From the NCBI GenBank assembly GCA_028710985.1, contig JAQTTB010000001.1:457864-521863 (forward strand): a DNA stretch of 64,000 nt, written 5' to 3'. The notes under the pieces were generated by a model. That model ran no database searches and was not told where the DNA came from. It was given only the letters and a program-made list of their open reading frames with translations. The position numbers were made by a program, and so were the translations under genes. Numbering within the stretch: position 1 is the first letter of the stretch; every line of letters begins with the position of its first letter. Positions 1 through 64,000 of this stretch are shown here, one piece after another. The DNA comes from Patescibacteria group bacterium (GTDB taxonomy: Bacteria > Patescibacteriota > Patescibacteriia > JAHJFT01).

Positions 1-281
1 AATCGGCGAGGATTAATGCCGACGTCAAGGGCCAGAACGCGGTAATTGCCGGAGAGGTGAACGGCAACATGAAGATTTCGGAAAAGATTGAACTCCTGGC
101 GAGCGCCAAAGTGAACGGCGATATCGAAACCAAGATACTCTCGGTTACTCCCGGCGCCGTAATCAACGGTAAGATAAGCATGGGAACCGAAATGCCAGCC
201 GTGGCTCCGATGGCGCGCGGCAAAAAAGGAGCTCGGGATATTGAAAAAGAAATCACTTCAAGCGAGGATACGGAACTTTAA
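1..281 (+). CDS. Bactofilin-like protein, 5'-partial (frame continues upstream of the window)
   Basis: Repetitive beta-helix-like translation (INADVKGQNAVIAGEVNGNMKISEKIELLASAKVNGDIETKIL...) typical of the bactofilin/DUF583 fold; no stop in frame back to position 3. Confidence 0.5.
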   Translation, partial: SARINADVKGQNAVIAGEVNGNMKISEKIELLASAKVNGDIETKILSVTPGAVINGKISMGTEMPAVAPMARGKKGARDIEKEITSSEDTEL

Positions 282-284
282 AAT

Positions 285-1019
285 ATGTATTATTATGTTT
301 ATGACGAGTTCGTTCAGGCTCGCCGGTATGAAAAGGATTTATTTCAGATCGAGAGTCGCTTGACCGATCTCGGCATTTCTGGGAAGATAGGGCGACTTGC
401 CTTATTTAAAGATGCGTGCGAACTGGTTCGCGATGAAATTCGTCGTGGAGCCAAGACCGTGATTTTTATTGGCAACGACGAGACCGTCAACAAAATCGTA
501 AAAATTTTGCCCGAAGTTAAAGCGACATTCGGAATCATTCCGCTCGGTGAAGAAGGAAACAGTATGGCGAAGATTCTCGGCATGCCCGAAGGCATCGCCG
601 CCTGCGATGTGATTTCCGCGCGCATGGTCAAAGAACTGGATATCGCAAAAGTCAATGACCGCTGTTTTCTCTCGCGCGTTGTGATTCCAGATACGACCAT
701 TGCCCTGCGTTGCGAAGGTAATTACGCGATATCGCCCTCGAGTCGCGGCGACATCGAAATCCGAAATTGGGGAATCATTGATAAAAAAGAAACCGCATTC
801 GGCAATCCGGAAGACGGACTTCTGGATATCGTGATACACGCGAAGCTCGGAAAGAACAAGGAACAGATTACAAATCTGAAACTCAAGAGCGTGGAAATAA
901 AAACCCGCGAACAATTTTCCATCTTCATTGATCACGAACGCATCAACGGCAATAATTTCAAAATTAAATTTGCCCCGCGCCGCGCGCGGTGGATTGTCGG
1001 CAAGGGTCGGCTTTTTTAA
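285..1019 (+). CDS. Diacylglycerol/lipid kinase catalytic-domain (DAGK_cat, YegS-like) protein
   Basis: N-terminal VIFIGNDETVNKIV nucleotide-binding segment and overall DAGK_cat-like layout; ORF is 244 aa. Confidence 0.55.
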   Translation: MYYYVYDEFVQARRYEKDLFQIESRLTDLGISGKIGRLALFKDACELVRDEIRRGAKTVIFIGNDETVNKIVKILPEVKATFGIIPLGEEGNSMAKILGMPEGIAACDVISARMVKELDIAKVNDRCFLSRVVIPDTTIALRCEGNYAISPSSRGDIEIRNWGIIDKKETAFGNPEDGLLDIVIHAKLGKNKEQITNLKLKSVEIKTREQFSIFIDHERINGNNFKIKFAPRRARWIVGKGRLF

Positions 1020-1050
1020 AAAAATATTTTACTTTAAAAACTTATTAAAC

Positions 1051-1136
1051 GCCGGGATGGTGGAATGGTAGACACACTAGCTTGAGGTGCTAGCGGGGGC
1101 AACCCTGTGGGAGTTCGAATCTCCCTCCCGGCACCA
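1051..1136 (+). tRNA. tRNA-Leu (anticodon GAG), class II with long variable arm, CCA encoded
   Basis: Acceptor GCCGGGA/TCCCGGC; anticodon arm CTAGC-TTGAGGT-GCTAG; T arm GGGAG-TTCGAAT-CTCCC; discriminator A plus CCA. Confidence 0.85.
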
Positions 1137-1143
1137 AACTAAA

Positions 1144-1416
1144 ATGTTTTGTGTTTATGCAATTGATAGTTTGAATAGAAACTATATTTATATTGGCATT
1201 ACAAATAACTTGAGCCGCCGACTCCGACAGCATCAGGGCGGTAAAAATAAAACCACAGCGCCCTATCGTCCATTTAAACTGCTGTACAAAGAAGAGTATA
1301 ATACGAGAGCAGGGGCAAGGCAGCATGAAAAATATTTAAAGTCTGGCTGCGGTAAAGAGTGGATAAAGAGTAATTTTAAAAAACGCGCTAGCCTGCCTGC
1401 CGGCAGGCAGGCTTGA
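1144..1416 (+). CDS. GIY-YIG nuclease family protein (small stand-alone YhbQ/UPF0213-like)
   Basis: MFCVYAIDSLNRNYIYIGITNNLSRRLRQHQGG carries the GIY...YIG and R..H..G motifs; ATG is 8 nt after the tRNA-Leu CCA; 3' end reads through the 20-bp palindrome (LPAGRQA*). Confidence 0.8.
   Translation: MFCVYAIDSLNRNYIYIGITNNLSRRLRQHQGGKNKTTAPYRPFKLLYKEEYNTRAGARQHEKYLKSGCGKEWIKSNFKKRASLPAGRQA
1392..1411. repeat. Perfect 20-bp palindrome CCTGCCTGCCGGCAGGCAGG (family copy 1)
   Basis: Read directly; same element at 14710-14729 and as the C>T variant at 43526-43545 and 51744-51763. Confidence 0.9.
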
Positions 1417-1467
1417 GGTGCTAGTGGGGGCAACCCCGTGGAGGTTCAAGTCCTCTCCGCAGCACCA
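1412..1467 (+). pseudogene. tRNA-Leu-like 3' fragment (anticodon loop to CCA), diverged duplicate of 1081-1136
   Basis: CTTGAGGT-GCTAG-TGGGGGCAACCCCGTG-GAGG-TTCAAGT-CCTC-CCGCAGC-A-CCA; the 3' acceptor strand does not pair with any adjacent 5' half; 5' stem CTAG(C) lies immediately upstream of the palindrome. Confidence 0.5.
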
Positions 1468-1470
1468 GAC

Positions 1471-1525
1471 GTATGAATTAGGAATAAGCAAGACCCTGAT
1501 TCCTGATTCATGATTCCTAATTCCC
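1471..1525. repeat. REP-like intergenic repeat (GAATTAGGAAT ... ATTCCTAATTC inverted arms with internal TGATTCCTGATTCATGATTCC)
   Basis: Inverted repeat read directly; related copies at 6541-6608 and 34182-34253. Confidence 0.5.
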
Positions 1526-1579
1526 GCTGCCCATTCGGCATAATCATTTTTTAAAGTATAGCGATTTATAAACAGACAT

Positions 1580-1771
1580 ATGGAACTCAAAATAGACAAA
1601 GAGCTCTGCATCGGTTGCGGGCTTTGCACGTCAATTTGCAAGGATGTTTTCCGTCTGGGAGCCGACGGCAAGTCGGAAATAATTCCGGACGTCGATCTCG
1701 CAAAACACGCCGACCATATTGACCAGGCCGCGGCTTCCTGCCCGGTGAGCGCGATTATATATAAAGAGTAG
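1580..1771 (+). CDS. Ferredoxin (single 4Fe-4S cluster type)
   Basis: CIGCGLC...CP cysteine motif in a 63-aa protein. Confidence 0.65.
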   Translation: MELKIDKELCIGCGLCTSICKDVFRLGADGKSEIIPDVDLAKHADHIDQAAASCPVSAIIYKE

Positions 1772-1772
1772 G

Positions 1773-1849
1773 GGGCGCGTAGCTCAGCTGGTTAGAGCAT
1801 CTCGTTTACACCGAGAGGGTCAGGGGTTCGAGTCCCTTCGCGCCCACCA
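1773..1849 (+). tRNA. tRNA-Val (anticodon TAC), CCA encoded
   Basis: Acceptor GGGCGCG/CGCGCCC; anticodon arm TCTCG-TTTACAC-CGAGA; T arm AGGGG-TTCGAGT-CCCTT. Confidence 0.85.
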
Positions 1850-2007
1850 AATAAACTTTGTTTAAGGCAAGGTTTTTTTATTTGCTCCGTCGGTCGGCAA
1901 TTGACAATCTCGGTAAAATATGTGATTATATTGTGTTGCCGGGATGTTCTCGGCAGGTTTCCCCGCCAGAGGCGGGCAGGCTAAATTCCGGTCTGGAGGA
2001 AAAGCAG

Positions 2008-2337
2008 ATGAACGCAGCCATGAAAAAGCTCCCGGCCCATGAGCTGATTCTGAAGAAAATCGAAGACTATCAATCCGGAGTTCATCGCCGCGCGCTGGAG
2101 CCCAAGAAACCTCAAAGTGATATCGCGGCAATGATGAATTACGCACGCGCAAAGGAAAGAGAAGGGTTATTCAATATTCTCGTGAGCATGACCCTTCCGT
2201 CGGAAGAAGTGCCGAATATTCTCCGCCGTCTGCAGAGTCTTAGAGAGGCGGGGCTTTTCGACGACGATCTCGGTATGCGCACCAAGCTTAACTCAATTAT
2301 CTCAGAACTTTCCGGCGCCCCGGATACGGAAACGTAG
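2008..2337 (+). CDS. Hypothetical protein (109 aa)
   Basis: ATG 8 nt after GGAGG; the listed longer ORF (1858) has no RBS; upstream TTGACA(1901)-N18-ATTATA promoter-like. Confidence 0.4.
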   Translation: MNAAMKKLPAHELILKKIEDYQSGVHRRALEPKKPQSDIAAMMNYARAKEREGLFNILVSMTLPSEEVPNILRRLQSLREAGLFDDDLGMRTKLNSIISELSGAPDTET

Positions 2338-2471
2338 CGTGGATTCATGAATCGCCGCGAATAATCGTTCTTTCTTTCCCGAACTTCGGTTCGGGACATT
2401 TTTTGAGGCCATCCCTGAATTTTGTCGAAGGGGCGGTATTGAAGAATGGACTTTGAAAAAGGAGCAAGCGG

Positions 2472-2771
2472 ATGAGAGAATATTCTTTGCGCTACGAATT
2501 ACTGAAACGTGAGTACGATAAAGTGACGAGTGGCCGGAAATGCGTGGCCTCGTGCCAGCGCATTTATGATTTTACGGCCAAGGGTGATCGGCAAGCCGGG
2601 AACATTGCCAGAGGGTTTCTTGATCGCCTCGTGCATCGGCGCGGCAAGAACGCCGTGGGCAGGGTGCGCTTGGAGCGGCTGGATCCGGATGACGAGATGC
2701 CCAGTTATGCGGTCGCGATTCCATCCGAAGTGCGCCTCAGTATATGTCTGAAAGCGAGGAGGGTTTCATAA
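2472..2771 (+). CDS. Hypothetical protein (99 aa)
   Basis: ATG preceded by AAAGGAG. Confidence 0.35.
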   Translation: MREYSLRYELLKREYDKVTSGRKCVASCQRIYDFTAKGDRQAGNIARGFLDRLVHRRGKNAVGRVRLERLDPDDEMPSYAVAIPSEVRLSICLKARRVS

Positions 2772-2924
2772 ACGCGGGTTTATCCCCGCTGTCTCACCGG
2801 TCATCTTGCATTGGAGGATGTATAGCTGGCCGGATTTTTTTCAGGCAAACATTGACACTGGCCGGGTTTTCTGTTTTAATGCATTGAAAAGTTGATTATA
2901 ATCGTCAGGAAGGAGGAAGAAGGG

Positions 2925-3689
2925 ATGAGAGAGGTAATAAACGACCGGAAAGCGCTCGGCGAAGCGGGAAAGTCTGCCGAGCGTCTCAGGGAAAGGCGTT
3001 TTATTTACCGCAACGCATTCGCGCAATATGCCGCGTTTTGCTATGAATCGTCACTACCCGGTCCGCCGCCGAAGATGGATCCGGCAGCTGCCAAGACGCT
3101 CGAGCGCTGGCTTCGCATTTCGGAAGTCAAGATCGCGCTCGGCGGAGCGACGCTCGCCATGGACGAGATTTTGGCCCCCGGCTACCCACCGGAACGCGCC
3201 GGTTACGCCAAGCTCCTCGAAAAAGTGCTTAACGACTGGCTCAAGCCAGCGGATCCCGAAGGCTGCGCCATGAAGGATTTCTGGCAGAGCTATCTTGTCG
3301 CCGTCGCCACTGGTACAATCAGCGCGCCGGTTTCATACGAAAAACTTATCACTGATGTGATACGGCGTTTTACCGCCGATCAGCGCTCCGAAGTCCGTCC
3401 GGTATGGGATGAAGCCGCGTTTCAGCTGGTCGACCGGGTTCTGAACGAACTTTCCGAGCAGGAACGGAGCGTGATCCGCAAGCACTATGGCATGGATGGA
3501 AAGGCCATGACGCTCGATAGAATCGGCCGCGAATTTTCCATCTCTCGTGAACGCGTGTATCAGATTGAGGTTGCTGCGCTGCACAGGCTCCGCGATCCAA
3601 AGCACAGCCGCCGGCTCAGGCCTCTCGTTCAATCCGTTACGCAACTGCTTACCGACCGGCTCGCGTCAATCAAGCGGATGGTTTCATAG
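2925..3689 (+). CDS. Sigma-70 region-4 (HTH) domain protein; putative atypical sigma/anti-sigma-associated regulator
   Basis: C-terminal ...LSEQERSVIRKHYGMDGKAMTLDRIGREFSISRERVYQIEVAALHRLRDP matches sigma-70 region 4.2; ATG 2925 follows AGGAAGGAGG (ORF-track TTG 2892 rejected); TTGACA(2852)-N17-TTTAAT upstream. Confidence 0.5.
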   Translation: MREVINDRKALGEAGKSAERLRERRFIYRNAFAQYAAFCYESSLPGPPPKMDPAAAKTLERWLRISEVKIALGGATLAMDEILAPGYPPERAGYAKLLEKVLNDWLKPADPEGCAMKDFWQSYLVAVATGTISAPVSYEKLITDVIRRFTADQRSEVRPVWDEAAFQLVDRVLNELSEQERSVIRKHYGMDGKAMTLDRIGREFSISRERVYQIEVAALHRLRDPKHSRRLRPLVQSVTQLLTDRLASIKRMVS

Positions 3690-3792
3690 CCGCCTCTCGC
3701 TGGCAGCGAAACTCTGTTTCGTTGCCGTTTTTTTTATTCACCTCGCCGTTCATTATTGGTATACTGATAGCAACAACAAGGAGGTTCGCACA

Positions 3793-3996
3793 ATGGATAA
3801 GAGAAGACTCAAGAGATTGACCTCTCTCGATGGAGTAAGTGTCGAATATCGCGAGAGCGAGCTCAATCATAGCTTGAGCAAGGAAGAACTCCTGAAAGAG
3901 CTGAACGAGCTGGTCGATGACTATAATTCAGGTCTTGAGAATCCTCAGGTTGCGGAGGCAACCGAGATTCCGAGAGGATGGGAGATTTTCTTCTAA
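3793..3996 (+). CDS. Small hypothetical protein (67 aa)
   Basis: ATG 9 nt after GGAGG; preceded by a TGgTATACT extended -10. Confidence 0.35.
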   Translation: MDKRRLKRLTSLDGVSVEYRESELNHSLSKEELLKELNELVDDYNSGLENPQVAEATEIPRGWEIFF

Positions 3997-4046
3997 TGGC
4001 CGAGCAATAAGCGTAGACGCTCTTTCATAGGCAATCGCCAATCCTT

Positions 4047-4079
4047 GCCGATCAAAAAAAGATCGGCTTTTATTTTTAT
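4047..4079 (+). terminator. Rho-independent terminator
   Basis: GCCGATC-aaaaaaa-GATCGGC followed by TTTTATTTTTAT. Confidence 0.6.
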
Positions 4080-4101
4080 GGTATTTTTAAGGTTGAAAGC
4101 C

Positions 4102-4130
4102 TTGACTTTTTTATTCTTTCGGCGTATAAC
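4102..4130 (+). promoter_or_regulatory. Sigma-70-like promoter TTGACT-N17-TATAAC
   Basis: Read directly; followed by AAGGAGG RBS 8 nt before ATG 4173. Confidence 0.5.
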
Positions 4131-4172
4131 CAAATATCTTGTACTTTAAAATATTTTAAGGAGGTAAAGAAC

Positions 4173-5642
4173 ATGAACGCTAACGATATGACGCATGAGA
4201 ACGAGCGTACTGGTCGGCTTCCCAAATATCCTGTTTCCGAAAGCGCTTTTGATTTGGCAAAGAGGCATGGCGGCATTGCCACAACGCCCGAAGAGGCGCT
4301 CCGCGAGCTCGGCGTGAGGAAAGTCTACTGCGAAACCAGGGCTTTTTACACGCTGGTCGCCGAGAAGGAATATGCCGAGCTTTGTTCAATCAGCCATAAT
4401 CTAATGCGCGAGTATCCCGGTTACATCTTTGCCGATCATCTCGATCGGATGCGCCGGATGATCAATGGTCACGAGCTGCTCACTCGCGGCGAACTGGGGT
4501 TTGTGAAATCCCGCGCCGAGCAATTTATTGCCGCCAAGGTTCCGCCGATATTCAATCCGGATCTTTACGGATATTCCTATTACACGGTTTATCCTCTTGA
4601 TTCCGTGGAAAAGGGCGTGACGATCATGCGGCTTTTTCCTTCGGTTGACTTTATTATCCAGTTCGCGATCGGTATGTTCGAACTGCGCCGAACGGCAATT
4701 GCCGCCCGCCTTAAGAGCAAGGGCGGGTTCTCCCCCTCGGCTTTGCTGATACAGCCGACTACCGTCAGCGACGTATACAGGTTTAGAAGTCGGGCTTTTC
4801 ACAAGCCGAAGCAAATCAATCCGTTTCTGATTCGCGAAACGCTTTCCTACGTCAAGGAGCACTTTAAGTTTCAAGACGGGGATCGCGCGAGTTACGTATC
4901 CGAACGGCAATGGAAAATCTTCCTTCACCTGGAGGAAGCCATGTCCCGGATGCCGTTTGTTCGCGAATACGAGACCTGGAACGGCGACACGGATGTCGTT
5001 CTTGAAAGGTGCTGGTATCTCCGCTTCAAGTCCGCAGACATTCTGAAGATTATCCGCGCGCGCAAGGACGCTATGCCCTTTCCGCCGCGCGACCGGGATC
5101 GGCAGATCTGGAAGCAGTTCAATATGCTGTTTCCGAAAATCTGCCCGGATCTTCAGGATATCGCCGCACGCCAACGCGCCGAACAGATACTTGAATTGGA
5201 GGGTCGTTTTGAGCGCGTCGAGTCGGTTGACGATCTGTGCGGTTTGCCGGACTGGATCTTCACCAAGGAGCCTTGGCGTTCTCGGTTCATGCCAAAGCTC
5301 GTCGGCCTCTTTGAAAGCGCTTGCGAATATCTAGCGCGGGAATCGTCGGAGTCGATTTTTCTCGCAACTACGGAAATTTCCGAGCGCGTCCATATTCCAT
5401 CCGTCGTCCTCTACCGACAGCCATTCAAGCAGGTCTTGAGTGCGGTGCGGCTCCGGACGGTACGCGAGATGGATGACCGGACTTTCATACTTGTTTTCTG
5501 CGGCGAGAGCAACCGACACCGCAAAGCAAGTATTGCCTGCTCCAGGTTCTATGAGTTGGATTCATCTTCGCGCGCCCTGCGCCAATATCTCCGGCACCGA
5601 TCCCAGCAGCTTCATAGTTCTCTCTCTGCTTCTTTCGATTAG
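4173..5642 (+). CDS. Hypothetical protein (489 aa), no recognisable domain
   Basis: Long ORF with strong promoter, RBS and terminator signals. Confidence 0.55.
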   Translation: MNANDMTHENERTGRLPKYPVSESAFDLAKRHGGIATTPEEALRELGVRKVYCETRAFYTLVAEKEYAELCSISHNLMREYPGYIFADHLDRMRRMINGHELLTRGELGFVKSRAEQFIAAKVPPIFNPDLYGYSYYTVYPLDSVEKGVTIMRLFPSVDFIIQFAIGMFELRRTAIAARLKSKGGFSPSALLIQPTTVSDVYRFRSRAFHKPKQINPFLIRETLSYVKEHFKFQDGDRASYVSERQWKIFLHLEEAMSRMPFVREYETWNGDTDVVLERCWYLRFKSADILKIIRARKDAMPFPPRDRDRQIWKQFNMLFPKICPDLQDIAARQRAEQILELEGRFERVESVDDLCGLPDWIFTKEPWRSRFMPKLVGLFESACEYLARESSESIFLATTEISERVHIPSVVLYRQPFKQVLSAVRLRTVREMDDRTFILVFCGESNRHRKASIACSRFYELDSSSRALRQYLRHRSQQLHSSLSASFD

Positions 5643-5649
5643 CCGCTGC

Positions 5650-5680
5650 GCTCCGACCTCGTGTCGGAGCCTTTTTTTAT
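5650..5680 (+). terminator. Rho-independent terminator
   Basis: GCTCCGAC-ctcgt-GTCGGAGC followed by CTTTTTTTATT. Confidence 0.6.
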
Positions 5681-5734
5681 TCAGCCGGCGCTTGCCCATT
5701 TTACGCAAAAATTATATAATAACCGTAGAATTTT

Positions 5735-5977
5735 ATGATTGCACAGATAATCATCGGAATCGTCATTATCCTGGTCGGTGCTTTTATGGTCATTAAAACC
5801 GAAACCTTTTACGGCATCTTCGGACCAATTGCCTGGGCGGACGCCAAATTCGGCGGTACGCGATTTTTTTACAAAGTTCTGGGCATCGTATTCTGCATCA
5901 TCGGATTTATGGTTGTCACCAATATGTGGCAGGGAATTATTACTTGGATTTTCGGATCATTACTTGGAAAAAAATAA
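5735..5977 (+). CDS. Small membrane protein (2 predicted TM helices)
   Basis: Hydrophobic 80-aa ORF. Confidence 0.4.
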   Translation: MIAQIIIGIVIILVGAFMVIKTETFYGIFGPIAWADAKFGGTRFFYKVLGIVFCIIGFMVVTNMWQGIITWIFGSLLGKK

Positions 5978-5990
5978 TTTTTTTATAGAT

Positions 5991-6542
5991 ATGTCAATCA
6001 TCCCATCAACCAGCGAACTTATTAACGCCGCCACTCTTCTTGCCCAGGGTGCGATTCGCCAGGGCATGAAGGTTGCGGATTTAGGTTGCGGCAGCACCGG
6101 CCATTTCGTGTTTGCCGCGTCCGAACTTGTGGGAAAAGACGGAATCGTCTACGCGGTTGATATTCAAAAAGGAGCGCTTGATGGCGTTGAAAGCCGCACG
6201 CGGCTTGAGGGTGCCGAGAATGTCAAAACCGTGTGGTCGGATATTGAAATGTTCGGCGCGACTCGTATCCCGGCGGCGAGTCTTGACCTCGTTCTTCTTG
6301 TCAATAATCTTTTTTTGGCAAAAAACAAAAGCGAACTGGCGCGCGAAATCATCCGCCTGATGGTTCCTGGCGGCCGGCTCATTGTCGCAGACTGGAAGAT
6401 GACGCAGGCGCCGTTTGGCCCGTCCGTGAATGATCGCATTTCGCCCGAAGAAGCAAAGAACGTATTTTCTAAGGCCGGGATGAGGCTGGAAAAAGAATTT
6501 GAAGCCGGCAAATATCATTACGGCTTAGTATTTGTAAAATGA
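5991..6542 (+). CDS. Class I SAM-dependent methyltransferase
   Basis: Motif I VADLGCGSTGHF, motif II IVYAVD, post-I LDLVLLV; start ATG 5991 (upstream part of ORF-track 5778 lacks homology). Confidence 0.7.
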   Translation: MSIIPSTSELINAATLLAQGAIRQGMKVADLGCGSTGHFVFAASELVGKDGIVYAVDIQKGALDGVESRTRLEGAENVKTVWSDIEMFGATRIPAASLDLVLLVNNLFLAKNKSELAREIIRLMVPGGRLIVADWKMTQAPFGPSVNDRISPEEAKNVFSKAGMRLEKEFEAGKYHYGLVFVK

Positions 6543-6608
6543 ATCATGAATCAGGAATCATGAATTAAGAATATCGCGCATCGCACGTCCCTGATTCCCG
6601 ATTCTACG
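6541..6608. repeat. REP-like intergenic repeat GAATCATGAATCAGGAATCATGAAT ... CTGATTCCCGATTC
   Basis: Starts inside the stop codon of the methyltransferase; same family as 1471-1525 and 34182-34253. Confidence 0.5.
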
Positions 6609-6647
6609 CATTGGTAAAAATTTACTATAAAATAAATAACATCCAAT

Positions 6648-7064
6648 ATGTTTGATATCAGCCCTTTATTAAAAATTTCGTATTGGTTTGACCGCCGGCC
6701 GCCGGCGCTTGAGCCGGCCGCCCAGCAGGTATTTTTTTATGTCTTTGCCGGGCTGGTCGCGCTCTCGGTTGTCATTTCCATAATTATAAAAAAGAAAAAA
6801 GAAGAAGATCCGTGGGTTGCCAAAGGGTTTCAAAAAGTTTCATCGTGGTGCCTCACTATGGGCGTGGCCGGCCTGATGATTTTCTTTTTTAGTTTTGAAC
6901 AGGTGCCGATTCTTTCCATGAGAATTTGGTTTGCGGGCTGGGCGGTTTGGGCGGTCATTTGGATGATCTTTATAATCATGTTTTTCGTTAAAACCATTCC
7001 GGCGGAAAAATCCAGGATAAAAGAAAAAGAGCGGCTGGAAAAATATCTGCCCGGGAAAAAGTGA
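6648..7064 (+). CDS. Hypothetical integral membrane protein
   Basis: 138-aa ORF with 3-4 hydrophobic helices. Confidence 0.45.
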   Translation: MFDISPLLKISYWFDRRPPALEPAAQQVFFYVFAGLVALSVVISIIIKKKKEEDPWVAKGFQKVSSWCLTMGVAGLMIFFFSFEQVPILSMRIWFAGWAVWAVIWMIFIIMFFVKTIPAEKSRIKEKERLEKYLPGKK

Positions 7065-7126
7065 GAATGTTGAATAACTATTCAACATTCTCATCCCGAC
7101 CCCGAGCGAAGTCGAGGGGAGGGATC
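7063..7126. repeat. Composite structured element A: AT-rich 14-bp perfect hairpin + ATCCCGA + GC hairpin (CCCC-GAGCGAAGTCGA-GGGG) + AGGGATC
   Basis: GAGAATGTTGAATA/TATTCAACATTCTC hairpin then ATCCCGA...AGGGATC; same architecture at 60275-60338. Confidence 0.5.
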
Positions 7127-7145
7127 CCTTATCTTCCGCAAGAGA

Positions 7146-7544
7146 GTGTTGGTTGATTATAAAAACCACATCAAAAATATGATCAAGCGGCTCGGCGAAT
7201 GGGGGGAGGACATTGCGGCCGCTTTTTTAGTTAAAAAAGGATATACCCTGGTTGAGCAAAACTGGCGCTGTGAACTCGGGGAGATTGACTTGGTCATGAA
7301 ATTCAATGATAAGGGAAATGAGGTTTATGCTTTCATCGAAGTCAAGGCTCGCGCCGATACGGAATTTGGATATCCGGAAGAGGCAGTCACCCGGTCAAAG
7401 CTTAATCATCTCGTCGCCGCCTGCGAGGCATATTCATACGAGCATAATTTAAAATCAATCTGGCAAATCGATATCGTGGCGATTATCGGAACGCCATCGT
7501 ACGGGATTAAAGATATCAGGCATTTTTCTAAGTTGGAGCTATAA
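7146..7544 (+). CDS. YraN-family (UPF0102) endonuclease
   Basis: GEDIAAAFLVKKGYTLVEQNWRCELGEIDLVM...EVKAR matches the YraN/UPF0102 core; the true start may be ATG 7179. Confidence 0.7.
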   Translation: MLVDYKNHIKNMIKRLGEWGEDIAAAFLVKKGYTLVEQNWRCELGEIDLVMKFNDKGNEVYAFIEVKARADTEFGYPEEAVTRSKLNHLVAACEAYSYEHNLKSIWQIDIVAIIGTPSYGIKDIRHFSKLEL

Positions 7545-7598
7545 TTTTGAATTTCTATGGGCCTTGCGTCTATTTTTGCCGCATGCTATACTCAACGC

Positions 7599-7630
7599 AG
7601 ACTAGTCTCAATAGACTAGTTAATTTTTTA
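7599..7630 (+). terminator. Tandem AGACTAGTCT palindromes forming a hairpin followed by TAATTTTTTA; terminator candidate after yraN
   Basis: AGACTAGTCT-caat-AGACTAGT + T-run. Confidence 0.4.
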
Positions 7631-7640
7631 CCAAGAATAT

Positions 7641-7687
7641 GAAATCGTTGATTTTTCAACGATTTCACCCTGAGCGAAGTGAAGGGT
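7641..7687 (+). promoter_or_regulatory. Two adjacent hairpins in the nusA upstream region (11-bp GAAATCGTTGA/TCAACGATTTC, then ACCCT-GAGCGAAGTGA-AGGGT)
   Basis: Read directly; second loop identical to the loop of element A. Confidence 0.3.
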
Positions 7688-7715
7688 CTTATGCCTAAAC
7701 AGAAAGTAAATTGCT

Positions 7716-7724
7716 TGCTATAAT
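7716..7724 (+). promoter_or_regulatory. Extended -10 promoter element TGcTATAAT upstream of nusA
   Basis: TGCTATAAT 35 nt before ATG 7759. Confidence 0.4.
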
Positions 7725-7758
7725 TAGATAAAACTTAGTAATACTTATACCTAAAAAT

Positions 7759-9120
7759 ATGCCATCAGCAATCACCCAGGCGATCAAGCAGATTTGTGAG
7801 GAAAAAAACATTTCCTACGAAGCCGTGCTTGAGACAATTGAGGCGGCCATGGGCGCCGCGTACCGCAAGGATTTCGGCAATAAAATGCAGAATATCCGCG
7901 TTAATTTTGATCCCGAAACCGCCGGGATCAAGGTTTTTGACGTTAAAGAAGTGGTGGAGGATCAGGAAATCGAGGAACTTGAAGAAGGCGAAGCCGAAGC
8001 GGCCGAAGAGCCAAAGGGCAAAGAGGTCAAAGAAAAAGAAGAGGAAAAAGAAAAGCCCGTTGAGCCCAAAGAGGGCGAAGTGGCGGAAGGCGAGGAAGCG
8101 AAATTCAATCCCAAGACCCAGATTATGATTTCCGACGCCAAGGATATTAAAGCCGACGCGAAAATCGGGGACGAGATACGCGTTGAGCTTGAGGTTCCGG
8201 GAGAATTCGGCCGCATGGCCGCGCAGACCGCGAAACAGGTCATCACGCAAAAATTGCGCGAAGCCGAGCGTGAAAATGTTTATAAAGAGTATAAAGATCG
8301 CGAAGGTGAAGTCATCAACGCAGTTGTCCAGCGCCGCGAAGGCCGCATCGTGCTTATTGATCTCGGCCGTATCTCAGGCATCATGAGGCCCGAAGATCAG
8401 GTGCCCAGTGAATTTTATCGCCCGGGCGAGCGCATTAAGGTTTTTGTCGCCAAAGTTGAAATGACCACCAAGGGTCCGGAGATACTTCTTTCGCGTTCGC
8501 ATCCCGAGATGGTACGGCGCCTCTTTGAACTAGAAATTCCGGAGATTGCCTCCGGCGCGGTTGAGATTAAAGCTATCGCCCGCGAAGCCGGATCGCGCAC
8601 CAAAGTCGCGGTAACCACGCGCGAAGAAAATGTTGATCCAATCGGCTCCTGCATCGGTCAGCGCGGCACCCGTATCCAGACAATTATCAGCGAACTCGGC
8701 GGAGAAAAGATTGATATCATTGAATGGAAAGAAGATGCCGAAACATTTATCATGAATTCGCTTTCACCGGCCAAGACCGCCCGGGTTACTTTGGATCAAG
8801 AAGGGCACAGCGCGCTTGTGTCCGTGGCACCGGATCAGCTTTCGCTCGCCATCGGCCGCGGCGGACAAAATGTGCGCCTGGCCGCGCGCCTCACCAGCTG
8901 GAAGATTAATGTTGCCGAAGAAGGTGGTGGCGTGATTGCGGATTCGGAAAAAGGCGAAATCGCGGCTGAAGCCGAAAAGCCGGCCGAAGAAGCCGCGCCG
9001 GTCGCAGAGGTCAAACCCGCCGAGGAAATTGCCCCGGTTGAATCCAAGAAAAAGAAAGAACCAAAAAAGAAGAAAGTGAAAAAAGAGAAAAAAGAAGATA
9101 AAAAAGAAGGCAAAGAATAA
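7759..9120 (+). CDS. nusA: Transcription termination/antitermination factor NusA (with acidic/Lys-rich insertion and K-rich C-terminal tail)
   Basis: S1 and KH regions present: ...VVQRREGRIVLIDLGRISGIMRPEDQVP...PIGSCIGQRGTRIQ...AIGRGGQNVRLAARLTSWKINV. Confidence 0.9.
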   Translation: MPSAITQAIKQICEEKNISYEAVLETIEAAMGAAYRKDFGNKMQNIRVNFDPETAGIKVFDVKEVVEDQEIEELEEGEAEAAEEPKGKEVKEKEEEKEKPVEPKEGEVAEGEEAKFNPKTQIMISDAKDIKADAKIGDEIRVELEVPGEFGRMAAQTAKQVITQKLREAERENVYKEYKDREGEVINAVVQRREGRIVLIDLGRISGIMRPEDQVPSEFYRPGERIKVFVAKVEMTTKGPEILLSRSHPEMVRRLFELEIPEIASGAVEIKAIAREAGSRTKVAVTTREENVDPIGSCIGQRGTRIQTIISELGGEKIDIIEWKEDAETFIMNSLSPAKTARVTLDQEGHSALVSVAPDQLSLAIGRGGQNVRLAARLTSWKINVAEEGGGVIADSEKGEIAAEAEKPAEEAAPVAEVKPAEEIAPVESKKKKEPKKKKVKKEKKEDKKEGKE

Positions 9121-9132
9121 CCAGAAAATTTT

Positions 9133-9894
9133 ATGGAAATTTTTCAGACCATCCTTTATCAGCCAATATTTAATCTTTTGGTTTTGATTTACGATTTTAT
9201 TCCGGGCCACGACATCGGGCTCGTGATAATCGTGCTCACGCTCGCCATCAAGGTTATTCTCTACCCCTTGTCCCGCCAGTCAATAAAATCGCAAAAAGCC
9301 ATGACCGAGCTTCAGCCCAAGATTGACGAGATCAAAGAGAAATATAAAGACAAAAAAGATGAGATGGCCAAGGCCATGATGGAGATGTATTCTAGCCAAA
9401 AGGTGAGTCCGTTTTCTTCGTGTCTGCCACTCATTATTCAGTTGCCGATTATTTACGCCCTTTACCGCGTCATGCGCGACGGTTTGAGCTCGACGCATCT
9501 TGACCTGCTTTACGCCTGGGTGCCGAATCCCGGCCACATCAGTTCAATGTTTTTGGGAGAAATTGACTTGGCCGTGCCGAGTATTTTTCTCGCCGTGCTT
9601 GCCGGCATCGCTCAATTCTGGCAAGCCCGGATGATGAGCGTGCGCCAGCCGCCTAAGTCAATTCGCAAAAAAACCGGAGCCATTGACGAGAACCTGCTCG
9701 CTACCATGAACAAGCAAATGGTTTATTTCATGCCCATCATGACGGTGGTGATCGGCGTGTCTCTTCCCGGCGGCCTTGCGCTTTACTGGTTTATCAATAA
9801 TCTTCTCACCATCGGCCAGCAGTATCTGACTTTTGGCAAGAAAAAAACCGCGGCCGCGATTCCGCCGCCGGCTAATCCAACCCCGACCGTATGA
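9133..9894 (+). CDS. yidC: Membrane protein insertase YidC (short Oxa1-type form)
   Basis: ...MTELQPKIDEIKEKYKDKKDEMAKAMMEMY...LPLIIQLPIIYALYRVM... Confidence 0.85.
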   Translation: MEIFQTILYQPIFNLLVLIYDFIPGHDIGLVIIVLTLAIKVILYPLSRQSIKSQKAMTELQPKIDEIKEKYKDKKDEMAKAMMEMYSSQKVSPFSSCLPLIIQLPIIYALYRVMRDGLSSTHLDLLYAWVPNPGHISSMFLGEIDLAVPSIFLAVLAGIAQFWQARMMSVRQPPKSIRKKTGAIDENLLATMNKQMVYFMPIMTVVIGVSLPGGLALYWFINNLLTIGQQYLTFGKKKTAAAIPPPANPTPTV

Positions 9895-10229
9895 TTATCC
9901 CGTGGGAAAAATTAAAAAATTTACCGGTTGAAACCCAGAGCGGCGAACGGCTCGGCCGGATGAGTGGTTTTGATTTATCGAGCGACGGCCAGGACATTAA
10001 AACCTACCGCGTTAAAAGCCGCGGAATAATCAAGGGATTGATGAATGGGGAACTCCTGATCAGCCGTGAGCAGGTCGTGTCAATCAATGACGAACGTTTG
10101 ATCGTTCCCGACGCCCTGGTCACCGAAAAAAACGCGCTTCGGAGCGAAGTCGCGTCGCGCGTCACGGCCGAAAGCGCGCCCGCCACCCAGAGTCGGATTT
10201 CAAGCTCACAAAATTTAAATAATTCTTAA
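9891..10229 (+). CDS. PRC-barrel-like domain protein, translationally coupled to yidC (ATGA overlap)
   Basis: LGRMSGFDLSSDGQDIKTYRVKSRG...LISREQVVSINDERLIVPDALV resembles the PRC-barrel fold. Confidence 0.4.
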   Translation: MIIPWEKLKNLPVETQSGERLGRMSGFDLSSDGQDIKTYRVKSRGIIKGLMNGELLISREQVVSINDERLIVPDALVTEKNALRSEVASRVTAESAPATQSRISSSQNLNNS

Positions 10230-10239
10230 TTAAAATTTT

Positions 10240-10836
10240 ATGAATCAAGTCTTAAAAATTATCATCGTCGCATTGATCGCCGCAATTATTATCGGGGGTG
10301 GTTATTATTTCTGGCAAAAAAATCAAGCAACTCAGTCAACGGCAGGATTAGGAAACACAGCAGCACCGGCTGGGGAGGAGCTGCCCGATCCACTCTTGTA
10401 TTCAACGGCCGGCCTTCCGGTTTCAGTTTCGAAAAATGCAGTATTGTTTGATTACACAGTCGAGCAATTGGAGGGGATGGCAGGGGAATGTGGTTCTCAA
10501 CACGACCCCGATTATTTTGATGAATTGATTTTAAAGTTCGTCGCTGCGGGTGCGACAAAGCATATTTACAACCTTAAATATTCTGATGCGAGCCAGGAGC
10601 CTGACACTTTCGTCATTACCCTGTTGCCTAATGAAGCGGGATACGCTTCCCTTGATCAGTTCAAAAAAGATTTTGATATATGCGCCGCAGGTGGCGATGC
10701 TTATCCCACCATGCTCAGCGAAAATTGGCTTCTTTTTGTAAATTCATGCGGAAGCGGATTTGATGACGGTTCGGGACGACCGATCGGGTGCGAAAAAGTA
10801 CGAGAAATCGTTGAGCCTACATTGAAGTTGAGATAA
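10240..10836 (+). CDS. Membrane-anchored hypothetical protein
   Basis: N-terminal TM helix, 198 aa. Confidence 0.45.
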   Translation: MNQVLKIIIVALIAAIIIGGGYYFWQKNQATQSTAGLGNTAAPAGEELPDPLLYSTAGLPVSVSKNAVLFDYTVEQLEGMAGECGSQHDPDYFDELILKFVAAGATKHIYNLKYSDASQEPDTFVITLLPNEAGYASLDQFKKDFDICAAGGDAYPTMLSENWLLFVNSCGSGFDDGSGRPIGCEKVREIVEPTLKLR

Positions 10837-10857
10837 AAATCAGCGTGCAAAATTAAA

Positions 10858-10950
10858 CCGAAAAAATTTTTCAAGCCATCTCGAAAACACTGGCGTTGAG
10901 AGCCCGGGAATAAAACCGAAGTCGGTTTCCCCGGGTTTTTTGGCCGGAAA
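10858..10950. repeat. Degenerate, internally deleted duplicate of 13592-13800 (5' region of the gene at 13474-14490)
   Basis: cgaaaaaatttttcaagccatctcgaaaacactggcgtt matches cgaaaatttttcaagcaatcttgaaaacactggcgtt; ...cggtttccccgggttttttggccgg matches cggttttttccggggtttttattttttggccgg. Confidence 0.6.
10903..10941 (+). terminator. Nested hairpin (CCCGGGAA ... AAACCGA-ag-TCGGTTT ... CCCCGGG) + TTTTTT
   Basis: Read directly. Confidence 0.45.
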
Positions 10951-10979
10951 AATTAAAAGATTTATTTCGTATTAATCTA

Positions 10980-11007
10980 TTGACAAAATTGGGGATAGCA
11001 CTATGAT
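10980..11007 (+). promoter_or_regulatory. Sigma-70-like promoter TTGACA-N16-TATGAT upstream of the peptide/radical-SAM cassette
   Basis: Read directly; ~140-nt leader contains a long-range inverted repeat TGCTGCTTTGGGTC ... GGCCCAAAAAGCAGCA. Confidence 0.45.
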
Positions 11008-11147
11008 GATCATAGGTCCTTAACATCTAGCCTCAAGTCCTACTTCTCTTGCATTGCTGCTTTGGGTCAATGAAGTTAAACGAAAATTCATGGTGAATTT
11101 TCGGCCCAAAAAGCAGCAGAAGACTGTAGGCGAGAAAGGAGGAAAAA

Positions 11148-11285
11148 GTGAAAAAGCCGCGGAAAAACACCAAGCCAGTCGTGCTCAAGGCCGATGATCG
11201 CGCGAAGGTTCTGGGAAATATTCCCAAACCTGGTCGCGACGTCGCTGACTGCGTTTGCTACACATCGTGCACGCGCTGCACGTAG
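11148..11285 (+). CDS. Putative RiPP precursor peptide, 45 aa, Cys-rich C-terminus (SCIFF/ranthipeptide-like)
   Basis: GTG start 5 nt after GGAGG; translation VKKPRKNTKPVVLKADDRAKVLGNIPKPGRDVADCVCYTSCTRCT*; not in the ORF track (<60 aa); sits directly upstream of the rSAM/SPASM gene. Confidence 0.5.
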   Translation: MKKPRKNTKPVVLKADDRAKVLGNIPKPGRDVADCVCYTSCTRCT

Positions 11286-11296
11286 CCGCAATTGCA

Positions 11297-11339
11297 GTGG
11301 GGGGTGTGGAAAGTAACTCTTCCCACCCCCGCATTTTTA
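11297..11339 (+). terminator. Imperfect GC hairpin + ATTTTTA between peptide and maturase (partial terminator/attenuator candidate)
   Basis: GTGGGGGGTGTGGAAAG-taact-CTTCCCACCCCCGC then ATTTTTAT. Confidence 0.4.
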
Positions 11340-11358
11340 TAGAGAAGGAGAAAATGCT

Positions 11359-12717
11359 ATGCAACTTTCCCGATGGTGCCACACGTTGCATCAAGATGGC
11401 GTTTCGGCGCTGGTGAACGCACTGACTCTTGGAGTAGTGTACATTTCAACCGAGGAACTGCGCGCTTTTATGGAAGCACTGCCCTCATCAGATAATGTTG
11501 GTGAGGTGGGGCTCATAGAAATTCTTACAGCCCAGGGATTATTAGTTGAAAATCAGACTACCGATGAGTTGGTATTCGCAAGAACGCGCGAACGGCTCAG
11601 ATCGGAGATGTCGCTCGAGCTGCTATATTTGCTTGTCACCGACGGTTGCAACCTGCGATGTACCTATTGCTTCGAAGAAACGCCGTCGCTTACGGCCCCA
11701 TTCCATTCGACGCAGATGACTAAGGAAACGGTTATCAGGGCGCTCGATCTATTCGCGAGGATGACGGCACGACACGGCAACCCGGAAAAAAAGAAGGTGA
11801 TTCATCTTTATGGCGGCGAGCCGTTAGCGAACCGCAAGGCGGTATATGAGGCCGTGTTCTATGTTGACGAACTCAAGTCGCGCGGTATTTTGTCCGACAG
11901 CTGTCAGATCGCAATCGTGACCAACGGAGTACTTCTCAAAGAGGAGGACGCACGGCTCTTCGCGACACACAACGTTACGGTTGGACTCTCGATTGATGGC
12001 CCAGCATCAGTTACCGATTTTTATAGGATTCCAAAACGCCGAGATGTGCGCGTTACGGAACGCATTACTTCTGCATTTCGCCTGCTCAAGCGTCATAATG
12101 TGAGTATCGGGCTGTCGGTAACCTTGACGCCCCAAGCGATTGAACGCTTCGATGAATTCGTCGCCTTCTTCACGGACGGGGAATTTCGCGAGGTGGACGG
12201 TGTTAGTCTGAATTTACTTCATTTTTCGCCCAATCTGATATTGCCTGACGATTATTATCACGCGGCCGTAGAGTGCCAGATAAAATTCTTTAAACGGTTT
12301 CGTGAGGCCGGACTCTACGAGGAGCGGGTGATGCGTAAAGTTCGTGCATTCGTGGATCAAGAACCGATGTACGCAGATTGCGGCGTGGTAGGCCGACAGC
12401 TCGTCGTCGCTCCGGATGGACGCATTGGCGTCTGTCAGGACTTCGTCAAGCCAAGAACTTACTTTCCGCGCTCTGTGTACGACGTGGAACATCACGATCT
12501 CCTTGAGGCGCTCTTCGCGGACTGGCGCGATCGTTCACCGTTTTTCATGCCACAGTGCAGGGATTGTTTAGCCATTAGCATCTGCGGCGGCGGGTGTCCC
12601 GCGAGTGCCGAGCTTAAAACCGGTAGTCGGTATAATCTCGACGAACGCGCTTGCCATCATAGTAAGCAAATACTTGAATGGTTGGTCTGGGATGCGTACG
12701 CAAAGCTCGACGGCTAG
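11359..12717 (+). CDS. Radical SAM/SPASM-domain peptide maturase (N-terminal RRE-like region, CxxxCxxC, C-terminal SPASM cysteines)
   Basis: VTDGCNLRCTYCFEE; C-terminal CGVVGRQLVVAPDGRIGVCQDF...CRDCLAISICGGGCPAS; AAGGAG RBS 8 nt upstream. Confidence 0.85.
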   Translation: MQLSRWCHTLHQDGVSALVNALTLGVVYISTEELRAFMEALPSSDNVGEVGLIEILTAQGLLVENQTTDELVFARTRERLRSEMSLELLYLLVTDGCNLRCTYCFEETPSLTAPFHSTQMTKETVIRALDLFARMTARHGNPEKKKVIHLYGGEPLANRKAVYEAVFYVDELKSRGILSDSCQIAIVTNGVLLKEEDARLFATHNVTVGLSIDGPASVTDFYRIPKRRDVRVTERITSAFRLLKRHNVSIGLSVTLTPQAIERFDEFVAFFTDGEFREVDGVSLNLLHFSPNLILPDDYYHAAVECQIKFFKRFREAGLYEERVMRKVRAFVDQEPMYADCGVVGRQLVVAPDGRIGVCQDFVKPRTYFPRSVYDVEHHDLLEALFADWRDRSPFFMPQCRDCLAISICGGGCPASAELKTGSRYNLDERACHHSKQILEWLVWDAYAKLDG

Positions 12718-12761
12718 CGGCTATCAGGGGGTTGAGAATGCTCAAAATATTTGCTACAATA

Positions 12762-12797
12762 GGGAAGATGAGAAACGCTTATCTTCCCTAATTTTTT
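12762..12797 (+). terminator. Terminator hairpin GGGAAGAT-N11-ATCTTCCC + TAATTTTTTA, overlapped by the TTGAGA-N17-TACAAT promoter of the next gene
   Basis: Read directly. Confidence 0.5.
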
Positions 12798-12799
12798 AT

Positions 12800-13540
12800 A
12801 TGAACTATCCTCACATTACTTTTCGCAAAAGCGCAAAAAAAGATTTTGAAACTTTACGCGCCTTCACGAAAGATGCCGAATATGATAATGGCAGAAATTT
12901 GAATTGGGCAGTATTCAAAAAATATCCCCGTCTAAAAATATATTTTGATAAAGATAAACATTTCAAAATCAAAAATGAAAAAGTATTGAGCAATTTTATT
13001 GATGAAACATATCGTGGTGAACAGATAAATATGAATCGTGCCTTGGCCCAGCACAAAAAACGTTGGGAAAAAATTGCTTTGGATTATTTTTCACTCGTTG
13101 ACGAACTCTTCAGCGGACGCAAGTGGCCGCGGGGTAAATATGTCGCCTTAGGCACGATCTGGGGCATGTATCCGCGTTTTCTGGAAGACAAAACATTCCA
13201 GATTCCATTTCGCCATCGTACCCCCGGGTATATTTCAGTTGTGATTGCGCATGAACTACTCCATTTTATGTTTTATGACTATTTTTACGCTCATTATCCA
13301 AAATATCGTGGTTCCGGAAATAATTTTATTGTCTGGCATATCTCAGAAATTTTTAATACCGTCGTTCAGAACTCACCGGCGTGGCTTAGCCGTTTTAAAA
13401 TAAAATCACTTGGATATCCAGAACACAAAAAAATTGTCGCGCGCATAGGCCGTACCCTGTACTGCAGTAATACATGGGATCTGAACGCGCTGGTGGACAA
13501 AATAATAAAAGAAGTGCAGAATCAGAAAATAAACAAATAG
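12800..13540 (+). CDS. Hypothetical protein with an HExxH motif (AHELLHF); possible zincin-like peptidase
   Basis: 246-aa ORF; AT-rich and K/N/Y/F-rich, unlike the adjacent GC-rich rSAM gene; start ATG 12800 rather than ORF-track 12605. Confidence 0.5.
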   Translation: MNYPHITFRKSAKKDFETLRAFTKDAEYDNGRNLNWAVFKKYPRLKIYFDKDKHFKIKNEKVLSNFIDETYRGEQINMNRALAQHKKRWEKIALDYFSLVDELFSGRKWPRGKYVALGTIWGMYPRFLEDKTFQIPFRHRTPGYISVVIAHELLHFMFYDYFYAHYPKYRGSGNNFIVWHISEIFNTVVQNSPAWLSRFKIKSLGYPEHKKIVARIGRTLYCSNTWDLNALVDKIIKEVQNQKINK

Positions 13541-14490
13541 TCCCGACTGATGTTTTGCTTCGCGAAACAAAAAACTCTGTGCAAAATGATTCCTCGAAAA
13601 TTTTTCAAGCAATCTTGAAAACACTGGCGTTTTTTGACATTTTTGATTATCCGCTCACTTCATTGGAAATCTGGCGGTATCTGTACGCGCCGGGTGAGCA
13701 AAAAATTTCCCTGAATCAAATTATTGAAGCCCTGGGAAATCCGGAACTAAAAGCCAAAATCGGTTTTTTCCGGGGTTTTTATTTTTTGGCCGGCAAGCAG
13801 GATTCGGTTGAACTGCGCCGCGAGCGGAACGCAATTGCCGAAAAAAAATTAATCCGCCTCCGGCCATACGCAAAATATCTCAACCGGCTCGGCGCGGTCT
13901 CCGGAGTCGCGGTGGCTAACACTCTTGCCATAAAACACTCACGGCCCGAATCGGATATTGATTTATTCATCATCGCGCGTCCGCATGCGGTCTGGAGCGC
14001 ACGGTTCTGGGCCATTCTGCCGCTTTATTTTTTCGGCGGACGTCCCCGGCCGGGAAGCATGCGCGATAAATTCTGTTTGAGTTTTCTGGTTGATGAAAAT
14101 CATCTTGATATTCTGCCGTGGAAAATGGAGCAGGATATTTATTATATATACTGGCTCGCGACGCTCATGCCCGTCTCCGGTCCGGAAGTGTTTGCGAATT
14201 TTTTTGAAAAAAATAAATGGATAAATAAATATTTGCCGAATTTTTTCCCGCCCGAGATGAGCGCGCGCGGGGAGCGGCGCCCGGCCTCGCGCCTTCCGTG
14301 TTTCGGCGGACGCATCTTAAAAGCGATTCAGCTTTTTGTGATGCCAGCCGCGCTCAAGGAGGCGGCGGCGCGGCATCACACGGACGTTATAATTTCCGAC
14401 ACTGTTCTCAAATTCCACCTTAATGACCGCCGAAGTGAATATGAAAAATGCTACCAGAAACGAGTTGCGAAAATTATTGATACAGTATAA
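13474..14490 (+). CDS. Hypothetical protein with nucleotidyltransferase-like (GS...SDIDL) segment; start uncertain (TTG 13555 or GTG 13579 possible)
   Basis: ...GAVSGVAVANTLAIKHSRPESDIDLFIIARPH...; the 5' part is duplicated at 10858-10950. Confidence 0.45.
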   Translation: MGSERAGGQNNKRSAESENKQIVPTDVLLRETKNSVQNDSSKIFQAILKTLAFFDIFDYPLTSLEIWRYLYAPGEQKISLNQIIEALGNPELKAKIGFFRGFYFLAGKQDSVELRRERNAIAEKKLIRLRPYAKYLNRLGAVSGVAVANTLAIKHSRPESDIDLFIIARPHAVWSARFWAILPLYFFGGRPRPGSMRDKFCLSFLVDENHLDILPWKMEQDIYYIYWLATLMPVSGPEVFANFFEKNKWINKYLPNFFPPEMSARGERRPASRLPCFGGRILKAIQLFVMPAALKEAAARHHTDVIISDTVLKFHLNDRRSEYEKCYQKRVAKIIDTV

Positions 14491-14709
14491 AGCCCTTCCT
14501 ACAATGTGTTGGGCAATTATAATCGTTTTCTAGCATCACTCTTGTTTGCTTTCAGCAGGACATACTTTTGTAACCAAAAGTATGCAAAAGTTTCGGGGGC
14601 GCAAATTCGCTCTCGAATATAGGTAATGATTTACCGATTTAATCCACGCTCAGTTGCGCCCCCGAACCCCAGGGCACTGGTCAAGACGTTCTTAAAGGGT
14701 TCTCTCCCT

Positions 14710-14729
14710 CCTGCCTGCCGGCAGGCAGG
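14710..14729. repeat. Perfect 20-bp palindrome CCTGCCTGCCGGCAGGCAGG (copy 2), nested in a larger inverted repeat TCTCTCCCTC...GGGAGAGGCAGAGAGGG
   Basis: Read directly. Confidence 0.9.
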
Positions 14730-14796
14730 TTGTAAAGGGAGAGGCAGAGAGGGATTTTACGTCGTCGGTTAGGGCAGGGGTTAGGTAAGAAATAAT

Positions 14797-16122
14797 ATGT
14801 TACAACGCATCGCAAAATATCTCCTCTGGTTCTGGGTTTTTCTCATACCGTGGCAGACGCGGTGGATTATCGTTGATCCGATAATCGGCGGAGCGGCGTG
14901 GGAATATGGGCGGGTTAGCCTTTATGCGGGTGATATTATTTTTATAGCCCTTGCCGTCATTGCGGCATTTTTGGCTAAATCCCAAATCTCTCTGCCCGAG
15001 GCGGATGCGCCTCTGGTGCAAAATCTCAAATCTCAAAAATTTGGATTGAATTATATTTTAATTTTGATTTTTTTTCTGTGGGCCGGGGCGACTTTGATTT
15101 GGGTGGATGACCGGTTGGTCGGATTTTATTATGTTTTGCGTTTTAGCCAGATTGTTGCGCTTTGGTTTATCATAAAAATTATCAAACCAAATTTAAGTTT
15201 ATTTTTGTCCGCGCTGATTGCCTCCGGCGCGGTTCAGGCCGGGCTCGCGATCGCGCAGTTCGGATTTCAGTATTCTCCGGCCGATAAATGGCTCGGACTC
15301 GCCTCGCACGCGCCCTGGGAGCTTGGTCCGGCCGTGGTGGAAAGCGCGGCCGGCCGGTTTCTGCGCGCCTACGGCAGTTTGCCGCATCCCAACATGCTCG
15401 GCGGATTTCTGGTTTTTTGCCTGATCGCGGCCGCGCATTATATCAGCCGCGTTTCCGGACGAGTGGCGCTCTGGCTTGTCCTGCCCGTCCTCGTAATGTC
15501 GCAGGCCCTGGTCTGGAGCTTTTCGCGCTCTGCCTGGCTTGGACTCGCCTTCGGTTTTGCGGTTCTTATTCTAGGTTCGCGCGGCGTAAGAGATACACAG
15601 AAAAAATTCATCGTGATATTTGTTTTAATTTCGTCGGTTTTTCTCGCGAACGCCGCGCTCGCGCCCGATCTCCTGGGCTCGCGGCTCGCGGCCGCCGGCC
15701 GGCTTGAAGCCCAGTCAATTGCCGAGCGGGGAGCGCAGGCCGGACTCGCGCTTGAAGCCGCGAAATCCCATCTTCTGGGCCTCGGCCCGGGAAATTACAC
15801 GGTTTGGCTCATGCAAAAGTTTCCCAATTTGGCGGGCTATGCCTATCAGCCGGCCCACAATCTTTATCTTCTGGCATTGGCCGAACTCGGAATTCCGGGG
15901 GTAATAATTCTTGCCGCCCTGGCCGCCATGTTTTTGAAATTTTGCCGAAAAAATCTGCTTTGCCTTTCCCTGCTTGCGGCCGCCGGCATAATCAGCCTGT
16001 TTGACCACTATTTTTGGTCCAGCTACAGCGGAATTTTGCTCCTCGGCCTTGCCCTCATCCTGCCTGGGGTTAATGGGTTTTCAATTCACGCGCATTCTTG
16101 GTATAATAATCGCGAGGAATAA
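14797..16122 (+). CDS. O-antigen ligase-like (Wzy_C family) polytopic membrane protein
   Basis: Multi-TM protein with the ...SRSAWLGLAFGFAVLILG... segment typical of O-antigen ligase/O-oligosaccharyltransferase families. Confidence 0.55.
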   Translation: MLQRIAKYLLWFWVFLIPWQTRWIIVDPIIGGAAWEYGRVSLYAGDIIFIALAVIAAFLAKSQISLPEADAPLVQNLKSQKFGLNYILILIFFLWAGATLIWVDDRLVGFYYVLRFSQIVALWFIIKIIKPNLSLFLSALIASGAVQAGLAIAQFGFQYSPADKWLGLASHAPWELGPAVVESAAGRFLRAYGSLPHPNMLGGFLVFCLIAAAHYISRVSGRVALWLVLPVLVMSQALVWSFSRSAWLGLAFGFAVLILGSRGVRDTQKKFIVIFVLISSVFLANAALAPDLLGSRLAAAGRLEAQSIAERGAQAGLALEAAKSHLLGLGPGNYTVWLMQKFPNLAGYAYQPAHNLYLLALAELGIPGVIILAALAAMFLKFCRKNLLCLSLLAAAGIISLFDHYFWSSYSGILLLGLALILPGVNGFSIHAHSWYNNREE

Positions 16123-16140
16123 GAATGTTTAAGCCGAAAA

Positions 16141-16743
16141 ATGGATAGCCAAACTCGAAAGCTCTCCAGAGGCGAGAAGTGGAGCTTATTTGTATTAAGC
16201 GCCGCGACTTTGTGTATCGTAATTTTGGCTTCATGGCAGATGAAAAATACGATTTTTTCACCGTTTGTCCAGACGCCAAGTGAGGATACGCGCGCTCTGT
16301 TTGATAATTCACTGCAGCTTGAGGAATTGCGCGGCAAGGACAGCGATAGCGATGGCTTAAGCGACTTTGACGAGCTCTATGTCCACAATACGAGTCCGTA
16401 TCTTCCGGATACTGATTCCGACGGTATGAGCGATTCCGCGGAAATCACTGCCGGTAAAGACCCAAACTGTCCCGAGGGCCAGGAATGCTATATTGACCAG
16501 ACCGGCGGCACCTCGACCGCGGCCGGAGAAACCGAAGAAGTGAATTTGACGGAAAGCGAAAAGGCCGATCTTATGCTCCAGCTTCCGGCCGATGAGATCC
16601 GCGAGCTTCTGAAAAATGCCGGCGTGCCCGAGGAAACGCTCAACCAGCTTACTGACGACGAACTCAAACAGATGGTTGCCGATGTTCTTGCCGAAGAGGG
16701 CGGCTCATTGCCGGCGACCGGCTCAACTTCAACCCAAGAGTAA
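16141..16743 (+). CDS. Membrane-anchored protein with thrombospondin-type-3-like Ca-binding repeats (DSDSDGLSDFDE, DTDSDGMSD)
   Basis: N-terminal TM helix and acidic D-x-D-x-D-G repeats. Confidence 0.5.
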   Translation: MDSQTRKLSRGEKWSLFVLSAATLCIVILASWQMKNTIFSPFVQTPSEDTRALFDNSLQLEELRGKDSDSDGLSDFDELYVHNTSPYLPDTDSDGMSDSAEITAGKDPNCPEGQECYIDQTGGTSTAAGETEEVNLTESEKADLMLQLPADEIRELLKNAGVPEETLNQLTDDELKQMVADVLAEEGGSLPATGSTSTQE

Positions 16744-16747
16744 ATTT

Positions 16748-19700
16748 ATGATGCGTTTAAAACAACAAACAATGCGGACAATCGTTGCGCTTGTTTGTTT
16801 TGTTTTTGTTTGCAATCTCCTGCTCGTGCCGATTCATTACGCGCGCGCTCAACTGGTAGTAACGGATCCGGTTACCGGCCAGGCAGTCACCATAAAAAAT
16901 GTAAAAGATTTTATAAAGACCCTGCTTGTCGGCGTGGCCGGCGTTGCCGTAATTAACGCAGCAAATTATTTCGCACAAAAGCTCGCCTACGACGCCGCCG
17001 TAGCTTTGGTTTCCGGCGGTAAGGGCCAGATGCCGCTTTTTTCCACCAAGGGCTGGGGCGATTATTTTAAAGACGCATCGCTCGGCGCGGTCGGCGAATT
17101 TGTGGGCACTTTGTCCGAAGGATTTGAGGGCCTAGATCTCTGTAATCCCGGTCCGCCCGGCCTTGTGGCAAAACTTCAGACCAGTTTGGTCAAACCATAT
17201 ATTCCGGTGGGCGAAGGCCCGGAGCCAAAATGCGAGTGGAGCAATATTTCCGAAAACTGGACCGAGTTTACCGAAGACTTTACCACCGGCGAGGTTCTTC
17301 AGCGCTCGGGCGTGATGTTTGAACCCGGCCAGTCGCCGCTTTCCATTACCCTTGAAGCCAGCCGCAATCTTTCGGTTCAGGTTTATGAAATGGAAAAATT
17401 AAAAACCCTGGAACGCGAGGAGGGGGAAGGATTTTTGGCCAAGACCGGCATTATTTCCGGCGAGGTCCAGACTCCAGCCCAGGTCATCGCCCAAAAAGCC
17501 AAAGACCTTTCAAAGAGCGGCGAAGAATCCCAGCAAACTAATGTCCAGATGATGGGTTCGGCGCTCGGCGCCGGCGCGACGCAGATTCTCACTTCCGCGC
17601 TTGGCACATTCGTGAATACCCTGGCCGGAAAATTATTGGAAAAAATATTTAACAAGGGTTTAATTAGTTTTCAGAAAAAGGGAAAAAATACCGGCGCACT
17701 CATTAATCCTGAATTTTCGCTCGTCGGCACGCGCGAGGTGGCGCAGGAGATGCAGTCCGATCTGATTACCCCGCCGATTAAAGAGGCCGAGGTTTTTGAT
17801 CAGGTGACTGATTTTTCGGTCTGCCCCTCCCAGTTCGCCAGCCCGAATAACTGCGTAATTGACCAGGGATTTTCCGAAGCCCTGCGGCGGGAACAATCCG
17901 GTACCCCGCTCTCGGTCAAAGAGGCGATTAATCAGGGCCTGCTCCGCGGCGACTGGCCGCTTATTTCCTCGTATGACCGCGCCCGCAACACGGATATTTT
18001 TTGCTACACCTACGGATATTGCTATTCAAATTTAGTCAAACTTCGCAAGGCGCGCATCGTCCCGATCGGTTGGGAAATTGCCGCGCAAAAAAGCGGCGCC
18101 TCGGCTTCGCAGATAACCTTGAGCCAGGCCATGGATGCTTTCTATGACTGCGGAACCGATGCCGATGGCCGGCCGGTTGTGGATTCCGAACATCCGTGGT
18201 GCCACCTCGTCGATCCAAACTGGATTATCAAATATCCGCTTACCCAGTGCCGCGCTTCGGTCTACGGTTCAACCCTGCTCACCGCCGAAAACAGCCTGCG
18301 TTCCGAAACCTGCGTTGATTCGCCGACTTGCATTGCGGTTGATGACGGCGGATCCTGTGTCGGGGGTTGGGGATACTGCACCCGCGAAAAAAATACCTGG
18401 CATTTTGACGGCGACCAGTGTCCGGCGCGTTACGAGTCCTGCATCGCGCTTGAAGACCGGAGCGGCAATCAGGTTTCGTATTTATTAAATACCGTAAATT
18501 ACGGCGCCTGCACTTCGGAAAATGTTGGCTGTCGCTGGTACGCGCGCGAAAAGGCCGGCGACAACTGGACCGCGACCGCAAGTTATAATTCCACGGATAA
18601 AACCATGGTCGCGACCGCGGGCGCCATTTATTTAAACAAAAACGCGGCCGAATGTTCGGCTTCGGACGCCGGCTGCACGGAAATGATCCGTGCCACGGCG
18701 ACCGGAGCGACTTTGAATATTCTGCCCAATCCGAGTTTTGAAACCGCGTCCGCCGAAAATCCGGCCATGCCCGAGAACTGGGTTGCCGCCCGCGATAATT
18801 CCAAATACACCAGCGCGGCAACTACCCTGGACGCCACGGGGGACAAATCTTACGACGGGGTCGCGGCGGTTTCGCCCGGCACCGGCTTAGCCGCCGAAGT
18901 CAAACTCAATGCTTCAAGATTTTACACATTCTCTTTTTACGCGCGGACTTCCAGCCGCGCCACGCTTCTCGCCGGTGTTTCAGTCCTGAAGAGCGATCGT
19001 GTCAAAGCCGATCTCACGCCATATTATTTTTCTGGAACCAATTGCACGCGCGGCACCCAATTTGGCGAAGGCGGGGTAAATGAATCAGTTTATTTTAATC
19101 AGATTGCACCGCCCACCGAATACGCGCGCTATTCCTGCACCTTTACCACTCCGGTTGCCGCGGCTTCGCCCAAGGGATATTTTATCGGCCAGATATTTCT
19201 CTATAGCCAGGACGGCACCTGGATTGACGCCGTCCAGCTTGAAGAATCCGAAACCGTAACCGCGTTTCATGAAGGGATTTCCAGCGGAGCCGGGAGTGTT
19301 TATCTTAAAAAACCGCCCGAATATCTGGGATGCACCGGCGCCTCAACCGATCCGGCCGAATGTTCCAATTATCTGCGCCAATGCCTGGCATCGGATGTCG
19401 GCTGTTCAATGTATTATCCAACAAACGGCGATCCGGCGCTTGCCGCGGTCGCGACCGGCGAGAATATTTGTCCGGCCGAATGCGTCGGCTACGACACCTT
19501 CCGCGAAGAGCCGAGTCAGTGGACCGCCGCGGCCAAATTCCCGCTTTACTTAATTCCGGATACCGCCGAGATGTGTGAAGCGAGTGTCGTGGGCTGCGAT
19601 GAATTTACCAACTTAGATGCCGCTGAAGCTGGTGGGGAATCCAAAAATTATTTCACTTCAATCCGCTCCTGCCAGAAGCCGGCCGCGGACAGCGAAACGT

Positions 19701-22700
19701 TTTATACCTGGGAGGGCTCGGACACCGCCGGCTATCAGCTCAAGACGTGGGTGCTCAAGGCGAGCGACAAGGACGCCGGCCCGTGTACCACGCTCGCGCC
19801 GGGCGGGACCTGTAATGATCCAGCCGTCGGCACCGCGGACTATGACGAGCGCGACTGCTCGGAAGATTTTAAAACCGACGCCAACTGCCGCGAATTTTAC
19901 AATACCGCCGGCGGAATTTTTTATCGCAATTATTCAGATACCATTATTTCCACCGATGAATGCTATCGCTACCGCAAAACCGAAGCAACCGGGGAGGCGG
20001 ATTGCGAATCAACCGGCGGCCAGTGGAGCGCGGCCGGAGAATGCATTTATCTGGGCTATCCGTCCGAGAGCCAGCGCTGCGGCGCCGAATCCGCGGGCTG
20101 CCGCGCCTACACCGGCCCGACGAGCCGCAATGTTGAGGAAGAATTTTTTGACGAATTTGAAAATAACACAACCCAGGATTGGCAGGGCGGGGCCGTGAGC
20201 ACCGAATCCGTCACGCTCGGCGGGCATTCGCTCAAAGCCGCGTCCGGGGCCGCGGTTTCCAAAACCTGGGAATTAACCGCGGGCGAAACTTATATTTTGA
20301 GTTTCTGGGCCAAGGGACAAGGCACGGTGGCCGCGCAAATTGACGGCGAGCCGCTCGGCAGCGTCGCCCTCGGTTCGGAATGGGCAAATTATCAGGTCGG
20401 GCCCCTGCTCATGAGTGAGGCGGGGATAGGTTCAGTGGTTAGCTTCAGCGGATTTGCGGTTGATTCGTATCTGGACAACATCCGGCTCACTCGCGTATCG
20501 GATCATCTTTATTTAATTCGCAACTCCTGGTATACGCCGATGGTGTGCGACATGAATAATCAGGGCGTCTACCTGCCGCGCGCCCAACTCGGTTGCCGCG
20601 CCTACACGGACAGCGAAAATCAGGAAAAATATTTTAAATCATTCGATCGCCTTTGCAGCGAAGGGGCGGTGGGCTGCGAAGCTTTTATTGATACTTACAA
20701 TTCCGCGTCAACCGCGAAACAGATATTCAATCAGGGAGAGGACGGCGCCGAAGTCACGGTGCCCGGCGACACGCTTTCATATTATGTATATGACGAGAAC
20801 ATGGCCTGCGGCGCCGACGCCAAAGGTTGCGAAGCGATGGGTCGCCCGATTTTGGATCAGGATGGTCATACCGTGCTCTCGTACGATGATGTATATCTCG
20901 TGAACGATCCGGAAAATTATTCCAACTCGCTCTGCCTCACCGAAGAAGCCTACTGCGACGAATTCAAGGGCGATACCGGAACTTATTATTTCAAACATCC
21001 GGAAGACAAAACCTGCGAATTTAAGGAAAAGGTGAAAATTGCCGGGCTGGAATATTCGGGTTGGTTCCGCACCGGCACCGAAGACCCGTGCTATGGGTCG
21101 TATCTCGGCGCCGGCAACTCGTACGGTATCTGGAAAAACGGCGACTCGGGCTATGACGCCTGGTACGGCAACTGCCCGGCCGACATGAGCACCTGCACCA
21201 AATTTACCGATCCAGCCGACACTTCGGCCGATGAGCCGCAGGGCAAATCATATTATTATTTGGATAACGACACGCTTGATACTAAGAGCTGCGCTGGTTC
21301 GGCCTCCAAAAGCGCGGGCTGCGCCTTATTTAACAGTACTTCAAAGTCAACCAAGACAGAAAATTCCTGGGCGACTTATCTCACGAGCGAGGACAATAAT
21401 TTCGCCGCTGTTGCCACAATCGATTGCCTCAAAAGCGATAGTCCGTATTGTACCAAGGTTTGCTTTGATAAAGAATTCGGCCCGGAAGCGTTTGTTCCGT
21501 ACCGGTTCGGCCATAACTGTCGCGATGCCGGCGACTGTTCGGGCTACAGGGGTTGCGGTGAGATTTCAAGTTTTGGCAGCAAATGGCGGCACTGGATTCC
21601 GGAACAGAATATTTATCAATACACCGGTTCGTGCGAGGCCGGTTCGGTTTGCGCGGCCGGCAATCCGGGCTGTACCGTCGGCGATCTTTGCGTGGATATG
21701 GCCAAAGAGCTCCTGCGCAATGATTCAAATGAATTATTGAAAGTCCGCCGCGACCGCGAATGCGGCGAGTGGCTGGCGTGCCGCAGTTCGGTTTCGGTCT
21801 GGGACAATGAAACGCAAAAATACAAAAAAATCTGCACCAGCCTCGGGCTTTGCGACGAGTTTGCCCCGGTCGGGGATTCCAGCGAGTGCGTTCATTTTAT
21901 TGAGAGCGAACACGCCGAAGACGTGCTTTCCGAAGCGCTTTACACCGCGCGCGATGTTTCCTGGGAAGGCCAGGATTATTCGGGCTACGCCATTCCGAAT
22001 TATTATTCCATTGACGAGCTTTCGCCCATTGATTTGAGCAGTATTGTCGCCGGTTCAAGCCTGCCGGATTTGCGCGTTGCTTATGTTGAAACCGGCTGCG
22101 GCGCCGGCGTGGCTACTGGCCAGACATGCGGAGACGCGAACGCGCTCGGCAACAAGGGTGTCTGCGTTGCCCAAAAATGCGTTTATGCCATCAACGGCGA
22201 AGCCCTGCCCACGGCCGGAACATCGGCGGAATTATATACGTCGCTTACCGCCGGGGAAAACAAATACCGCGTGGTCGGCCAGTCCTGCCGCGCTTATCCG
22301 GAAGAAGGCGCGCCGTTCCCCTCAAGCGTGGCCGAGTGGGAGAACGGAAAAATGACCACCATTGACCCCAACTTCAAACGCGCCAATATCTGCGAGCAGT
22401 CGATCTGGGAAGATCTGAACAGCGACGGCGTGCGCGATGAAAACGAAATCACGTATCAGGACTGCGAATGCGATTATCAAAAAGTTGAATTTGGAAACGG
22501 CGCGGTCACGAAATTTTATTCCACCAATGAAGTTAATATTCCCAAAGGCATCTGCCTCAATGGCCCGCGTTCCGGGCTTTCGTGCGTGCCGGGCGCGGAA
22601 TACGACGACACCCTGCCGGCCGATTCCGCGGATAATCAAAAAACCTGCGGCGCGATTACTTCGGGCGGCGCCTGCCAGGCGGTTGAGCGCGCCGACAAAT

Positions 22701-25582
22701 TCGTGGGCTGGCTCGGCCAGTGCCTGGAGCGCGATTTGCGCACGCCATTGAACGGCAGCACCGAAGATTTTGCCTGCCTGACCTGGTATCCGTCTTACAT
22801 TCTTTCCGGCGGACAGGATGTTTATAATCTTTTCCCCAATGCCGGATATAATCCGACCAACACCGGCCGCTACTGGTGCGCCGAGGCGCGGGGCATCCGC
22901 AATTCCATTGGACCGACTCGGGCTGGCGAAGATTATGAAGTCATAACGCGCGATAATATTGCCAGTACCACAAAGTGGACAAAAGATCCGCCGGGCGTAT
23001 TATTCCCCGGGGTGCTGTGCACTGGCGCTATTAATTGTCCGGATGCAACGGGCCAGGAAAAGTCCGTGTGCCACGACTTTGGTTCTTACAGCGCCTGTGC
23101 CACGGGTAAATTTTATGGCAGCTATACGGCTTCTGAAGATTCGGCCTGGAATCTTTTGGTCTATACGGCCGACACCAAGGATTATTCAGAAAGATTTTTG
23201 CCGGCAACACAATACGAAAATTATTATCTTGACGAAATCGTTGCCATTGAACTCGCGGTTGACGGCGCGCATAATCCCAAGTTGTGGCCGGATGGCCAAA
23301 ACAGTGATACTGAAGATTTTTACGAAGACGGAAACAATATATTAAGCCGCCAGAATGAAGTTGAATTGAAAAACGGATTCAAAGCCTGGGAAACAAGCTG
23401 GGGCATTCCCGAAGAAACAAAAATTCCGTCAAGCGCTCCGCCGATTCTCACGCAGGCCAATTATGCGTTTTCCGGAGAATATAAATATGAGCATGTAACC
23501 GAAGACGCTTCATGCGAAAATGATTACAGCGATTCAAAGAGCTATTTTGCCATTCGCGCCATCTTTGACGCAAACGGCAAATTCCGCGGATTTTGGACCA
23601 CAACCTGCAATGGCACAAGCAAGCCGCGCGCCTGGGTGAAATTTAAAGTCGTTTTTCACCTTGCGGAAAATTGCGAATCTGTCGCCCAGGTGGTAAAGGC
23701 GAGCGGAGAAAACAAGGCCTATACCGACCGGCTTTATCAGGCAACGAATTTTTTAATGATTGTTGGCAGCGAATATAAATATCCGCAGACTTTCGCGCCC
23801 TTTGGTTCGGCGCAAAGTTACGAGTCGCCGCTTGGCCAAAAATTGCCGTGGATTGTCGGCGATAATCGGAAAGACAAAAATTCTGTCGGTACGCCGGACT
23901 TGAGCCTGATTCCGGAAGATTACACTCTCGCCGGTTCATCCCTTGGTTGTAAGGGCGCATGCGCCAAAGAAGAACTCGATGATTTAAATTTTAATACTTT
24001 AACGCGCGCCCTGGGCAATCTTCAGCAGTTATTTACTGCGGTTTATAAAATATTTGAGTGGGAGCCGGGCTATAAACAGGGCAAATGCGAACCGTCCGGC
24101 GGCTGGTCGGAAGGAACGGGTTTCTATATTCCCTGCAATGGCGAGGGCAACACATGTGATAATGATCCGCCCGGTTCGTGCGTGCAGTCTCTTGAATGCG
24201 ATATCGGTCCGCTCGCCGGCGATCGAAATTGCGCAATAAATGATTATTGCCAGGGCGAGTCCGGATATTGCTATCCAAATCCAGACACCACTGTTTACGG
24301 CGATACCGGCGGCGGACGATATGGGGTGATTGAGGAAGGCGAAGGCATTTGCACCGGCAGCTTGCGCGGCAGCGCGCTGTGCGGCGATATTGAATACCCG
24401 GATGAGGGCACGAATAATTTTCCGTCTCCCGAGGGCACCATCAATTTAACCGTTGACGCCGAACGGGCCGGTGATGAATTCTGTCAGACTTCGGGGGTGT
24501 GTATTGATTGGCATATTAGCGATGGTCAGACAATTTATCAGTGCTATGGCGGGCTAAAACATGGCGAGTCATGCAGCGGACAAAGCGATTGCGGCATTAA
24601 TGCCATGAACGGCTTTTGCGACAGCGGTGTTTGCACGGGCGGCGGCTTTGACAGCATATCGGAAAAAGTTTTCTGTTCCGATAACTCGCAGTGCATAATT
24701 TCAAATGCCATGTGCGCGACAAATGTTTATCGCTGCAGCGACGGACTATTGTCTGGCGCCGAATGTGATCCGGGCTCAAGCATTTGCGGCCAGTCATTTT
24801 CTTGTACAGTAGACGCTGTTCCGGCAGAGCGTGACTTTTACGAAAAGAGCGTTCCGGCCTCTGTCTCCGACACGGCCGAAAGCCAGGGCGTTCCGCCGAC
24901 CGTCGCGGCCATTGATTTTACCAAATGCGATCAATCAACCGGCACCTGCCGCATTGCCAAGCTTAACGGTTTTGATGTGAACAACTGGTATTACGGCACC
25001 ATCACCGGCCAGGAACAGCTCAAGGCAACCATCCGCTTTTATGCCTGGGCCGACCATAATCAGATGCCAATTGTTTCGCGCACCGTGGACTGGGGAGACT
25101 CAAGTCCCAAAGACATGACCTCGGCGAGCAAATACAAAAACTATAAGCCTTATTGCGACAGTGATTCCCTGGAATGTTCGGACGCTCCGGGCATGACCTG
25201 CAAGACATCGAGCGACTGCCCGTCCGGCACCGGCACGTGCCAGCCGGATCTAAGCGGCGTGCCGCACTTTGGCAATGATGACAAAGCCTGCAGCGAGGGA
25301 TTTTTCCAGTTTGAACACACTTATCTTTGCGATGGCGGCGACGAGCTTGGTACTTGTCCGTTCAGCGGTTCGCCGGCTTCGTCAGACAGCATTCCGGCCA
25401 ATGGCTGCAAAACCGCGACTGCCTGTTATTACCGCCCGCGCGTCCAGGTTCAGGATAACTGGGGCTGGTGCAACGGCGACTGCAATGGATTGGGTGAGGG
25501 GTGCTATGAGGATGAATGCTTTATTACAAGGGATGATCCACATTGGACCGAGTTTGATGGCTACATCAAAATAAATAAATAA
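16748..25582 (+). CDS. Giant secreted cysteine-rich protein (2,944 aa), signal peptide, CBM-like NPSFE region
   Basis: Uninterrupted 8.8-kb ORF; start at the ATGATG 5 nt after the upstream stop; N-terminal hydrophobic signal (IVALVCFVFVCNLLLVPIHYARA); very high Cys content. Confidence 0.7.
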   Translation: MMRLKQQTMRTIVALVCFVFVCNLLLVPIHYARAQLVVTDPVTGQAVTIKNVKDFIKTLLVGVAGVAVINAANYFAQKLAYDAAVALVSGGKGQMPLFSTKGWGDYFKDASLGAVGEFVGTLSEGFEGLDLCNPGPPGLVAKLQTSLVKPYIPVGEGPEPKCEWSNISENWTEFTEDFTTGEVLQRSGVMFEPGQSPLSITLEASRNLSVQVYEMEKLKTLEREEGEGFLAKTGIISGEVQTPAQVIAQKAKDLSKSGEESQQTNVQMMGSALGAGATQILTSALGTFVNTLAGKLLEKIFNKGLISFQKKGKNTGALINPEFSLVGTREVAQEMQSDLITPPIKEAEVFDQVTDFSVCPSQFASPNNCVIDQGFSEALRREQSGTPLSVKEAINQGLLRGDWPLISSYDRARNTDIFCYTYGYCYSNLVKLRKARIVPIGWEIAAQKSGASASQITLSQAMDAFYDCGTDADGRPVVDSEHPWCHLVDPNWIIKYPLTQCRASVYGSTLLTAENSLRSETCVDSPTCIAVDDGGSCVGGWGYCTREKNTWHFDGDQCPARYESCIALEDRSGNQVSYLLNTVNYGACTSENVGCRWYAREKAGDNWTATASYNSTDKTMVATAGAIYLNKNAAECSASDAGCTEMIRATATGATLNILPNPSFETASAENPAMPENWVAARDNSKYTSAATTLDATGDKSYDGVAAVSPGTGLAAEVKLNASRFYTFSFYARTSSRATLLAGVSVLKSDRVKADLTPYYFSGTNCTRGTQFGEGGVNESVYFNQIAPPTEYARYSCTFTTPVAAASPKGYFIGQIFLYSQDGTWIDAVQLEESETVTAFHEGISSGAGSVYLKKPPEYLGCTGASTDPAECSNYLRQCLASDVGCSMYYPTNGDPALAAVATGENICPAECVGYDTFREEPSQWTAAAKFPLYLIPDTAEMCEASVVGCDEFTNLDAAEAGGESKNYFTSIRSCQKPAADSETFYTWEGSDTAGYQLKTWVLKASDKDAGPCTTLAPGGTCNDPAVGTADYDERDCSEDFKTDANCREFYNTAGGIFYRNYSDTIISTDECYRYRKTEATGEADCESTGGQWSAAGECIYLGYPSESQRCGAESAGCRAYTGPTSRNVEEEFFDEFENNTTQDWQGGAVSTESVTLGGHSLKAASGAAVSKTWELTAGETYILSFWAKGQGTVAAQIDGEPLGSVALGSEWANYQVGPLLMSEAGIGSVVSFSGFAVDSYLDNIRLTRVSDHLYLIRNSWYTPMVCDMNNQGVYLPRAQLGCRAYTDSENQEKYFKSFDRLCSEGAVGCEAFIDTYNSASTAKQIFNQGEDGAEVTVPGDTLSYYVYDENMACGADAKGCEAMGRPILDQDGHTVLSYDDVYLVNDPENYSNSLCLTEEAYCDEFKGDTGTYYFKHPEDKTCEFKEKVKIAGLEYSGWFRTGTEDPCYGSYLGAGNSYGIWKNGDSGYDAWYGNCPADMSTCTKFTDPADTSADEPQGKSYYYLDNDTLDTKSCAGSASKSAGCALFNSTSKSTKTENSWATYLTSEDNNFAAVATIDCLKSDSPYCTKVCFDKEFGPEAFVPYRFGHNCRDAGDCSGYRGCGEISSFGSKWRHWIPEQNIYQYTGSCEAGSVCAAGNPGCTVGDLCVDMAKELLRNDSNELLKVRRDRECGEWLACRSSVSVWDNETQKYKKICTSLGLCDEFAPVGDSSECVHFIESEHAEDVLSEALYTARDVSWEGQDYSGYAIPNYYSIDELSPIDLSSIVAGSSLPDLRVAYVETGCGAGVATGQTCGDANALGNKGVCVAQKCVYAINGEALPTAGTSAELYTSLTAGENKYRVVGQSCRAYPEEGAPFPSSVAEWENGKMTTIDPNFKRANICEQSIWEDLNSDGVRDENEITYQDCECDYQKVEFGNGAVTKFYSTNEVNIPKGICLNGPRSGLSCVPGAEYDDTLPADSADNQKTCGAITSGGACQAVERADKFVGWLGQCLERDLRTPLNGSTEDFACLTWYPSYILSGGQDVYNLFPNAGYNPTNTGRYWCAEARGIRNSIGPTRAGEDYEVITRDNIASTTKWTKDPPGVLFPGVLCTGAINCPDATGQEKSVCHDFGSYSACATGKFYGSYTASEDSAWNLLVYTADTKDYSERFLPATQYENYYLDEIVAIELAVDGAHNPKLWPDGQNSDTEDFYEDGNNILSRQNEVELKNGFKAWETSWGIPEETKIPSSAPPILTQANYAFSGEYKYEHVTEDASCENDYSDSKSYFAIRAIFDANGKFRGFWTTTCNGTSKPRAWVKFKVVFHLAENCESVAQVVKASGENKAYTDRLYQATNFLMIVGSEYKYPQTFAPFGSAQSYESPLGQKLPWIVGDNRKDKNSVGTPDLSLIPEDYTLAGSSLGCKGACAKEELDDLNFNTLTRALGNLQQLFTAVYKIFEWEPGYKQGKCEPSGGWSEGTGFYIPCNGEGNTCDNDPPGSCVQSLECDIGPLAGDRNCAINDYCQGESGYCYPNPDTTVYGDTGGGRYGVIEEGEGICTGSLRGSALCGDIEYPDEGTNNFPSPEGTINLTVDAERAGDEFCQTSGVCIDWHISDGQTIYQCYGGLKHGESCSGQSDCGINAMNGFCDSGVCTGGGFDSISEKVFCSDNSQCIISNAMCATNVYRCSDGLLSGAECDPGSSICGQSFSCTVDAVPAERDFYEKSVPASVSDTAESQGVPPTVAAIDFTKCDQSTGTCRIAKLNGFDVNNWYYGTITGQEQLKATIRFYAWADHNQMPIVSRTVDWGDSSPKDMTSASKYKNYKPYCDSDSLECSDAPGMTCKTSSDCPSGTGTCQPDLSGVPHFGNDDKACSEGFFQFEHTYLCDGGDELGTCPFSGSPASSDSIPANGCKTATACYYRPRVQVQDNWGWCNGDCNGLGEGCYEDECFITRDDPHWTEFDGYIKINK

Positions 25583-25593
25583 AAAATAATAAA

Positions 25594-25628
25594 TCGTCCT
25601 GATGGATGGTGAGGACGATTTTGTTTTT
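25594..25628 (+). terminator. Rho-independent terminator after the giant gene
   Basis: TCGTCCT-N11-AGGACGA + TTTTGTTTTT. Confidence 0.55.
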
Positions 25629-25664
25629 AAAAAAAAGAGAGCGCCAACAGGGGGTTGGTGCTCT
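25629..25664 (-). terminator. Minus-strand terminator for the PEGA lipoprotein gene
   Basis: AGAGCGCCAAC-aggggg-GTTGGTGCTCT preceded (on +) by AAAAAAAAG. Confidence 0.5.
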
Positions 25665-25694
25665 TGAGGAGGCGACCGAAGGTCAGACCGCGGG

Positions 25695-26276
25695 TCAGAA
25701 GACGCGCGTGTAAGAAAGGTCGTCAGAACCGAACGAGTTGATGATGTGAATTGTGACGTGGTTGTTGTCCGCGACCGTGCCGGTGATGGTTTCGTCCGCA
25801 TCTTCGTAGCGGAGAGAACTTCCCTCCATGTAGAGGAGACTGGCACCGCAGAGACCATTCACCGTACAGCCATCCTGACCTACGTCGCAGATGCTCGTCG
25901 AGACATCCTCCACCCACCGTCCGGTGAGGTCGTAGTCGCAGGTCGGGACCGCCGGGTCCAGGGAAACATCCACGGGCGTGGTTGTTCCGGATGCCACATC
26001 CACTACGCCGGAGTATTCGTCATATCCGGCGAGCGTGATGCGCACCTGGTACTGTCCGGGTGTGAGGTCGGCGATGACCGTGGGCGTTGTGCCCTTGACC
26101 TCTTCGTTGAGGTACAGGGTCGCGCCGGCGGGCGTGGTGTCCACGGAAAGAATTCCGTAGGTTACCGAGTCTGGCGTTGCGTCCGAGTCGGTCGTGGTGT
26201 CGGCCGGGTTGTCGGTGGTTTCGCACGCGAACGCGAACATGGCCGCCAGGGCCAGGATGATGTATTTCCCCTTCAT
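25695..26276 (-). CDS. PEGA-domain lipoprotein
   Basis: Signal + Cys (AAMFAFAC); GILSVDTTPAGATLYLNEEVKGTTP...LTPGQYQVRITLAGYDEY matches PEGA; GC-rich gene; AGGAGG RBS. Confidence 0.6.
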   Translation of the reverse strand: MKGKYIILALAAMFAFACETTDNPADTTTDSDATPDSVTYGILSVDTTPAGATLYLNEEVKGTTPTVIADLTPGQYQVRITLAGYDEYSGVVDVASGTTTPVDVSLDPAVPTCDYDLTGRWVEDVSTSICDVGQDGCTVNGLCGASLLYMEGSSLRYEDADETITGTVADNNHVTIHIINSFGSDDLSYTRVF

Positions 26277-26421
26277 GATCGTTTCCTCCTATGGTCAATT
26301 CGGGGGTGGTTCAAAGGGCAATGGGCCAGGATTGGTCCATTTTTATTATCGCGCAATTATATCACGGATTCAAGGGCTTGTCAAGGGGGAGACGGTGAAT
26401 ATTTGCGTAATATTCGCCAAA

Positions 26422-27009
26422 TTATTTACACGGATCAAGAATGTTTTTCCAATTTTTGGGATTATTTTTGATGTAATTCGTAATGCGTCGTAAATCCCAT
26501 GCGTCGCGGACGATGTGGTCATAATATGAACGTTGCCATTGAAAATATTCATCCTCGTTTTGATTCGCGATTCGGGTAACCGCGGATTTAAATTCATGGA
26601 TAATTTTTGGCAACAACATTTTATCCCGTTGTACGTCGCGTTGTACGTCGCGTTGTAGGGGTCGCATATATGCGACCCCTACGTCCGTCCATTGCCCGCC
26701 ATGCGAATCGTCCACCCCGTCCGTCCATTGCCCGCCGTACGCATTCCGAATAAATATTAATCCATGAAAATGGTCGGGCATAACAATGTATTGCCCCAAA
26801 TCAATATTCGGAAAATGAATTGGTAAATAATTCCAACATCGGTCCGCGATTTCACCAATCGCTGAACGCCGCATTTCATTTTTTACAATATTTCCAAAAA
26901 AACATTTTTTTCCATCGGTACATATTGTTACATAATATATACTCGGGCGGGAATAATCGCGTTTTTGATATCGGTTTCGTTTTCGCGCGCGTTGATTCAT
27001 GTTAATCAT
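26422..27009 (-). CDS. IS200/IS605-family HUH (Y1) transposase / REP-associated tyrosine transposase (RAYT)-like
   Basis: YYVTICT..., HUH motif MPDHFHGLI, C-terminal WQRSYYDHIVRD; gene contains tandem GTTGTACGTCGC repeats and a 28-bp perfect palindrome GTAGGGGTCGCATATATGCGACCCCTAC. Confidence 0.65.
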   Translation of the reverse strand: MINMNQRARKRNRYQKRDYSRPSIYYVTICTDGKKCFFGNIVKNEMRRSAIGEIADRCWNYLPIHFPNIDLGQYIVMPDHFHGLIFIRNAYGGQWTDGVDDSHGGQWTDVGVAYMRPLQRDVQRDVQRDKMLLPKIIHEFKSAVTRIANQNEDEYFQWQRSYYDHIVRDAWDLRRITNYIKNNPKNWKNILDPCK

Positions 27010-27222
27010 ACGTTCATATCATAACATTGAAAATAATCGACATTCAATCCAAAAATATAATTATTCCATGTCACAATTTACCGACACGCACGCGGGATAT
27101 TGCATAAATATATGAATAACGTTAATGCATAAGAAGACGCGCGAATGTAATTAATTATTTTCAACACCTCAAATTTGACCTAGTCTGATATAAAAATTTA
27201 TAATTAATACATAAACAACAAT

Positions 27223-27888
27223 ATGCGAATGAAAACATACATCATCGCCATTCTCGTTCTCGTTATTTTAGCCGTGATTCTTATTGTCATGATATTCTGG
27301 CAGATGCCGGCAAATCGTCTTGTGCCGCCATTGCCGTCCGAGGAATTATCCGCCGTTCCGCCGGTTGAACCGAACGCGGAACGATTATCAATTTTCGCAA
27401 GCGAAAAATTGGGTTTTGAGATTTCTTACCCCGAATATTTATCCGTGTCGCAAGAAATCGCATTTTATGATCTGGCCGGAGCCTATGAAAAATCCGAAGC
27501 CGCCGGCCGTATTGTCTCCGTGGGCATTGTGCGCTTAAGCGGTTCGTCATCTCAGCCGGATGCCGAATGGAACGATATTTCAATCTACGCGGTTCATCCG
27601 CAGGATATGGGCGCCACCGCCGAGGAATCCGCCGCATTCATCCAAAAGTTTGAAAATGATTTTCCGCAATTCAAAGAACCGGGTGAAAAAATTTCCAGCG
27701 CCGAATCAATTACAATTGGCGGGCTGGATTTTAAAAAAAATATTTCAGAAGCCGCTGCGGGCAAACGGATAACATATATTTATAACTCGTCTCCGGATTC
27801 TTTATACATTATTTCCGCCAAAGCGGCGGGCGCCGAGGTCGGCGGCCTGCTCTCCGAAATCGTGCCGACCTTCAAAGTCAAGCAATAA
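27223..27888 (+). CDS. Membrane-anchored hypothetical protein
   Basis: N-terminal TM helix, 221 aa. Confidence 0.45.
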   Translation: MRMKTYIIAILVLVILAVILIVMIFWQMPANRLVPPLPSEELSAVPPVEPNAERLSIFASEKLGFEISYPEYLSVSQEIAFYDLAGAYEKSEAAGRIVSVGIVRLSGSSSQPDAEWNDISIYAVHPQDMGATAEESAAFIQKFENDFPQFKEPGEKISSAESITIGGLDFKKNISEAAAGKRITYIYNSSPDSLYIISAKAAGAEVGGLLSEIVPTFKVKQ

Positions 27889-27961
27889 TTTAGTTATGTG
27901 CCGGCCGGGCATGCGGCAGGTAATTATGCTTGCACTTTGAAAATCCACGAGGAGGTGGAAA

Positions 27962-30004
27962 ATGAAGGTTGTGCATTTCGTCGCGCTCATCGCGGCCATG
28001 ATTCTCATCTGCGGCTGCGAAACCCGCTACGACATGGAGGAGAGTCCATCCGACGAGGGAGGTCCGGCCGGCGAACGCCGTCTGCCCTTCCTTCCGAACA
28101 CCACGGTCACGGTCTCGCAGGGGAATGACCAGGCCGATCCGGCGAGTACGCACTATCGCTTGGGCGCGCTCGCCAAAGCCGTGGACTTTACGGCCGGACC
28201 CGGCTGCGAAGATCGGGGAGTGCCGATTATCGCGGCCGCCGGCGGCACGGTGATTGAAGCGGTTGCCGGCTTAGCCGACCGGTCCGGAACCGGCACCGGC
28301 AATCATGTCTACGTCCGCTACTCCGACGGCCGCGTTGGCCGTTATTTTCATCTTCGCGACGTCATGGTGCGCCGCGGCCAGCCGGTTCTTGAGGGCCAGG
28401 CGCTCGGCACCATGGGCACGAGCGGTTACTCAACCGCGTGCCACCTGCATTATGACGAGGTGGCCGACGGCTCGTCGCAGACCCTGCCGCTGAACTTTCT
28501 GGAATCCGACGGCGTGCCGCAGGAAGGCCGTTCGTACTCATCCCGCAACACCGGTCCGTACGACCGCGCCTACTGGTCAGCCGGCGGCCCCTCCATGCTC
28601 GGCGAGCCGAGCGAAGAGGCGCGCTGGTACGATTCATACGCGCGCTGCGCGGACGATGACGGCGACGCGGATTTGCTCTGCGACAATGAATCCGCGCATC
28701 GCGCCAATATTCACATTCTGCCGTTTGAGGGTGGCCTGGTCGGCCGCGCCGCACTGGTCTACGACGCTCTGCGCGGCGCGCGCGAAGCGGTCATAATTCA
28801 TGGCCGTCTGTACGATTGGTATATGGCGAGCCACGGTCCGGCATCGCCATTCATCGCGCCCCTGAACAACGAATACGTTGATTCGGCCGGCGACACGCGG
28901 CAAGACGGCATCGGAGGATATCTCTCCTGGGACGGCGCGAACGCGAGCTTTCATGCCTGGCCGGATGATGCCGCACCCGGTGAGATTGCCGGGCCATCGG
29001 CGTGGAATCGGCTCGCGAGCTATGCCGTGGTTGAAGCGTATAACGCGCTTGGCCGCGAAACGCTGGCCGGCGAACCGGTTGCTCAATTCGGTAATCCGGC
29101 CGAACTGCATCTCTGGAGCGGATATCGTTATCTAGTGCAGGACTTTAACGGCGGTCCGCACGGCTGGTTCGTGATTTTCTACGATTCCGAGAATTATGCT
29201 TACGGCGGCGCAAATCGCGCCATCTCGGTCATGGACCAGTTCTGGGGATATTACATCACCCATGACGGCGAGCGCCATTTCGGCGCGCCGATCTCGGCCG
29301 CCTACATCGATTCCGCAAGCGGCAAGCGCCGCATGGATTGGGAGAGCGGATTCTGCCTTCTCGCCCAAGGCGAAGCGGTTGAGCAGGGAACAATGTCCGC
29401 GGCTCCGGTGCCCGGATATTTACCCAATGCGAGCATCTGCCAGATTTCCGGCGGCACAACACCGCCTGAACCCGAACCCCATGATCCCGATAACGACGTC
29501 GACGGCTACACCATTGCTGAAGGCGATTGCGATGACACAAATCCGCTCATTAATCCCGACGCGGTTGAGATTTGCGACGACGGCCGCGACAACGACTGTG
29601 TCTGGGGAGTGGACTGCGACGATCCGAATTGCGCCGACGATCCGCATTGCGCGACCCCGCCCATGCCGGTTGATCGTCTTGTGGTGCGCTACACCGCGCC
29701 GGCCGCATTTTCCGGAACCATCATCTACTCCGACTGGAGCGGATACTCGGCCGGCGGCACTCTGCGCGCGCCGTGGGCCGAACGCTGCCGCGCCGCAAGC
29801 GGCTCGTCCCTTGAGTGCGAGCTTGATCAGCCCGCCGGCACCTTTGCGGTTTTCAACATCCAGTACGGTTCATCCTGGGCCTGCGCCAACTGGCCGGCGA
29901 GCACGGGCGGAACGATCAGCCTCACCTGGCGGGGCATCTCTTACTCCGCGATTCCCGAAGCCAATGGTTCAGGCGGCTGCAATTTTCGCGTCAGTCTTTA
30001 CTAG
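27962..30004 (+). CDS. M23-family (LytM-like) peptidase lipoprotein with C-terminal myxobacterial-type Cys-rich metal-binding repeat
   Basis: GNHVYVRYSDGRVGRYFHL...GTSGYSTACHLHYDE (M23 HxxxD/HxH motifs); later DPDNDVDGYTIAEGDCDDTNPLINPDAVEICDDGRDNDC; very GC-rich. Confidence 0.75.
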   Translation: MKVVHFVALIAAMILICGCETRYDMEESPSDEGGPAGERRLPFLPNTTVTVSQGNDQADPASTHYRLGALAKAVDFTAGPGCEDRGVPIIAAAGGTVIEAVAGLADRSGTGTGNHVYVRYSDGRVGRYFHLRDVMVRRGQPVLEGQALGTMGTSGYSTACHLHYDEVADGSSQTLPLNFLESDGVPQEGRSYSSRNTGPYDRAYWSAGGPSMLGEPSEEARWYDSYARCADDDGDADLLCDNESAHRANIHILPFEGGLVGRAALVYDALRGAREAVIIHGRLYDWYMASHGPASPFIAPLNNEYVDSAGDTRQDGIGGYLSWDGANASFHAWPDDAAPGEIAGPSAWNRLASYAVVEAYNALGRETLAGEPVAQFGNPAELHLWSGYRYLVQDFNGGPHGWFVIFYDSENYAYGGANRAISVMDQFWGYYITHDGERHFGAPISAAYIDSASGKRRMDWESGFCLLAQGEAVEQGTMSAAPVPGYLPNASICQISGGTTPPEPEPHDPDNDVDGYTIAEGDCDDTNPLINPDAVEICDDGRDNDCVWGVDCDDPNCADDPHCATPPMPVDRLVVRYTAPAAFSGTIIYSDWSGYSAGGTLRAPWAERCRAASGSSLECELDQPAGTFAVFNIQYGSSWACANWPASTGGTISLTWRGISYSAIPEANGSGGCNFRVSLY

Positions 30005-30010
30005 TCTCTT

Positions 30011-30040
30011 TGAGGCTCCATCCCGGGGCCTCATTTTTTA
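30011..30040 (+). terminator. Rho-independent terminator
   Basis: TGAGGC-N11-GCCTCA + TTTTTT. Confidence 0.55.
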
Positions 30041-30108
30041 TGTATTGACAAATTATTAATCTTATATTAAGTTGGTATGACGCCCTTTGAATATAAAAGG
30101 AGGATATC

Positions 30109-30444
30109 GTGGAGAATCAGAAGGCACTCATTTACAGCACCATTTGCCGTGTCGTGATAAAGCGGAACGGCATCACGCTCGTCAACGATATTTTTAGCTT
30201 CCAGGTCGGCGTGGATCCCAAGACCGCGATGGAGTATACGATTCGCGACCAGCTGGCAAAGAAAAGGATCGATTGCGATCCTCGGACCTTCCTGGTCGAG
30301 ATCAGCGAGGTGAGAAAGCAGGCGGTTAACCCGATTCTCATCTTCGTCCGCTGCTGTCCGAAGCACGGCCTGGCCGATGAGCAGTACAAGTTCTGCGGCC
30401 AGTGCGGCCAGCAGACCGAATGGAAGATCAAGAAAACCGAGTAG
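30109..30444 (+). CDS. Small protein with C-terminal CPxH...CGQCG zinc-ribbon-like motif
   Basis: GTG start 6 nt after AAAGGAGG; CCPKHG...CGQCGQQ. Confidence 0.4.
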   Translation: MENQKALIYSTICRVVIKRNGITLVNDIFSFQVGVDPKTAMEYTIRDQLAKKRIDCDPRTFLVEISEVRKQAVNPILIFVRCCPKHGLADEQYKFCGQCGQQTEWKIKKTE

Positions 30445-30471
30445 TAACTTGCTGTTCCCCGATCCTTTCTT

Positions 30472-30499
30472 GAGGCTAGAAATAGCCTCCATTTTTTTT
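30472..30499 (+). terminator. Rho-independent terminator
   Basis: GAGGCTA-gaaa-TAGCCTC + C-ATTTTTTTT. Confidence 0.55.
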
Positions 30500-30502
30500 A
30501 TT

Positions 30503-30531
30503 TTATCCGCTCTTGACAGCAGGCGCGTTGT
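30503..30531 (+). promoter_or_regulatory. Sigma-70-like promoter TTGACA-N17-TAAAAT for groES-groEL
   Basis: Read directly. Confidence 0.5.
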
Positions 30532-30560
30532 GTATTAAAATCATCTAACGTAAACAAATG

Positions 30561-30581
30561 GCAGTCGGTTTATTTGACTGC
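30561..30581 (+). promoter_or_regulatory. CIRCE-like inverted repeat GCAGTC-N9-GACTGC (variant of TTAGCACTC-N9-GAGTGCTAA) in the groES leader
   Basis: atGGCAGTC-ggtttattt-GACTGCTAA; right half 8/9 to CIRCE, with a compensatory C/G swap. Confidence 0.45.
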
Positions 30582-30609
30582 TAAAATAAGATTAATAATA
30601 ATATAAAAT

Positions 30610-30888
30610 ATGACAATAAAACCATTGGGCGACCGCGTATTGGTTAAGCCAAATCTTGAAGAAGAAGTTACCGAACACGGCATCGTTCTGCCTGACACCG
30701 TGGAGAAAGAAAAAAAGGCCGAAGGCGAAGTCATTGCCATCGGCGCCGGCGAAAAAGTCGCCAAGCTCGGGCTTAAGCCGGGCGATATTGTGATTTTTGA
30801 AAAATGGGGAGGCGAAGAAGTTGAAATCAATAAGGTTCATCACAAGATTCTGGATCACGAGAAAATTCTCGCGATTATTATTAATTAA
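30610..30888 (+). CDS. groES: Co-chaperonin GroES
   Basis: MTIKPLGDRVLVKP...GIVLPDT...GEVIAIG. Confidence 0.9.
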   Translation: MTIKPLGDRVLVKPNLEEEVTEHGIVLPDTVEKEKKAEGEVIAIGAGEKVAKLGLKPGDIVIFEKWGGEEVEINKVHHKILDHEKILAIIIN

Positions 30889-32532
<1,644 letters not shown>

Positions 32533-32558
32533 ATTGAGAGAACGTTTATTAAATCAAA

Positions 32559-32588
32559 GATGAGCTCGGTAAAAGCCGGGCTCATTTT
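32559..32588 (+). terminator. Rho-independent terminator after groEL
   Basis: ATGAGCTCGG-taaaa-GCCGGGCTCAT + TTTA. Confidence 0.55.
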
Positions 32589-32729
32589 AATCATGGAACA
32601 ATCTAAAATCTCAAATCTTAGATCTCAAATCTAAAGATATTAGATATAAGATATATTTTTGAGATTTGAGATTTTATTTATAAGATACTTGTGGTATAAT
32701 ATTTGCGTTTAAGAATTAATATATAAAGT

Positions 32730-33062
32730 ATGGCAGACGAAAAAAAATTTGATCAAAAGGACATTGACGAGAATAAGGTTCTCGCGGCCATTGGCTATCT
32801 CTGCATCTTGTTTTTGGTACCGCTATTCGCGGCAAAATCTAGCCCATTCGCCCAGTTCCATGCCAAGCAGGGTCTGGTTTTGTTTGTTGTCTGGGTAATT
32901 GTTTGGGTCGTCACGCTGATCCCGATCCTCGGTTGGATTATTGGTTTTTTTGGCACGATTCTACTTGCCGTGGTTTCGCTCATCGCCCTCATTAAGGCGC
33001 TTCAGGGCGAGGCCTGGGAAATTCCGTTTGTGGCCGATTTTGCCAAACAGCTCAAAATATAA
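32730..33062 (+). CDS. Small membrane protein (DUF4870-like, 2-3 TM)
   Basis: KVLAAIGYLCILFLVPLFAAK...; TGtGGTATAAT extended -10 upstream. Confidence 0.45.
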   Translation: MADEKKFDQKDIDENKVLAAIGYLCILFLVPLFAAKSSPFAQFHAKQGLVLFVVWVIVWVVTLIPILGWIIGFFGTILLAVVSLIALIKALQGEAWEIPFVADFAKQLKI

Positions 33063-33065
33063 TTT

Positions 33066-34197
33066 ATGAAAGAGCTTATCCGCGAACTTGAAGATTTCAC
33101 TGCGCAAATCTCCAAGACATGGGGGTTACTTTGACCTCGACCGCCTGAAATCAGAAATCAAGGCGTTAGAGTCCGAGGCGAGCCAGCCGGATTTTTGGGC
33201 TGATCCGGGGCACGCCAAAGCGGTTTCGCAAAAGCTCAACAGCCTCAAAGAAGAGGTTGAGACTTGGGATAAAATAGAGAAAGAAGCGCGCGAGCTTCTT
33301 TCTCTTTGTAATTTAGCGGAAAGCCAGGGGGATGAAAGTTTGTCCGCTGAAGCGTCGGGAAAATTTGCTGAACTCAAAAAACGCTACGAGCGATTAGAAT
33401 TTTATCTTCTTTTCGGTGGAAAGTACGATCGCGCGAACGCCATTGTGGCCATTCATGCCGGCACTGGCGGCCGCGAGGCTCAGGACTGGGCAGATATGCT
33501 GCTCCGCATGTTTTCGCGTTTCTGTGAGCGTCGCCGCTGGGGAGCGCGCATCCTTGATGAATCGCGCGGCGTTGAGGGTGGTCTCAAGAGCATTACCCTC
33601 GCCGTCGAGGGCGCCTGGGCTTACGGATATTTAAAATCCGAAGCCGGCGTCCATCGTCTGGTGCGCATTTCGCCGTTTGACGCCGAAAAGATGCGCCACA
33701 CTTCGTTCGCTCTGGTTGAAGTTTTGCCCGAGCTTCCGGAAGGTGTGGAGATCGCGATTGATCCGAGCGATTTGCGCATTGATACATTCTGCGCGTCCGG
33801 GCACGGCGGTCAGTCGGTCAATACGACCTACTCTGCCGTGCGCATCACGCATCTGCCGACCAAGATTTCGGTTTCATGTCAGAACGAACGATCCCAGCAG
33901 CAGAATCGCGAAACCGCCATGAAAATTCTCAAAGCAAAGCTCCATCAACTCGAAGAAGAAAAAATGCGCCGCGAGAAAGCCGAAATCCGCGGCGAATACG
34001 CGGCCGCCGAGTGGGGCAATCAGATTCGGAGCTATGTGCTTCAGCCGTACCATCTAGTCAAAGACCACCGCACCAAATATGAGACCGCGGATACCGAAGC
34101 CGTGCTCAACGGAGAATTGGAGCAGTTTATGGAGGCCTATTTGCGACATTTGGCTAGAAAGAGAGATTTACGCGCAAGAGCGAATCAGGAATTATGA
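33066..34197 (+). CDS. prfB: Peptide chain release factor 2 with programmed +1 frameshift (frame-0 ATG 33066, shift at CTT-TGA-C 33129-33135)
   Basis: Frame 0: MKELIRELEDFTAQISKTWGLL*; +1 frame continues DLDRLKSEIKAL...; internal SD-like GGGGG 3 nt upstream of CTTTGAC; SPF/GGQ regions (GHGGQSVNTT) downstream. Confidence 0.9.
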
Positions 34198-34253
34198 ATC
34201 AGGAATCATGAATCTTTTTAATACCCTAATTCCTGATTCCTAATTCTTGATTC
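34182..34253. repeat. REP-like inverted repeat GAATCAGGAATTATGAATCAGGAATCATGAATC ... GATTCCTAATTCTTGATTC
   Basis: Starts within the prfB stop codon; same family as 1471-1525 and 6541-6608. Confidence 0.5.
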
Positions 34254-34308
34254 AACTTAGTGGCAAATACATTTAATTTTTTTAATAAGCATTAATAGAA
34301 ATAATAAT

Positions 34309-35310
34309 ATGTCCAAAAAAGCAATCGTTACCGGCGGCGCCGGATTTATCGGTTCGCACATGGCGGATCGTTTATTGCGTGAGGGATTTCAAGTTGTTGT
34401 AATAGACAGCTTAATTGCCGGAAAGCGCGAAAACGTTCCGTTGAAAGCCAGGTTTTATAAGTGCGATATCAAGGACATTAAAAAAATAATGAATATATTC
34501 AAACGAGAAAAACCTGATTATGTTTTCCATTTTGCCGCGCAGATAAATCCTCGTTTTTCGGTTGAAAATCCATGGGCCGATGCCGAAGAAAATATCGTCG
34601 GCGGTCTTAACGTCATTGAAGCAAGTCGGCGCATTCGTGTGAAAAAATTTATTTTTTCCTCATCCGGCGGTGCAATTTATGGCGGCGCTCAGGAATTGCC
34701 AACACCCGAATCTTATCTTCCCCATCCCTATTCGCCCTATGGAGTTTCAAAATTAAGCGTTGAGGAATATCTGCATTGTTTTAGACACATAGAGAAAAAT
34801 CCGCTGACGTCGATTTGTATGCGATATGCCAATGTCTATGGTCCGCGGCAGGATAGTTCCGCCGAAGCCGGTGCCATTGCGATTTTTGTCAAAAAACTTC
34901 TGGTCGGCGAGCGGCCAACGATATTTGGCGACGGAAAGAATACAAGAGATTGGGTGTATGTTGGCGATGTCGTGGAAGCGAATATGCTTGCCCTTAAAGT
35001 AGATAACCCTCATCATAAAATTTTCAATGTCGGTACAGGAAAAGAAACTTCGGTAAATGAAATGTTCCAAAAACTTAAGGAAATATTAAAAAGCAACATA
35101 AAGCCCATTCATGGTCAAGCCAAACCCGGGGAAGAGCGTCGGAGCGTGCTCGACTGCTGTCGCGCGCATCGAGAATTAAATTGGCGGCCAAAAGTCAGTT
35201 TTGATGATGGTCTTGTCCAGACAGTGCAGTGGTATAATCAATATGAGCCAAGGCTCAGTGAAAAAATAAAGAAATTATTCAAGGGCAAAGGGAGAATTAG
35301 AAAAAGTTAA
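34309..35310 (+). CDS. NAD-dependent epimerase/dehydratase (UDP-glucose 4-epimerase-like, extended SDR)
   Basis: AIVTGGAGFIGSHMADRLL...YSPYGVSKL (YxxxK). Confidence 0.8.
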   Translation: MSKKAIVTGGAGFIGSHMADRLLREGFQVVVIDSLIAGKRENVPLKARFYKCDIKDIKKIMNIFKREKPDYVFHFAAQINPRFSVENPWADAEENIVGGLNVIEASRRIRVKKFIFSSSGGAIYGGAQELPTPESYLPHPYSPYGVSKLSVEEYLHCFRHIEKNPLTSICMRYANVYGPRQDSSAEAGAIAIFVKKLLVGERPTIFGDGKNTRDWVYVGDVVEANMLALKVDNPHHKIFNVGTGKETSVNEMFQKLKEILKSNIKPIHGQAKPGEERRSVLDCCRAHRELNWRPKVSFDDGLVQTVQWYNQYEPRLSEKIKKLFKGKGRIRKS

Positions 35311-35325
35311 TGCATTAATATAATA

Positions 35326-36174
35326 ATGAGTTTTGACACCCCAGCTAAAATAAAACAGGTTTTATCCAAATACAACCTTCGTCCAATCCACGGCCGGGGG
35401 CAAAATTTTTTGGCTGACAAAAATATCGTGGATAAAATTATGGCCGTCGCGGAAATCGGCAAAAAGGATTGCGTTTTGGAAATCGGACCGGGTCTCGGCA
35501 TTCTCACCGACCGGCTTGCGACGGCAAAAAGAGTTCTTTCCGTGGAAATTGACAAAAAAATTGTCGGTCTGCTCGCCTCCGAGTATGTTTGGCCCAATGT
35601 TACGGTTCTCACTTCCGACATTTTGCGCGTTTCGAACGCAGAAGTCGTAAAAATTCTCGGCTGTCCGCGTTATTCGCTGGTCGCCAATCTGCCGTACCAG
35701 ATTACTTCGGCGGTGATTGAAAAATTTTTAACCACCGAGCCCGTGCCGGACCGGATTATCATCATGGTTCAGCGTGAGGTTGCCGACCGCCTGCTCGCCT
35801 TGGATGGCTACGAGAACCTCCTGTCGCTGCTTGTGAAATTGCACGGTCGCGCCAAGAAACTTTTCAATGTTTCGCGCGGAAGTTTTTTGCCGAGCCCGAA
35901 AGTTGACTCCGCGGTTGTGGAAATTACGCCGTTCTCCGGGCCTGAATCAAAAAAAGTCCTCAATGGCGCGCGGATCGCGGCGGTTCGGAGCCTGATTCGC
36001 GCCGGTTTTCACTCGCCCCGCAAGATGGCAATTTCTAATCTGGCAAAGTACACGAATCTACCTAAAACTACGCTAATTTCGGCATTCCAGGACCTTGGGT
36101 TAGACCCCAAAATTCGCGCCGAAAAATTTGCCATTTCCGACTGGGTAAATCTGGCCCGAACTGTGAATTGTTGA
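35326..36174 (+). CDS. rsmA: 16S rRNA (adenine1518/1519-N6)-dimethyltransferase RsmA/KsgA
   Basis: GQNFLADKNIVDKIM...VLEIGPGLGILTDRLA. Confidence 0.9.
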   Translation: MSFDTPAKIKQVLSKYNLRPIHGRGQNFLADKNIVDKIMAVAEIGKKDCVLEIGPGLGILTDRLATAKRVLSVEIDKKIVGLLASEYVWPNVTVLTSDILRVSNAEVVKILGCPRYSLVANLPYQITSAVIEKFLTTEPVPDRIIIMVQREVADRLLALDGYENLLSLLVKLHGRAKKLFNVSRGSFLPSPKVDSAVVEITPFSGPESKKVLNGARIAAVRSLIRAGFHSPRKMAISNLAKYTNLPKTTLISAFQDLGLDPKIRAEKFAISDWVNLARTVNC

Positions 36175-36185
36175 TGCACCTATTT

Positions 36186-36196
36186 TGTGGTATACT
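36186..36196 (+). promoter_or_regulatory. Extended -10 promoter TGtGGTATACT for the T4SS-like operon
   Basis: TTGTGGTATACT 40 nt before ATG 36236. Confidence 0.4.
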
Positions 36197-36235
36197 AATA
36201 ATGTAAAATTTGACTAAATCTGCGACATTTTTACA

Positions 36236-38698
36236 ATGATTACCGCTTTTAAAAATAAGGTGGTAGATTTGGCGTCAAGGTGGAGGCGGACGGCTTTTGT
36301 TTTGTCCGTTTTTTTGTTTAGCGGTTTGGGAATGGCCGCCGCGCGTCCGGCATACGCGGCCGCCGAAGCGCTTGCCGACATGATTTCATATATTTTGATA
36401 AACTGGGTGATCGCCACCATCGGTAAAATCATTCTTTTGCTTTTTAATCTCGTGGTCGGCTGGCTCGCGCCGTATAACAATTTTATCGATTCCGCTGCTG
36501 TGGTTACCGGCTGGGTTCTGACGCGCGACATGGCTAATATGTTTTTTATCCTTGTGCTTCTGGCCATCGCATTCGGCACAATTTTGAAAATAGAACAGTT
36601 GAATTATCAGCGCATCCTGCCCAAGCTTTTAATTATGGCCGTGGTTATTAATTTCAGCAAAACACTCTGCGGTCTCGTGATTGATTTTGGCCAAGTGGTG
36701 ATGCTTACGTTTGTGAATGCGTTTATGTCCGCGGCCGGCGGAAATTTTCTGAACGCCCTTGGACTTACCAAGCTCATGCAGCTAAGTCAGAACACTACGC
36801 TTGATTTCGGATCGTGGGAGGTGGCCGCGGCTGCTCTTTTTGGCACCATTATGATGGGTGTGACGCTTATGGTAGTTGTGGTTTATGTCATCGTGCTCGC
36901 GTATCGTATTGTCATGCTCTGGATACTCGTGATTCTTTCGCCGCTCGCGTTTTTGGCCGGCGGTTTTCCGATCGGTAAGGCGAGCGCAGCCTATGGCCAG
37001 TGGTGGGACAATTTTGTCGGCGCCGTTCTCATCGGTCCGGTACTTGCGTTTTTCTTATGGCTCGCGCTTCTTACGGCCGGCGGCGGCACCCTGGGCCAAG
37101 ATTTTATCAATACGCAGTACACGGCCCCGACATCCGAAGAACAAATCAGCGGCAGCCTGACTGAGAATTACTTTATTACCGAAGGCGGGACCAGCGAATC
37201 AACCGTGGGATTTATCATCGCCATCGCCCTGCTTCTTGCCGGGCTTGCGGTTGCCCAGCAGGTGGGCGGCGAGCTTGGCGGCGTGGCCGGCCAGTGGGCC
37301 GGTAAAACAAAAGGATTTATGGCCGGCGCCTTGACCGGCGCGGCCGTCGGCGCAAGCAAACTCGGCGTTGGTGCGGCCCGCAAAACCGCGGGCTGGACCG
37401 ACCGCCAGCTCGGAGTCCGGGAAAAGCTCTATGGCGGAATGGCCAAGGTGCCGGGCCTAAAACAGCTTGGTTACACCCAGCTTGCTAAAACCCGCCACGA
37501 ACGCGCGCAGAAGACCGGCGAATTGGCCAAGGTTGTTTCTAGCCTCGCGCCCGCGGAAGTGGAGAATTTGCTCAAGGGTCGGGCGATGACTGCCGATCAG
37601 AAAGAACTGCAGATGCTCGGGCATAAGCAGGCGCTTAGCTCCGGGCATGCCGGCTTTCTTGCGAAACAGGGCAAGAGCAAGCCGGAAATTTTGGCTGAGC
37701 AGGCCAAACATCTGGATGTGTTTACCAGCATGGCCAAAGAACGCGGTGATGTTGAAATGATGAAATTTGCCGGCGAGTATAAAGATAAAAATCCGCACCT
37801 TATTTTGGATTCAAAAGCAAAAGCCAATGCCTATAAAGACGCTTCTTCCGAAGATAGAAAAAAATGGTCATCTGACGCGTGGCGCGATACCGAAGGCTTG
37901 GCCGCGCTTGCCGAAAAAGAACGGCAGACCCCGGGGATTATATCCGAAGTTTTGAACAAGGCAGGGGGCGAGCCATCCAAACTTTTCAATAAGTTTATGG
38001 ATGATTATCCGGCCGGAGCCGCTATGCCGGGAGCCGGCATATTCACAATGGACAAAGGCTTTCAGCCCGCGGTCTTAACCGGAGCTCAGGCTTTTGGCGC
38101 CAAAGCCGCCGGCGTGATTCTTGAAGACTTGATGAAGGCGCGTGATTCAAAACTAAATTTCATCGCCAGAGAAGGCTATAACCCGGCTACCAATGTTTTC
38201 AACCCTGATGTTTTGCGCAGTAGCATGAAGATTCAGGCCGAAGGCGGGAACGCGGAGCAGGCTTTTGGCGCGGACCGGAAAACCGGCCAGTTTATTAACG
38301 ATCAGTTTGGTGCAAGTTTTGGCGCCGCGTTATTGGAGGCGAAAGCCGATACTATCGGTTCGATTGGAGAGTTTCAAACGCTTTCCGAAGCGCAAGTCGC
38401 CGGAGGTAAATTTATACTGGGCATCGATGATCAGGCTTTAAAAGTCAAGGACGGTGATTATCGCGAAAAAGTTATTAATAATATTGATGTGGATAATTTA
38501 GTTACTGCAACCGAAGTGGCAGAGAGGGAAAATATACCCGGAGGCATGGAAAAAATTAAGAGCCTGCTCAAAGAATTTCAATCCGAGGCTCAAACCATCA
38601 GATCTTCGGGTAGTGTAAGCGACAAAGAACAGATTATCCTGGACAAGATTGACAAGATGACGAACAACGACACCCTCCGCCGGGCGATGGGTAAATAA
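36236..38698 (+). CDS. TrbL/VirB6-like polytopic membrane protein with large soluble C-terminal extension
   Basis: About 7 TM helices in the first 330 aa with a Gly/Ala-rich inter-helix pattern, then a 450-aa soluble region; first gene of the VirB4-containing operon. Confidence 0.5.
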   Translation: MITAFKNKVVDLASRWRRTAFVLSVFLFSGLGMAAARPAYAAAEALADMISYILINWVIATIGKIILLLFNLVVGWLAPYNNFIDSAAVVTGWVLTRDMANMFFILVLLAIAFGTILKIEQLNYQRILPKLLIMAVVINFSKTLCGLVIDFGQVVMLTFVNAFMSAAGGNFLNALGLTKLMQLSQNTTLDFGSWEVAAAALFGTIMMGVTLMVVVVYVIVLAYRIVMLWILVILSPLAFLAGGFPIGKASAAYGQWWDNFVGAVLIGPVLAFFLWLALLTAGGGTLGQDFINTQYTAPTSEEQISGSLTENYFITEGGTSESTVGFIIAIALLLAGLAVAQQVGGELGGVAGQWAGKTKGFMAGALTGAAVGASKLGVGAARKTAGWTDRQLGVREKLYGGMAKVPGLKQLGYTQLAKTRHERAQKTGELAKVVSSLAPAEVENLLKGRAMTADQKELQMLGHKQALSSGHAGFLAKQGKSKPEILAEQAKHLDVFTSMAKERGDVEMMKFAGEYKDKNPHLILDSKAKANAYKDASSEDRKKWSSDAWRDTEGLAALAEKERQTPGIISEVLNKAGGEPSKLFNKFMDDYPAGAAMPGAGIFTMDKGFQPAVLTGAQAFGAKAAGVILEDLMKARDSKLNFIAREGYNPATNVFNPDVLRSSMKIQAEGGNAEQAFGADRKTGQFINDQFGASFGAALLEAKADTIGSIGEFQTLSEAQVAGGKFILGIDDQALKVKDGDYREKVINNIDVDNLVTATEVAERENIPGGMEKIKSLLKEFQSEAQTIRSSGSVSDKEQIILDKIDKMTNNDTLRRAMGK

Positions 38699-38709
38699 AA
38701 GAATTTTCT

Positions 38710-40521
38710 ATGGACGCACTGACCACAACCCGCTATCTTCCGAGATCGGTAAAAACATATTTGGGTTCGGCTGAAGTGACGGATATCAATATTGATATCA
38801 AAAAAAAGTTTGATTTGCGGGAAAGGGAACTTGATATTCTCTTTGAACTCACCTGGGATATTCTGGAAGGTCGCCGCGCGCCGCGCGCCCTGGCTTACGA
38901 GCTCAAGGCGCAGATAAAATGGCAGGAAAAAAAAGCCGCTGAAGTTGCGCTGGAAATCCTTGGACGAAAACTTTTGCCCCTTTCCAATCTTATCCCCGGC
39001 ATTCCGGAAGCGATTAAAGATCTCGGCGCTGATCCGGCCAAGTATCCGCAGAAAAAAATCACGTCCGATCAGACGACCCTGCCGGTTTTTGTGGATGAGA
39101 TGATCCGCGATCTCGGCATCCAGCTCGCCGACAAATTTTTGAAACACCGGCTTGAGAATGTTGCCGAAGCAAAAATCAAAGGAGTGCGTGATGATTTTGA
39201 AACAAAAGAAAGAATGGTCCGTGGAATAAAAATCGGTGGGCTCGAGCTCGCCCCGACACAGGCTGACCAAATTATCGCCTACATCGAATCTGCGAAGAAA
39301 ACCATACAAATCGTTGACCGCCCATCCGCTCCGACAGCGGTTGGGGGAACGGCTCCAGCCGTAGCGATTCCGCTGTCAAGGATGCCGGCCGAGTCCGAAG
39401 TGCCGGAAGAAATCACGAGACATGAAACCGGAACCGCCGCGCCTTTCGCCATGCGCCCCGAGGATGTCGCTGAAATCCACGCCGAGCGGGGCCGGGAAAT
39501 CTCGGATGCCGTTTTGCCGGAGTACGAACGAGTAGATAAAGATATTATAAAAGATTCAGGATTCAGTTTTTCCGATCCGGATATGCAAAAGCGTTTTGAA
39601 AACACGGTTCGCGCGCGCGTGCGTGATGTGCGCGACGAACTGGAGACAAAAAATATACTGACCCGCGGGCCCAAAGAGGGCGGACTCGGCTTGCCTAAAG
39701 AAAAATCCGACCGCCTCATCGCTCTCATCAATCAAAAAGTCGGACCCCTTCGCCTGAAACTCGCGAAAATCGAAGAGCAAAAAAAGGCTGAACATCTCGT
39801 GAGAGAAAAACGAAATCGGGAAATCGGCCGCGAGAGGGAAGAGGAGAACTTGAATCGCCGCTACGCCAAACTTACCGGACGAATGCCGAGCTCGATGCCC
39901 AGTGAAGAAAAAAAACCGGAACGAACCCTGCCCTTAAAAGACCATATTATTAAGCCGAGCGCTCCGGTGATAAAACCGGTCGCCCAAGTTTCGGTCGTGA
40001 CAGCCGTGATTCCGCAAGAGCCGGGATTACCGATGACGATTGTGCCGGTCCCGATCGCGATCGGGACGCCGGTCCGCCCGGCATCTCGTCCGGAATCGCT
40101 AAAGCCCAAGGTTCGCGTCTCGCCGCCGAGTATTCCGGCGCAGACGTCGCAAACCGGCCGGCCGCGCGTTGAAGAAATAAAGTTTTCGCGCAGGCTGTTC
40201 GGGCCGATTGAGGAATTGCGCGAAATGAAGTTTGAAGATTTTCGCCGCCTGTCGCGCGAACCGCGGGAACGCGCCATTAAGATAAAGGACAAGATAGATC
40301 TCCTGGGCGAAGAATCATTTGAGAAAAAAATGCAGGGCATCGCCGCGTGGCAAGAGAGCCCGATTAATAAACTGTATCTGAATTTAATACAGGAAGCGTT
40401 CCAGACCGGCAAGAACATTGAGACAATTACGCGCGAACGTGAAGCCGCCGGCCGTTCGACGCTTTCATGGGACGAATTCCAGTCAATTATTGAGCTAAAT
40501 CAAAATTTAGGTAAAATTTAA
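38710..40521 (+). CDS. Hypothetical charged/helical protein (603 aa) within the T4SS-like operon
   Basis: No TM; K/E/R-rich. Confidence 0.45.
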   Translation: MDALTTTRYLPRSVKTYLGSAEVTDINIDIKKKFDLRERELDILFELTWDILEGRRAPRALAYELKAQIKWQEKKAAEVALEILGRKLLPLSNLIPGIPEAIKDLGADPAKYPQKKITSDQTTLPVFVDEMIRDLGIQLADKFLKHRLENVAEAKIKGVRDDFETKERMVRGIKIGGLELAPTQADQIIAYIESAKKTIQIVDRPSAPTAVGGTAPAVAIPLSRMPAESEVPEEITRHETGTAAPFAMRPEDVAEIHAERGREISDAVLPEYERVDKDIIKDSGFSFSDPDMQKRFENTVRARVRDVRDELETKNILTRGPKEGGLGLPKEKSDRLIALINQKVGPLRLKLAKIEEQKKAEHLVREKRNREIGREREEENLNRRYAKLTGRMPSSMPSEEKKPERTLPLKDHIIKPSAPVIKPVAQVSVVTAVIPQEPGLPMTIVPVPIAIGTPVRPASRPESLKPKVRVSPPSIPAQTSQTGRPRVEEIKFSRRLFGPIEELREMKFEDFRRLSREPRERAIKIKDKIDLLGEESFEKKMQGIAAWQESPINKLYLNLIQEAFQTGKNIETITREREAAGRSTLSWDEFQSIIELNQNLGKI

Positions 40522-40961
40522 TGCCGGAAAAATTTGTAGTGCCGCAATTCATTGACGTGGAAGATAAGATATTTGGGCCGATCACGACTCGCCAGTTTGT
40601 AATTTTGCTCGTGGATGGATTGTTCGTTTTTATCGCGTTTAAATTATTGGAGAAGATTTTATTCATTCCGGCGGCTATTTTGCTCCTCGGAGCCGGCGGC
40701 TTGCTTGCTTTTATAAAAGTGAACGGCATGCCATTTCATTTTTTTCTTCTGAACATCATTCAGACAATGAAGCGTCCGTCTCTCCGCGTTTGGGATAAAA
40801 CGCCTAGCAACACCGAACTGCGCGCGTACATCAGCAAGCCTGAAGTCAAAGCCGCGCCCGTTCCTCCCAAGAAAGAGCCATTAACAACAAGCCGCCTGTC
40901 CGAACTTTCGCTCATCGTTAATACAGGCGGTTTATACAAACCCGAAGAATATGAGCACTAA
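40521..40961 (+). CDS. PrgI/VirB3-like small membrane protein
   Basis: MPEKFVVPQFIDVEDKIFGPITTRQFVILLVDGLFVFIAF... matches the PrgI-family N-terminal pattern; sits immediately upstream of VirB4. Confidence 0.45.
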   Translation: MPEKFVVPQFIDVEDKIFGPITTRQFVILLVDGLFVFIAFKLLEKILFIPAAILLLGAGGLLAFIKVNGMPFHFFLLNIIQTMKRPSLRVWDKTPSNTELRAYISKPEVKAAPVPPKKEPLTTSRLSELSLIVNTGGLYKPEEYEH

Positions 40962-41622
40962 AAAAATTGTCAGACCCGGCCAACCAACTCAGCGTTACAT
41001 GGACATCGCAGAAATCCGCGAGGATGTGGTGATAATGAAGGACGGCACACTGCGCGCCGTTATTCTGGTCTCAAGTATCAATTTCGCGCTGAAGTCGGTG
41101 GATGAGCAGGAGGCGATTATTTCCGCCTACATGCAGCTTTTGAATTCGCTAGAACATCCTTTGCAGATTGTAATTCAGTCGCGTCGTATGAATATTGAAA
41201 AATATCTTGACGCCCTGAAGGAAGAGGAAAAAAATCAGAAAAACGATCTTTTGAGCGCGCAGATTTCCGATTATCGCAGTTTTATCAACCAGTTGGTTGA
41301 GCTTGGCGAGATCATGAGCAAGAAATTTTTTGTTACCGTGCCGTACGACCCAATGTCGGATAAGCAGAGAGGTTTTTTCTCGCGGATAAAAGAAATTTTT
41401 TCACCAGCCGTAAGTCTCAAATTGAGCGGCCAGAAATTTATTGAGCGCCGCAAGGAGTTGATGATGCGGGTGGAGCATATCATAGGCGCCCTACAGAGTA
41501 TCGGGCTCACCACCGCGCTTCTTGATACCCAGAGTTTGATTGAACTTTATTACAGTGTTTACAATCCCGAAGTTTACGAAAGCCAGAAGGTCAAGGATTT
41601 AAGCAAAATACAAATAGAATAA
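40951..41622 (+). CDS. VirB4/TraC-family ATPase, N-terminal segment encoded as a separate ORF
   Basis: QRYMDIAEIREDVVIMKDGTLRAVILVSSINFALKSVDEQEAIISAYMQLLNSL aligns by pattern with the VirB4 N-terminus (LPY...VLLEDGS...DGV.FEL); ends with a TAATAA double stop. Confidence 0.6.
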   Translation: MSTKKIVRPGQPTQRYMDIAEIREDVVIMKDGTLRAVILVSSINFALKSVDEQEAIISAYMQLLNSLEHPLQIVIQSRRMNIEKYLDALKEEEKNQKNDLLSAQISDYRSFINQLVELGEIMSKKFFVTVPYDPMSDKQRGFFSRIKEIFSPAVSLKLSGQKFIERRKELMMRVEHIIGALQSIGLTTALLDTQSLIELYYSVYNPEVYESQKVKDLSKIQIE

Positions 41623-41626
41623 TAAT

Positions 41627-43579
41627 ATGCCATTCCGACCAAAAGAAGCCGTTGCTCCTGAAGCCAAAACCGGCGCGGTTGCGCCGACCGGCCGCATCGT
41701 GCGGCGCGAGGCCGAGGCGCGCGCCGAGGCCGAGCGAGAACGCATCGTACTTGAAGAAGAGCGCATTTATCGCCGCGGTGTTGTTTCCATCCGCGACCTG
41801 ATCGCGCCGGCCGCTTTTGAAGTAAAACCGAACTATCTCCGGCTCGGCGACAGCTTTTGCCGCACGATTTTTATTGTCACTTATCCGCGCTATGTTTCGG
41901 TTGGATGGGCGACGCCGGTTATCAACTATAATCACACCCTGGATATCGCCATGTTTTTCTATCCAGTCAAGGCGCCGATAATTTTAAAACAGCTCAAGAA
42001 TAAAGTCGGCGTTCTGGAGGCCCAGATCATGGCCGATTCGGAAAAAGGCGCTCCTCGCGATCCGATTCGCGAAACCGCACTCCGCGACATTGAACAGCTT
42101 CGCGACGACCTGACGCAGGGGATTGAGCATTTTTTTCAATTCGCTTTGTACATTACGATTTACGCGAAAGATGTTACGGAACTGGATAAGATATCAACCG
42201 ATATCGAAACCATCTTCGGTTCAAAATTGATTTATTCCAAGCGCGTTCTTTATCAGTCCGAGCAGGGCTTTAATTCCACTGTGCCGCTCGCGAACGACGA
42301 GCTCATGATTACCTTCAATATGAACACCTCGCCGATTGCTTCGTCGTTCCCGTTCACTTCGGCCGAGCTTACTTCGGACAACGGCATACTCTACGGAATA
42401 AACCGCCACAACAACAGCCTGATTCTCTTTGACCGTTTCTCCATGCCGAACGCCAACATGGTTGTTTTTGCCACTTCCGGCGCCGGCAAGAGTTATGCCG
42501 TAAAACTGGAAATCTTGCGCAGCCTGATGCTTGGCACGGATGTTCTCGTCATTGATCCGGAAATGGAATACAAGCACCTTTCCGACGCGGTCGGCGGCAC
42601 CTACATCAATATTTCCCTGGCTTCGGAAAGCAAGATTAATCCGTTCGATCTGCCGCGGCCCATGGGCGAGGATATCAGCACCGAGGATATTATCCGGAGC
42701 GCCGTAATTACTCTCAAGGGTTTGCTCCGCATCATGCTCGGCAAGCTCACTACGGCCGAGGATTCGCTTTTGGATCGCGCGCTTCTTGAAACCTATGCTA
42801 AGCGCGATATTACGCCAAGTTCCGATCTTTCTACCGTCGAGCCGCCGATTATGCAGGATTTGCAGGAAGTGCTCGAGGGCATGGAAGGTACCGGCGATTT
42901 GGTTGTCCGGCTCAAGAAATTCACTGACGGCACATTTGCCGGTCTCTTGAACTCGCCGACCACGGTCACTATGAAAGCCCAGCTCGTGGTCTTCAGCGTG
43001 CGCGATCTTGAGGACGAGCTCCGTCCGATTGCTATCTATACCATCATCAACTACATTTGGAATGTCGTGCGCTCGGAGAGCAAAAAACGCATTCTCACGA
43101 TTGACGAAGCCTGGTGGCTGATGATGCACGAGGACAGCGCAAAATTTATTTTCGCCTTGGTCAAACGCTGCCGGAAATACTATCTCGGCATTACCACCAT
43201 CACGCAGGATGTTAACGATTTTTTGTCCAATCCGTACGGCCGCTCTATTGTCACTAACTCCTCAATGCAGATTCTGATGAAACAGTCGCCGGCCGCGGTT
43301 GATTTGGTGCAAAAAACTTTTCTTCTCACCGAGGGGGAGAAATATCTTCTTCTTGAGTCCGCGGTCGGAGAGGGGATTTTCTTCGCCGGCACAAAGCACG
43401 CGGCGATCAAGGTGGTTGCTTCGTATACCGAGGACCAGCTCATTACCACCGACCCGCGCCAGCTCTTGGAAATAGAAGAATCAAAAAAGCAATTCGCCGA
43501 AGAGGTGCTCGGTCAGTCCGAAGCCCTGCCTGCCGGTAGGCAGGGCGCTTCCGGGGAACCCCCAGCAATAAATATCTAA
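41627..43579 (+). CDS. VirB4/TraC-family type IV secretion ATPase (middle and ATPase domains)
   Basis: IAPAAFEVKPNYLRLGDSFCRTIFIVTYPRYVSVGW; Walker A FATSGAGKS; Walker B ILTIDEAWWLM; C-terminus carries the palindrome insert (EALPAGRQGAS). Confidence 0.8.
   Translation: MPFRPKEAVAPEAKTGAVAPTGRIVRREAEARAEAERERIVLEEERIYRRGVVSIRDLIAPAAFEVKPNYLRLGDSFCRTIFIVTYPRYVSVGWATPVINYNHTLDIAMFFYPVKAPIILKQLKNKVGVLEAQIMADSEKGAPRDPIRETALRDIEQLRDDLTQGIEHFFQFALYITIYAKDVTELDKISTDIETIFGSKLIYSKRVLYQSEQGFNSTVPLANDELMITFNMNTSPIASSFPFTSAELTSDNGILYGINRHNNSLILFDRFSMPNANMVVFATSGAGKSYAVKLEILRSLMLGTDVLVIDPEMEYKHLSDAVGGTYINISLASESKINPFDLPRPMGEDISTEDIIRSAVITLKGLLRIMLGKLTTAEDSLLDRALLETYAKRDITPSSDLSTVEPPIMQDLQEVLEGMEGTGDLVVRLKKFTDGTFAGLLNSPTTVTMKAQLVVFSVRDLEDELRPIAIYTIINYIWNVVRSESKKRILTIDEAWWLMMHEDSAKFIFALVKRCRKYYLGITTITQDVNDFLSNPYGRSIVTNSSMQILMKQSPAAVDLVQKTFLLTEGEKYLLLESAVGEGIFFAGTKHAAIKVVASYTEDQLITTDPRQLLEIEESKKQFAEEVLGQSEALPAGRQGASGEPPAINI
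43526..43545. repeat. Palindrome-family copy 3, CCTGCCTGCCGGTAGGCAGG, in-frame inside the VirB4 CDS
   Basis: Read directly; the same 24-mer is present in the clpC-like gene in the same gene-relative orientation. Confidence 0.9.
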
Positions 43580-44194
43580 ATGACAAAAACGATAAAAATT
43601 ATTTTAATCGCGCTCGCTGGGGTGATGTTGCTTGCCGGCATAATGTTTTTGATTTGGGCACTCATGACGCGGCCGGCCGTAATTTTCAAACCCGCGCCGG
43701 CTCAGCCTGCCGCCGAAACTACGGAGCCCCTGCCGACCGGCGGTTCGGTTATGGTTCCAGTGAGTACGACAACGCAAGAGGTTTCCGGAATTCCGTTTGA
43801 AGTCAGTACTTCGGCCGAAGCGGAAAAACAGGCCGCCAAAAATCTTTGCATTCTTTTCGCCGAGCGGTTCGGAAGTTTCTCGAACCAGGGAAGCTACGAA
43901 AACATCACGGATTTGTTGTCGGTCATGACGCCGTCCATGCGCGTCTGGGCCGAAAATTATGTTTCCAAGAATGCGTCCGCGGCTCCGGCTGAATACTACG
44001 GAGTAAGCACCAAGGTTGTTGCCAATACTTTTAATAGCTATGATGCGGCGCAGGGCAACGCCGTGATGACTCTCGATACCCAGCGCCGCGAAATGCGCGC
44101 TTCGGTCGAAGATCGGATTTATTATCAGGCCATCAGAATTTCGCTTAAGAAAATTGACGGCGCGTGGCTCGTCGACAGCGCATCATGGCAATAA
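43580..44194 (+). CDS. Membrane-anchored hypothetical protein
   Basis: N-terminal TM helix, 204 aa. Confidence 0.45.
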   Translation: MTKTIKIILIALAGVMLLAGIMFLIWALMTRPAVIFKPAPAQPAAETTEPLPTGGSVMVPVSTTTQEVSGIPFEVSTSAEAEKQAAKNLCILFAERFGSFSNQGSYENITDLLSVMTPSMRVWAENYVSKNASAAPAEYYGVSTKVVANTFNSYDAAQGNAVMTLDTQRREMRASVEDRIYYQAIRISLKKIDGAWLVDSASWQ

Positions 44195-44844
44195 AAGATT
44201 TTTTACTCGATTTAATATTTCCAAAGTTCTGCCTGCAGTGCGGGCGGGAAGGCACCATGCTTTGCGCCGAGTGCGTTTCGGCGATTGATCCGCAATGGGA
44301 TCCCCTTGATTTTGAAAATCAAAAGGAGGTATTAATAGGTCGTTTAATCAGCCTTGGGTACTACCGCGAAAAAATTTGGCAGCGTATTATTCAAAATCTA
44401 AAATATCAATACGTAACTGAGCTTGAAAGCGCGCTGGAAAATCTCGTCGGCCGGTTTATACAAAAATATCCTGAATCTATCGGCGTGCCCTATGATTATC
44501 TTGTTCCCGTGCCGTTGCACCGTAAAAGACTGCTTGAACGCGGATTTAATCAGGCGGAAATAATTGCCCGCTTAATTGGAAAAAATACCGGTTGGCCGCT
44601 TGAAAGCGAAAATCTATACCGAAAAAAGAACACCGCGCCGCAGGCCCAGCTCGAAGATGAAAAAAGAAAGGCGAATTTAGTCGGCGCATTCGGCGTCCGG
44701 AATCCGGAGCGGTTTGAAAATAAGAAAATTTTGCTTATTGATGATGTATATACCACGGGTTCAACTATAAAAGAATGCGCCAGTACCCTTCTCGCCGCCG
44801 GCGCGGCCGAAGTCGGAGCCTGGGTCGTCGCCCGCCGCACTTAG
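44164..44844 (+). CDS. ComF-family protein (double zinc ribbon + phosphoribosyltransferase domain)
   Basis: CLQCGREGTMLCAECV...; C-terminal LLIDDVYTTGSTIKECASTLLAAGA PRTase motif. Confidence 0.7.
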   Translation: MARRQRIMAIKDFLLDLIFPKFCLQCGREGTMLCAECVSAIDPQWDPLDFENQKEVLIGRLISLGYYREKIWQRIIQNLKYQYVTELESALENLVGRFIQKYPESIGVPYDYLVPVPLHRKRLLERGFNQAEIIARLIGKNTGWPLESENLYRKKNTAPQAQLEDEKRKANLVGAFGVRNPERFENKKILLIDDVYTTGSTIKECASTLLAAGAAEVGAWVVARRT

Positions 44845-44909
44845 CCTTTAAGCGGGTCGGATCTTGAAAAAAATGCCGATTTCTGGTAGGATAGAGGAAA
44901 TCTTTTCAG

Positions 44910-44999
44910 GGAAGGGTGGCAGAGCGGACGATTGCACCGGTCTTGAAAACCGGAGTCCCTTCACGGGGACCGTGAGTTCGAATCTCACCCCTTCCGCCA
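44910..44999 (+). tRNA. tRNA-Ser (anticodon TGA), class II, CCA encoded
   Basis: Acceptor GGAAGGG/CCCTTCC; anticodon arm CCGGT-CTTGAAA-ACCGG; long variable arm; T arm GTGAG-TTCGAAT-CTCAC. Confidence 0.85.
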
Positions 45000-45014
45000 T
45001 TCTGTAGACTATTC

Positions 45015-45110
45015 GGAGAGGTGGCCGAGAGGCTGAAGGCGGCGGTTTGCTAAACCGTTATACGTGGTTTTTGCCGCGTATCGAGGGTTCGAATCCCTCC
45101 CTCTCCGCCA
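45015..45110 (+). tRNA. tRNA-Ser (anticodon GCT), class II, CCA encoded
   Basis: Acceptor GGAGAGG/CCTCTCC; anticodon loop TTGCTAA; long variable arm; T arm GAGGG-TTCGAAT-CCCTC. Confidence 0.85.
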
Positions 45111-45136
45111 ATTTATAAAATTCAAATCCAGACAAT

Positions 45137-45610
45137 ATGCCGGAAATTACTAAAATCACCCACGAAGTGCCGGAATTTATCAAACACGAAAGATCGCTTC
45201 TTTGGTATATTGTTGCATTTCTGATTGCCGGCGGGCTGGTCACTTATGCTATTCTCAGCGGGAACTTTTTATTCGCCGTTATTGTTGTTCTCATCGGCGT
45301 GATTATTGTCTTGACTTCGTTCCGCGAACCGCGTAAGCTGAGTTTCGAGATCGATCCAATGGGAGTGGCTGTCGGAGGCAAGAGATATAAATTTACGGAT
45401 TTTAAGGATTTTTCCATCATTTACAATCCGCCGGAAACCAATACGCTGTATCTAGAATTTCGCATGCCTCTGCGCGAGCGGCTTTCGGTGCAGCTCGGTG
45501 ATATGGATCCGAACGAAGTGCGGGAATATTTAATGAATTTTTTGAAAGAAGATCTGGAACGTGAGCAGGAATCACTGAGTGATATCTTAAGCCGTTTATT
45601 GAAATTTTAA
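45137..45610 (+). CDS. Hypothetical membrane protein (2 TM) between tRNA genes
   Basis: 157-aa ORF. Confidence 0.4.
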   Translation: MPEITKITHEVPEFIKHERSLLWYIVAFLIAGGLVTYAILSGNFLFAVIVVLIGVIIVLTSFREPRKLSFEIDPMGVAVGGKRYKFTDFKDFSIIYNPPETNTLYLEFRMPLRERLSVQLGDMDPNEVREYLMNFLKEDLEREQESLSDILSRLLKF

Positions 45611-45611
45611 T

Positions 45612-45689
45612 GCGCCCGTAGCTCAGCTTGGATAGAGCGCAACCCTGCGGAGGTTGAGGCCAGACGTTCAAATCGTCTCGGGCGCACCA
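45612..45689 (+). tRNA. tRNA-Arg (anticodon GCG), CCA encoded
   Basis: Acceptor GCGCCCG/CGGGCGC; anticodon arm CAACC-CTGCGGA-GGTTG; T arm AGACG-TTCAAAT-CGTCT. Confidence 0.85.
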
Positions 45690-45699
45690 TGATAATTAG

Positions 45700-47760
45700 A
45701 TGTACAGTTTGGATGCACCAATTAAAGAATTGGCGCGCGCTGGAAGAGTAAGGGAGGGGCAGATGGCGCGTTTGGGTATTGAGACCGTTCAGGATCTCAT
45801 TTTTTATTTTCCAAAAAGATACGAAGATCTGTCGCGGTTACAAAAAATCGACGAACTCGCGATTGGCGAAAACGCGACCATTCATGCCCGGCTTGAGCAG
45901 ATAAAAAGTTTTCGCAGTCCGAGAAAACACATGATAATTACTGAGGCCCTGGTCGCCGACGAGACCGGCAAGCTGCGTATCGTTTGGTTTAACCAAGCCC
46001 ATCTTTCCAGGGCCATGAAGCCCGGTTCTTTTTATTATTTTTCTGGCAAGGTTGACGACAAATATCATTTTGAAATGCTGAGTCCGGCTTGGGAGCTCGC
46101 TCATGCCGGCGGGGAGCAGATTCACACGAACCGCATCGTGCCGCTTTACGCGCTCACCGAGGGGGTGACGCAGAAACAGCTCCGCTGGCTCATTAAGCTC
46201 GCCCTGCCGTCGGTTGAGGGTTTGGATGAGTGGTTTCCGGAATACATTACCGAGCGGGAATCGTTTCCTTCAATTCGCGACGCGCTTCGCGTGATACATT
46301 TTCCGGATGATCTGGATTCCGCGGCCGCGGCTTTAAAACGTTTTAAATTTGGCGAACTTTTTTTGCTTCAGCTCTTGGCAGCCAAAAACCGCCAGGGTTT
46401 AAAAGAGCTGCCGGCTCCGCGCATCACGCTCCGGCCCGAAGTATTAAACCGCTCTTTCGAGCGCCTGCCGTTTAAATTAACCAGTGATCAACAGGTCTCG
46501 CTACAGGAGATTCTCCTTGATCTCTCTGGCGAACATCCCATGAACCGCCTTCTTGAGGGGGATGTGGGTTCGGGCAAGACGATTGTTACCGCCCTGGCCG
46601 CCGGACAGGTGGTGGCGAATGGTTATCAGGTTGTTCTCATGGCTCCGACATCAATTCTCGCGCGCCAGCATTATGAAAGTTTGCTTAAATATTTTAAAAC
46701 GAGCGGCATTTCCGTCGGCCTCTTAACGCGCACCGACGCGTCAGTCGGCGGCGAGAGCGTCAAGGCCCGCGAATTCGTGGACGCGCTCTCGGTCGGCAGC
46801 CTCAACTTTGTCATCGGCACGCATGCCATTCTTGAGGAAAAAATAAAATTTAAAAATCTCGGGCTCGCGATAATCGATGAACAGCACCGTTTTGGCGTGC
46901 GCCAGCGCCAGGCGCTTCGCGAGCGCAATCAGGGTGAATACTGGCCTCATCTCCTTTCTCTCACCGCGACGCCGATTCCGCGCTCGCTCGCACTTACTCT
47001 TTACGGCGATCTCAACCTCTCCATCATCCAGACCATGCCGCCGGGCCGCAAGCCGGTGATCACCGACATCGTGAGTGAAACCGGCCGGGCTTCGGCGTAC
47101 GGCTTTATTAAAGAAGAACTCAAACGCGGCCGCCAGGCTTTCGTGGTCTGTCCGCTGATTGAAGAGTCGGACAAGCTCGGCGTCAAGTCCGTAACCGCGG
47201 AATACGAAAAATTAATTCAGGTTTTTCCGGGATTCCGCATCGGCCTGCTTCACGGCAAGCAGAAACTCGCGGACAAAGACGCCATCATGGCGGATTTTAA
47301 ATCCGGCGGCATTCATCTCCTCGTCTCCACTACCGTAATTGAGGTCGGAATCGATATTCCGAACGCCAGCATTATTATCATCGAAGGCGCCGAGCGTTTC
47401 GGCCTGGCCCAGCTCCATCAATTGCGCGGCCGCGTCGGCCGGAGCGGGGAACAGGGTTATTGCATGCTTTTTACGGAAAGCGCGAATCAAAAAACCCTGG
47501 ACCGGCTCAATGTCTTCCGCGGCTCAACTAACGGCTTTGAGCTCGCCGAGGCGGACCTTGAAATCCGCGGCCCGGGCGATATCTACGGCTGGGAGCAGTC
47601 CGGCTTTCCGCGCCTGCGCTTCGCGAGCTTCTCGGACAAGGGCCTGATCAAGAAAGCGCAAAAATACGCCCAGGAAATTCTGGACTCTTCCGGTCTCAAG
47701 AAATTCCCCGCGCTCGCCAAGCGGCTTCAACAGTTTGAGCGCAGCATTCATTTTGAATAA
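45700..47760 (+). CDS. recG: ATP-dependent DNA helicase RecG
   Basis: Wedge/OB N-terminus, GDVGSGKTIVTALAA, DEQHRFGV, QLHQLRGRVGR. Confidence 0.9.
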   Translation: MYSLDAPIKELARAGRVREGQMARLGIETVQDLIFYFPKRYEDLSRLQKIDELAIGENATIHARLEQIKSFRSPRKHMIITEALVADETGKLRIVWFNQAHLSRAMKPGSFYYFSGKVDDKYHFEMLSPAWELAHAGGEQIHTNRIVPLYALTEGVTQKQLRWLIKLALPSVEGLDEWFPEYITERESFPSIRDALRVIHFPDDLDSAAAALKRFKFGELFLLQLLAAKNRQGLKELPAPRITLRPEVLNRSFERLPFKLTSDQQVSLQEILLDLSGEHPMNRLLEGDVGSGKTIVTALAAGQVVANGYQVVLMAPTSILARQHYESLLKYFKTSGISVGLLTRTDASVGGESVKAREFVDALSVGSLNFVIGTHAILEEKIKFKNLGLAIIDEQHRFGVRQRQALRERNQGEYWPHLLSLTATPIPRSLALTLYGDLNLSIIQTMPPGRKPVITDIVSETGRASAYGFIKEELKRGRQAFVVCPLIEESDKLGVKSVTAEYEKLIQVFPGFRIGLLHGKQKLADKDAIMADFKSGGIHLLVSTTVIEVGIDIPNASIIIIEGAERFGLAQLHQLRGRVGRSGEQGYCMLFTESANQKTLDRLNVFRGSTNGFELAEADLEIRGPGDIYGWEQSGFPRLRFASFSDKGLIKKAQKYAQEILDSSGLKKFPALAKRLQQFERSIHFE

Positions 47761-47775
47761 ATTAAAATAAAAAAA

Positions 47776-47798
47776 CGGCGAGTGCGCCGGTTTTTTTT
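47776..47798. terminator. Bidirectional terminator between convergent recG and the minus-strand operon
   Basis: AAAAAA-CGGCG-agtg-CGCCG-G-TTTTTTTT. Confidence 0.6.
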
Positions 47799-47806
47799 AT
47801 TTGTTT

Positions 47807-49276
47807 TTATCGATATAAATCCGGGTTCGCCAGGATTTCGTGCGCGTAAACCGGACAATTTTTTACCCAGCCGGATTTTAGATAGCCGATAAGAGATGAC
47901 TTGACCCTGACCGAACGGGCGGTATGATTATTCACCGTGATTGCCGGCGGGCCCCCGCCCATTTCGATGATCTCCTTGCCGGAAATTCCGGTATAATTTA
48001 TCGCATGTCCACAATTGCCATCCAGCCAGATAAAAGTTCCGGCGCTCAACGAAATTTTTTTATTTTCAAGGTCGTTCGCCATATCCTCGGCGCGAGAATA
48101 ATAATATTTTGCCTTTGACTGGTTAGTCTTATCGGGCAGGGGGTTAATATCAGCAATGCACTTATACAGAGTGCGGGTGAATGTTAAACAATCGCCGCAA
48201 TAAATGCTGCCCAGGCTTTGGGCCCAGCTGCGATAGGCGTCTATATCGCCGTTCCATTCTTCAAAGCCATTCTTCGCTAGTTTTTTATTATAATAATTGT
48301 CCGCCGCCGGTGCGGTGCAGGCGCCGGATTTCATGGTGCCGCCGCCGACATAGACAACTTTTTTTGGCAGCGCCGAGGACCAGGCATCAATAACTTTTTT
48401 TAAATTCGCGGCGTAATTTGCTGGATAGCTCTTGTCTTCCGGACATGCCTTCATCATATCGGCGTAAGAAACAAATCCGCCAGCCGCCGGAATTGCTGCA
48501 ATCGTTGCGTCATAGGACGACGAGTCATCTGCTCCGCCGAAGTATCCTTCGTCAAATGTTATCTCTTCGCGACCGATGATTGCGAGCCTCAGTGAATTAA
48601 AACTCACCAGATCTGGGTTTATTAGATTCAAAAGCGTGTATGAGCCGAGCGCAAGCACTAGCCCCATTGCCGCGCCGATAATAGATTTTTTGGCTTCGCT
48701 GATTTTTCCGGAATCGCCGGCCGCCGTCACCCAGCGGAATCCGCCGTACATGATCATTGTAATCGCAAGAATTGTCGCCACGCCGACCATATATCGATAT
48801 ACAGCGGCAATGTATTCGGCAAGCCAAGGGACGGAGACGAATTTTTGTCCGCCGACGTCGCTCACCATGAGTTTGCTAAATTGGATATTGAAGTCCGGAA
48901 TCTGCAGGGACGGTTCAATCGCCGAAAACGGAACGCCCTGGGTGATGCTTCCGCCAGTGCCGAACGCGCCGCTCGTTCCCGTTACTCCATAGCATTCGTC
49001 GCCCGGTTTTTCGTTCCAGTCAATATAACCGTCATCGCAATGCACCGCTTTCCAGGAAACGCTCGAAGTGGTGCGAGAAGCGCAGTAGATGTCGCATTGA
49101 GTTTTAGTCTCGACGTCTTCACCTGTCGTTTCGTCTTCTTCGGTATGATGTTCGCAGACATTGTTTGACCCAAGGCACCAGCAATGATCGCAGTCTACGG
49201 CTAAAACCGTCGACGGCATGAAAACAAAAATAAGCAGAAATAAAACTGCAGTTATTTTTTTATTCATGCGCATCAT
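47807..49276 (-). CDS. Secreted protein with Cys-rich N-domain, central two-helix hydrophobic (VirB2/TrbC-pilin-like) core and C-terminal papain-like (CHAP/NlpC-P60-like Cys...His) region
   Basis: Signal peptide; CDHCWC...; VGVATILAITMIMYGGFRWVTAAGDSGKISEAKKSIIGAAMGLVLALGSY; later IYCGDC ... GNCGHAINYTG. Confidence 0.45.
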   Translation of the reverse strand: MMRMNKKITAVLFLLIFVFMPSTVLAVDCDHCWCLGSNNVCEHHTEEDETTGEDVETKTQCDIYCASRTTSSVSWKAVHCDDGYIDWNEKPGDECYGVTGTSGAFGTGGSITQGVPFSAIEPSLQIPDFNIQFSKLMVSDVGGQKFVSVPWLAEYIAAVYRYMVGVATILAITMIMYGGFRWVTAAGDSGKISEAKKSIIGAAMGLVLALGSYTLLNLINPDLVSFNSLRLAIIGREEITFDEGYFGGADDSSSYDATIAAIPAAGGFVSYADMMKACPEDKSYPANYAANLKKVIDAWSSALPKKVVYVGGGTMKSGACTAPAADNYYNKKLAKNGFEEWNGDIDAYRSWAQSLGSIYCGDCLTFTRTLYKCIADINPLPDKTNQSKAKYYYSRAEDMANDLENKKISLSAGTFIWLDGNCGHAINYTGISGKEIIEMGGGPPAITVNNHTARSVRVKSSLIGYLKSGWVKNCPVYAHEILANPDLYR

Positions 49277-50494
49277 TTATTTTAGTCTCATCTTATTCAG
49301 ACGGCTGGTTGCCTGGTCAACGTAGAACAGATATTTGCCGTCTGAAGAAAGTGTAATCTGTTTTATGGTTGAAGCGTCTTCCGGCTTGCCCACGGTTGTT
49401 TTGCGGCCCGAGGCAAGGTCGATTTTATAAATCGTATCCGGAATGCCGTTCGCGAGGTCGCGCTGGAGTCCAGCGCCTTCAGGAAGATAGTCCGGCACCG
49501 CGCAGTATGCCGTGGAATTGTCGGCGAAAGTGCATTTATCCGCCCAGGTATTGACTTTCAGGGATTTTCGGTTCGCGCCGATATTCTCTCCGGAAGCGTC
49601 AACGACCCAAAGCACGGGATTATAATTGCTGTCCATATTGTACGCGTTGTACACCATTCGTTCGCCGGTTGGAGACCATTCATAGTCAAACCCCCAGCCT
49701 TCAATCACGAGCCCTGGAAAATTTTCATTATTTTTTCCGACCAGGAGCACCTGCTGGCGGTTGATGCCCATGGCTTCGCCAGTTCGCGAGGTAGCGATGA
49801 TTTGGTTATTTGGCGACCACTTTACCTGTACCTTGTCGCCGTTATTGCCGAGCGGTTCAATGGCTTCGGCGTCGGAGCCGTCCTTATTTGCCACGATGAG
49901 CCAGCGATTTTCCTCATCCAGGCCCATGCTTTTCGCCACGATTTTGTCTCCCTGCGGAGAAAAATCAAAATCCTCCCAGTGCTTGGGCAGGGTGATCTGT
50001 TTCTTGCTCTGAAGATCGTAAAGAATATTTGAGCCGTCCGGATATTCCAGAATCGCGCTCGCGCTGTCGCCGGACCAGTTCACTTTTTCCACATTATAAA
50101 AAGTCTGGGAGGAAAGCGACTGTACCGTGCCGTCGGGGAGCACTTTATTAAGCCGTCCGTTCGTCGGATCGTAGAAATTCATTCCCTGTCCGTCGCCGGA
50201 GAGCGCGGCGCTGGAGACGCTGACTGTTGGTGTGAGATTCTCAACCTGCGTGATTCCGCCGGAAGCAATTGGGGAGGCGGTTGGCAAAACCGGCGTCACT
50301 CCTTCAGTAACTTCGGTAGTCGGAGTTCCGAGGCCGGCTTCAGGAAGCTCGCTGGTCGGCGTCACTTCTTCTACGGTGGTAATTTCCAGAGTTTCGGCTG
50401 GCTTAAAGAAAAAATAATAAACTCCATATCCGGCCGCCGCGGCCGCGGCGATGAAAAGAATTATTATCAATATTTTTTTTAAATCAAATCGCAT
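49277..50494 (-). CDS. TolB-like beta-propeller (PD40-repeat) protein, N-terminal membrane anchor
   Basis: Repeated ...SPDG/SPTG...IVA/MVY... propeller-blade pattern. Confidence 0.5.
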   Translation of the reverse strand: MRFDLKKILIIILFIAAAAAAGYGVYYFFFKPAETLEITTVEEVTPTSELPEAGLGTPTTEVTEGVTPVLPTASPIASGGITQVENLTPTVSVSSAALSGDGQGMNFYDPTNGRLNKVLPDGTVQSLSSQTFYNVEKVNWSGDSASAILEYPDGSNILYDLQSKKQITLPKHWEDFDFSPQGDKIVAKSMGLDEENRWLIVANKDGSDAEAIEPLGNNGDKVQVKWSPNNQIIATSRTGEAMGINRQQVLLVGKNNENFPGLVIEGWGFDYEWSPTGERMVYNAYNMDSNYNPVLWVVDASGENIGANRKSLKVNTWADKCTFADNSTAYCAVPDYLPEGAGLQRDLANGIPDTIYKIDLASGRKTTVGKPEDASTIKQITLSSDGKYLFYVDQATSRLNKMRLK

Positions 50495-50529
50495 AATTTC
50501 TAAAAATAATTTTTTATTCCGGCGCTCCG

Positions 50530-51585
50530 TTAGCCGCCGAAGGCGCTTTTGATCGGATCAACGATGTCCGGACCCAAAAGCTTTACCAGGTCGCTGATCA
50601 TTGCGACCGCGTCGCCCGGAGCGGCGATTGCGAAAATAATAAATCCGATTATCGTGAGCGGCAGGCCCCATTGGATAAACCAGTTTATAAACAAATTGCC
50701 GATCACCGCGAAAAGAATCAGCACTTCGGGAAACGAAAGAGGAGTGACCTGATAGCCAAAAAATTTTGTTTTCTTGTTTGAAACGATGCCGCTCGGATCG
50801 CCGTTGCCGATAATATTCCCGAGAATATAATCTTTGATATATGAAAGCAGGGTATAAAAAATTCCGATAATCGCCCCGGCGGCACCGCCGCGCAGCAAGT
50901 CTTTAAATTTTTTGGCGGTATCCAGAGCGCGCTTGGCCTGCGCCATCGCGACATCCGCTTTTTCCGGAGTGACGGCCTTGGCAAGCGCTGATTGCATGCG
51001 TCCGGCGGCAAATTTCTGAACCCTTCCCATTACATCGCCGCCCGCGCCGCCGCCACCAATTTTGCCAAGCTCTCCGCCCAGCCCGCCGATTGCTTTTTCG
51101 GTTTGCTGGAGCGTGCTGCCAAGAGAGGAGAGCTGCCCGCCGCCCTTTTTGGCCACTCGTCCGCCGGCCGCGGCTGCTTTGCCTCCGGCCTGCGCCGCGA
51201 TTCCGGCGCCTTCGGCCGCGGCTCCGCCGCCGACCATAAGTCCGCCGGCCGCCATCATGGGCACGCCCGCTAATGCGCCGAGCCCGGTTGAGCTGGCAGC
51301 GGCGCCGGCCCTCGCGATTCCCATGCCCGTGGTGCGCGCCGCTTCTCCGCCGGCTTGCAATGCCTTGCCGCCGGCCTGGGCCGCCTGGCCGCCAACCTCG
51401 GCCGCGGTTCCAGCCGCTTGGATGCCTTTTCCGGCAACTTTTGCTCCGCCAGCCGCGACTTTGGCGACTCGTTCGGCTTTTTGAATTTTTTCCGCCGGGC
51501 TTTCCTGCCTCATTCTTGCCCGGCTGCGCGCCGCGGCAAACTGCATTGCCATTTCCTCTTGTTCCGGCGTTAATTCCTCCGCCAT
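50530..51585 (-). CDS. Gly/Ala-rich repetitive protein with C-terminal multi-TM region
   Basis: AGGKA/AQAGG-type repeats through the first ~230 aa, then a hydrophobic C-terminus; GC-rich repetitive DNA. Confidence 0.4.
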   Translation of the reverse strand: MAEELTPEQEEMAMQFAAARSRARMRQESPAEKIQKAERVAKVAAGGAKVAGKGIQAAGTAAEVGGQAAQAGGKALQAGGEAARTTGMGIARAGAAASSTGLGALAGVPMMAAGGLMVGGGAAAEGAGIAAQAGGKAAAAGGRVAKKGGGQLSSLGSTLQQTEKAIGGLGGELGKIGGGGAGGDVMGRVQKFAAGRMQSALAKAVTPEKADVAMAQAKRALDTAKKFKDLLRGGAAGAIIGIFYTLLSYIKDYILGNIIGNGDPSGIVSNKKTKFFGYQVTPLSFPEVLILFAVIGNLFINWFIQWGLPLTIIGFIIFAIAAPGDAVAMISDLVKLLGPDIVDPIKSAFGG

Positions 51586-51594
51586 ATTATTGGA

Positions 51595-54162
51595 TTAATC
51601 GCTTATGCTTGCGGAAAAACTGAACTTTCCCCGCGATAAGCTGACTTTAACCGTATCTCCTTTGTTTATTTTACCATTTAAAACCATTTCGGACAAAGGA
51701 TTTTCCACCAAGTTTAGCAGAGTTTTCCGGACGGCGCGCGCGCCCTGCCTACCGGCAGGCAGGCCGTCGCCGGCGTCAATGCAGCGGTCCGCGAGCGCCG
51801 GCACGATATTGAAGTTAAATTTAATACGCACGCCGCGGCTTTCCGCGCCAACGGCGATTTGATTAAGTTCTTTCTTTATGATGCTTTCAAGCGCCGTTCG
51901 ATCCAGGGAATTAAAGTAAATAATTGCGTCGAGCCGGTTTAGCAGTTCGGGCCGGATGCAGTCCTTGAGCCGGGCGTCCAAATCCTTTTTCAGATCGTCG
52001 AATTTCATCATTTCCCCATCTGGCCCGCTAAAGCCGATGCGGCCGGTTCCGGCGTCATAGCCAGCGTTTGAAGTAAGGATGATGACAGTATTTTTGAAAT
52101 TGATTTTCCGGCCGCTCGCATCGGTAATTTCGCCTCGGTCAAGAATCTGGAGCAGGAGAGCCTGCACATCGGCGTGGGCTTTATCAAATTCGTCAAAAAG
52201 AACCACGGCATAGGGTTTTTTCCTGACCTCGTCGGTGAATTTATTCCTTTCCTTGTATCCGATATAGCCGGCCGGCGAGCCCAGGAGCTTGGATGCCGAA
52301 TAGGATTCTTTGTATTCTGACATATTAATAAGCACGAGCGCGTCTTCGCGCGGATATATTTTTGCCGCGAGCGTGCGCGCGAGCTCGGTCTTGCCCACGC
52401 CGGTCGGTCCGACAAATAGAAAAGAGGCGAGTGGCCGCGTCGGATCCGAAAATCCGGCCTTGGCGCGGGAAAGCGCGGCGACAAGCTCGTCAATCGCCCG
52501 GTCCTGGCCGATGATGGTCTGGCTAAGCGCGTTTTTTAATTCAAAAAACTTCTGATCGCCGCTCGTGAGTTCCTGAGCCGGAATGCCAAGCTGCCGGGAT
52601 ATTACTTCCATAATGTGGCGGTCGGTGAGCTTGCCGTAGGATAGATTATTGCCTTCAGCCTCCTGCCGCGCGGTAATTACCGCGCGTTCAAGTTCTTTTT
52701 CTTTTGTCTTGAGGTCAATCGCTTCGGAATAGCGCTCGTCCAAAACCGCCCGCTGTTTAAGTTCGCGGACTTTATTAAATTCGTTTTCCAGCGCGCGGAT
52801 GCGGACAAGCCGCGGGTCAGCCGGCTGGGAAATTTTTATTCCGGACGCCGCTTCGTCAACGAGATCAATCGCTTTATCCGGCAAAAATTTATCGGAGAGA
52901 TAGCGCGTTGAAAGTTCAACTGCCGCGCGGATTGCTTGGTTGCTGATTTTAATTCGGTGAAATTTTTCATAATTCGGTCGGATTCCTTCAAGGATGTGCA
53001 CGGTCTCTTCCTTGCTCGGTTCGCGCACCACGATAGTTTGAAAACGTCGTTCAAGCGCCGGGTCGGATTCAATATGTTTTTTATATTCATCCAGTGTGGT
53101 CGCGCCGATGCACCGCAGTTCGCCGCGCGCGAGGGCCGGTTTCAGAATATTGGCCGCGTCAAGCGAGCCGGCGGTTGAGCCCGCGCCGATGATATTGTGC
53201 ACCTCGTCAATAAAAACAATCAGATTCTTATCGTTGCGGATTTCCTCAATAATCTGTTTGAGTCGCGATTCAAATTCGCCGCGGTACATGGTGCCGGCGA
53301 CGATGAGCGAAAGATCCAGGGCCAGAATTTTTTTGTCGGCAAGTTCGTCCGGCACTTCACCGAGCGTGATTCGTTTCGCGAGTCCCTCAACAATCGCGGT
53401 CTTGCCCACGCCCGGCTCGCCGATCAAAAGAGGATTATTCTTGTGTCTCCGGCAGAGAATCTGCATCAGCCGGACAATCTCATCCTGGCGTCCGATTAGG
53501 GGATCGATTTTTTTCTGCATTTCCGGAGATGTGAGATCAATGGAAAAAAAATCAAGCGCCGGAGTTTTTGATTTATCGGTTTGCCGGTAGGCAGAGTGCG
53601 CGTCCAGTCCGAGTTCTTCATCCACGACTTCCGCGTCAATCGGTTCGGCGGGCAATGCGCCGATGCCCGGCGCTTCGCCGCGGTCCGCAATTTCGGTAAA
53701 GCGGGACGCCATTTTCAGAATATTCTCAATCTGGTTTTTCAGTTTCGCAAGATCGACATGCTGCGCTTTGAGTTCGCGGATTATTGCCGCATCCCGGATC
53801 TCCATGAGACCGAAAAGAAGATGCTCGGTGCCCACGTACTTGTGCGAGAAAAGATTTGCCGCCAGCACCGCTTTTTCAATCGCTCGTTTTGCGTCCGGCG
53901 AAAGAGTCGGCGTGGGATTTTTTATTTTGGTTGCCGTGTCGCCCGGATTTTCGGAAGAAATATTTTTCCGTTGTCCGGCCGAGGGCCTGAAGTTCGTTTT
54001 GTTGATGATTTCATGAGCGATTGATCCGCGCTGTCCGGCAAGCGCGTTCATGAGCCCGAGCGGTTCAATATTTTTTTGATAATTCAAAATCGCGGCCTCC
54101 ATCGCTCGCGCGAGAACCTGTTTCAAATTTGTAGAAAATTTATCCAAGATGTCAATTTCCAT
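51595..54162 (-). CDS. Clp/Hsp100-family ATPase, ClpC-like (two Clp_N repeats, two AAA+ modules, short UVR-like middle region)
   Basis: LIGEPGVGKTAIVEGLA (Walker A1), LIVFIDEVH, FLFVGPTGVGKTELARTLA (Walker A2); about 330 aa between the two Walker A motifs; C-terminus carries the palindrome insert (GLPAGRQGARA). Confidence 0.85.
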   Translation of the reverse strand: MEIDILDKFSTNLKQVLARAMEAAILNYQKNIEPLGLMNALAGQRGSIAHEIINKTNFRPSAGQRKNISSENPGDTATKIKNPTPTLSPDAKRAIEKAVLAANLFSHKYVGTEHLLFGLMEIRDAAIIRELKAQHVDLAKLKNQIENILKMASRFTEIADRGEAPGIGALPAEPIDAEVVDEELGLDAHSAYRQTDKSKTPALDFFSIDLTSPEMQKKIDPLIGRQDEIVRLMQILCRRHKNNPLLIGEPGVGKTAIVEGLAKRITLGEVPDELADKKILALDLSLIVAGTMYRGEFESRLKQIIEEIRNDKNLIVFIDEVHNIIGAGSTAGSLDAANILKPALARGELRCIGATTLDEYKKHIESDPALERRFQTIVVREPSKEETVHILEGIRPNYEKFHRIKISNQAIRAAVELSTRYLSDKFLPDKAIDLVDEAASGIKISQPADPRLVRIRALENEFNKVRELKQRAVLDERYSEAIDLKTKEKELERAVITARQEAEGNNLSYGKLTDRHIMEVISRQLGIPAQELTSGDQKFFELKNALSQTIIGQDRAIDELVAALSRAKAGFSDPTRPLASFLFVGPTGVGKTELARTLAAKIYPREDALVLINMSEYKESYSASKLLGSPAGYIGYKERNKFTDEVRKKPYAVVLFDEFDKAHADVQALLLQILDRGEITDASGRKINFKNTVIILTSNAGYDAGTGRIGFSGPDGEMMKFDDLKKDLDARLKDCIRPELLNRLDAIIYFNSLDRTALESIIKKELNQIAVGAESRGVRIKFNFNIVPALADRCIDAGDGLPAGRQGARAVRKTLLNLVENPLSEMVLNGKINKGDTVKVSLSRGKFSFSASISD
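51744..51763. repeat. Palindrome-family copy 4, CCTGCCTACCGGCAGGCAGG on + (CCTGCCTGCCGGTAGGCAGG in gene sense), in-frame inside the clpC-like CDS
   Basis: Read directly. Confidence 0.9.
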
Positions 54163-54180
54163 ATTCGGCTGGAGATATAA

Positions 54181-54208
54181 TAAGGGTAGAAGAATTCTCC
54201 TACCCTTA
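54181..54208. terminator. Hairpin TAAGGGTAG-N10-CTACCCTTA between lemA (upstream on the minus strand) and the clpC-like start
   Basis: Read directly; loop contains GAATTC. Confidence 0.4.
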
Positions 54209-54225
54209 TTGTTGGTTTTGAAATG

Positions 54226-54777
54226 TTAAAATTTCACTTCCGGAGTTTCACGCTCCATGGCTTCAATCTCAAAGAATTGGTAATTCTTGAAGCCCAGCAT
54301 CCCAGCAATCATGTTAGTCGGAAATACTTGGATCTTGGTGTTGAAGTCGCGGACATTGCCGTTATAAAAGCGGCGCGATGCCTGCACTTTGTTTTCCGTG
54401 TCCGTGAGGTCTTCCTGCAGTTTGGTAAAATTTTCCGAAGCGCGGAGCTGGGGATAGTTTTCCGCCACGGCGAACAATGTTTTCAAGGTCGCGGAGAGCG
54501 CATTTTCCGCCTTGGCCGCCTCTTCCGGGGTCTTGGCGCCCATTGCCGCGCTGCGAGCAGCTGTTACATTTTCAAAAAGCTGTTTTTCATGGCCCGCGTA
54601 GCCCTTTACGGTTTCCACCAGGTTGGGGATAAGGTCGTGCCGGCGTTTGAGCTGGACATCGATGTCCGACCAGGCTTCATCTGTGCGATTTTTGAGCGTA
54701 ATCAGGCCATTATAGGTGCCGATGAACCACAGGGCGACGACCGCAAGTACGCCAAGCAGAATGTAGACTATAATCAT
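54226..54777 (-). CDS. lemA: LemA-family protein
   Basis: N-terminal TM helix; LITLKNRTDEAWSDIDVQLKRRHDLIPNLVETVKGYAGHEKQLFENV. Confidence 0.8.
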   Translation of the reverse strand: MIIVYILLGVLAVVALWFIGTYNGLITLKNRTDEAWSDIDVQLKRRHDLIPNLVETVKGYAGHEKQLFENVTAARSAAMGAKTPEEAAKAENALSATLKTLFAVAENYPQLRASENFTKLQEDLTDTENKVQASRRFYNGNVRDFNTKIQVFPTNMIAGMLGFKNYQFFEIEAMERETPEVKF

Positions 54778-54793
54778 AATTTTGCTTATTTTA

Positions 54794-54816
54794 GCGAATA
54801 TTTTTAAGATATATTC
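54794..54816. promoter_or_regulatory. Inverted repeat GCGAATAT-N7-ATATTCGC in the divergent lemA/PGM-PMM promoter region
   Basis: Read directly. Confidence 0.3.
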
Positions 54817-54896
54817 GCCGGTTTGTATTATTTATTAATAAATTATACAATTAGATTGTAGATAAAATTTGCTAATTTGTAAAGGAATTTTTTTGT

Positions 54897-56249
54897 ATGG
54901 GCAAGATAAATGAAGGAATTTTCAAGGCTTATGACATCCGCGGCGTTTTTGGGCAGGATTTTGACACTGAAACCGCAAAACGCGTTGGCCGGGCAATGGT
55001 TAAATTCACCGGCGCCAAAACCGTGGTTGTCGGCCGGGATATGCGCAAGTCCAGCCCGGAACTTTGTCGGGCGGTGATTGACGGCATTATCTCATCCGGC
55101 GCGGATGTGGTTAATATCGGCGAATGCTCAACCCCGACTTTTAATTTTGCCCTGGCCGAATATGATCTCCACGATGCCGGCATCATGATCACCGCTTCCC
55201 ACAATCCGGCGAAATATAACGGATTCAAGCTTTGTTACGGCGATTCTCTGCCCATCGGCAAGGGTTCGGGCATGGATGAAATTAAAGAACTTGTCATGCG
55301 CGGCGGGTTTGAGGACCAGCCGGCCGGAAATGTCGTTGAATCGCCGATTACCGAGGAATATATTAAAAAGATATTTTCGTTCGTCAATGTTGATAAAATC
55401 AAACCTTTGAAAATCGTGATTGACGCGGGCAACGGCATGGCTGGGCCGATTCTTAAAAAAATTTTTAAACGCCTGCCGCAGGTTGAAGTGACGCCAATGT
55501 TTTTTGAACCGGACGGAACATTTCCCAATCATGAAGCAAATCCGATCAAAGAGGAAAATCTTCGCGACCTCAAAGAGAAGGTGAAAGAAATCGCACCCGA
55601 TCTCGGCATTGCCTTTGACGGCGATTGCGACCGCGTCGGATTCGTGGACGAACGCGGTGAAACCATATCCGGTGATTTTATCACCGCGCTTCTCGCCAAA
55701 GAAATTCTAAAAAAATATCCGGGCGCCATTATACATTATGATCTCCGTTCAAGCTGGGCCGTCCGGGATACGATTTTGGAAAACGGCGGCAAGCCGGAGA
55801 TGTGCATGGTCGGCCACGCGTTAATCAAAAAACTCATGCGCCAGACCGGCGCGGTTTTCGCGGGCGAGCTCTCCAGCCATTTTTATTTTAAAGATTTTTA
55901 CGGCGTGGAATCCGGCGATCTTACGATGCTCTATATTCTGACTTTGCTTTCAGGAGAGGGTAAAAATATATCCGAACTCGTTGCGCCGCTTAAAAAATAT
56001 TTTCATTCCGGAGAAATAAATTTTGAAGTGGATGACAAAGAGGGCAGGATGCGCGAACTGGAAGAAAAATATTCGTCCGAGGCCAAAGATGTTTCTCACA
56101 TTGACGGCATCCGTCTTGAATTTGAAGACTGGTGGTTCAATGTCCGCGCTTCCAACACCGAGCCCCTTCTGCGCCTCAATCTTGAGGCCAAGACAAAAGA
56201 GCTTATGGAAGAGAAGCGGGATGAGATAAGCAAAATTCTGAATTCTTAA
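54897..56249 (+). CDS. Phosphoglucomutase/phosphomannomutase family protein (alpha-D-phosphohexomutase)
   Basis: Active-site TASHNPAKYNGFK; metal-binding DGDCDR; GELSSH sugar-binding loop. Confidence 0.85.
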   Translation: MGKINEGIFKAYDIRGVFGQDFDTETAKRVGRAMVKFTGAKTVVVGRDMRKSSPELCRAVIDGIISSGADVVNIGECSTPTFNFALAEYDLHDAGIMITASHNPAKYNGFKLCYGDSLPIGKGSGMDEIKELVMRGGFEDQPAGNVVESPITEEYIKKIFSFVNVDKIKPLKIVIDAGNGMAGPILKKIFKRLPQVEVTPMFFEPDGTFPNHEANPIKEENLRDLKEKVKEIAPDLGIAFDGDCDRVGFVDERGETISGDFITALLAKEILKKYPGAIIHYDLRSSWAVRDTILENGGKPEMCMVGHALIKKLMRQTGAVFAGELSSHFYFKDFYGVESGDLTMLYILTLLSGEGKNISELVAPLKKYFHSGEINFEVDDKEGRMRELEEKYSSEAKDVSHIDGIRLEFEDWWFNVRASNTEPLLRLNLEAKTKELMEEKRDEISKILNS

Positions 56250-56309
56250 TTCAGGAAAGGCGAATAATTTAGACATTTTAAGGATATTATTGTAGGATAC
56301 ATTTATATT

Positions 56310-58169
56310 ATGGAAGGAAAATTTGGTGAACAATTTTTGCATCAAAGAGAACCCCAGCTCCACACCTCCAGGTTCGTGGAGCATGAAAAGAAACGAAAAA
56401 AGCTCAAGGGTGAAAAAGTATCTCAAAAACCGGCGGAAAAAATCGCCGATTGGTTTAAGGTTATTGAAAAAACCCACATGGGCCACCGCGATGACCCAAG
56501 GGTCTTGGAGCGCATCAAGCGTCAGTATCATAAAGAATACGTGATAAAACCCGATGACATTCCCGAAAGCTATTATGAAAACCAAAGGCGGCTTGCCCGC
56601 GAACAGGGCCACGGCGACATTGAAATAACCCATGAAATGAAAGACCAGCTCTCCGAAGTAATCGTCGCGGACCAGGAATCAACCCTGGACAACTGGGTGG
56701 ATTATCTTTCTTCCGAAGACTCGGACAGCTTTCCAACCTGGGCAAAATACTGGGCTTTTCGCGGCATGGTCAAGCTCTCAACCTATGACAAGGAAAAGCA
56801 CACTTTTGCCAAAAGAAAAAAAGACACGGTCGCGCCGTTCCCCGACTTAAACCGCGAAGCATTAGCTTATGTGGTTGACGCAATCGTTAAAAATGTAAAT
56901 CAGGAGCATGTCCCGGCCGAAGCCGAAAACCCGGAATTTCAAAAACTTTTACAAGGCGCGAACTTTGGCAGGCTCTATGCCTGGGCAATTGAAAAAGTCA
57001 CCCCGGCCGAAGAAAGAGAGCTTTTAACCACCGCCGGCCAGTGGATTAAATACGACCGAGGCTCTGACCACATGCCTCTTGTTGAATCTCTTCAGGGCCA
57101 TGGTACCGGCTGGTGCACGGCCGTTGAAGAAACTGCCAAATCCCAAATAGCGGGTGGCGACTTTCACGTATATTATTCATTTGACAAAGACGGAAAGCCC
57201 ACTGTCCCAAGAATCGCCATGCGCATGGCAGGCAATAGTATTGCCGAAGTGCGCGGCATTGCGCATGAACAAAACCTTGACCCCAATATCGCCGAAACCA
57301 AGATTTTGGACGATAAACTCAAAGAATTTTCTGACGGAGAAAACTACAAAAAAAAGGTGACGGATATGAAGCGCTTGACCGAAATTGAAAAGCGTTGGAA
57401 AAAGGCGCAGGATCTCACCAGGGATGATTTGCGCTTTTTGTATGAGATGGATTCCAGAATTGAAGGATTTGGCTACGATGATGACCCCAGGGTTGTAGAG
57501 CTTAGAAGCCAAAGAAACCCGGAAGCCGACATGCCCGTTGTTTTTGACTGCGCGCCCGGCGAAATCGCGCGCCATATTAAAGAAATAAATGAAAACACCA
57601 AGGTTTTTGTCGGCAAGCTTGAGCCTGGCATATTTGATCAAACGCAAAAATACGGCATTGAGCACCTTTATACCGAATTCCCCGAAAAAAAAATCAGAAA
57701 ATATGAAATCAAAATCGGCGCAAAAACCCGGGAAGAGCTTGAGCAAGAACTAAAAGAAAAAAACATCTATGTCAGCGATTGGGCAAAATCATTATTAGAG
57801 AGCAAAGACTTTCAAGCATCAAAAAACATTGAAAAAGAAAAATTAGCCAGATTAACGGTCAAAGACCTTGGCTTTCCCCGAGGCGCGACCACGGATGAAA
57901 TCTACAAACGCGGCCAAGAGCTCGGCTTAGAGCTTTGCCCGGCAGAAACCGCCCCGCATCTTAGACTGCAGTATTCGGGCAAAGAATGGCTTATGATTGC
58001 CATGAAACAAATTTTTAACCGCGACGGCGGCCTCTTCTTGGCATTCCGCCTGTCCTGGGACGGCGACCAGCTGAAGCTTCGTGGCAATCGTGCTGAGCCT
58101 TCTGACAGGTGGTTTTCGAGGCACGAGTTTGTTTTCCGCCTCCGCAAGTTTGAAACTGGGAAACATTGA
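56310..58169 (+). CDS. Hypothetical protein (619 aa), K/E-rich, no recognisable domain
   Basis: Long ORF, AT-richer than its neighbours. Confidence 0.5.
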   Translation: MEGKFGEQFLHQREPQLHTSRFVEHEKKRKKLKGEKVSQKPAEKIADWFKVIEKTHMGHRDDPRVLERIKRQYHKEYVIKPDDIPESYYENQRRLAREQGHGDIEITHEMKDQLSEVIVADQESTLDNWVDYLSSEDSDSFPTWAKYWAFRGMVKLSTYDKEKHTFAKRKKDTVAPFPDLNREALAYVVDAIVKNVNQEHVPAEAENPEFQKLLQGANFGRLYAWAIEKVTPAEERELLTTAGQWIKYDRGSDHMPLVESLQGHGTGWCTAVEETAKSQIAGGDFHVYYSFDKDGKPTVPRIAMRMAGNSIAEVRGIAHEQNLDPNIAETKILDDKLKEFSDGENYKKKVTDMKRLTEIEKRWKKAQDLTRDDLRFLYEMDSRIEGFGYDDDPRVVELRSQRNPEADMPVVFDCAPGEIARHIKEINENTKVFVGKLEPGIFDQTQKYGIEHLYTEFPEKKIRKYEIKIGAKTREELEQELKEKNIYVSDWAKSLLESKDFQASKNIEKEKLARLTVKDLGFPRGATTDEIYKRGQELGLELCPAETAPHLRLQYSGKEWLMIAMKQIFNRDGGLFLAFRLSWDGDQLKLRGNRAEPSDRWFSRHEFVFRLRKFETGKH

Positions 58170-58245
58170 AGCTTTGTTCGCTTTTGAATCCTTATTTGTT
58201 TAAATTTTTCCTACAACCTAATTCCTACAAGCTACCACCTCGTCT

Positions 58246-59028
58246 ATGATTGGCATTTTTGATTCCGGCATCGGCGGCCTGACCGTGGCGCGCGAACTAA
58301 TGCGGCAGATTCCCGAAGCCGGCATTATATATTTTGGCGATACGGCGCGCTACCCGTACGGCAATAAAAGCAAACAGACAATCGAACGCTACGCGCTCCA
58401 GGACGCGCATTTTTTAATTTCCCAGGGCGCGAAAATTATCGTCGTGGCCTGCAACACCGCGTCCGCGCTCGCGATTGACGCGCTGCAAGCCGAAATCAGC
58501 CTGCCGCTTTTTGAAGTGATTACCCCGGCCGTGGAAAAAGCGGTCCGCGTTACCGCAAGTAAAAATGTCGGCGTCATCGGCACGCGCGGTACGGTCAATA
58601 GCAGTATTTACGCCTCAAAGATCCACGACATTGATCCGCAGATAAAAGTCGCGAGCCAGGCCTGCCCGCTTTTTGTGCCGCTCGTGGAAGAAGGCTGGCT
58701 GCGCCGTCCGGAAACCAAAAAAATTGTCCGCGCCTATCTCGCGCCTCTCAAGGCGCAGGGGATCGATACGCTAATTCTGGGTTGTACTCACTATCCATTG
58801 CTCAAATCCCAGATTCAGGAAAAAATCGGCCGGCGCGTGAAGCTCGTGGATTCAGCCGAAGAGGTGGTCAGCCGGATTGTCGAATATATTAAGAATAATC
58901 CGGCTATTAAGAATCAAATTACCGGGCAGAGCCGCTTTTACTTAAGCGATGTCTCATCCCATACCGAAGGGATCGCCTCAAAATGGCTGGGAAGGGCGGT
59001 TAAGTTTGAGCAGGCGGTGGTGGAGTAA
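58246..59028 (+). CDS. murI: Glutamate racemase MurI
   Basis: IGIFDSGIGGLTV...VVACNTASA...LGCTHYPLL. Confidence 0.9.
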   Translation: MIGIFDSGIGGLTVARELMRQIPEAGIIYFGDTARYPYGNKSKQTIERYALQDAHFLISQGAKIIVVACNTASALAIDALQAEISLPLFEVITPAVEKAVRVTASKNVGVIGTRGTVNSSIYASKIHDIDPQIKVASQACPLFVPLVEEGWLRRPETKKIVRAYLAPLKAQGIDTLILGCTHYPLLKSQIQEKIGRRVKLVDSAEEVVSRIVEYIKNNPAIKNQITGQSRFYLSDVSSHTEGIASKWLGRAVKFEQAVVE

Positions 59029-59132
59029 AATTTGCTAAATCTAACCAAATTTGACAAGCTCTGCCCATCTGGTATTCTGTTATAGAATGAGAAAAAAGTT
59101 TACGCCAATCAAAAAATTATTTCTTGGGACAA

Positions 59133-59162
59133 AATTCCTCCCCGGCTGGGAGGAATTTTTTT
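59133..59162 (+). terminator. Rho-independent terminator (AATTCCTCCC-cggct-GGGAGGAATT + T7)
   Basis: Read directly. Confidence 0.5.
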
Positions 59163-59172
59163 ATCAGCCTTT

Positions 59173-59204
59173 CGGCCCCGGTCCCCCCGGGGCCGATTTT
59201 TTTT
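59173..59204 (+). terminator. Second tandem terminator (CGGCCCCGG-tcccc-CCGGGGCCG + T8)
   Basis: Read directly. Confidence 0.5.
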
Positions 59205-59224
59205 ACTAACATAATAAAAATAAT

Positions 59225-60235
59225 ATGACCAAAGACAAAAACATTATCCGGCTCTTTCACCAAATCATCCGGTCGGTCCGAGGCGGGCTTGAAGAGCGGG
59301 GATATACCGAAGTGGTTGTGCCGCGGCTCGTGCGCGCGTCCGGCGCTTGCGAAAACATCAATACGCTTTTCGAGGTCTCGGTGGAAGAAGATAAAAATTG
59401 GTTTCAGGGCCGCCGGGGATACCTTGCCCAGACCGGCCAGCTTTATCTCGAGGCTTTTGTTCCGTCGTTAAAAAAAGTGTTCTGTCTGGGCCCGAGTTTC
59501 CGCGCTGAACCGAGCGTTGACGGCCGGCATCTCACCGAGTTCACCATGGCGGAAATTGAATTCGCCGGCGGATTTGACGAGCTTCTCGCCGAGATTAGCG
59601 AAATCATTTGGAGGATCGCTCAGCATTTTGTGCAAAATAAGCCTCTCGCCGCGAGCCTCGGCCTTTCGGCCGAACAGATGGAGAGGCTCAGCCGCGTTCC
59701 GCGCAGATTCAAACAGATTACTTACGATGACGCAATTCATCATCTAATCCGCGCGGGCGAGGATATTGAATGGGGAGATGATATCGGCTCGGCGCAGGAG
59801 AAGAAATTAGTCAGTGATTTTGGCGGCGAGCCTCTTTTCATCACCCGTTTTCCGGATCCCATGTGGGATTTTAAAAAAAAGATTGAAGTTGAGAAATTTT
59901 TCAACATGATACCCGATCCCGAACATCCGGGCCGCGTGCTTTCCTGCGATCTGATTTTGCCCCACGGCGGCGAGGCGGTCGGTGCGGCCGCCCGGATTCA
60001 TGACCATGCAACCCTGGTTAAAAGACTCAAAAATTCGCGCATGTTCAAACGCCTGATTGACCGCGGCGGCAGCCTGAATGACTTTGAATGGTATATTGAA
60101 GCGGTTAAAAACGAGGGGTCCGTGCCCCACGCCGGCTGCGGCTTCGGTCTGGCCCGAATTGCCCAATTTATCCTCGGCAAAGAGGATATCCGCGAATGCG
60201 TGCCCTTTGTCGCCAACCGGCAGAATATCATCTAA
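59225..60235 (+). CDS. Class II aaRS catalytic-core protein without anticodon-binding domain (AsnRS/AspRS-core-like; candidate archaeal-type AsnA aspartate-ammonia ligase)
   Basis: Motif 2-like GPSFRAEPS...RHLTEFTMAEIEFA; motif 3-like GCGFGLARI; 336 aa. Confidence 0.5.
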   Translation: MTKDKNIIRLFHQIIRSVRGGLEERGYTEVVVPRLVRASGACENINTLFEVSVEEDKNWFQGRRGYLAQTGQLYLEAFVPSLKKVFCLGPSFRAEPSVDGRHLTEFTMAEIEFAGGFDELLAEISEIIWRIAQHFVQNKPLAASLGLSAEQMERLSRVPRRFKQITYDDAIHHLIRAGEDIEWGDDIGSAQEKKLVSDFGGEPLFITRFPDPMWDFKKKIEVEKFFNMIPDPEHPGRVLSCDLILPHGGEAVGAAARIHDHATLVKRLKNSRMFKRLIDRGGSLNDFEWYIEAVKNEGSVPHAGCGFGLARIAQFILGKEDIRECVPFVANRQNII

Positions 60236-60274
60236 ATACCGGCTTGCCCGCCTTCCACAAAAATGATACTATAT

Positions 60275-60338
60275 GAGAGCATTAAATATTTTTTAATGCT
60301 CTCATCCCGAGTCCCCCGCAGTGCGGGGGCGAGGGATC
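60275..60338. repeat. Composite structured element B: 12-bp AT hairpin (GAGAGCATTAAA/TTTAATGCTCTC) + ATCCCGA + GC hairpin (CCCCCGC-agt-GCGGGGG) + GAGGGATC
   Basis: Same architecture and conserved spacers as element A (7063-7126); ends 8 nt before the rseP ATG. Confidence 0.5.
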
Positions 60339-60345
60339 TCTCATT

Positions 60346-61515
60346 ATGCTTCTCACGATTATTATTTTCATCGCGGTTCTCTCCCTGCTGGTCTTTGCCC
60401 ATGAGCTCGGCCATTTTTGGGTTTCGCGGCTCTTCGGCGTCAAAGCCGAGGAGTTTGGTTTTGGTTTGCCGCCGCGGATTGTCGGCGTGGTCAAGGATGA
60501 TGCCGGAAAATGGCGCGTCGTCGGCGGAAAAGATGAAGCCGTTTTTAAGCGGACAATCTATTCGCTGAACTGGATCCCGGTCGGCGGATTTGTAAAAATC
60601 AAAGGTGAAAGCGGCGAGGCGCAGGGCGATAACGACAGTTTTTCCACCCGAAAAATCTGGCAGAGGGCCTTAATGCTTTCCGCCGGCGTGATTATGAATG
60701 TGGTTCTGGCGGCCGGCATTCTTTCGCTCGGTTTTATGCTTGGCCTGCCGTCGGTGGTTGATGATGAACCTCCGACCGGCGCGATCGTGCGCGACCGCGA
60801 GATACAGATTCTTTCCGTTCTTAAGGATTCACCCGCCGCCGCGGCTGGACTTGCCTCCGGCGATGTTATTCAAAAAATTGACGGCCGGGATTTTACCACC
60901 ACCGCTGAAGTGCAGGAATATGTCAGCGGCCGCGAGAATCAGGAAACCGAATTTATTTTCAACCGCCAGGGGACTGAGCTTGTAAAAAAAATCACCCCCG
61001 TGAAGCTTGCTGAAACCCCGCATGGCGGGGGCATCGGCATCGGCCTCGCCGACGTGGGCCTGGTTTCGTATCCGTTCCATGTCGCGATTTGGCGCGGCAC
61101 CCAGTCGGCCGTTTTTCTCACCGGCGAAGTTATTATTGCTTTCGGCGAACTCATCAAAAATCTTGTGGTGAAACAGGAAGTTGCCGTGGATCTCTCCGGA
61201 CCGGTCGGCATCGCGGTGCTTACCGGACGCGCGGTGCGCATGGGCATTACCTATCTTTTGCAATTTACCGCTTTTCTTTCAATCAATCTCGCGGTGGTGA
61301 ATTTTCTGCCCTTCCCGGCGCTGGACGGCGGCCGCGTGTTTTTCCTTATCTTAGAAAAAATTCGGCGCCGCCCGGTGAGCGTCAGGCTTGAGAGCCTGAT
61401 ACACAATATCGGTTTTGCCCTGCTTATGGTTCTGGTCGTGCTCATTACTTACCGCGACCTGGTGCGCGCAAGCGGCCAGATTATCGGCGGATTAAAGAAA
61501 CTAATCGGAGTTTAA
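60346..61515 (+). CDS. rseP: RIP metalloprotease RseP (site-2 protease, M50 family, with PDZ domain)
   Basis: HELGHFWVSRLFGV (HExxH); PDZ region; C-terminal ...NLAVVNFLPFPALDGG. Confidence 0.85.
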   Translation: MLLTIIIFIAVLSLLVFAHELGHFWVSRLFGVKAEEFGFGLPPRIVGVVKDDAGKWRVVGGKDEAVFKRTIYSLNWIPVGGFVKIKGESGEAQGDNDSFSTRKIWQRALMLSAGVIMNVVLAAGILSLGFMLGLPSVVDDEPPTGAIVRDREIQILSVLKDSPAAAAGLASGDVIQKIDGRDFTTTAEVQEYVSGRENQETEFIFNRQGTELVKKITPVKLAETPHGGGIGIGLADVGLVSYPFHVAIWRGTQSAVFLTGEVIIAFGELIKNLVVKQEVAVDLSGPVGIAVLTGRAVRMGITYLLQFTAFLSINLAVVNFLPFPALDGGRVFFLILEKIRRRPVSVRLESLIHNIGFALLMVLVVLITYRDLVRASGQIIGGLKKLIGV

Positions 61516-61519
61516 ATTT

Positions 61520-62542
61520 ATGGACGCGCAGCTGGAAGGTTTATCAAAAAAATTTAATCAGGAAATCGCCGCCGCAAGAGACAGCAGGACGGCCGGGGAT
61601 ATTGAAATTAAATATTTGGGACGCCGCGGTGAATTGACGCGGATTTTACGCGGTCTGGACCGGCTGCCCATGGAGCGTCGGCGCGCCCTTGGAAGCGAAG
61701 CCAATGCGCTCAAGGTTCAGCTTGAAAAAATTATTAAAGAAAAAATTAAAACTTTTTCCGCCGCGGAATTCAGGGGACTCGGGCAGAAAGAACGGGTTGA
61801 TATCACCGCGCCGGCGCGCCGCCGGGTCGGCCATCTTCATCCGGTTTCCATAATTCAGCGCGAGCTCGAAGACCTGTTCCGCGGTATGGGTTTCATTGTT
61901 GCCGCCGGTCCGGAGCTTGAATCGGATTATTATAATTTTGAAGCCCTGAATATTCCGCCGCACCATCCGGCCCGCGATATGCAGGATACATTCTATATAG
62001 AAGGCCGGGATGATTTGGTTCTGCGCACCCAGACATCGCCGATTCAGATACGCGCGATGCAAAAATACGGCGTTCCGCTCCGCATGATCGGGCCGGGCCG
62101 TTGTTTTCGGAATGAAGCGACCGACGTGCGCCATGAGCACACGTTTTATCAGCTTGAGGGGGTCGTAATAAGCGAGGATACGAGTTTCGCCGATATGAAG
62201 GGGGTGCTGGAAATTGTCGCGCGGCATCTTTACGGACAAAAAACCGAAGTGCGCTTGCGTCCGAAATTTTTCCCGTTTGTCGAGCCCGGTGTGAACGGCG
62301 AGGTCACCTGTTTCTTGTGCCGCGGCAAGGGCTGCCGCCTGTGCAAGGGGAGCGGCTGGCTTGAGATATTCGGCGCCGGCATGATTCATCCGAACGTTCT
62401 CTCGGTTGGCGGCGCTGATCCCAAAAAATATCAGGGATTTGCCTTTGGTTTCGGGCTGACGCGGCTCGTGATGCTTAAATATAACATTGACGATATCCGC
62501 CATTTCCTAAGTGGCGACCTGAGGTTTATCCAGCAATTTTAG
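61520..62542 (+). CDS. pheS: Phenylalanine--tRNA ligase alpha subunit
   Basis: HPARDMQDTFY...FRNE...GSGWLEIFGAGMIHPNV...GFAFGFGLTRL. Confidence 0.9.
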   Translation: MDAQLEGLSKKFNQEIAAARDSRTAGDIEIKYLGRRGELTRILRGLDRLPMERRRALGSEANALKVQLEKIIKEKIKTFSAAEFRGLGQKERVDITAPARRRVGHLHPVSIIQRELEDLFRGMGFIVAAGPELESDYYNFEALNIPPHHPARDMQDTFYIEGRDDLVLRTQTSPIQIRAMQKYGVPLRMIGPGRCFRNEATDVRHEHTFYQLEGVVISEDTSFADMKGVLEIVARHLYGQKTEVRLRPKFFPFVEPGVNGEVTCFLCRGKGCRLCKGSGWLEIFGAGMIHPNVLSVGGADPKKYQGFAFGFGLTRLVMLKYNIDDIRHFLSGDLRFIQQF

Positions 62543-62547
62543 TCAAA

Positions 62548-62650
62548 AGTTAAAAATCAAAAGTTAAAAGTTGAGTTAAAAGTTTACAAGTTAATTTATA
62601 ATGGACTTATTGATTTTTGACTTGACTTTAGACTTTTAACTTTAGACTAA
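62548..62650. repeat. Long imperfect inverted repeat built from AAAAGTTAAAAG / CTTTTAACTTT units between pheS and pheT
   Basis: Left arm GTCAAAAGTTAAAAATCAAAAGTTAAAAGTTGAG..., right arm ...GACTTTAGACTTTTAACTTTAGAC. Confidence 0.35.
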
Positions 62651-62653
62651 GTT

Positions 62654-64000
62654 ATGCTTGTTTCCAGAAACTGGCTAAACGAATATTGCGCCATACCCAA
62701 GAGTCTTTCTGACAAAGACCTGGCTTTGAAATTATCTCTTACCGTGGTGGAAGTTGAGGGCTGGCAGGAAGAGGGCAAAAACCTTGATAAAGTCGTGGTC
62801 GGAAAAATTTTAAAAGTTTCAAAACATCCGAACGCCGATAAGCTCAAAATTTGCGTCGTTGATGTGGGAACGGAAAAGCTTTCCATCGTCTGCGGCGGAG
62901 CCAATGTAGCCGAGGGCATGCTGGTCGCGGTTGCGCGTGTCGGCGCCCGCGTTCGCTGGCACGGCGAAGGCGAACTCCAGGAGCTCGCGCCGGCAAAGAT
63001 CCGCGGCATTGAATCGCGCGGCATGATTTGCGCGGCCGAAGAGCTCGGCCTTTCCGAAAAATTAAATCCCGAGCACGGTATCCTGGATATCACCGGAACC
63101 CGGGCCAAACCGGGCGCCCCGTTTGCCAGGGCTCTCGGCCTGACCGACACGATTTTTGAAGTTGACAACAAGTCGCTCACGCACCGGCCCGACCTCTGGG
63201 GTCATTACGGCATGGCGCGCGAATTATCCGCAATTTACGGCGGAAAATTAAAACCCGTAGATTTGCAGAAAATCAAATCGCCCAAAAAGGGGACAGCCAA
63301 AAAATTAAAAGTAAAAATCCTGGACAGCGCCCTCTGCCCGCGTTATATGGGGCTCGTGATTGATAATATTAAAATCGCCGCGTCGCCGGTCGTCCTGCAG
63401 AAAAGGCTCGCCGCGCTCAATGTCCGGCCGATCAATAATATAGTTGACGCGACAAATTATATTCTTCTTGAGCTCGGGCAGCCCTTGCACGCGTTTGATT
63501 ATTCCCTGATTCCGGGCGGCGAAATCATGGTCCGCCGGGCCGCGAGGGGCGAGAAGATTACAACGATTGACGAAATTCCGAGGAATCTTGATTCCGAAAT
63601 GCTTGTTATCGCGAACGCCAAAGGGCCGGTCGCGGTTGCCGGCATCATGGGCGGCCGCGACAGTGGAATCAGCGGCGCAACGAAAACAATCGTCATTGAA
63701 TCCGCGAATTTTGAGCCGTATTCAATCCGCAAGACTTCAACCAGACTCGGACTCCGGACCGAATCATCAATTCGGTTCGAAAAAAGTCTTGATCCCAATC
63801 TTGCGGAAACCGCGATTCTCCGCGCCGCCAAGCTCATTATGGAAATGTGCCCCGAGGCGCGCATCGCCTCGCCGCTTGTCGACGCGGCCAAATTTTCCCT
63901 GAAGCAGGGGCCGATCAAACTCAGTTTAAAATCATTTGAAAGCAAAGTCGGCCTCAAGCTTCCGCGCGCCCGGGTGGCCTCAATATTAAAAAGTCTGGGT
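62654..64000 (+). CDS. pheT: Phenylalanine--tRNA ligase beta subunit, 3'-partial (continues beyond the window)
   Basis: N-terminal tRNA-binding domain VGKILKVSKHPNADKLKICVVDVG...SRGMICAAEELGL; B3/4 region follows; no stop before the window end. Confidence 0.85.
   Translation, partial: MLVSRNWLNEYCAIPKSLSDKDLALKLSLTVVEVEGWQEEGKNLDKVVVGKILKVSKHPNADKLKICVVDVGTEKLSIVCGGANVAEGMLVAVARVGARVRWHGEGELQELAPAKIRGIESRGMICAAEELGLSEKLNPEHGILDITGTRAKPGAPFARALGLTDTIFEVDNKSLTHRPDLWGHYGMARELSAIYGGKLKPVDLQKIKSPKKGTAKKLKVKILDSALCPRYMGLVIDNIKIAASPVVLQKRLAALNVRPINNIVDATNYILLELGQPLHAFDYSLIPGGEIMVRRAARGEKITTIDEIPRNLDSEMLVIANAKGPVAVAGIMGGRDSGISGATKTIVIESANFEPYSIRKTSTRLGLRTESSIRFEKSLDPNLAETAILRAAKLIMEMCPEARIASPLVDAAKFSLKQGPIKLSLKSFESKVGLKLPRARVASILKSLG

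Follow-up and report, generated by a model that had tools for sequence, protein, structure and literature searches.

The described system closest to the gene analysed here is subclass 2.4 of the TnpAY1 proteins, which corresponds to RAYT group 4 of Bertels et al. 2017 (Quentin, Siguier, Chandler & Fichant 2018, BMC Genomics 19:475; PMC6006769). Its members carry WQ and YIxNNP motifs and an HuH motif of the form NH[IFV]H, have a median length of 194 aa, and occur at low copy in many phyla (PMC6006769). [quoted passage not shown] Members also have an 8-aa insertion at the end of alphaB and lack a C-terminal tail domain (PMC6006769). For most of the subclass a REPtron arrangement was reported (PMC6006769). 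Short palindromic DNA read in frame is also known from other genes. Examples are the intragenic GTAG REPs and the Rickettsia palindromic elements, both of which insert into host genes without disturbing the reading frame (Di Nocera et al. 2013, PMC3733652).

The present gene lies in a 64-kb stretch of bacterial DNA, the whole of which was analysed and is referred to as the window. Judged from its sequence and predicted structure, the ORF most probably (about 85%) encodes a Y1 HUH single-strand DNA endonuclease/transferase. It would be an intact, single-copy and vertically inherited RAYT of class 2, subclass 2.4 (Bertels group 4), the middle block of which is derived from a REP.

The RAYT gene and its motifs

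26422..27009, minus strand: RAYT / TnpAREP gene, 195 aa, assigned from the ORF list, Pfam, NCBIfam, homologs, the 4ER8 profile match and AF2/Foldseek
26761..26778, minus strand: HuH motif P78-D-H80-F-H82-G83; H80 and H82 invariant in 45 homologs; model strand E80-87
26506..26538, minus strand: W motif W158-Q-R-S-Y-Y-D164-H165-I-V-R168; predicted GTAG-recognition region
26458..26475, minus strand: Y motif Y179-I-K-N-N-P184; predicted catalytic Tyr; Y179 and I180 invariant; model helix H170-181

The 195-aa peptide is exactly the one quoted in the preliminary description of this DNA. An alternative start at Met4 (27000) is possible and matches the 192-aa calls in other assemblies, while the NCBI call MDD4995277.1 begins at Met77 and comprises only the C-terminal 119 of the 195 aa. 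The gene forms an AT-rich island in surrounding DNA of about 60% GC, and its neighbours encode a PEGA-domain protein and a protein with a PsbP_2 match below threshold only. Pfam PF01797 Y1_Tnp ('Transposase IS200 like') matches residues 130-183, in the C-terminal half only, with 24.5 bits, above the gathering threshold of 23. The NCBIfam equivalog NF047646 REP_Tyr_transpos matches in two stretches with an insert between them, and its 46.4 bits do not reach the cutoff of 80. A phmmer search of the PDB with the single protein gave no match at E <= 1. Homologs were found in a number of 76, and a profile of 45 of them had a sole PDB match, E. coli TnpAREP 4ER8 (E = 1e-7), with the HuH, W and Y motifs aligned.

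The AF2 model has a pLDDT of 82 overall and above 90 in the core. With this model, Foldseek returned 26 PDB matches at E <= 1e-3, all of them Y1 transposases, IS608 TnpA, ISDra2 TnpA and 4ER8 among them. The best TM-score (query), 0.52, and the lowest rmsd, 5.1, belong to 4ER8, and the best E-values to IS608 and ISDra2 TnpA. All 12 family-invariant residues are retained, and the C-terminus lies 11 residues past the Y motif, without a C-terminal tail domain.

In the profile alignment PDHFHG is placed on PEHMH of 4ER8. The form DHFH, with D for N, is shared by 5 of 75 relatives (L001, L003, L043, L064 and L078). The predicted catalytic tyrosine is Y179 of YIKNNP, because the YIknnP of the profile aligns with YIYINP of 4ER8, which is Y115-P120 by residue count from that alignment. 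The preliminary description had taken WQRSYYDHIVRD (WQRSYYDHIVR) for the Tyr motif; instead, this stretch aligns to residues W94-R104 of 4ER8, the GTAG-recognition region (PMC6006769). W158 and Q159 are invariant. In E. coli TnpAREP the GTAG contacts are made by W94, Q95, E100, H101 and R104 (PMC6006769), and W158, Q159, D164, H165 and R168 match these positions one for one, with E/D at position 100.

The repeat block and its intragenic REP

26623..26745, minus strand: GC-rich variable block, probably REP-derived, residues 89-129 (NAYGGQWTDGVDDSHGGQWTDVGVAYMRPLQRDVQRDVQRD); loop between the HuH strand (beta3) and helix alphaC
26627..26657, no strand assigned: 12-nt tandem array of 2.6 copies (CGTTGTACGTCG); TRF period 12, 100% matches; encodes QRDVQRDVQRD
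26655..26682, no strand assigned: double-foot REP GTAG-GGGTCGCATA / TATGCGACCC-CTAC; 28-nt perfect palindrome read as V-G-V-A-Y-M-R-P-L
26673..26744, no strand assigned: 36-nt direct repeat in two copies, 81% identical; encodes GGQWTDGVDDSHGGQWTD

The GC content of the variable block is about 63%, against 31-44% elsewhere in the gene. Residues 97-120, except residue 107, have a pLDDT below 50 in the AF2 model, and it is exactly at the block of residues 89-129 that the homologs vary in length and sequence. As single-stranded DNA, the repeat block folds with z = -3.6 relative to shuffles. The tandem repeats, the palindrome and the direct repeats that had been described in the gene are all present, to within 2-3 nt.

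The palindrome GTAGGGGTCGCATATATGCGACCCCTAC at 26655-26682 consists of two arms of 14 nt without a loop. By our arithmetic, a perfect palindrome of 28 nt is expected by chance about 2e-4 times per 64 kb. In length (28 nt, for a range of 20-40 bp) and in its 5′ GTAG and 3′ CTAC it agrees with the GTAG-tagged REP superfamily, and it can be searched for as GTAGGGGNCGCA(N4)TGCGNCCCCTAC. The palindrome is itself a REP, which had gone unrecognised in the preliminary description, and in-frame REPs of this kind have already been published for the RAYT subclass concerned. In 8 metagenome contigs the identical 28-mer is found at sites other than RAYT genes, in intergenic DNA and in unrelated genes; on contig L090, for instance, a T9SS C-terminal sorting domain contains it in frame.

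The repeats on either side are joined to the REP. The 12-nt array abuts and overlaps the REP foot, and its units repeat the foot-proximal sequence with GTAC replacing GTAG. Copy 1 of the 36-nt repeat starts within the REP arm, and the core of the repeat, CGTCCGTCCATTGCCCGCC, is found at 26682-26700 and again at 26718-26736. Copy 2 appears to carry a degenerate arm (CGTCCACCCC replacing CGACCCCTAC), and we read it as the remnant of a second REP unit. As part of the reading preferred here, and with the same high confidence, the block is taken to be REP-derived DNA in which one intact double-foot REP is accompanied on both sides by partial duplicates of its arm and foot, all in frame.

Elsewhere in the 64-kb window the palindrome, 12-mer and direct-repeat motifs have no copy at up to 3 mismatches (about 0 in dinucleotide shuffles), and the intragenic REP is the only GTAG-footed strong hairpin. 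Outside the RAYT gene the window contains no GT[AG]G-footed hairpin or REP-arm copy, so there is none within the 1-kb flanks; the REPtron arrangement, in which cognate REPs flank the gene within about 1 kb, is absent at this RAYT. By Poisson, one copy in 64 kb sets an upper limit of about 35 copies for the 744-kb contig (95%, our arithmetic), if an even spread is assumed. The high-copy, dispersed intergenic distribution that is typical of the GTAG-tagged superfamily is not seen within the 64 kb, where the count is one. The recurring CCTGCCTGCCGGCAGGCAGG palindromes of the window were considered as cognate REPs and rejected, having neither a GT[AG]G foot nor similarity to the intragenic REP. 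The earlier suggestion that the RAYT mobilises the other palindrome families of the window therefore finds no support, the sole GTAG-footed hairpin being intragenic.

A second copy of the RAYT gene is lacking in the window, and no convincing IS ends, terminal hairpins or tnpB were found around the gene. A search for flanking REPs and for IS ends revealed neither. Weak AT-rich inverted repeats (e.g. 26460-26477 / 27021-27038, 83%) were discarded as IS ends and are attributed to chance, because one arm coincides with the YIKNNP codons and the region of the upstream arm is unconserved in the syntenic ortholog L082. When 26200-27300 was scanned against Rfam, the sole match, to an miRNA, was at chance level (E = 0.37).

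Conservation of the hairpin and of the gene

The HuH-to-W interval was compared in 75 related genes from many phyla, a hairpin being scored where a perfect stem measured 9 bp or more and had a GC content of 40% or higher. Such stems are present in 63% of the relatives, against 4% for N-terminal coding DNA of equal length and 0.8% for shuffles, and stems of at least 14 bp in 33%; about 37% of the genes are without a strong hairpin in the interval. The interval ranges from 41 to 125 aa in length. Tandem arrays occur within it in 24/75 relatives and 2/75 controls, the period being divisible by 3 in 19 of the 24 relatives, and a REP architecture like that of the window RAYT is found at the same place in relatives.

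Double-foot REPs were identified in at least 24 relatives. Their GTRG foot is read in frame 0 in 15, in frame 1 in 9, and in none in frame 2, which would give a TAG stop. The same REP, GTAGGGGCACGGCATGCCGTGCCCCTAC, is translated as VGARHAVPL in one relative (L011) and as RGTACRAPT in two others (L007 and L015). Since one REP is read in two frames and never in the TAG-stop frame, the constraint acts on the DNA and not on the peptide. A compensatory change is seen as well: the window REP has the arms GGGGTCGCA/TGCGACCCC, as do L082 and L085, and L081 and L083 have GGGGACGCA/TGCGTCCCC. Across the family, the comparison shows a hairpin that is maintained at the DNA level, in two reading frames.

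Flanking REP copies accompany about one third of the related loci with a scored intragenic palindrome, and about two thirds have no copy in the 10-kb flanks. An example of a REPtron is L085, where a REP of the same type lies within the gene and a second one upstream, 28 nt from the start. Even syntenic orthologs differ in their REP number, which ranges from 0 to 3. At one such locus (AIRS gene, RAYT, dprA), the two REPs of an inverted pair are separated by about 120 nt in L118 and by about 46 nt in L119, and L081 has just one REP, of the double-foot form. This series, from a REPIN with a long spacer through one with a short spacer to the double-foot form, supports the published suggestion on the origin of double-foot REPs.

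The window RAYT itself has a syntenic ortholog, L082, with which it shares the neighbouring gene and the promoter. Between the two, the core has a dN/dS of 0.12 at a dS of 0.56, while the loop has a dN/dS of 0.79 and indels of 36 and 12 nt; all indels are multiples of 3. One extra 36-nt unit is present in L082 and seems to carry a degenerate REP core (CACGCATATTTGCGGCC). The 28-nt REP is 100% conserved, and the longest exact block shared by the two genes, 57 nt at 26627-26683, is the REP with the 12-mer array, 19 codons with 0 synonymous changes. These rates show a catalytic core under purifying selection and a loop that evolves almost neutrally by multiple-of-three indels. It had been suggested that the internal repeats mark a decaying gene; this is contradicted by the intact frame, the 12/12 invariant residues, the core dN/dS and the similar repeats in a third of the relatives.

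A decaying pseudogene, with low-complexity junk from replication slippage, would account for the tandem and direct repeats, the low-complexity peptide and an NCBI call confined to the C-terminal 119 aa. It is nevertheless very improbable, since the frame stays open along the entire region of homology with every invariant residue present, the core is under strong purifying selection with ortholog indels in multiples of three only, the repeats are family-wide with 19/24 periods divisible by 3, and the 192-aa product is called in other assemblies. An ordinary insertion sequence of the IS200/IS605 family, with repeats arising by chance in the transposase gene, would agree with the Pfam name, the best Foldseek E-values (IS608 and ISDra2 TnpA) and an AT-rich island suggestive of foreign origin in DNA of about 60% GC. 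This also is highly unlikely: the motif is YIKNNP (Y---NP) and not Y---Q, the length is 195 aa against about 150 aa, and the 64 kb contain neither a second copy nor a tnpB neighbour, nor any credible IS end or terminal hairpin. Moreover, an ortholog with the same neighbours lies at the same locus, and the low core dN/dS points the same way. The preliminary identification of a RAYT-type Y1 HUH protein, not an ordinary IS200 one, is thus borne out by the Y---NP motif, the 4ER8 profile match, the fold, the single copy and the lack of IS ends and tnpB. It is scarcely credible that selection favoured a peptide motif (VGxAxxRPL) for its role in the protein and gave rise to the palindrome only incidentally. 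Similar peptides (VGDAxLRPL, VGVAYMRPL) do recur in the closest subgroup. However, one DNA palindrome is read in two frames in different relatives to give unrelated peptides, stem positions co-vary (G..P vs E..S, reflecting GGG/CCC vs GAG/CTC), the region is predicted to be disordered by the AF2 model, and the same 28-mer stands in intergenic DNA and unrelated genes.

A different question is whether the REP, instead of being a tolerated passenger, has a function in cis. Three roles can be envisaged: a master copy, in which case the protected REP would keep REP and RAYT co-inherited; an autoregulatory site, where the enzyme would bind or nick the hairpin in its own gene; or a throttle, where an mRNA hairpin would limit translation of a potentially toxic nuclease. 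The REP with the 12-mer array is the longest exact block between the orthologs despite the core dS and the high loop dN/dS, it is the sole copy in 64 kb as in the roughly two thirds of related loci without a copy in the 10-kb flanks, and relatives with no more than 41-45% identity still have the hairpin, which shows compensatory changes. On the other hand, about 37% of related genes have no strong hairpin in the interval, so that the family can do without it, and the REP number changes from 0 to 3 even between syntenic orthologs. The exact conservation comes from one ortholog pair, for which recent recombination or hairpin-templated repair could be the explanation. We consider a cis function unlikely. 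In that event, the only REP of the RAYT in a small CPR genome might be the intragenic one, kept together with the 12-mer array by selection at the DNA level. It would then serve as a protected seed, by which enzyme and substrate stay linked during vertical and horizontal transfer, or as a site of self-recognition or translation throttling.

Possible origin of the block and comparison with known systems

If the middle block is REP-derived, as we favour, its origin may be envisaged as follows. The REP would be of the cognate substrate type of the enzyme itself, recognised through the W/Q...D-H...R motif by analogy with E. coli TnpAREP, and REP ssDNA would be cut and rejoined by the HuH motif and Tyr179. 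A preference of the enzyme for acting in cis would cause REPs to land near or in the gene, where only in-frame, stop-free insertions in a tolerant loop would survive; the block is predicted to encode such a loop, disordered and at the surface, between the HuH strand and helix alphaC. Double-foot REPs may result from a central deletion of an inverted REP pair (REPIN), and the flanking tandem half-units from hairpin-promoted slippage or from nick-and-rejoin at the foot.

The function of RAYTs is still an open question, and a subclass that carries its own REP offers a compact system for studying hairpin recognition and the role of the intragenic copy. To this the present case adds an example from the CPR/Patescibacteria in which the 64 kb contain no further REP. 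It also adds evidence for constraint at the DNA level, namely the use of two frames, the compensatory changes and an REP unchanged between orthologs despite a core dS of 0.56. For annotation, the lesson is that RAYT genes with internal REPs are truncated (here to 119/195 aa) or taken for decaying, and that REP-encoded peptides such as VGVAYMRPL turn up repeatedly in unrelated proteins.

The IS200, IS608 and ISDra2 TnpA proteins (subclass 1.1) share with the window RAYT the fold, the HuH motif and the single catalytic Tyr, and their recognition of ssDNA hairpins is counted as a further likeness. Y[IV]ENQ (Y---Q), a length of about 150 aa, multiple copies, subterminal hairpins at IS ends and the frequent tnpB are traits of subclass 1.1, none of which is seen here in the 64 kb. 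E. coli TnpAREP (PDB 4ER8, Messing et al. 2012; subclass 2.2) has the Y1 HUH fold, the HuH, W and Y---NP motifs and a GTAG-footed REP in common with the window RAYT, yet the two are only about 12% identical and the E. coli gene is flanked by REPs with none inside. In the E. coli REPs the stem is imperfect and bulged and there is one foot only, whereas the REP in the window is double-foot and perfect. Like the intragenic elements of Di Nocera et al. (PMC3733652), it is a short palindromic mobile repeat translated in frame and tolerated in loops. In contrast to those elements, its host gene is that of its own presumed transposase, and the site is constant across the whole subclass.

With subclass 2.4 the likeness is close. 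Compared at the level of sequence, the window RAYT matches it by its W and Y motifs, length, insertion and internal REP: WQ and YIKNNP are present, the protein has 195 aa and no tail domain, the insertion is built of repeats, and a double-foot REP is read in frame. It differs in its HuH motif, DHFH in place of the consensus NH[IFV]H, and, unlike most of the subclass, it lacks REPs in the 1 kb on either side, with no further copy anywhere in the 64 kb. Its host is known from a Patescibacteria (CPR) MAG, a group unmentioned in PMC6006769. An REP within its own RAYT gene has been known for this subclass since 2018, and the present locus is a new example of it, not a new phenomenon.

The RAYT and the repeat block within its gene

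The repeats and the palindrome inside the RAYT gene, noted in the preliminary description, are confirmed. Re-reading gave the same 195-aa protein, and the tandem repeat, the 28-bp palindrome and the direct repeat of CGTCCGTCCATTGCCCGCC are all present:

26422..27009, minus strand: RAYT open reading frame, 195 aa (ORF list)
26627-26657: tandem array of a 12-nt unit, 2.6 perfect copies (TRF)
26655-26682: perfect palindrome, 14+14 nt (repeat search)
26673-26744: direct repeat, 36 nt x2, 81% identical, holding both copies of CGTCCGTCCATTGCCCGCC (repeat search)

No further copy of the 12-mer, the palindrome or CGTCCGTCCATTGCCCGCC exists in the 64-kb window when as many as 3 mismatches are allowed, and shuffled sequence yields 0 matches to these motifs. 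The block has a GC content of ~63% versus 31-44% for the RAYT gene around it, and its single-stranded DNA fold centres on the palindrome (z = -3.6). The second 36-nt unit carries what we read as a degenerate arm, CGTCCACCCC where CGACCCCTAC is expected. L082, the syntenic ortholog of the gene, has one additional 36-nt unit with an apparent degenerate REP core, CACGCATATTTGCGGCC. Arm and core are consistent with decayed sister REPs.

The assignment to RAYT-type Y1 HUH transposases holds. Pfam Y1_Tnp scores 24.5 bits (cutoff 23) and aligns with the C-terminal half alone because the insert splits the domain; the NCBIfam RAYT equivalog reaches 46 bits, under its cutoff of 80. Homologs numbered 76, and the protein keeps every residue invariant among the 45 aligned (R13, Y19, G39, G52, M77, H80, H82, K141, W158, Q159, Y179, I180). 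The sole PDB match of the 45-homolog profile is E. coli TnpAREP, 4ER8 (E = 1e-7), in which LPEHMHC lies opposite the HuH motif MPDHvHg, WQPRFWEHAIR (residues 94-104) opposite WQrsyydhiir, and YIYINP (Y115-P120, counting residues along the alignment) opposite YIknnP. The GTAG contacts are W94, Q95, E100, H101 and R104, and the class 2 Y motif is Y---NP (Quentin et al., PMC6006769). The stretch earlier taken for the Tyr motif is therefore the GTAG-recognition W motif, and the predicted catalytic tyrosine is Y179, within YIKNNP.

The AlphaFold model (pLDDT 82 overall, >90 in the core) has the expected order beta-alpha-beta-beta(HuH)...alphaC-beta-alphaD(Tyr), with pLDDT <50 over the repeat-encoded residues 97-120 except residue 107. 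Foldseek matches in the PDB at E <= 1e-3 are exclusively Y1 transposases (IS608, ISDra2, IS200 and 4ER8), among which 4ER8 has the top TM-score for the query (0.52) and the smallest rmsd.

Hairpins and repeats in related genes

A genome scan gave 80 loci from Bacteroidota, Chloroflexota, Cyanobacteria, Ignavibacteria, CPR (Dojkabacteria, Peribacteria) and others. From these, L081 (a relative found by protein look-up) and the window's own gene, 75 genes were scored for perfect stems of >=9 bp and >=40% GC within the HuH-to-W interval. Such stems occur in 63% of the genes, and stems of >=14 bp in 33%; the control rates for >=9 bp are 4% in N-terminal coding DNA of equal length and 0.8% in shuffled intervals. 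At least 24 of the 75 genes contain GTRG...CYAC double-foot palindromes, many of exactly 28 nt. The GTRG foot is read in frame 0 (GTA = Val) in 15 cases, in frame 1 in 9 and in frame 2 (TAG) in 0. For instance, the REP GTAGGGGCACGGCATGCCGTGCCCCTAC is translated as VGARHAVPL in one relative (L011) and as RGTACRAPT in two others (L007 and L015). The stems also co-vary, with GGGGTCGCA/TGCGACCCC in the window versus GGGGACGCA/TGCGTCCCC in L081 and L083. Stem enrichment, reading in two frames and co-variation show that what is conserved is the DNA hairpin rather than the peptide.

Tandem arrays are found in 24/75 intervals versus 2/75 controls, with frequent duplication of the REP foot and arm, and their period is divisible by 3 in 19 of the 24. 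The 12-nt and 36-nt repeats of the window are thus a family trait. The RAYT gene of L083 holds a 60-nt perfect palindrome (30+30, 1210-1269) built on the window's REP core with a compensatory T/A to A/T swap, translated as ...VVVDASVGDAYMRPLQRRPQRD....

Double-foot REPs have been suggested to derive from an inverted dimer that lost its centre by deletion (PMC6006769). Three RAYT orthologs share the gene order AIRS-domain gene, RAYT, dprA. L118 has an inverted pair, GTAGGGGACGCATTCTTGCGTCCCGT ... ACGGGACGCAAGAATGCGTCCCCTAC, at 6285-6455 with a spacer of ~120 nt, an in-frame REPIN; L119 has an inverted pair at about 1640-1730 with a spacer of ~46 nt; and L081 has one double-foot REP, GTAGGGGACGCAGATCTGCGTCCCCTAC, at 10307-10334. 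This series fits a central-deletion origin.

Selection, locus and REPs outside the gene

L082, from a Logan assembly, encodes a RAYT of 77% protein identity at the same locus, with a homologous neighbour upstream and the same promoter downstream. The core is under purifying selection (dN/dS 0.12 at dS 0.56), whereas the loop without the REP tolerates change, with dN/dS 0.79 and indels of 36 nt and 12 nt. Decay of the gene, suggested earlier from its repeats, does not agree with this core value or with repeats being a family trait. An ordinary IS is very unlikely, given the single RAYT copy in the window, the absence of tnpB among the neighbouring genes and the shared locus in L082. The neighbours encode a PEGA-domain protein, an M23 peptidase and a protein whose sole match, to PsbP_2, falls below threshold.

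The NCBI entry MDD4995277.1 ('transposase', Patescibacteria group bacterium, 744,538-bp contig) is truncated: it starts at Met77 and spans the C-terminal 119 aa (window 26422-26778), so that the N-terminal 76 residues, which align with homologs, are missing. In Logan assemblies of the same organism the RAYT has 192 aa. The gene and both intergenic regions lie in an AT-rich island (25-45% GC, about 26300-27250) flanked by ~60% GC genes. Such an island would be in keeping with a foreign origin, but a relative at dS ~0.56 shares the locus.

Directly after the stop codon lies a 10-bp hairpin, GGCGAATATT-ACGCA-AATATTCACC (minus strand, 26394-26418), also present in L082, where its mismatch differs. 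The hairpin lacks a GTAG foot and, on the strand of the gene, a T-run; stabilisation of the 3' end of the mRNA is a possible role. The PEGA-domain gene 26276..25695 is faced by a perfect sigma-70 consensus promoter (TTGACA, 17 nt, TG-TATAAT; 12/12; minus strand, 26356-26384), which lies 38 nt downstream of the RAYT stop codon. Its -35 hexamer is kept in L082, whose contig stops inside the -10 hexamer (TATTAT). Adjoining the PEGA-domain gene is a giant 2988-aa ORF (16616-25582, plus strand), which in sister assemblies has 2936 aa and only a faint CBM_4_9 match.

The intragenic REP is the sole strong GT[AG]G-footed hairpin in the 64-kb window, and its arm has no second copy there at <=1 mismatch. 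REP copies are thereby limited to ~35 per 744 kb (95%, Poisson, 0 in ~63 kb, even spread assumed). The preliminary description raised the possibility that the RAYT mobilises other palindrome families of the genome. One of these families is probably (AG)CCTGCCTGCCGGCAGGCAGG(CT), which recurs in perfect or near-perfect form at 1390-1413, 14710-14729 and 43523-43546; it lacks a GT[AG]G foot and is unrelated to the intragenic REP.

In a metagenome scan, GTAGGGGTCGCANNNNTGCGACCCCTAC matched 31 contigs, of which only 2 (L085, L093) have it inside a RAYT gene; in 8 contigs the window's exact 28-mer lies outside any RAYT. In one contig (L090) it is in frame (7392-7419, VGVAYMRPLQ) in an unrelated 305-aa protein gene (6699-7616), within a Por_Secre_tail domain (T9SS C-terminal sorting). 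L085 carries one intragenic REP and one 28 nt upstream of the start codon, a REPtron arrangement. Of the related loci with a scored intragenic palindrome, roughly one in three has copies within ~100 nt of the gene.

A probable mechanism and known RAYTs

In the reading with the best support, the window RAYT would be functional, with the GTAG REP as its cognate hairpin type. REPs would enter or duplicate within and around the gene, and the sole survivors would be copies in the tolerant beta3-alphaC loop that keep the frame and bring in no stop; the loop would afterwards change through duplication and deletion of units. The analysis shows what the protein is, that the hairpin is maintained as DNA, that the loop tolerates change and that selection on the core is purifying. 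By analogy with E. coli TnpAREP and IS608, we infer that this RAYT recognises and cleaves this REP, that it has a cis-preference, and that the half-unit repeats arose from slippage or nick-rejoin. The main alternative, less likely, gives the intragenic REP a function of its own, as a seed or autoregulator. Two observations hint at this: the longest exact block common to the window gene and L082 is the REP with the 12-mer array (57 nt, 26627-26683), and the window has no other REP copies, but ~37% of relatives have no hairpin in the HuH-to-W interval.

In the 12-subclass scheme for Y1 proteins of Quentin, Siguier, Chandler and Fichant (2018, PMC6006769), subclass 2.4, equal to Bertels group 4, is marked by the motifs NH[IFV]H, WQ and YIxNNP, by the lack of a tail domain at a median length of 194 aa, and by REPs that include a double-foot type (5' GT[AG]G, 3' C[TC]AC). 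The window RAYT agrees on all points tested bar one, its HuH motif being DHFH whereas the consensus has N at the first position. A REP within a RAYT gene is an already published phenomenon (PMC6006769); a further literature search turned up no other description of it, and GTAG-tagged and intragenic REPs in general were treated by Di Nocera et al. 2013 (PMC3733652). The earlier interpretation is partly supported. Patescibacteria are not mentioned in PMC6006769, and the window gene is a CPR addition to the known type of RAYT with an internal REP.

Follow-up and report, generated by a model that had tools for sequence, protein, structure and literature searches.

Inverted Heptanucleotide Repeat Arrays at Gene 3' Ends in a Patescibacteria Group Bacterium

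A family of GAATCAK repeats occurs at 1471-1525, 6541-6608 and 34182-34253 of a 64,000-nucleotide stretch of the genome of a Patescibacteria group bacterium (hereafter the window, meaning the whole stretch of DNA analysed), as read directly from its sequence. These repeats are tandem arrays of 7-nt units, they lie at gene 3' ends, they were gained in this lineage and they have overwritten terminal codons and donated a stop codon. They probably belong to the heptanucleotide simple-sequence repeats (SSRs), of the type of the cyanobacterial STRRs and the Xanthomonas GGGAATC arrays, and would have originated by slippage-type duplication of stop-proximal sequence. The elements are real but ordinary in class; their host phylum is new and their kind is known.

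Architecture of the Arrays

The repeats are built of a heptamer in tandem, GAATCAK (GAATCAG or GAATCAT), accompanied by GAATTAx variants. The original prediction had proposed units of 9-11 nt, which TRF replaces by a period of 7 nt, with 3.6-7.9 copies at all loci. Each of the three loci holds two tandem arrays in opposite orientation with unequal numbers of units (2/4, 5/2 and 5/4 for copies 1, 2 and 3), and the heptamer is the sole sequence that they have in common, their loops being unrelated. Since the two arrays are oppositely oriented, a long A/U-rich stem-loop can form in the DNA or in the RNA transcribed from it. All the arrays described below are given on the + strand.

Copy 3 is located at the end of prfB, whose product carries the PCRF and RF-1 domains and matches TIGR00020 at 470 bits. 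The true start of this gene is the ATG at 33067, it retains the conserved CTT TGA C +1 frameshift site, and its best named relatives come from Uhrbacteria or Patescibacteria (~61-64% identity). The left arm (34182..34216) consists of the five units GAATCAG GAATTAT GAATCAG GAATCAT GAATCtt. It overlaps the last five codons of prfB and its TGA, encoding the C-terminal N-Q-E-L and holding the stop codon (34195-34197) in its second unit. The loop (34217..34227) comprises 11 nt, TTTAATACCCT, unlike the loops of the other copies, and the right arm (34228..34253) four units in opposite orientation (AATTC CTGATTC CTAATTC TTGATTC). The arms pair over 25 nt with 92% complementarity, and the fold of 34182-34253 reaches an MFE of -32.6 kcal/mol (z -5.64).

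Copy 2 follows a gene for a class I SAM methyltransferase. Its left arm (6539..6575) has five units (6541-6575), GAATCAT GAATCAG GAATCAT GAATTAA GAATATC, the first of which is overlapped by the TGA of the methyltransferase (6540-6542; the gene end at 6542 is confirmed by a called gene). After a 15-nt GC-rich spacer, the right arm (6591..6604) has the two units CTGATTC CCGATTC. Copy 1 starts 6 nt past the CCA end of the duplicated 3' half of a tRNA-Leu, with a left arm of two units (1475..1488; GAATTAG GAATAAG), a loop of 7 nt and a right arm of four units (1496..1523; CTGATTC CTGATTC ATGATTC CTAATTC). Thus, the overlap with a TGA stop codon that had been predicted holds for prfB and for the methyltransferase, and the third copy follows a tRNA-Leu 3' fragment. 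Long hairpins had also been predicted for all three copies. Besides copy 3, the fold of copy 1 (1471-1525) is moderate (z -2.67), whereas that of 6541-6606 is weak on the + strand (z -0.69) and reaches z -2.88 on the - strand.

Two sister elements of the window share this architecture with other units. Element B (32596..32690) consists of inverted heptamer arrays AATCTMA / AGATATW versus TGAGATT located 64 nt past the groEL stop, downstream of a GC hairpin (fold z -3.11). Element C (62540..62650), made of inverted heptamer arrays AGTYAAA / TTTRACT, occupies the whole gap between pheS and pheT: the array starts with the TAG of pheS (62540-62542), and the ATG of pheT is found at 62654. Its fold is very stable (-39.4 kcal/mol, z -6.08), and both elements are supported by TRF. 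All five hairpin elements of the window are inverted array pairs capable of forming a stem-loop, and all lie between co-oriented genes. In three of the five (prfB, methyltransferase and pheS), the array begins at or inside the upstream stop codon. The gap from the upstream gene end is 0 nt (overlap) in these three cases, 6 nt for the tRNA fragment and 64 nt for groEL, and the next start is found 40-55 nt downstream of the arrays, or 3 nt in the case of pheT. The proposal of a dispersed, intergenic and hairpin-capable family at gene 3' ends is thus borne out.

A three-unit mini-array (56234..56254; AATTCTG AATTCTT AATTCAG) overlaps the TAA stop (56247-56249) of the ORF 54897-56249 and may be a proto-array. 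In total, three GAATCAK elements and this mini-array were found in the ~74 kb of the genome that were read, the extra 9.6 kb beyond the window containing no GAATCAK element.

Statistical Support and Identity between Assemblies

The regions concerned are AT-rich and intergenic and the motif is short, so that a chance resemblance deserves consideration. The motif GAATCAGGAATC, with up to 2 mismatches, has 27 matches in the window against 7.5 +/- 2.8 expected. None of 100 shuffles attains this number, and 20 of the 27 matches fall within the three GAATCAK loci. With a period-7 run defined as at least 16 self-matches out of 21, the window contains seven such runs and 0-4 runs of any other period from 4 to 12; 100 first-order Markov simulations of the window gave a mean of 0.11 period-7 runs, with a maximum of 1. 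Furthermore, six Logan contigs, assembled from three SRA runs, match the window over the arrays with 100% identity; the arrays are thus real and no assembly artefact. Chance similarity has a vanishingly small probability, and the three copies predicted from the sequence are genuine.

Since these six contigs from three runs of the same population are identical, without any polymorphism in unit number, ongoing slippage is not demonstrated. A metagenome scan with a 20-mer unique to the upstream side of the prfB array returned 0 matches, and an exact look-up of GroEL found nothing on record. In Rfam, only tRNAs reach or exceed the gathering threshold; the sub-threshold matches are generic hairpins, such as miRNA precursors or sX8 (25.9 bits versus 50).

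Recent Gain at Gene Junctions

The orthologous prfB junction was compared in five lineages of relatives (L123, L370, L371-373 and L374) whose prfB is ~75% identical. In four of the five, prfB ends with GCC AAY AAG GAG GAW TAA and the ATG of the epimerase gene comes 2-3 nt further, so that the epimerase Shine-Dalgarno is inside prfB. In L374, the gene ends with GCT AAT CGA GAT TAA, and the spacer that follows measures 59 nt. All five are without an array at this junction, and ~57 kb contain no period-7 run. In the window, prfB ends with GCG AAT CAG GAA TTA TGA and 111 nt now precede the epimerase gene. Comparison of these codons with those of the relatives indicates that the C-terminus was overwritten (ANKEE to ANQEL) and that the stop codon was donated by the array. 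The tight prfB-epimerase junction has been lost in the window.

In the same way, the methyltransferase gene of L377 ends with AAA AAA TCA TAA followed by 31 nt, with no array at the junction and no period-7 run in 13.6 kb. The methyltransferase of the window is one residue shorter than that of L377, its stop being in the first unit. Syntenic relatives, whose proteins are ~75% identical, lack arrays both at these junctions and in a total of ~71 kb, so that the arrays are recent lineage-specific gains.

The native junctions already match six letters of the repeated unit, AGGAAT at the end of prfB and AATCAT at that of the methyltransferase gene. This observation, which concerns two junctions only and was made post hoc, suggests that arrays could be seeded at pre-existing similarity.

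The REP/RAYT Hypothesis

REP elements and their BIME or REPIN assemblies, known from E. coli and Pseudomonas, are intergenic, hairpin-forming, multi-copy sequences that are often found at 3' ends and can stabilise the upstream mRNA. They are unique, imperfect palindromes of 20-40 nt with a conserved GTAG-type head; their copies, tens to hundreds per genome, are alike over their full length, and they flank a RAYT gene. The repeats of the window had been taken for such a family, with a co-resident RAYT-like transposase as a candidate mobiliser. They are indeed intergenic, hairpin-forming and multi-copy, and the RAYT-like Y1 transposase gene does exist: the ORF 26422-27009, on the - strand, carries HUH (PDHFHGL) and Tyr (SYYDHIVRD) motifs. 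This ORF is missing at the syntenic position in L123, which is also array-free; both the gene and the arrays could thus be lineage-specific gains.

However, the copies of the window have the tandem heptamer alone in common, differ in arm sizes and loops, and show neither a GTAG head nor a 20-40-nt REP palindrome nor likeness over their full length. The ORF reaches 46.4 bits with the NCBIfam model REP_Tyr_transpos (NF047646), whose cutoff is 80, and only its C-terminal half aligns; with Pfam Y1_Tnp, it scores 24.5 versus 23. Its flanks contain no heptamer arrays and no shared palindromes, the nearest array being found at 32596, more than 5 kb away. In other genomes, a tblastn search of the 8-kb loci around ~240 GAATCAK arrays (1.84 Mb) detected no RAYT homologue. 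Lastly, the same genomes carry many other array units, for which a sequence-specific Y1 enzyme would not account. A mobilisation of REP or REPIN elements by this transposase is thus highly improbable; the REP identity and the role of the RAYT-like gene in moving the elements are both rejected.

A palindrome within the RAYT-like gene, GTAGGGGTCGCATATATGCGACCCCTAC, was considered as a true REP and rejected, as it occurs once in the window. The repeats are no MITEs either: no target-site duplications or flanking direct repeats were found beside the three GAATCAK copies, and their internal sequences (CAAGACC, ATCGCGCATCGCACGTCC and TTTTTAATACCC) are unrelated.

The RAYT-like ORF contains an in-frame repeat insertion of ~45 aa and in-frame tandem duplications (12 nt x3 and 36 nt x2). 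These duplications suggest that the genome is prone to slippage.

Transcription Termination

The original prediction also envisaged that the hairpins act as terminators. Rho-independent terminators or leaky attenuators could end the transcription of prfB, of the methyltransferase gene and of the tRNA, since the hairpins follow co-oriented genes at their 3' ends and the stem of the 34182 copy is stable. Besides, the 111 nt that now separate prfB from the epimerase gene could create an independent transcription unit. The sequence features speak against this: the stems are A/U-rich (31-42% GC), the loops measure 7-22 nt and no U-tract or T-run follows the stem. A terminator scan retrieved none of the arrays, but canonical sites with a GC stem and a T-run at 30011, 3701, 5650 and 2377. 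Moreover, element C is intercistronic in pheS-pheT, whose two products are subunits of a single enzyme, and element B comes after a separate GC hairpin that follows groEL. Termination or attenuation by the arrays is therefore improbable, and a role as canonical terminators unlikely.

Occurrence in CPR Bacteria, Other Phyla and Viruses

Heptamer arrays were also searched for in 80 CPR prfB loci (539 kb) picked without regard to repeats. Period 7 is the commonest tandem periodicity in this sample (61 runs versus 1-31 for other periods), and at least one period-7 run is found in 27 of the 80 loci. Seven CPR lineages have an array within ~40 nt of the prfB stop, with differing units (AACTCGT, AATGTCT, AATATAG, GAATCAT, AAAGTTA, ACACATA and AAAGTYC). 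The prfB stop falls inside the periodic tract in L388, L393, L423, L426 and L440, and the array encodes the C-terminal tail of prfB in two of the seven lineages. An association specific to prfB was rejected: arrays are estimated at ~0.11 per prfB junction versus ~0.08 per other junction in this CPR sample. These close frequencies argue for heptamer arrays being general and not specific to prfB.

GAATCAK arrays themselves occur at no fewer than 120 genome loci from more than 15 phyla. Among the matches listed, the hosts include CPR, Acidobacteriota, Anaerolineae, Bacteroidota, Verrucomicrobiota, Cyanobacteria, Proteobacteria and others; neither the window genome itself nor a close relative is found among these matches (at least 120). 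An inverted partner lies within 150 nt in 23 of the 120 listed loci, and such partners fold to a similar stem-loop. The GAATCAK loci of other genomes contain 228 period-7 runs versus at most 15 of any other period, and about half of these period-7 runs are made of other units. In IMG/VR, at least 120 viral contigs carry GAATCAK arrays, whereas three permuted heptamers of the same composition are found in 22, 36 and 61. GAATCAK is thus a favoured, but not unique, unit.

This breadth raises the question of whether the unit spreads by itself. It could be a horizontally spreading micro-element or a protein-binding array, with a conserved factor that recognises or generates the GAATC-core heptamer, which would explain its presence across phyla and in phages. 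In favour of such sequence specificity, at least 120 genome loci and at least 120 viral contigs stand against 22-61 for the permuted controls. In Alistipes (L062), arrays of this unit form the ends of a repeated element whose internal hairpins are conserved and which looks like a MITE, and the Xanthomonas unit GGGAATC is one position off the AGGAATC of the window (PMC4692102). Purely local and independent seeding explains poorly that GAATCAK recurs at three loci of the window and in distant phyla, and that in IMG/VR it is at least 2-5 times as frequent as the permuted heptamers. However, genomes bearing GAATCAK also hold arrays of many unrelated heptamers, and the permuted control heptamers are themselves far above chance. 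The excess of GAATCAK over these controls is only few-fold, although this is a lower bound, and no shared flanks, target-site duplications or associated gene were found. A dedicated element or factor of this kind is unlikely, and so is a sequence-biased spreading of the GAATC-core unit.

A broader scheme would make GAATC-core hairpins (with [A/G]GGAATC and ATGAATC units) a pan-bacterial and phage-borne family. It would spread by a sequence-biased and transposase-independent process, for example microhomology-seeded copying near stops, and would be used by CPR bacteria with small genomes to break translational coupling and remodel operon ends. This scheme is speculative and unlikely to be correct.

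Placement relative to genes was also analysed in the other genomes. With crude ORF calls, a bias towards the upstream 3' end over the next start is ambiguous (31 versus 27), but arrays lie in 26 convergent gaps versus 11 divergent gaps. A stop codon is found at the edge of 36-53% of arrays versus 8-11% for random placement, but this test is confounded, since any open frame will come to an end in an AT-rich array; there is no such enrichment in viral contigs. Selection for stop codons within the units was rejected, since 68 of 100 arrays with other units contain one on either strand, versus 66.6 from shuffled units. Maintenance of the complementarity between arms at variant positions, as expected from covariation or from a recent inverted duplication, was also rejected (mean 0.878 versus 0.872, p = 0.24). 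The arms do not mirror each other in unit order more than expected by chance, which gives no covariation evidence for a selected pairing and no evidence for an origin by inverted duplication.

Relation to Known Heptamer Systems

The unit sequence itself was searched for in the bacterial literature without result, but arrays of the same kind have been described. Heptamers are cited in PMC4679880 as the most abundant class of long SSRs. In Xanthomonas, (GGGANTN)n arrays number ~185 per genome, and 89-93% of them are intergenic; their mean distance is 28 nt to the ORF on the upstream side and 160 nt to the one downstream (Rehm et al. 2015, PMC4692102). They form 70-75 convergent inverted pairs, the majority are transcribed and they vary between species. 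The study found no function for them and put forward polymerase slippage (PMC4692102). The resemblance to the arrays of the window is close. In both, 7-nt units with variant positions are repeated in tandem (from 2 to more than 20 times per array in Xanthomonas), and ~90% intergenic location, far nearer to the end of the upstream ORF than to the next start, is another shared trait. Both also include many convergent inverted pairs capable of forming stem-loops, vary in array length and sequence between related genomes, and share a GGAATC core (AGGAATC in the window, GGGAATC in Xanthomonas).

Several differences should nevertheless be mentioned. The G-quadruplex-forming heptamer repeats, the subset studied by Rehm et al., have at least four G3+ tracts. 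The GAATCAG and GAATCAT units contain no G-tracts, which removes any G-quadruplex or i-motif potential. This implies that the architecture does not depend on G-quadruplex potential. Furthermore, the host of the window arrays is a CPR bacterium with a small genome, these arrays enter the last codons and supply the stop codon, and the five elements of the window are all inverted pairs.

In cyanobacteria, heptanucleotide STRRs were reportedly described by Mazel et al. in 1990. They are known from Calothrix and Nostoc, as cited in PMC4692102, and heptamer repeats of Nostoc are also the subject of bioRxiv 10.1101/2022.06.06.494920. As in the window, a single genome has several heptamer families amplified in tandem in its non-coding DNA; effects on regulation have been suggested. 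However, the unit sequences are different, and the Nostoc cases studied lie upstream of start codons or of promoters, while the arrays of the window are found at stop codons. The TAACTGA direct repeats of Beggiatoaceae, Cyanobacteria and Bacteroidetes are also a single heptamer in intergenic tandem in scattered lineages, with no mobilising mechanism known (MacGregor 2015, PMC4679880). Nearly all of them are direct repeats located just 5' of start codons, with 1 of 170 sets being inverted (PMC4679880), in contrast with the arrays of the window, which are inverted and lie at 3' ends.

Origin and Possible Effects of the Arrays

The heptanucleotide SSR arrays probably arose in this CPR lineage by a recent slippage-type tandem duplication of 7-nt units, at gene 3' junctions whose native sequence already resembled the unit. 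They would be retained there because a 7-nt duplication that includes the stop codon or follows it leaves the protein unchanged; this neutrality would account for the persistence of arrays at stops. The supply of a stop codon by the array would then be a by-product.

With co-oriented genes on both sides, the arrays are probably part of the transcript of the upstream gene. Their most likely effect would be structural: a stem of 15-25 bp in the mRNA, 3' or intercistronic, would separate genes that formerly abutted, and might also be a barrier to exonucleases or a site for RNase III. It can tentatively be proposed that the stem-loop, once transcribed, uncouples the adjacent cistrons, blocks 3' exonucleases or is cut by RNase III, and does not serve as a terminator. 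Stabilisation of the mRNA, the other role considered in the original prediction, is possible, as is a role as a processing site.

Significance

A tempting mis-annotation as REP/RAYT elements is corrected here to a heptanucleotide simple-sequence repeat. The architecture of inverted heptamer arrays at 3' ends has been little studied and was known from Xanthomonas and cyanobacteria; it is now extended to CPR/Patescibacteria and to many other phyla. Comparison with relatives indicates how such arrays can remodel compact genomes, by overwriting last codons, donating a stop codon and parting genes that were coupled in translation. The loci of the window thus offer clean test cases for the function of heptamer arrays, which is a modest question.

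Further heptamer arrays in the window

Besides the arrays built on GAATCAK, the window carries two inverted heptamer-array hairpins whose units differ from this sequence, each hairpin having units of its own. One lies 3' of groEL (32596-32690) and the other spans the entire intergenic gap between pheS and pheT (62540-62650). The right arm of the groEL hairpin also includes a sigma-70-like match, TTGAGA-16-TAAGAT, upstream of a gene encoding a DUF4870 protein. At 56234-56254 lies a mini-array of three units (AATTCTG AATTCTT AATTCAG) whose sequence also reads as a palindrome of 7 bp around a 3-nt loop. It covers the TAA stop codon of the ORF at 54897-56249 and could represent a proto-array.

Genes and possible mobile elements of the window

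The gene prfB, encoding RF2, spans 33067-34197 and its true start is the ATG at 33067. It includes the sequence CTT TGA C (33129-33135), a conserved site of programmed +1 frameshifting that is also found in the related loci L123, L371 and L374. The 369-aa ORF and the database protein P0001 correspond to the downstream prfB frame, lengthened at the 5' side as far as a TTG lying upstream.

In the ORF of the RAYT-like Y1 transposase (26422-27009, minus strand), about 45 aa inserted in frame separate the HUH motif from the Tyr motif. This insert is made of tandem duplications (a 36-nt unit present twice and a 12-nt unit three times) and of a perfect 28-nt palindrome, GTAGGGGTCGCATATATGCGACCCCTAC (26655-26682), which occurs only once within the window and has in common with REP heads a GTAG start.

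An intact tRNA-Leu(GAG) gene (1051-1136) is followed on its 3' side by a small GIY-YIG ORF (from the ATG at 1145 to 1416) and then by a GC hairpin (1392-1413). Next to this hairpin comes a second 3' half of tRNA-Leu (1414-1468), whose first base falls in the anticodon loop and whose T-arm and acceptor stem differ from those of the intact tRNA. It looks like a GIY-YIG cassette of roughly 330 bp was inserted into a tRNA gene, leaving behind the displaced 3' half. Rfam detected no intron in the region 1051-1468. Another small GIY-YIG gene is found directly upstream of the window (locus L375, 2930-3217).

A cluster encoding PrgI, TraC-like and DUF87/TraG (VirB4-like) proteins (40521-43579), preceded by two large unannotated ORFs and syntenic in L123 and L371, resembles a Patescibacteria type IV secretion-like system. 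A giant ORF of 2,988 aa (16616-25582), for which no notable Pfam domain was recorded, keeps its position in relatives: L123 and L377 carry ORFs of about 2,900 aa.

Heptamer arrays in other genomes

Among 80 CPR prfB loci chosen regardless of repeats (L378-L457), runs of period 8 and period 9 were fairly common too, with counts of 31 and 20 versus 61 for period 7. In two CPR lineages, a heptamer array codes for the tail at the RF2 C-terminus: ...RHITHIT* in L440 (1287-1319) and ...SSKSKVSAKG* in L457 (about 5089-5140). Downstream of its prfB stop, L457 also carries a longer type of repeat (about 42 nt), every copy of which includes a GC hairpin.

The Alistipes MAG locus L062 contains three copies of an element within 8 kb (530-670, 1745-1910 and 5060-5200). 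Both ends of these copies are formed by inverted GAATCAT arrays, and their interiors have GC-rich hairpins in common, GGGGYGTGCTTCGCACG and CTGCGGC...GCCGCAG. This element is a MITE-like use of the GAATCAT heptamer.

Follow-up and report, generated by a model that had tools for sequence, protein, structure and literature searches.

A chromosomal type IV secretion locus with a terminal comF gene in a Patescibacteria genome of the class ABY1

A compact block of genes resembling a type IV secretion system (T4SS) lies between ksgA and a tRNA cluster, which raises the question of whether it is a resident or an integrated element of this chromosome and what it might transport. The DNA comes from a Patescibacteria MAG that falls in the Magasanik-/Uhr-/Falkowbacteria group (class ABY1), in keeping with the suggestion of an earlier note on this DNA that the apparatus is of a kind known from episymbiotic small-genome bacteria. 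The analysis covered a window of 64 kb, taken from a contig of 744 kb, and conservation was counted over 80 related loci (from about 80 species-level genomes). We consider it highly likely (probability of about 0.88) that the locus is the vertically inherited chromosomal T4SS that Patescibacteria (CPR) typically have, with its genes arranged in the way characteristic of the class ABY1.

Layout and components of the operon

Seven closely packed genes on the + strand span positions 36236-44844 (ORF coordinates as in the earlier note, Table 1), with intergenic spacings of -31 to +11 nt; the number of eight given previously is reached only if ksgA is included. ksgA lies upstream (HMM match 4.3e-61) and is separated from g820 by a spacer of 61 nt. 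This spacer contains TGTGGTATACT, which reads as an extended -10 at the place where a promoter had been proposed. The genes form one translationally coupled operon encoding a monoderm-type (MPF-FATA-derived) core of VirB6-like, PrgI/VirB3 and VirB8/PrgL-like proteins and a two-gene VirB4 motor. The initial description of a T4SS-like operon with VirB6-like, PrgI/VirB3, split VirB4 and ComF components is borne out, with HMM matches far above chance for PrgI, VirB4 and ComF. The gene order is kept across nearly all of the related genomes (56-80/80), even at a locus whose g603 homolog is only 26% identical.

Table 1. Features of the locus and its downstream region.
Feature	Position	Strand	Remarks
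Promoter-like extended -10 TGTGGTATACT (TGn-TATACT)	36186-36196	+	motif evidence, read from sequence
Second promoter-like candidate TTGACT-16-TACAAT	36210-36237		motif evidence
g820	36236-38698	+	820 aa
g603	38710-40521	+	603 aa
g146	40521-40961	+	146 aa
g223	40951-41622	+	223 aa
g650	41627-43579	+	650 aa
g204	43580-44194	+	204 aa
g226	44164-44844	+	226 aa; overlaps g204
tRNA-Ser(TGA), tRNA-Ser(GCT), tRNA-Arg(GCG)	44910-45689	+	ARAGORN
g157	45137-45610	+	157-aa TM protein among the tRNAs; found at 16 loci
RecG helicase	45700-47760	+	NCBIfam RecG 1.1e-244; conserved subclade neighbour
Bidirectional intrinsic-terminator-like hairpin	47776-47789		CGGCG-AGTG-CGCCG, T-runs on both strands; between RecG and pilin operon
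m489	47807-49276	-	secreted; VirB2-like T4SS pilin hairpin (residues ~150-220); first gene of convergent operon
m405 and m351	49277-51585	-	m405 TM-anchored; m351 Ala/Gly-rich with C-terminal hydrophobic segment; co-directional with pilin gene

The VirB4 ATPase is encoded by g650, which corresponds to its C-terminal ATPase portion. g650 was matched by NCBIfam conju_CD1110 (1.1e-97, 328.2 bits against a cutoff of 325) and Pfam P-loop_TraG (1.4e-28), carries the Walker A motif ATSGAGKS at residues 282-289 (pattern search) as well as a DEAW Walker B-like motif read from the sequence, and is 73-83% identical to proteins of Patescibacteria MAGs and at most 36% to non-CPR VirB4s (Firmicutes/Actinobacteria). 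The preceding g223 is TrsD-like and represents the equivalent of the VirB4 N-terminal domain as a gene of its own: it matched NCBIfam VirB4_plasma (2.2e-11, model positions 104-231) and TrsD (9e-6), its coverage of the conju_CD1110 model (positions 3-119) is complementary to that of g650 (175-730), and it is 29% identical (E 2e-32) to the gene directly 5' of VirB4 in Pontibacillus. Orthologs are present at 78/80 loci with a median length of 228 aa, and the one in locus L083 bears Pfam TraC-like. The previous description of a VirB4 in two pieces thus holds insofar as both pieces classify as T4SS VirB4 and not as a non-T4SS AAA family, but this is a conserved TrsD and VirB4 gene pair and not a broken gene. 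g146, described early on as a PrgI/VirB3-like protein, is a small membrane protein of this family (Pfam PrgI 2.8e-11, 44.2 bits against a gathering score of 27) with two TM helices by hydropathy and was found at 72/80 loci.

g820 has a signal-like N-terminus, about seven hydrophobic helices at residues ~45-342 (hydropathy) and a hydrophilic, K/R-rich C-terminal domain of ~470 aa that is probably cytoplasmic. While g820 itself stays under every Pfam/NCBIfam threshold, Pfam TrbL/VirB6 was reached by 4 of 36 sampled sequences among its 650 homologs (best match 1.1e-5, 25.7 bits against GA 25.9). Weak alignments of one conserved segment were obtained with R388 TrwI (hhalign probability 2.4%) and with the TrbL-like protein of Pontibacillus (5.7%); no similarity was found to the 266-aa PrgH of pCF10 (0.2%). 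No transporter family was matched by g820, and some family members match TrbL/VirB6 only. These sub-threshold matches suggest that g820, syntenic at 60/80 loci, is an extended VirB6-like membrane protein, as the earlier note had proposed for this polytopic protein.

No recognisable homology had been reported for g603 and g204, and for g603 this stands. In g204 a TM helix at the N-terminus is followed by a Pro-rich, disordered linker and, C-terminally, by an NTF2-like domain, which AF2 modelled with a pLDDT of ~90 as three helices and a 4-stranded sheet. A Foldseek search against the PDB placed the VirB8 domain of PrgL (7aed) at rank 2 (E 3e-4) and also returned CagV (6iqt, TM 0.65), and hhalign of the g204 family profile with pCF10 PrgL gave a probability of 88.6% (E 2.6e-6). 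Predicted fold and profile comparison point to g204 being a VirB8/PrgL-like bitopic protein, an assignment new here, so that only g603 is truly unrecognisable. VirB8 was detected sparsely in a recent survey (PMC12102498), whereas at least 56 of the 80 relatives carry the VirB8-like gene and the other loci show a gap of 530-930 nt at the same place. The NTF2-like fold is common to many non-T4SS proteins.

g603 is a conserved T4SS-associated cytoplasmic protein and is what remains novel in the locus; its family was not singled out in the ABY1 survey (PMC12102498). It has neither TM segment nor signal peptide and is built of three all-alpha modules (~10-200, ~250-390 with a 60-residue helix, and ~497-601) with two disordered, Pro-rich linkers between them, and contains an internal duplication of ~63 aa. 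Neither a sequence nor a fold relative was found for this family of 2,692 cluster representatives.

The operon ends, as first described, with a ComF gene. g226 is a ComF/ComFC-family protein with a 4-Cys zinc ribbon and a phosphoribosyltransferase domain (TIGR00201 comF 1.3e-33, GntX 4.9e-30, Pfam Pribosyltran and DZR_2; CxxC at residues 23 and 34, PRPP motif at 189). ComF is present at 74/80 loci with an identity of ~33% among relatives. Its distance to the g204 ortholog has a median of 1 nt and is at most 50 nt in 46/52 cases, making ComFC the conserved, overlapping final gene of the operon.

Downstream region and inheritance of the locus

A VirB2-like pilin-domain protein, m489, is encoded in a convergent operon 4 kb downstream, a finding new here. 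m489 matched Pfam T4SS_pilin (2.5e-8, 34.3 bits against GA 26.6) and NCBIfam Mbov_0395 pilin-like (1.3e-5), and an HMM built from 8 of its relatives matched both Pontibacillus T4SS pilins (3e-17 and 2.6e-15). A Cys-rich N-terminal domain lies on one side of its hairpin and a C-terminal domain of ~260 aa on the other; the hairpin alone is conserved, and both flanking domains differ between lineages. The pilin gene is convergent at the same position in 8 loci. The operon within the range 36186-44844 is real, and since the pilin domain lies in the first gene of the convergent operon, the system extends past the block to which it had been confined. For m405 and m351 no Pfam or NCBIfam match was obtained, nor a sequence match in the PDB for m405, which adjoins the pilin gene in loci L039 and L045; both are unproven candidate members of the T4SS.

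Integrative conjugative elements classically carry T4SS genes, and integration often takes place at tRNA genes. An integrated conjugative or mobilisable element, or its remnant, inserted at the tRNA-Ser/Arg cluster could therefore be considered, and the block does adjoin three tRNA genes, confirmed by ARAGORN as the Ser, Ser, Arg cluster noted before, with an IS200-like transposase fragment 9 kb 5' of it. However, no relaxase, VirD4/T4CP, integrase or ComEC was found in any ORF of at least 80 aa within the window, although a VirD4 or relaxase may lie farther away on the 744-kb contig. Neither att-like repeats nor direct repeats that include the tRNA genes were detected, and the GC content of the operon (0.49-0.52) lies inside the window background and is indistinguishable from that of the flanks. 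The flanking genes are housekeeping genes (GroEL, RF, epimerase, KsgA, RecG, Clp ATPase). Of 13 related loci scanned, 12 have the tRNA trio after ComF and the 13th lacks tRNA-Arg only. The trio and RecG come next in a subclade of relatives, and the T4SS-ComF unit is retained at loci whose tRNAs sit elsewhere. Transfer of VirB4 between Patescibacteria classes is moreover rare (PMC12102498), and the operon recurs across about 80 species-level genomes. A mobile origin is largely refuted and very improbable; the tRNA cluster, previously viewed as an integration hot spot, is conserved syntenic context and no integration scar.

Relation to known systems and possible function

The Patescibacteria VirB4 clade is nested within MPF-FATA, with TrsD, PrgI, VirB6, VirB8 (mostly in ABY1) and VirB2 encoded near virB4 and relaxases rare; in many Patescibacteria, T4CP homologs are encoded at a distance from virB4 (Quinonero-Coronel et al., 2025, Microb Genom, PMC12102498). 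ABY1 loci commonly contain comF, recG and radA, with RecG a typical neighbour and ksgA often nearby (PMC12102498). The present locus shares the chromosomal location, Patescibacteria-clade VirB4, separate TrsD-like gene, PrgI/VirB3, VirB6-like and VirB8-like proteins, nearby VirB2-like pilin, neighbouring comF and recG, nearby ksgA and lack of a relaxase, and differs in nothing essential. Its architecture, including the comF/recG linkage in ABY1, was already published in 2025; the locus is one more instance of a conserved chromosomal feature of the ultra-small CPR bacteria and illustrates a known system well, without being a new one.

Outside the CPR, the MPF-FATA prototype Prg/Pcf of Enterococcus faecalis pCF10 has the same order, VirB6(PrgH)-VirB3(PrgI)-VirB4(PrgJ)-...-VirB8-like(PrgL), and the same families in Pfam PrgI for g146, the CD1110 VirB4 model for g650 and PrgL for the g204 family. 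VirB4 is undivided in pCF10, which also encodes the PrgK hydrolase, a VirD4-like T4CP, a relaxase and adhesins but neither a pilin nor counterparts of g603 and ComF; in the operon studied here no VirB1-like hydrolase was found. Among non-CPR VirB4s, the closest match (36% identity) comes from a relaxase-less cluster on the 898-kb plasmid of Pontibacillus sp. ALD_SL1 (NZ_CP062975), which has the same architecture with two T4SS_pilin genes, a 779-aa TrbL-like protein, a PrgI/TraL-like protein, the TrsD-like protein related to g223 and VirB4. It differs in a large NlpC/P60+M23 hydrolase 3' of VirB4 and in small, upstream pilins, and has no g603 homolog, annotated VirB8-like gene or ComF.

The T4SS of Southlakia epibionticum ML1 (SEML1_0006-0019; Wang et al., 2023, Cell, PMC10633639) is likewise a Gram-positive-like system of an epibiotic CPR bacterium; it has VirB2-like pilins, and neither a relaxase nor a coupling protein can be recognised in its cluster. 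Southlakia is a member of another class, the Saccharimonadia; its system has six small pilins in an array where the present locus has one 489-aa pilin-fusion protein, and hydrolases adjoin its virB4. Its T4SS genes and pilin array are essential for epibiotic growth (PMC10633639; PMC12857230), essentiality having been shown only in this organism, while comEC, comF and dprA, encoded elsewhere, are dispensable (PMC10633639), so that the essential role is not Com-dependent DNA uptake.

For the role of this T4SS we infer a host-contact conduit, possibly with DNA import. VirB6, VirB3 and VirB8 would make up the membrane translocon, VirB4 would drive its assembly and transport, and the pilin would form a short pilus or conduit reaching the epibiont's host cell. 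g603 and the C-terminal domain of VirB6 may occupy the place at the cytoplasmic face that the coupling protein takes in canonical systems. Such a machine would be no conjugation apparatus and would transfer macromolecules across the epibiont-host interface. Given the tight linkage of ComFC (and RecG/RadA) in ABY1, the handling of incoming single-stranded DNA is a plausible, if unproven, part of this role.

The conduit might have no DNA role at all, exporting proteins or just building a contact pilus, with ComF as an operonic hitch-hiker. Protein export or an alternative capacity was proposed by Wang et al. for the relaxase- and T4CP-less Southlakia system, where com genes are dispensable (PMC10633639). 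The variable extra domains of the pilin protein would be expected under host-range adaptation, and g603 could be a substrate, since it has no signal peptide yet long Pro-rich linkers. We give this reading somewhat less than even odds: no effector, chaperone or secretion signal was identified, and the very tight, old coupling to ComF is left unexplained.

Helicobacter pylori ComB (with ComEC/ComFC) and archaeal Ced are T4SS-like systems for DNA uptake. They share with the locus a VirB4-type ATPase, a VirB6-like membrane protein, a VirB2-like pilin and the lack of a relaxase, and ComFC is associated with the system in H. pylori. ComB, however, is of the diderm MPF-T type and has VirB7-10, and ComEC and CedA were not found here. 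Working inward in this manner, the pilin/VirB6/VirB4 channel would bring in host or environmental DNA, ComFC would take the single strand at the cytoplasmic face for processing by RecG/RadA, and g603 would be an adaptor replacing the coupling protein. We regard such import as rather unlikely. It is favoured by the place of ComFC as the overlapping final gene of the operon and its abutment on the VirB8-like gene in most relatives despite low ComF identity, by RecG as the next gene in 13 loci and RecG followed by RadA in L083, and by the lack of a relaxase and T4CP nearby. This is guilt by association only, and comF adjoins unrelated genes in many bacteria. g650 matches the CedB model locally (4.4e-11), but over only ~70 residues of the shared ATPase core, and ComEC, ComEA and DprA are absent from the window. 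The association of comF, recG and radA was also noted for ABY1 at large (PMC12102498); competence of Southlakia, on the other hand, depends on ComEC and type IV pili (PMC12857230; PMC10633639), and its T4SS is essential independently of the Com genes.

Operon layout, inheritance and mobility

Seven plus-strand genes were counted downstream of ksgA, encoding in order g820 (likely VirB6), the 603-aa protein g603, g146 (PrgI/VirB3), g223 (TrsD-like), g650 (VirB4), g204 (VirB8/PrgL-like) and g226 (ComF/ComFC). An earlier note on this DNA had counted eight, and all ORFs that it listed were recovered at their coordinates. The genes are tightly packed, with junctions of +11, -1, -11, +4, 0 and -31 nt in this order. 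The 61 nt spacer between the ksgA stop and the operon contains the sequence TGTGGTATACT, which can be read as an extended -10-like motif (TGnTATACT), in agreement with the promoter proposed in the earlier note, and a second promoter-like site is present in the same spacer. Identical proteins occur in an NCBI Patescibacteria MAG, where PHW53_02390, PHW53_02395 and PHW53_02415 are annotated as hypothetical proteins.

To follow the synteny of the operon, the proteins of the window were compared by tblastn with 80 related genome loci. Orthologs were obtained for g820 in 60 loci, g603 in 68, PrgI in 72, the TrsD-like protein in 78, VirB4 in 80, g204 in 56 and ComF in 74, and operon order and strand were identical in every case. 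The misses largely correspond to contig ends, or to a gap of 530-930 nt exactly at the position expected for a diverged g204. ComF lies a median of 1 nt from the g204 ortholog; the gap measures at most 50 nt in 46 of 52 cases, and the two genes overlap in 24 of the 52. In the distant relative L083 the g603 homolog is only 26% identical, yet the operon order is unchanged and is followed by RecG and RadA, a layout that agrees with the comF/recG/radA association described for the class ABY1 in the literature. In L083 ComF is separated from RecG by three inserted genes (16692-19384 of that locus), one of them HNH endonuclease-like and the other two unknown, and RadA comes after RecG.

The three tRNA genes that follow ComF were confirmed. 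The trio of tRNA-Ser(TGA), tRNA-Ser(GCT) and tRNA-Arg(GCG) was found after ComF in 12 of the 13 relatives that retain RecG downstream, the thirteenth lacking tRNA-Arg only, and no direct repeats link the tRNA genes to the upstream boundary. Therefore, the adjacency to the tRNA genes is inherited synteny and not an integration scar, and the hint of an integration hot spot at the cluster is not supported. Apart from this hint, the earlier observation is confirmed and its interpretation supported. A 157-aa membrane protein without family assignment is encoded between tRNA-Ser(GCT) and tRNA-Arg(GCG), and is conserved beside RecG in 16 related loci.

The GC content of the operon (0.49-0.52) is unremarkable for the window, and the other recognizable genes in the 64 kb are all housekeeping genes (NusA, YidC, GroEL, a release factor, an epimerase, KsgA, RecG, a Clp ATPase, phosphoglucomutase, a racemase and aminoacyl-tRNA synthetases). 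The features of a conjugative element were not found in the 64-kb window (of a 744-kb contig): no relaxase family was matched by the ORFs of at least 80 aa, VirD4/TcpA-type coupling protein (T4CP) families gave no match, and the Pfam search returned no integrase. Repeats of the att type involving the tRNA genes were not seen either, and the distribution among relatives is one of conserved synteny.

Positions of the features discussed in the text
Feature	Position	Strand	Remark
Giant ORF	16616-25582		2,988 aa
IS200-like Y1 transposase fragment	26422-27009	-	
M23 peptidase gene	27962-30004		680 aa
GC peak	28001-30000		GC 0.63 (rest of the window 0.45-0.55)
ksgA stop	36174		
Promoter-like motif	36186-36196		
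T4SS operon	36236-44844	+	g820 to g226
Membrane protein gene between tRNA genes	45137-45610		
Bidirectional terminator	47776-47789	both	clean, at the end of RecG
Convergent operon	47807-51585	-	m489, m405, m351
m351	50530-51585	-	

Components of the secretion machine

The VirB4 assignment was upheld by the match of g650 to the NCBIfam model conju_CD1110 (1.1e-97, 328.2 bits at a cutoff of 325), and g650 also matched P-loop_TraG (1.4e-28). Its nucleotide-binding motifs are intact, with Walker A at residues 282-289 and a DEAW motif visible in the sequence. In HMM searches g223 matched the N-terminal part of the VirB4 model as well as TrsD, so that the 752 positions of the CD1110 model are jointly covered by g223 (3-119) and g650 (175-730). 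Separate TrsD-like and VirB4 genes are kept in 72-78 of the 80 loci, with median ortholog lengths of 228 aa and 631 aa, respectively, and the conserved split is therefore not a frameshift. Directly upstream of the VirB4 genes, g146 encodes a VirB3-like small membrane partner with two TM helices (Pfam PrgI, 44.2 bits; gathering score 27). The last gene, g226, encodes a member of the ComF family in which the zinc ribbon and the PRPP motif are present. These HMM matches all lie well outside what chance would give.

VirB4 proteins from MAGs labelled Magasanik-, Uhr-, Falkowbacteria or Parcubacteria, lineages that we take to form together the GTDB class ABY1, are 73-83% identical to g650, while the best matches outside the Patescibacteria come from Firmicutes and Actinobacteria and reach at most 36%. 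Judged by percent identity, g650 appears to group with Patescibacteria VirB4s and not with those of other phyla. Many loci (L002, L004, L008, L010 and about 35 others) are titled 'uncultured Gammaproteobacteria bacterium' and carry a Patescibacteria-type T4SS operon with a VirB4 73-78% identical to g650; it looks as if these MAGs were mislabelled on submission.

The 603-aa and 204-aa proteins had been regarded as lacking recognizable homology, which holds for g603, for which no structural relative was found, but not for g204. In the AF2 model of g204, a TM helix leads through a Pro-rich, disordered linker into a C-terminal domain, predicted with high confidence, in which a four-stranded sheet is covered by three helices. 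Foldseek placed the protein in the NTF2-like superfamily, with the VirB8 domain of PrgL (7aed) at rank 2 (E 3e-4) and CagV giving the highest TM-score (0.65). Independently of the fold comparison, hhalign of a 58-sequence g204 family profile with pCF10 PrgL gave a probability of 88.6% (E 2.6e-6); PrgL also ranked second, non-significantly, when the PDB was searched with a simple HMM. Because of the Foldseek placement and the independent match to PrgL, g204 is the VirB8/PrgL-like subunit, bitopic and with an NTF2-like domain.

The g603 family comprises 2,692 cluster representatives without a known fold relative; it is a large, uncharacterised family and a constant member of the operon. A Pfam scan of ten long g603 relatives for fused domains yielded none, and PHROG scans of the unknown proteins were empty, save weak matches of m351, a protein of the convergent operon, one of which (8.3e-4) is with a PHROG of unknown function.

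In g820 a signal-like N-terminus precedes a region of about seven hydrophobic helices, which ends near residue ~342, and a hydrophilic C-terminal domain of ~470 aa, which begins K/R-rich and is therefore probably cytoplasmic. Such an 'extended VirB6' layout has been described in a 2025 FEMS review. The protein itself matched neither Pfam nor other HMM families, transporter families included, and among 36 aligned relatives four matched Pfam TrbL/VirB6; the strongest of these matches (1.1e-5) scored 25.7 bits, where the gathering score is 25.9. By hhalign, one short conserved segment of the family aligns to R388 TrwI and to a TrbL-like protein of Pontibacillus with low probability (2.4% and 5.7%; PrgH 0.2%), and no similarity between g820 and pCF10 PrgH was detected. 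A profile of the g820 family, searched against the PDB, gave nothing but coiled-coil noise in the C-terminal domain, and tblastn of the membrane domains of g820 and P0079 against plasmids gave no match. PF19590, possibly 'TrbL_3', is precomputed on many g820 homologs and is given no weight in this assignment. The sequence evidence for VirB6 is sub-threshold, and g820 is regarded as a likely VirB6.

Beyond the operon, the T4SS extends to m489, a VirB2-like pilin by its domain match and the first gene of the convergent operon (Pfam T4SS_pilin, 34.3 bits; gathering score 26.6). It also matches the NCBIfam Mbov_0395 pilin-like family, more weakly and below cutoff (1.3e-5). An HMM built from m489 relatives detected both of the small pilins with which the Pontibacillus T4SS cluster begins (3e-17 and 2.6e-15), and the convergent pilin gene occurs in the same arrangement in eight relatives, sometimes duplicated; within the window m489 is the only protein with a pilin domain. 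Conservation is limited to the two-helix pilin hairpin, with variable N- and C-terminal domains. A conserved Cys/His (CHAP/NlpC-like) hydrolase was considered for the C-terminus and rejected, as no Pfam or PDB match was obtained and relatives do not share the domain. No recognizable relatives of m405 and m351 were found in Pfam or NCBIfam, and m405 gave no sequence match in the PDB. The first ~270 residues of m351, which is encoded in the same direction as the pilin gene, are 19% Ala and 17% Gly, and the protein ends in a hydrophobic segment.

Relation to known systems and possible function

In a survey of Patescibacteria T4SS loci, the VirB4 clade was monophyletic and nested in MPF-FATA, and TrsD was the accessory component met most often; the neighbourhood of virB4 included PrgI, VirB6, VirB2-like pilins and, nearly confined to ABY1, VirB8; relaxases were nearly absent, ksgA was among the frequent neighbours, and ABY1 loci were specifically associated with comF, recG and radA (Quinonero-Coronel et al., 2025; PMC12102498). 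The chromosomal housekeeping context with adjacent comF and recG corresponds to this description of ABY1. The window thus holds one more member of that published kind. With pCF10 it shares the order VirB6-VirB3-VirB4-...-VirB8, whereas PrgK, a T4CP, a relaxase and adhesins are found only in pCF10, and the pilin, g603 and ComF only in the window. The closest architecture outside the Patescibacteria is the relaxase-less cluster of a megaplasmid from a Firmicute (Pontibacillus sp. ALD_SL1, NZ_CP062975, 351801-361354), which is typed as non-mobilizable and also provides the best non-Patescibacteria VirB4 match. Located beside flagellar genes, this cluster encodes two pilins, TrbL-like, PrgI-like and TrsD-like proteins, an NlpC/P60+M23 hydrolase and VirB4. 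The Patescibacteria-type system and this cluster may be sisters.

The T4SS is among the few machines known to be essential to the epibiotic lifestyle of the Patescibacteria, a very large and mostly uncultivated group. No new kind of system emerges here; the parts list of the ABY1 T4SS is sharpened by a VirB8/PrgL homolog after VirB4, a pilin in the form of a large fusion protein encoded in the convergent operon, the translational coupling of ComFC to the machine in many species, and the constant g603 family. The overall picture is changed neither by g603 nor by the ComFC coupling or the assignment of VirB8. The ComFC coupling and the g603 family are leads on whether the system handles DNA and on what replaces the coupling protein.

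The monoderm-type inner core is complete, with VirB3, the split VirB4, a VirB8-like protein and a probable VirB6, and is accompanied by the VirB2-like pilin. From established T4SS biology, VirB6, VirB3 and VirB8 would form the membrane translocon, VirB4 would power assembly and transport, and the pilin would form an extracellular filament or conduit; according to the Patescibacteria literature, the machine would work at contact with a host bacterium. In Southlakia epibionticum the homologous T4SS is essential for epibiotic growth, and the com genes there are dispensable (PMC10633639; PMC12857230). Because the coupling of ComFC is tight and ancient and RecG and RadA are nearby, handling of incoming ssDNA is a reasonable hypothesis for the ABY1 system, to which we assign a chance of roughly one in five to one in four. 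A role in protein export, or one confined to contact, is at least as likely. Among the ORFs of at least 80 aa in the window ComFC is the one competence protein, ComEC, CedA and DprA being absent. A complete route of host-directed DNA acquisition by the ABY1 system, in which a pilin/VirB6/VirB8/VirB4 channel would pass DNA to co-translated ComFC and on to RecG/RadA, with g603 as a new cytoplasmic adaptor replacing VirD4, is given a chance of about one in five. Speculatively, g603 and the C-terminal domain of g820 are candidates for a docking platform, a role filled elsewhere by VirD4.

Other genes in the window

The M23 peptidase is a secreted protein with a Cys-rich MopE-like motif, and its gene coincides with the GC peak of the window. 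In L083 an M23 peptidase is encoded directly upstream of the VirB6-like gene. An assignment of the window's peptidase as a VirB1 analogue was not sustained, as its catalytic domain alone aligns with the L083 peptidase and it is present in just two of the 80 loci. The T4SS may use it as a cell-wall hydrolase, or its gene may have been acquired horizontally. The transposase fragment was recognized by Pfam Y1_Tnp (3.2e-5), and L083 has a comparable gene, also with a weak Y1_Tnp match, upstream of its T4SS (1325-1990). The sole recognizable domain of the giant ORF is a weak match to the carbohydrate-binding family CBM_4_9, and its product is probably one of the giant surface proteins that Patescibacteria genomes commonly encode.
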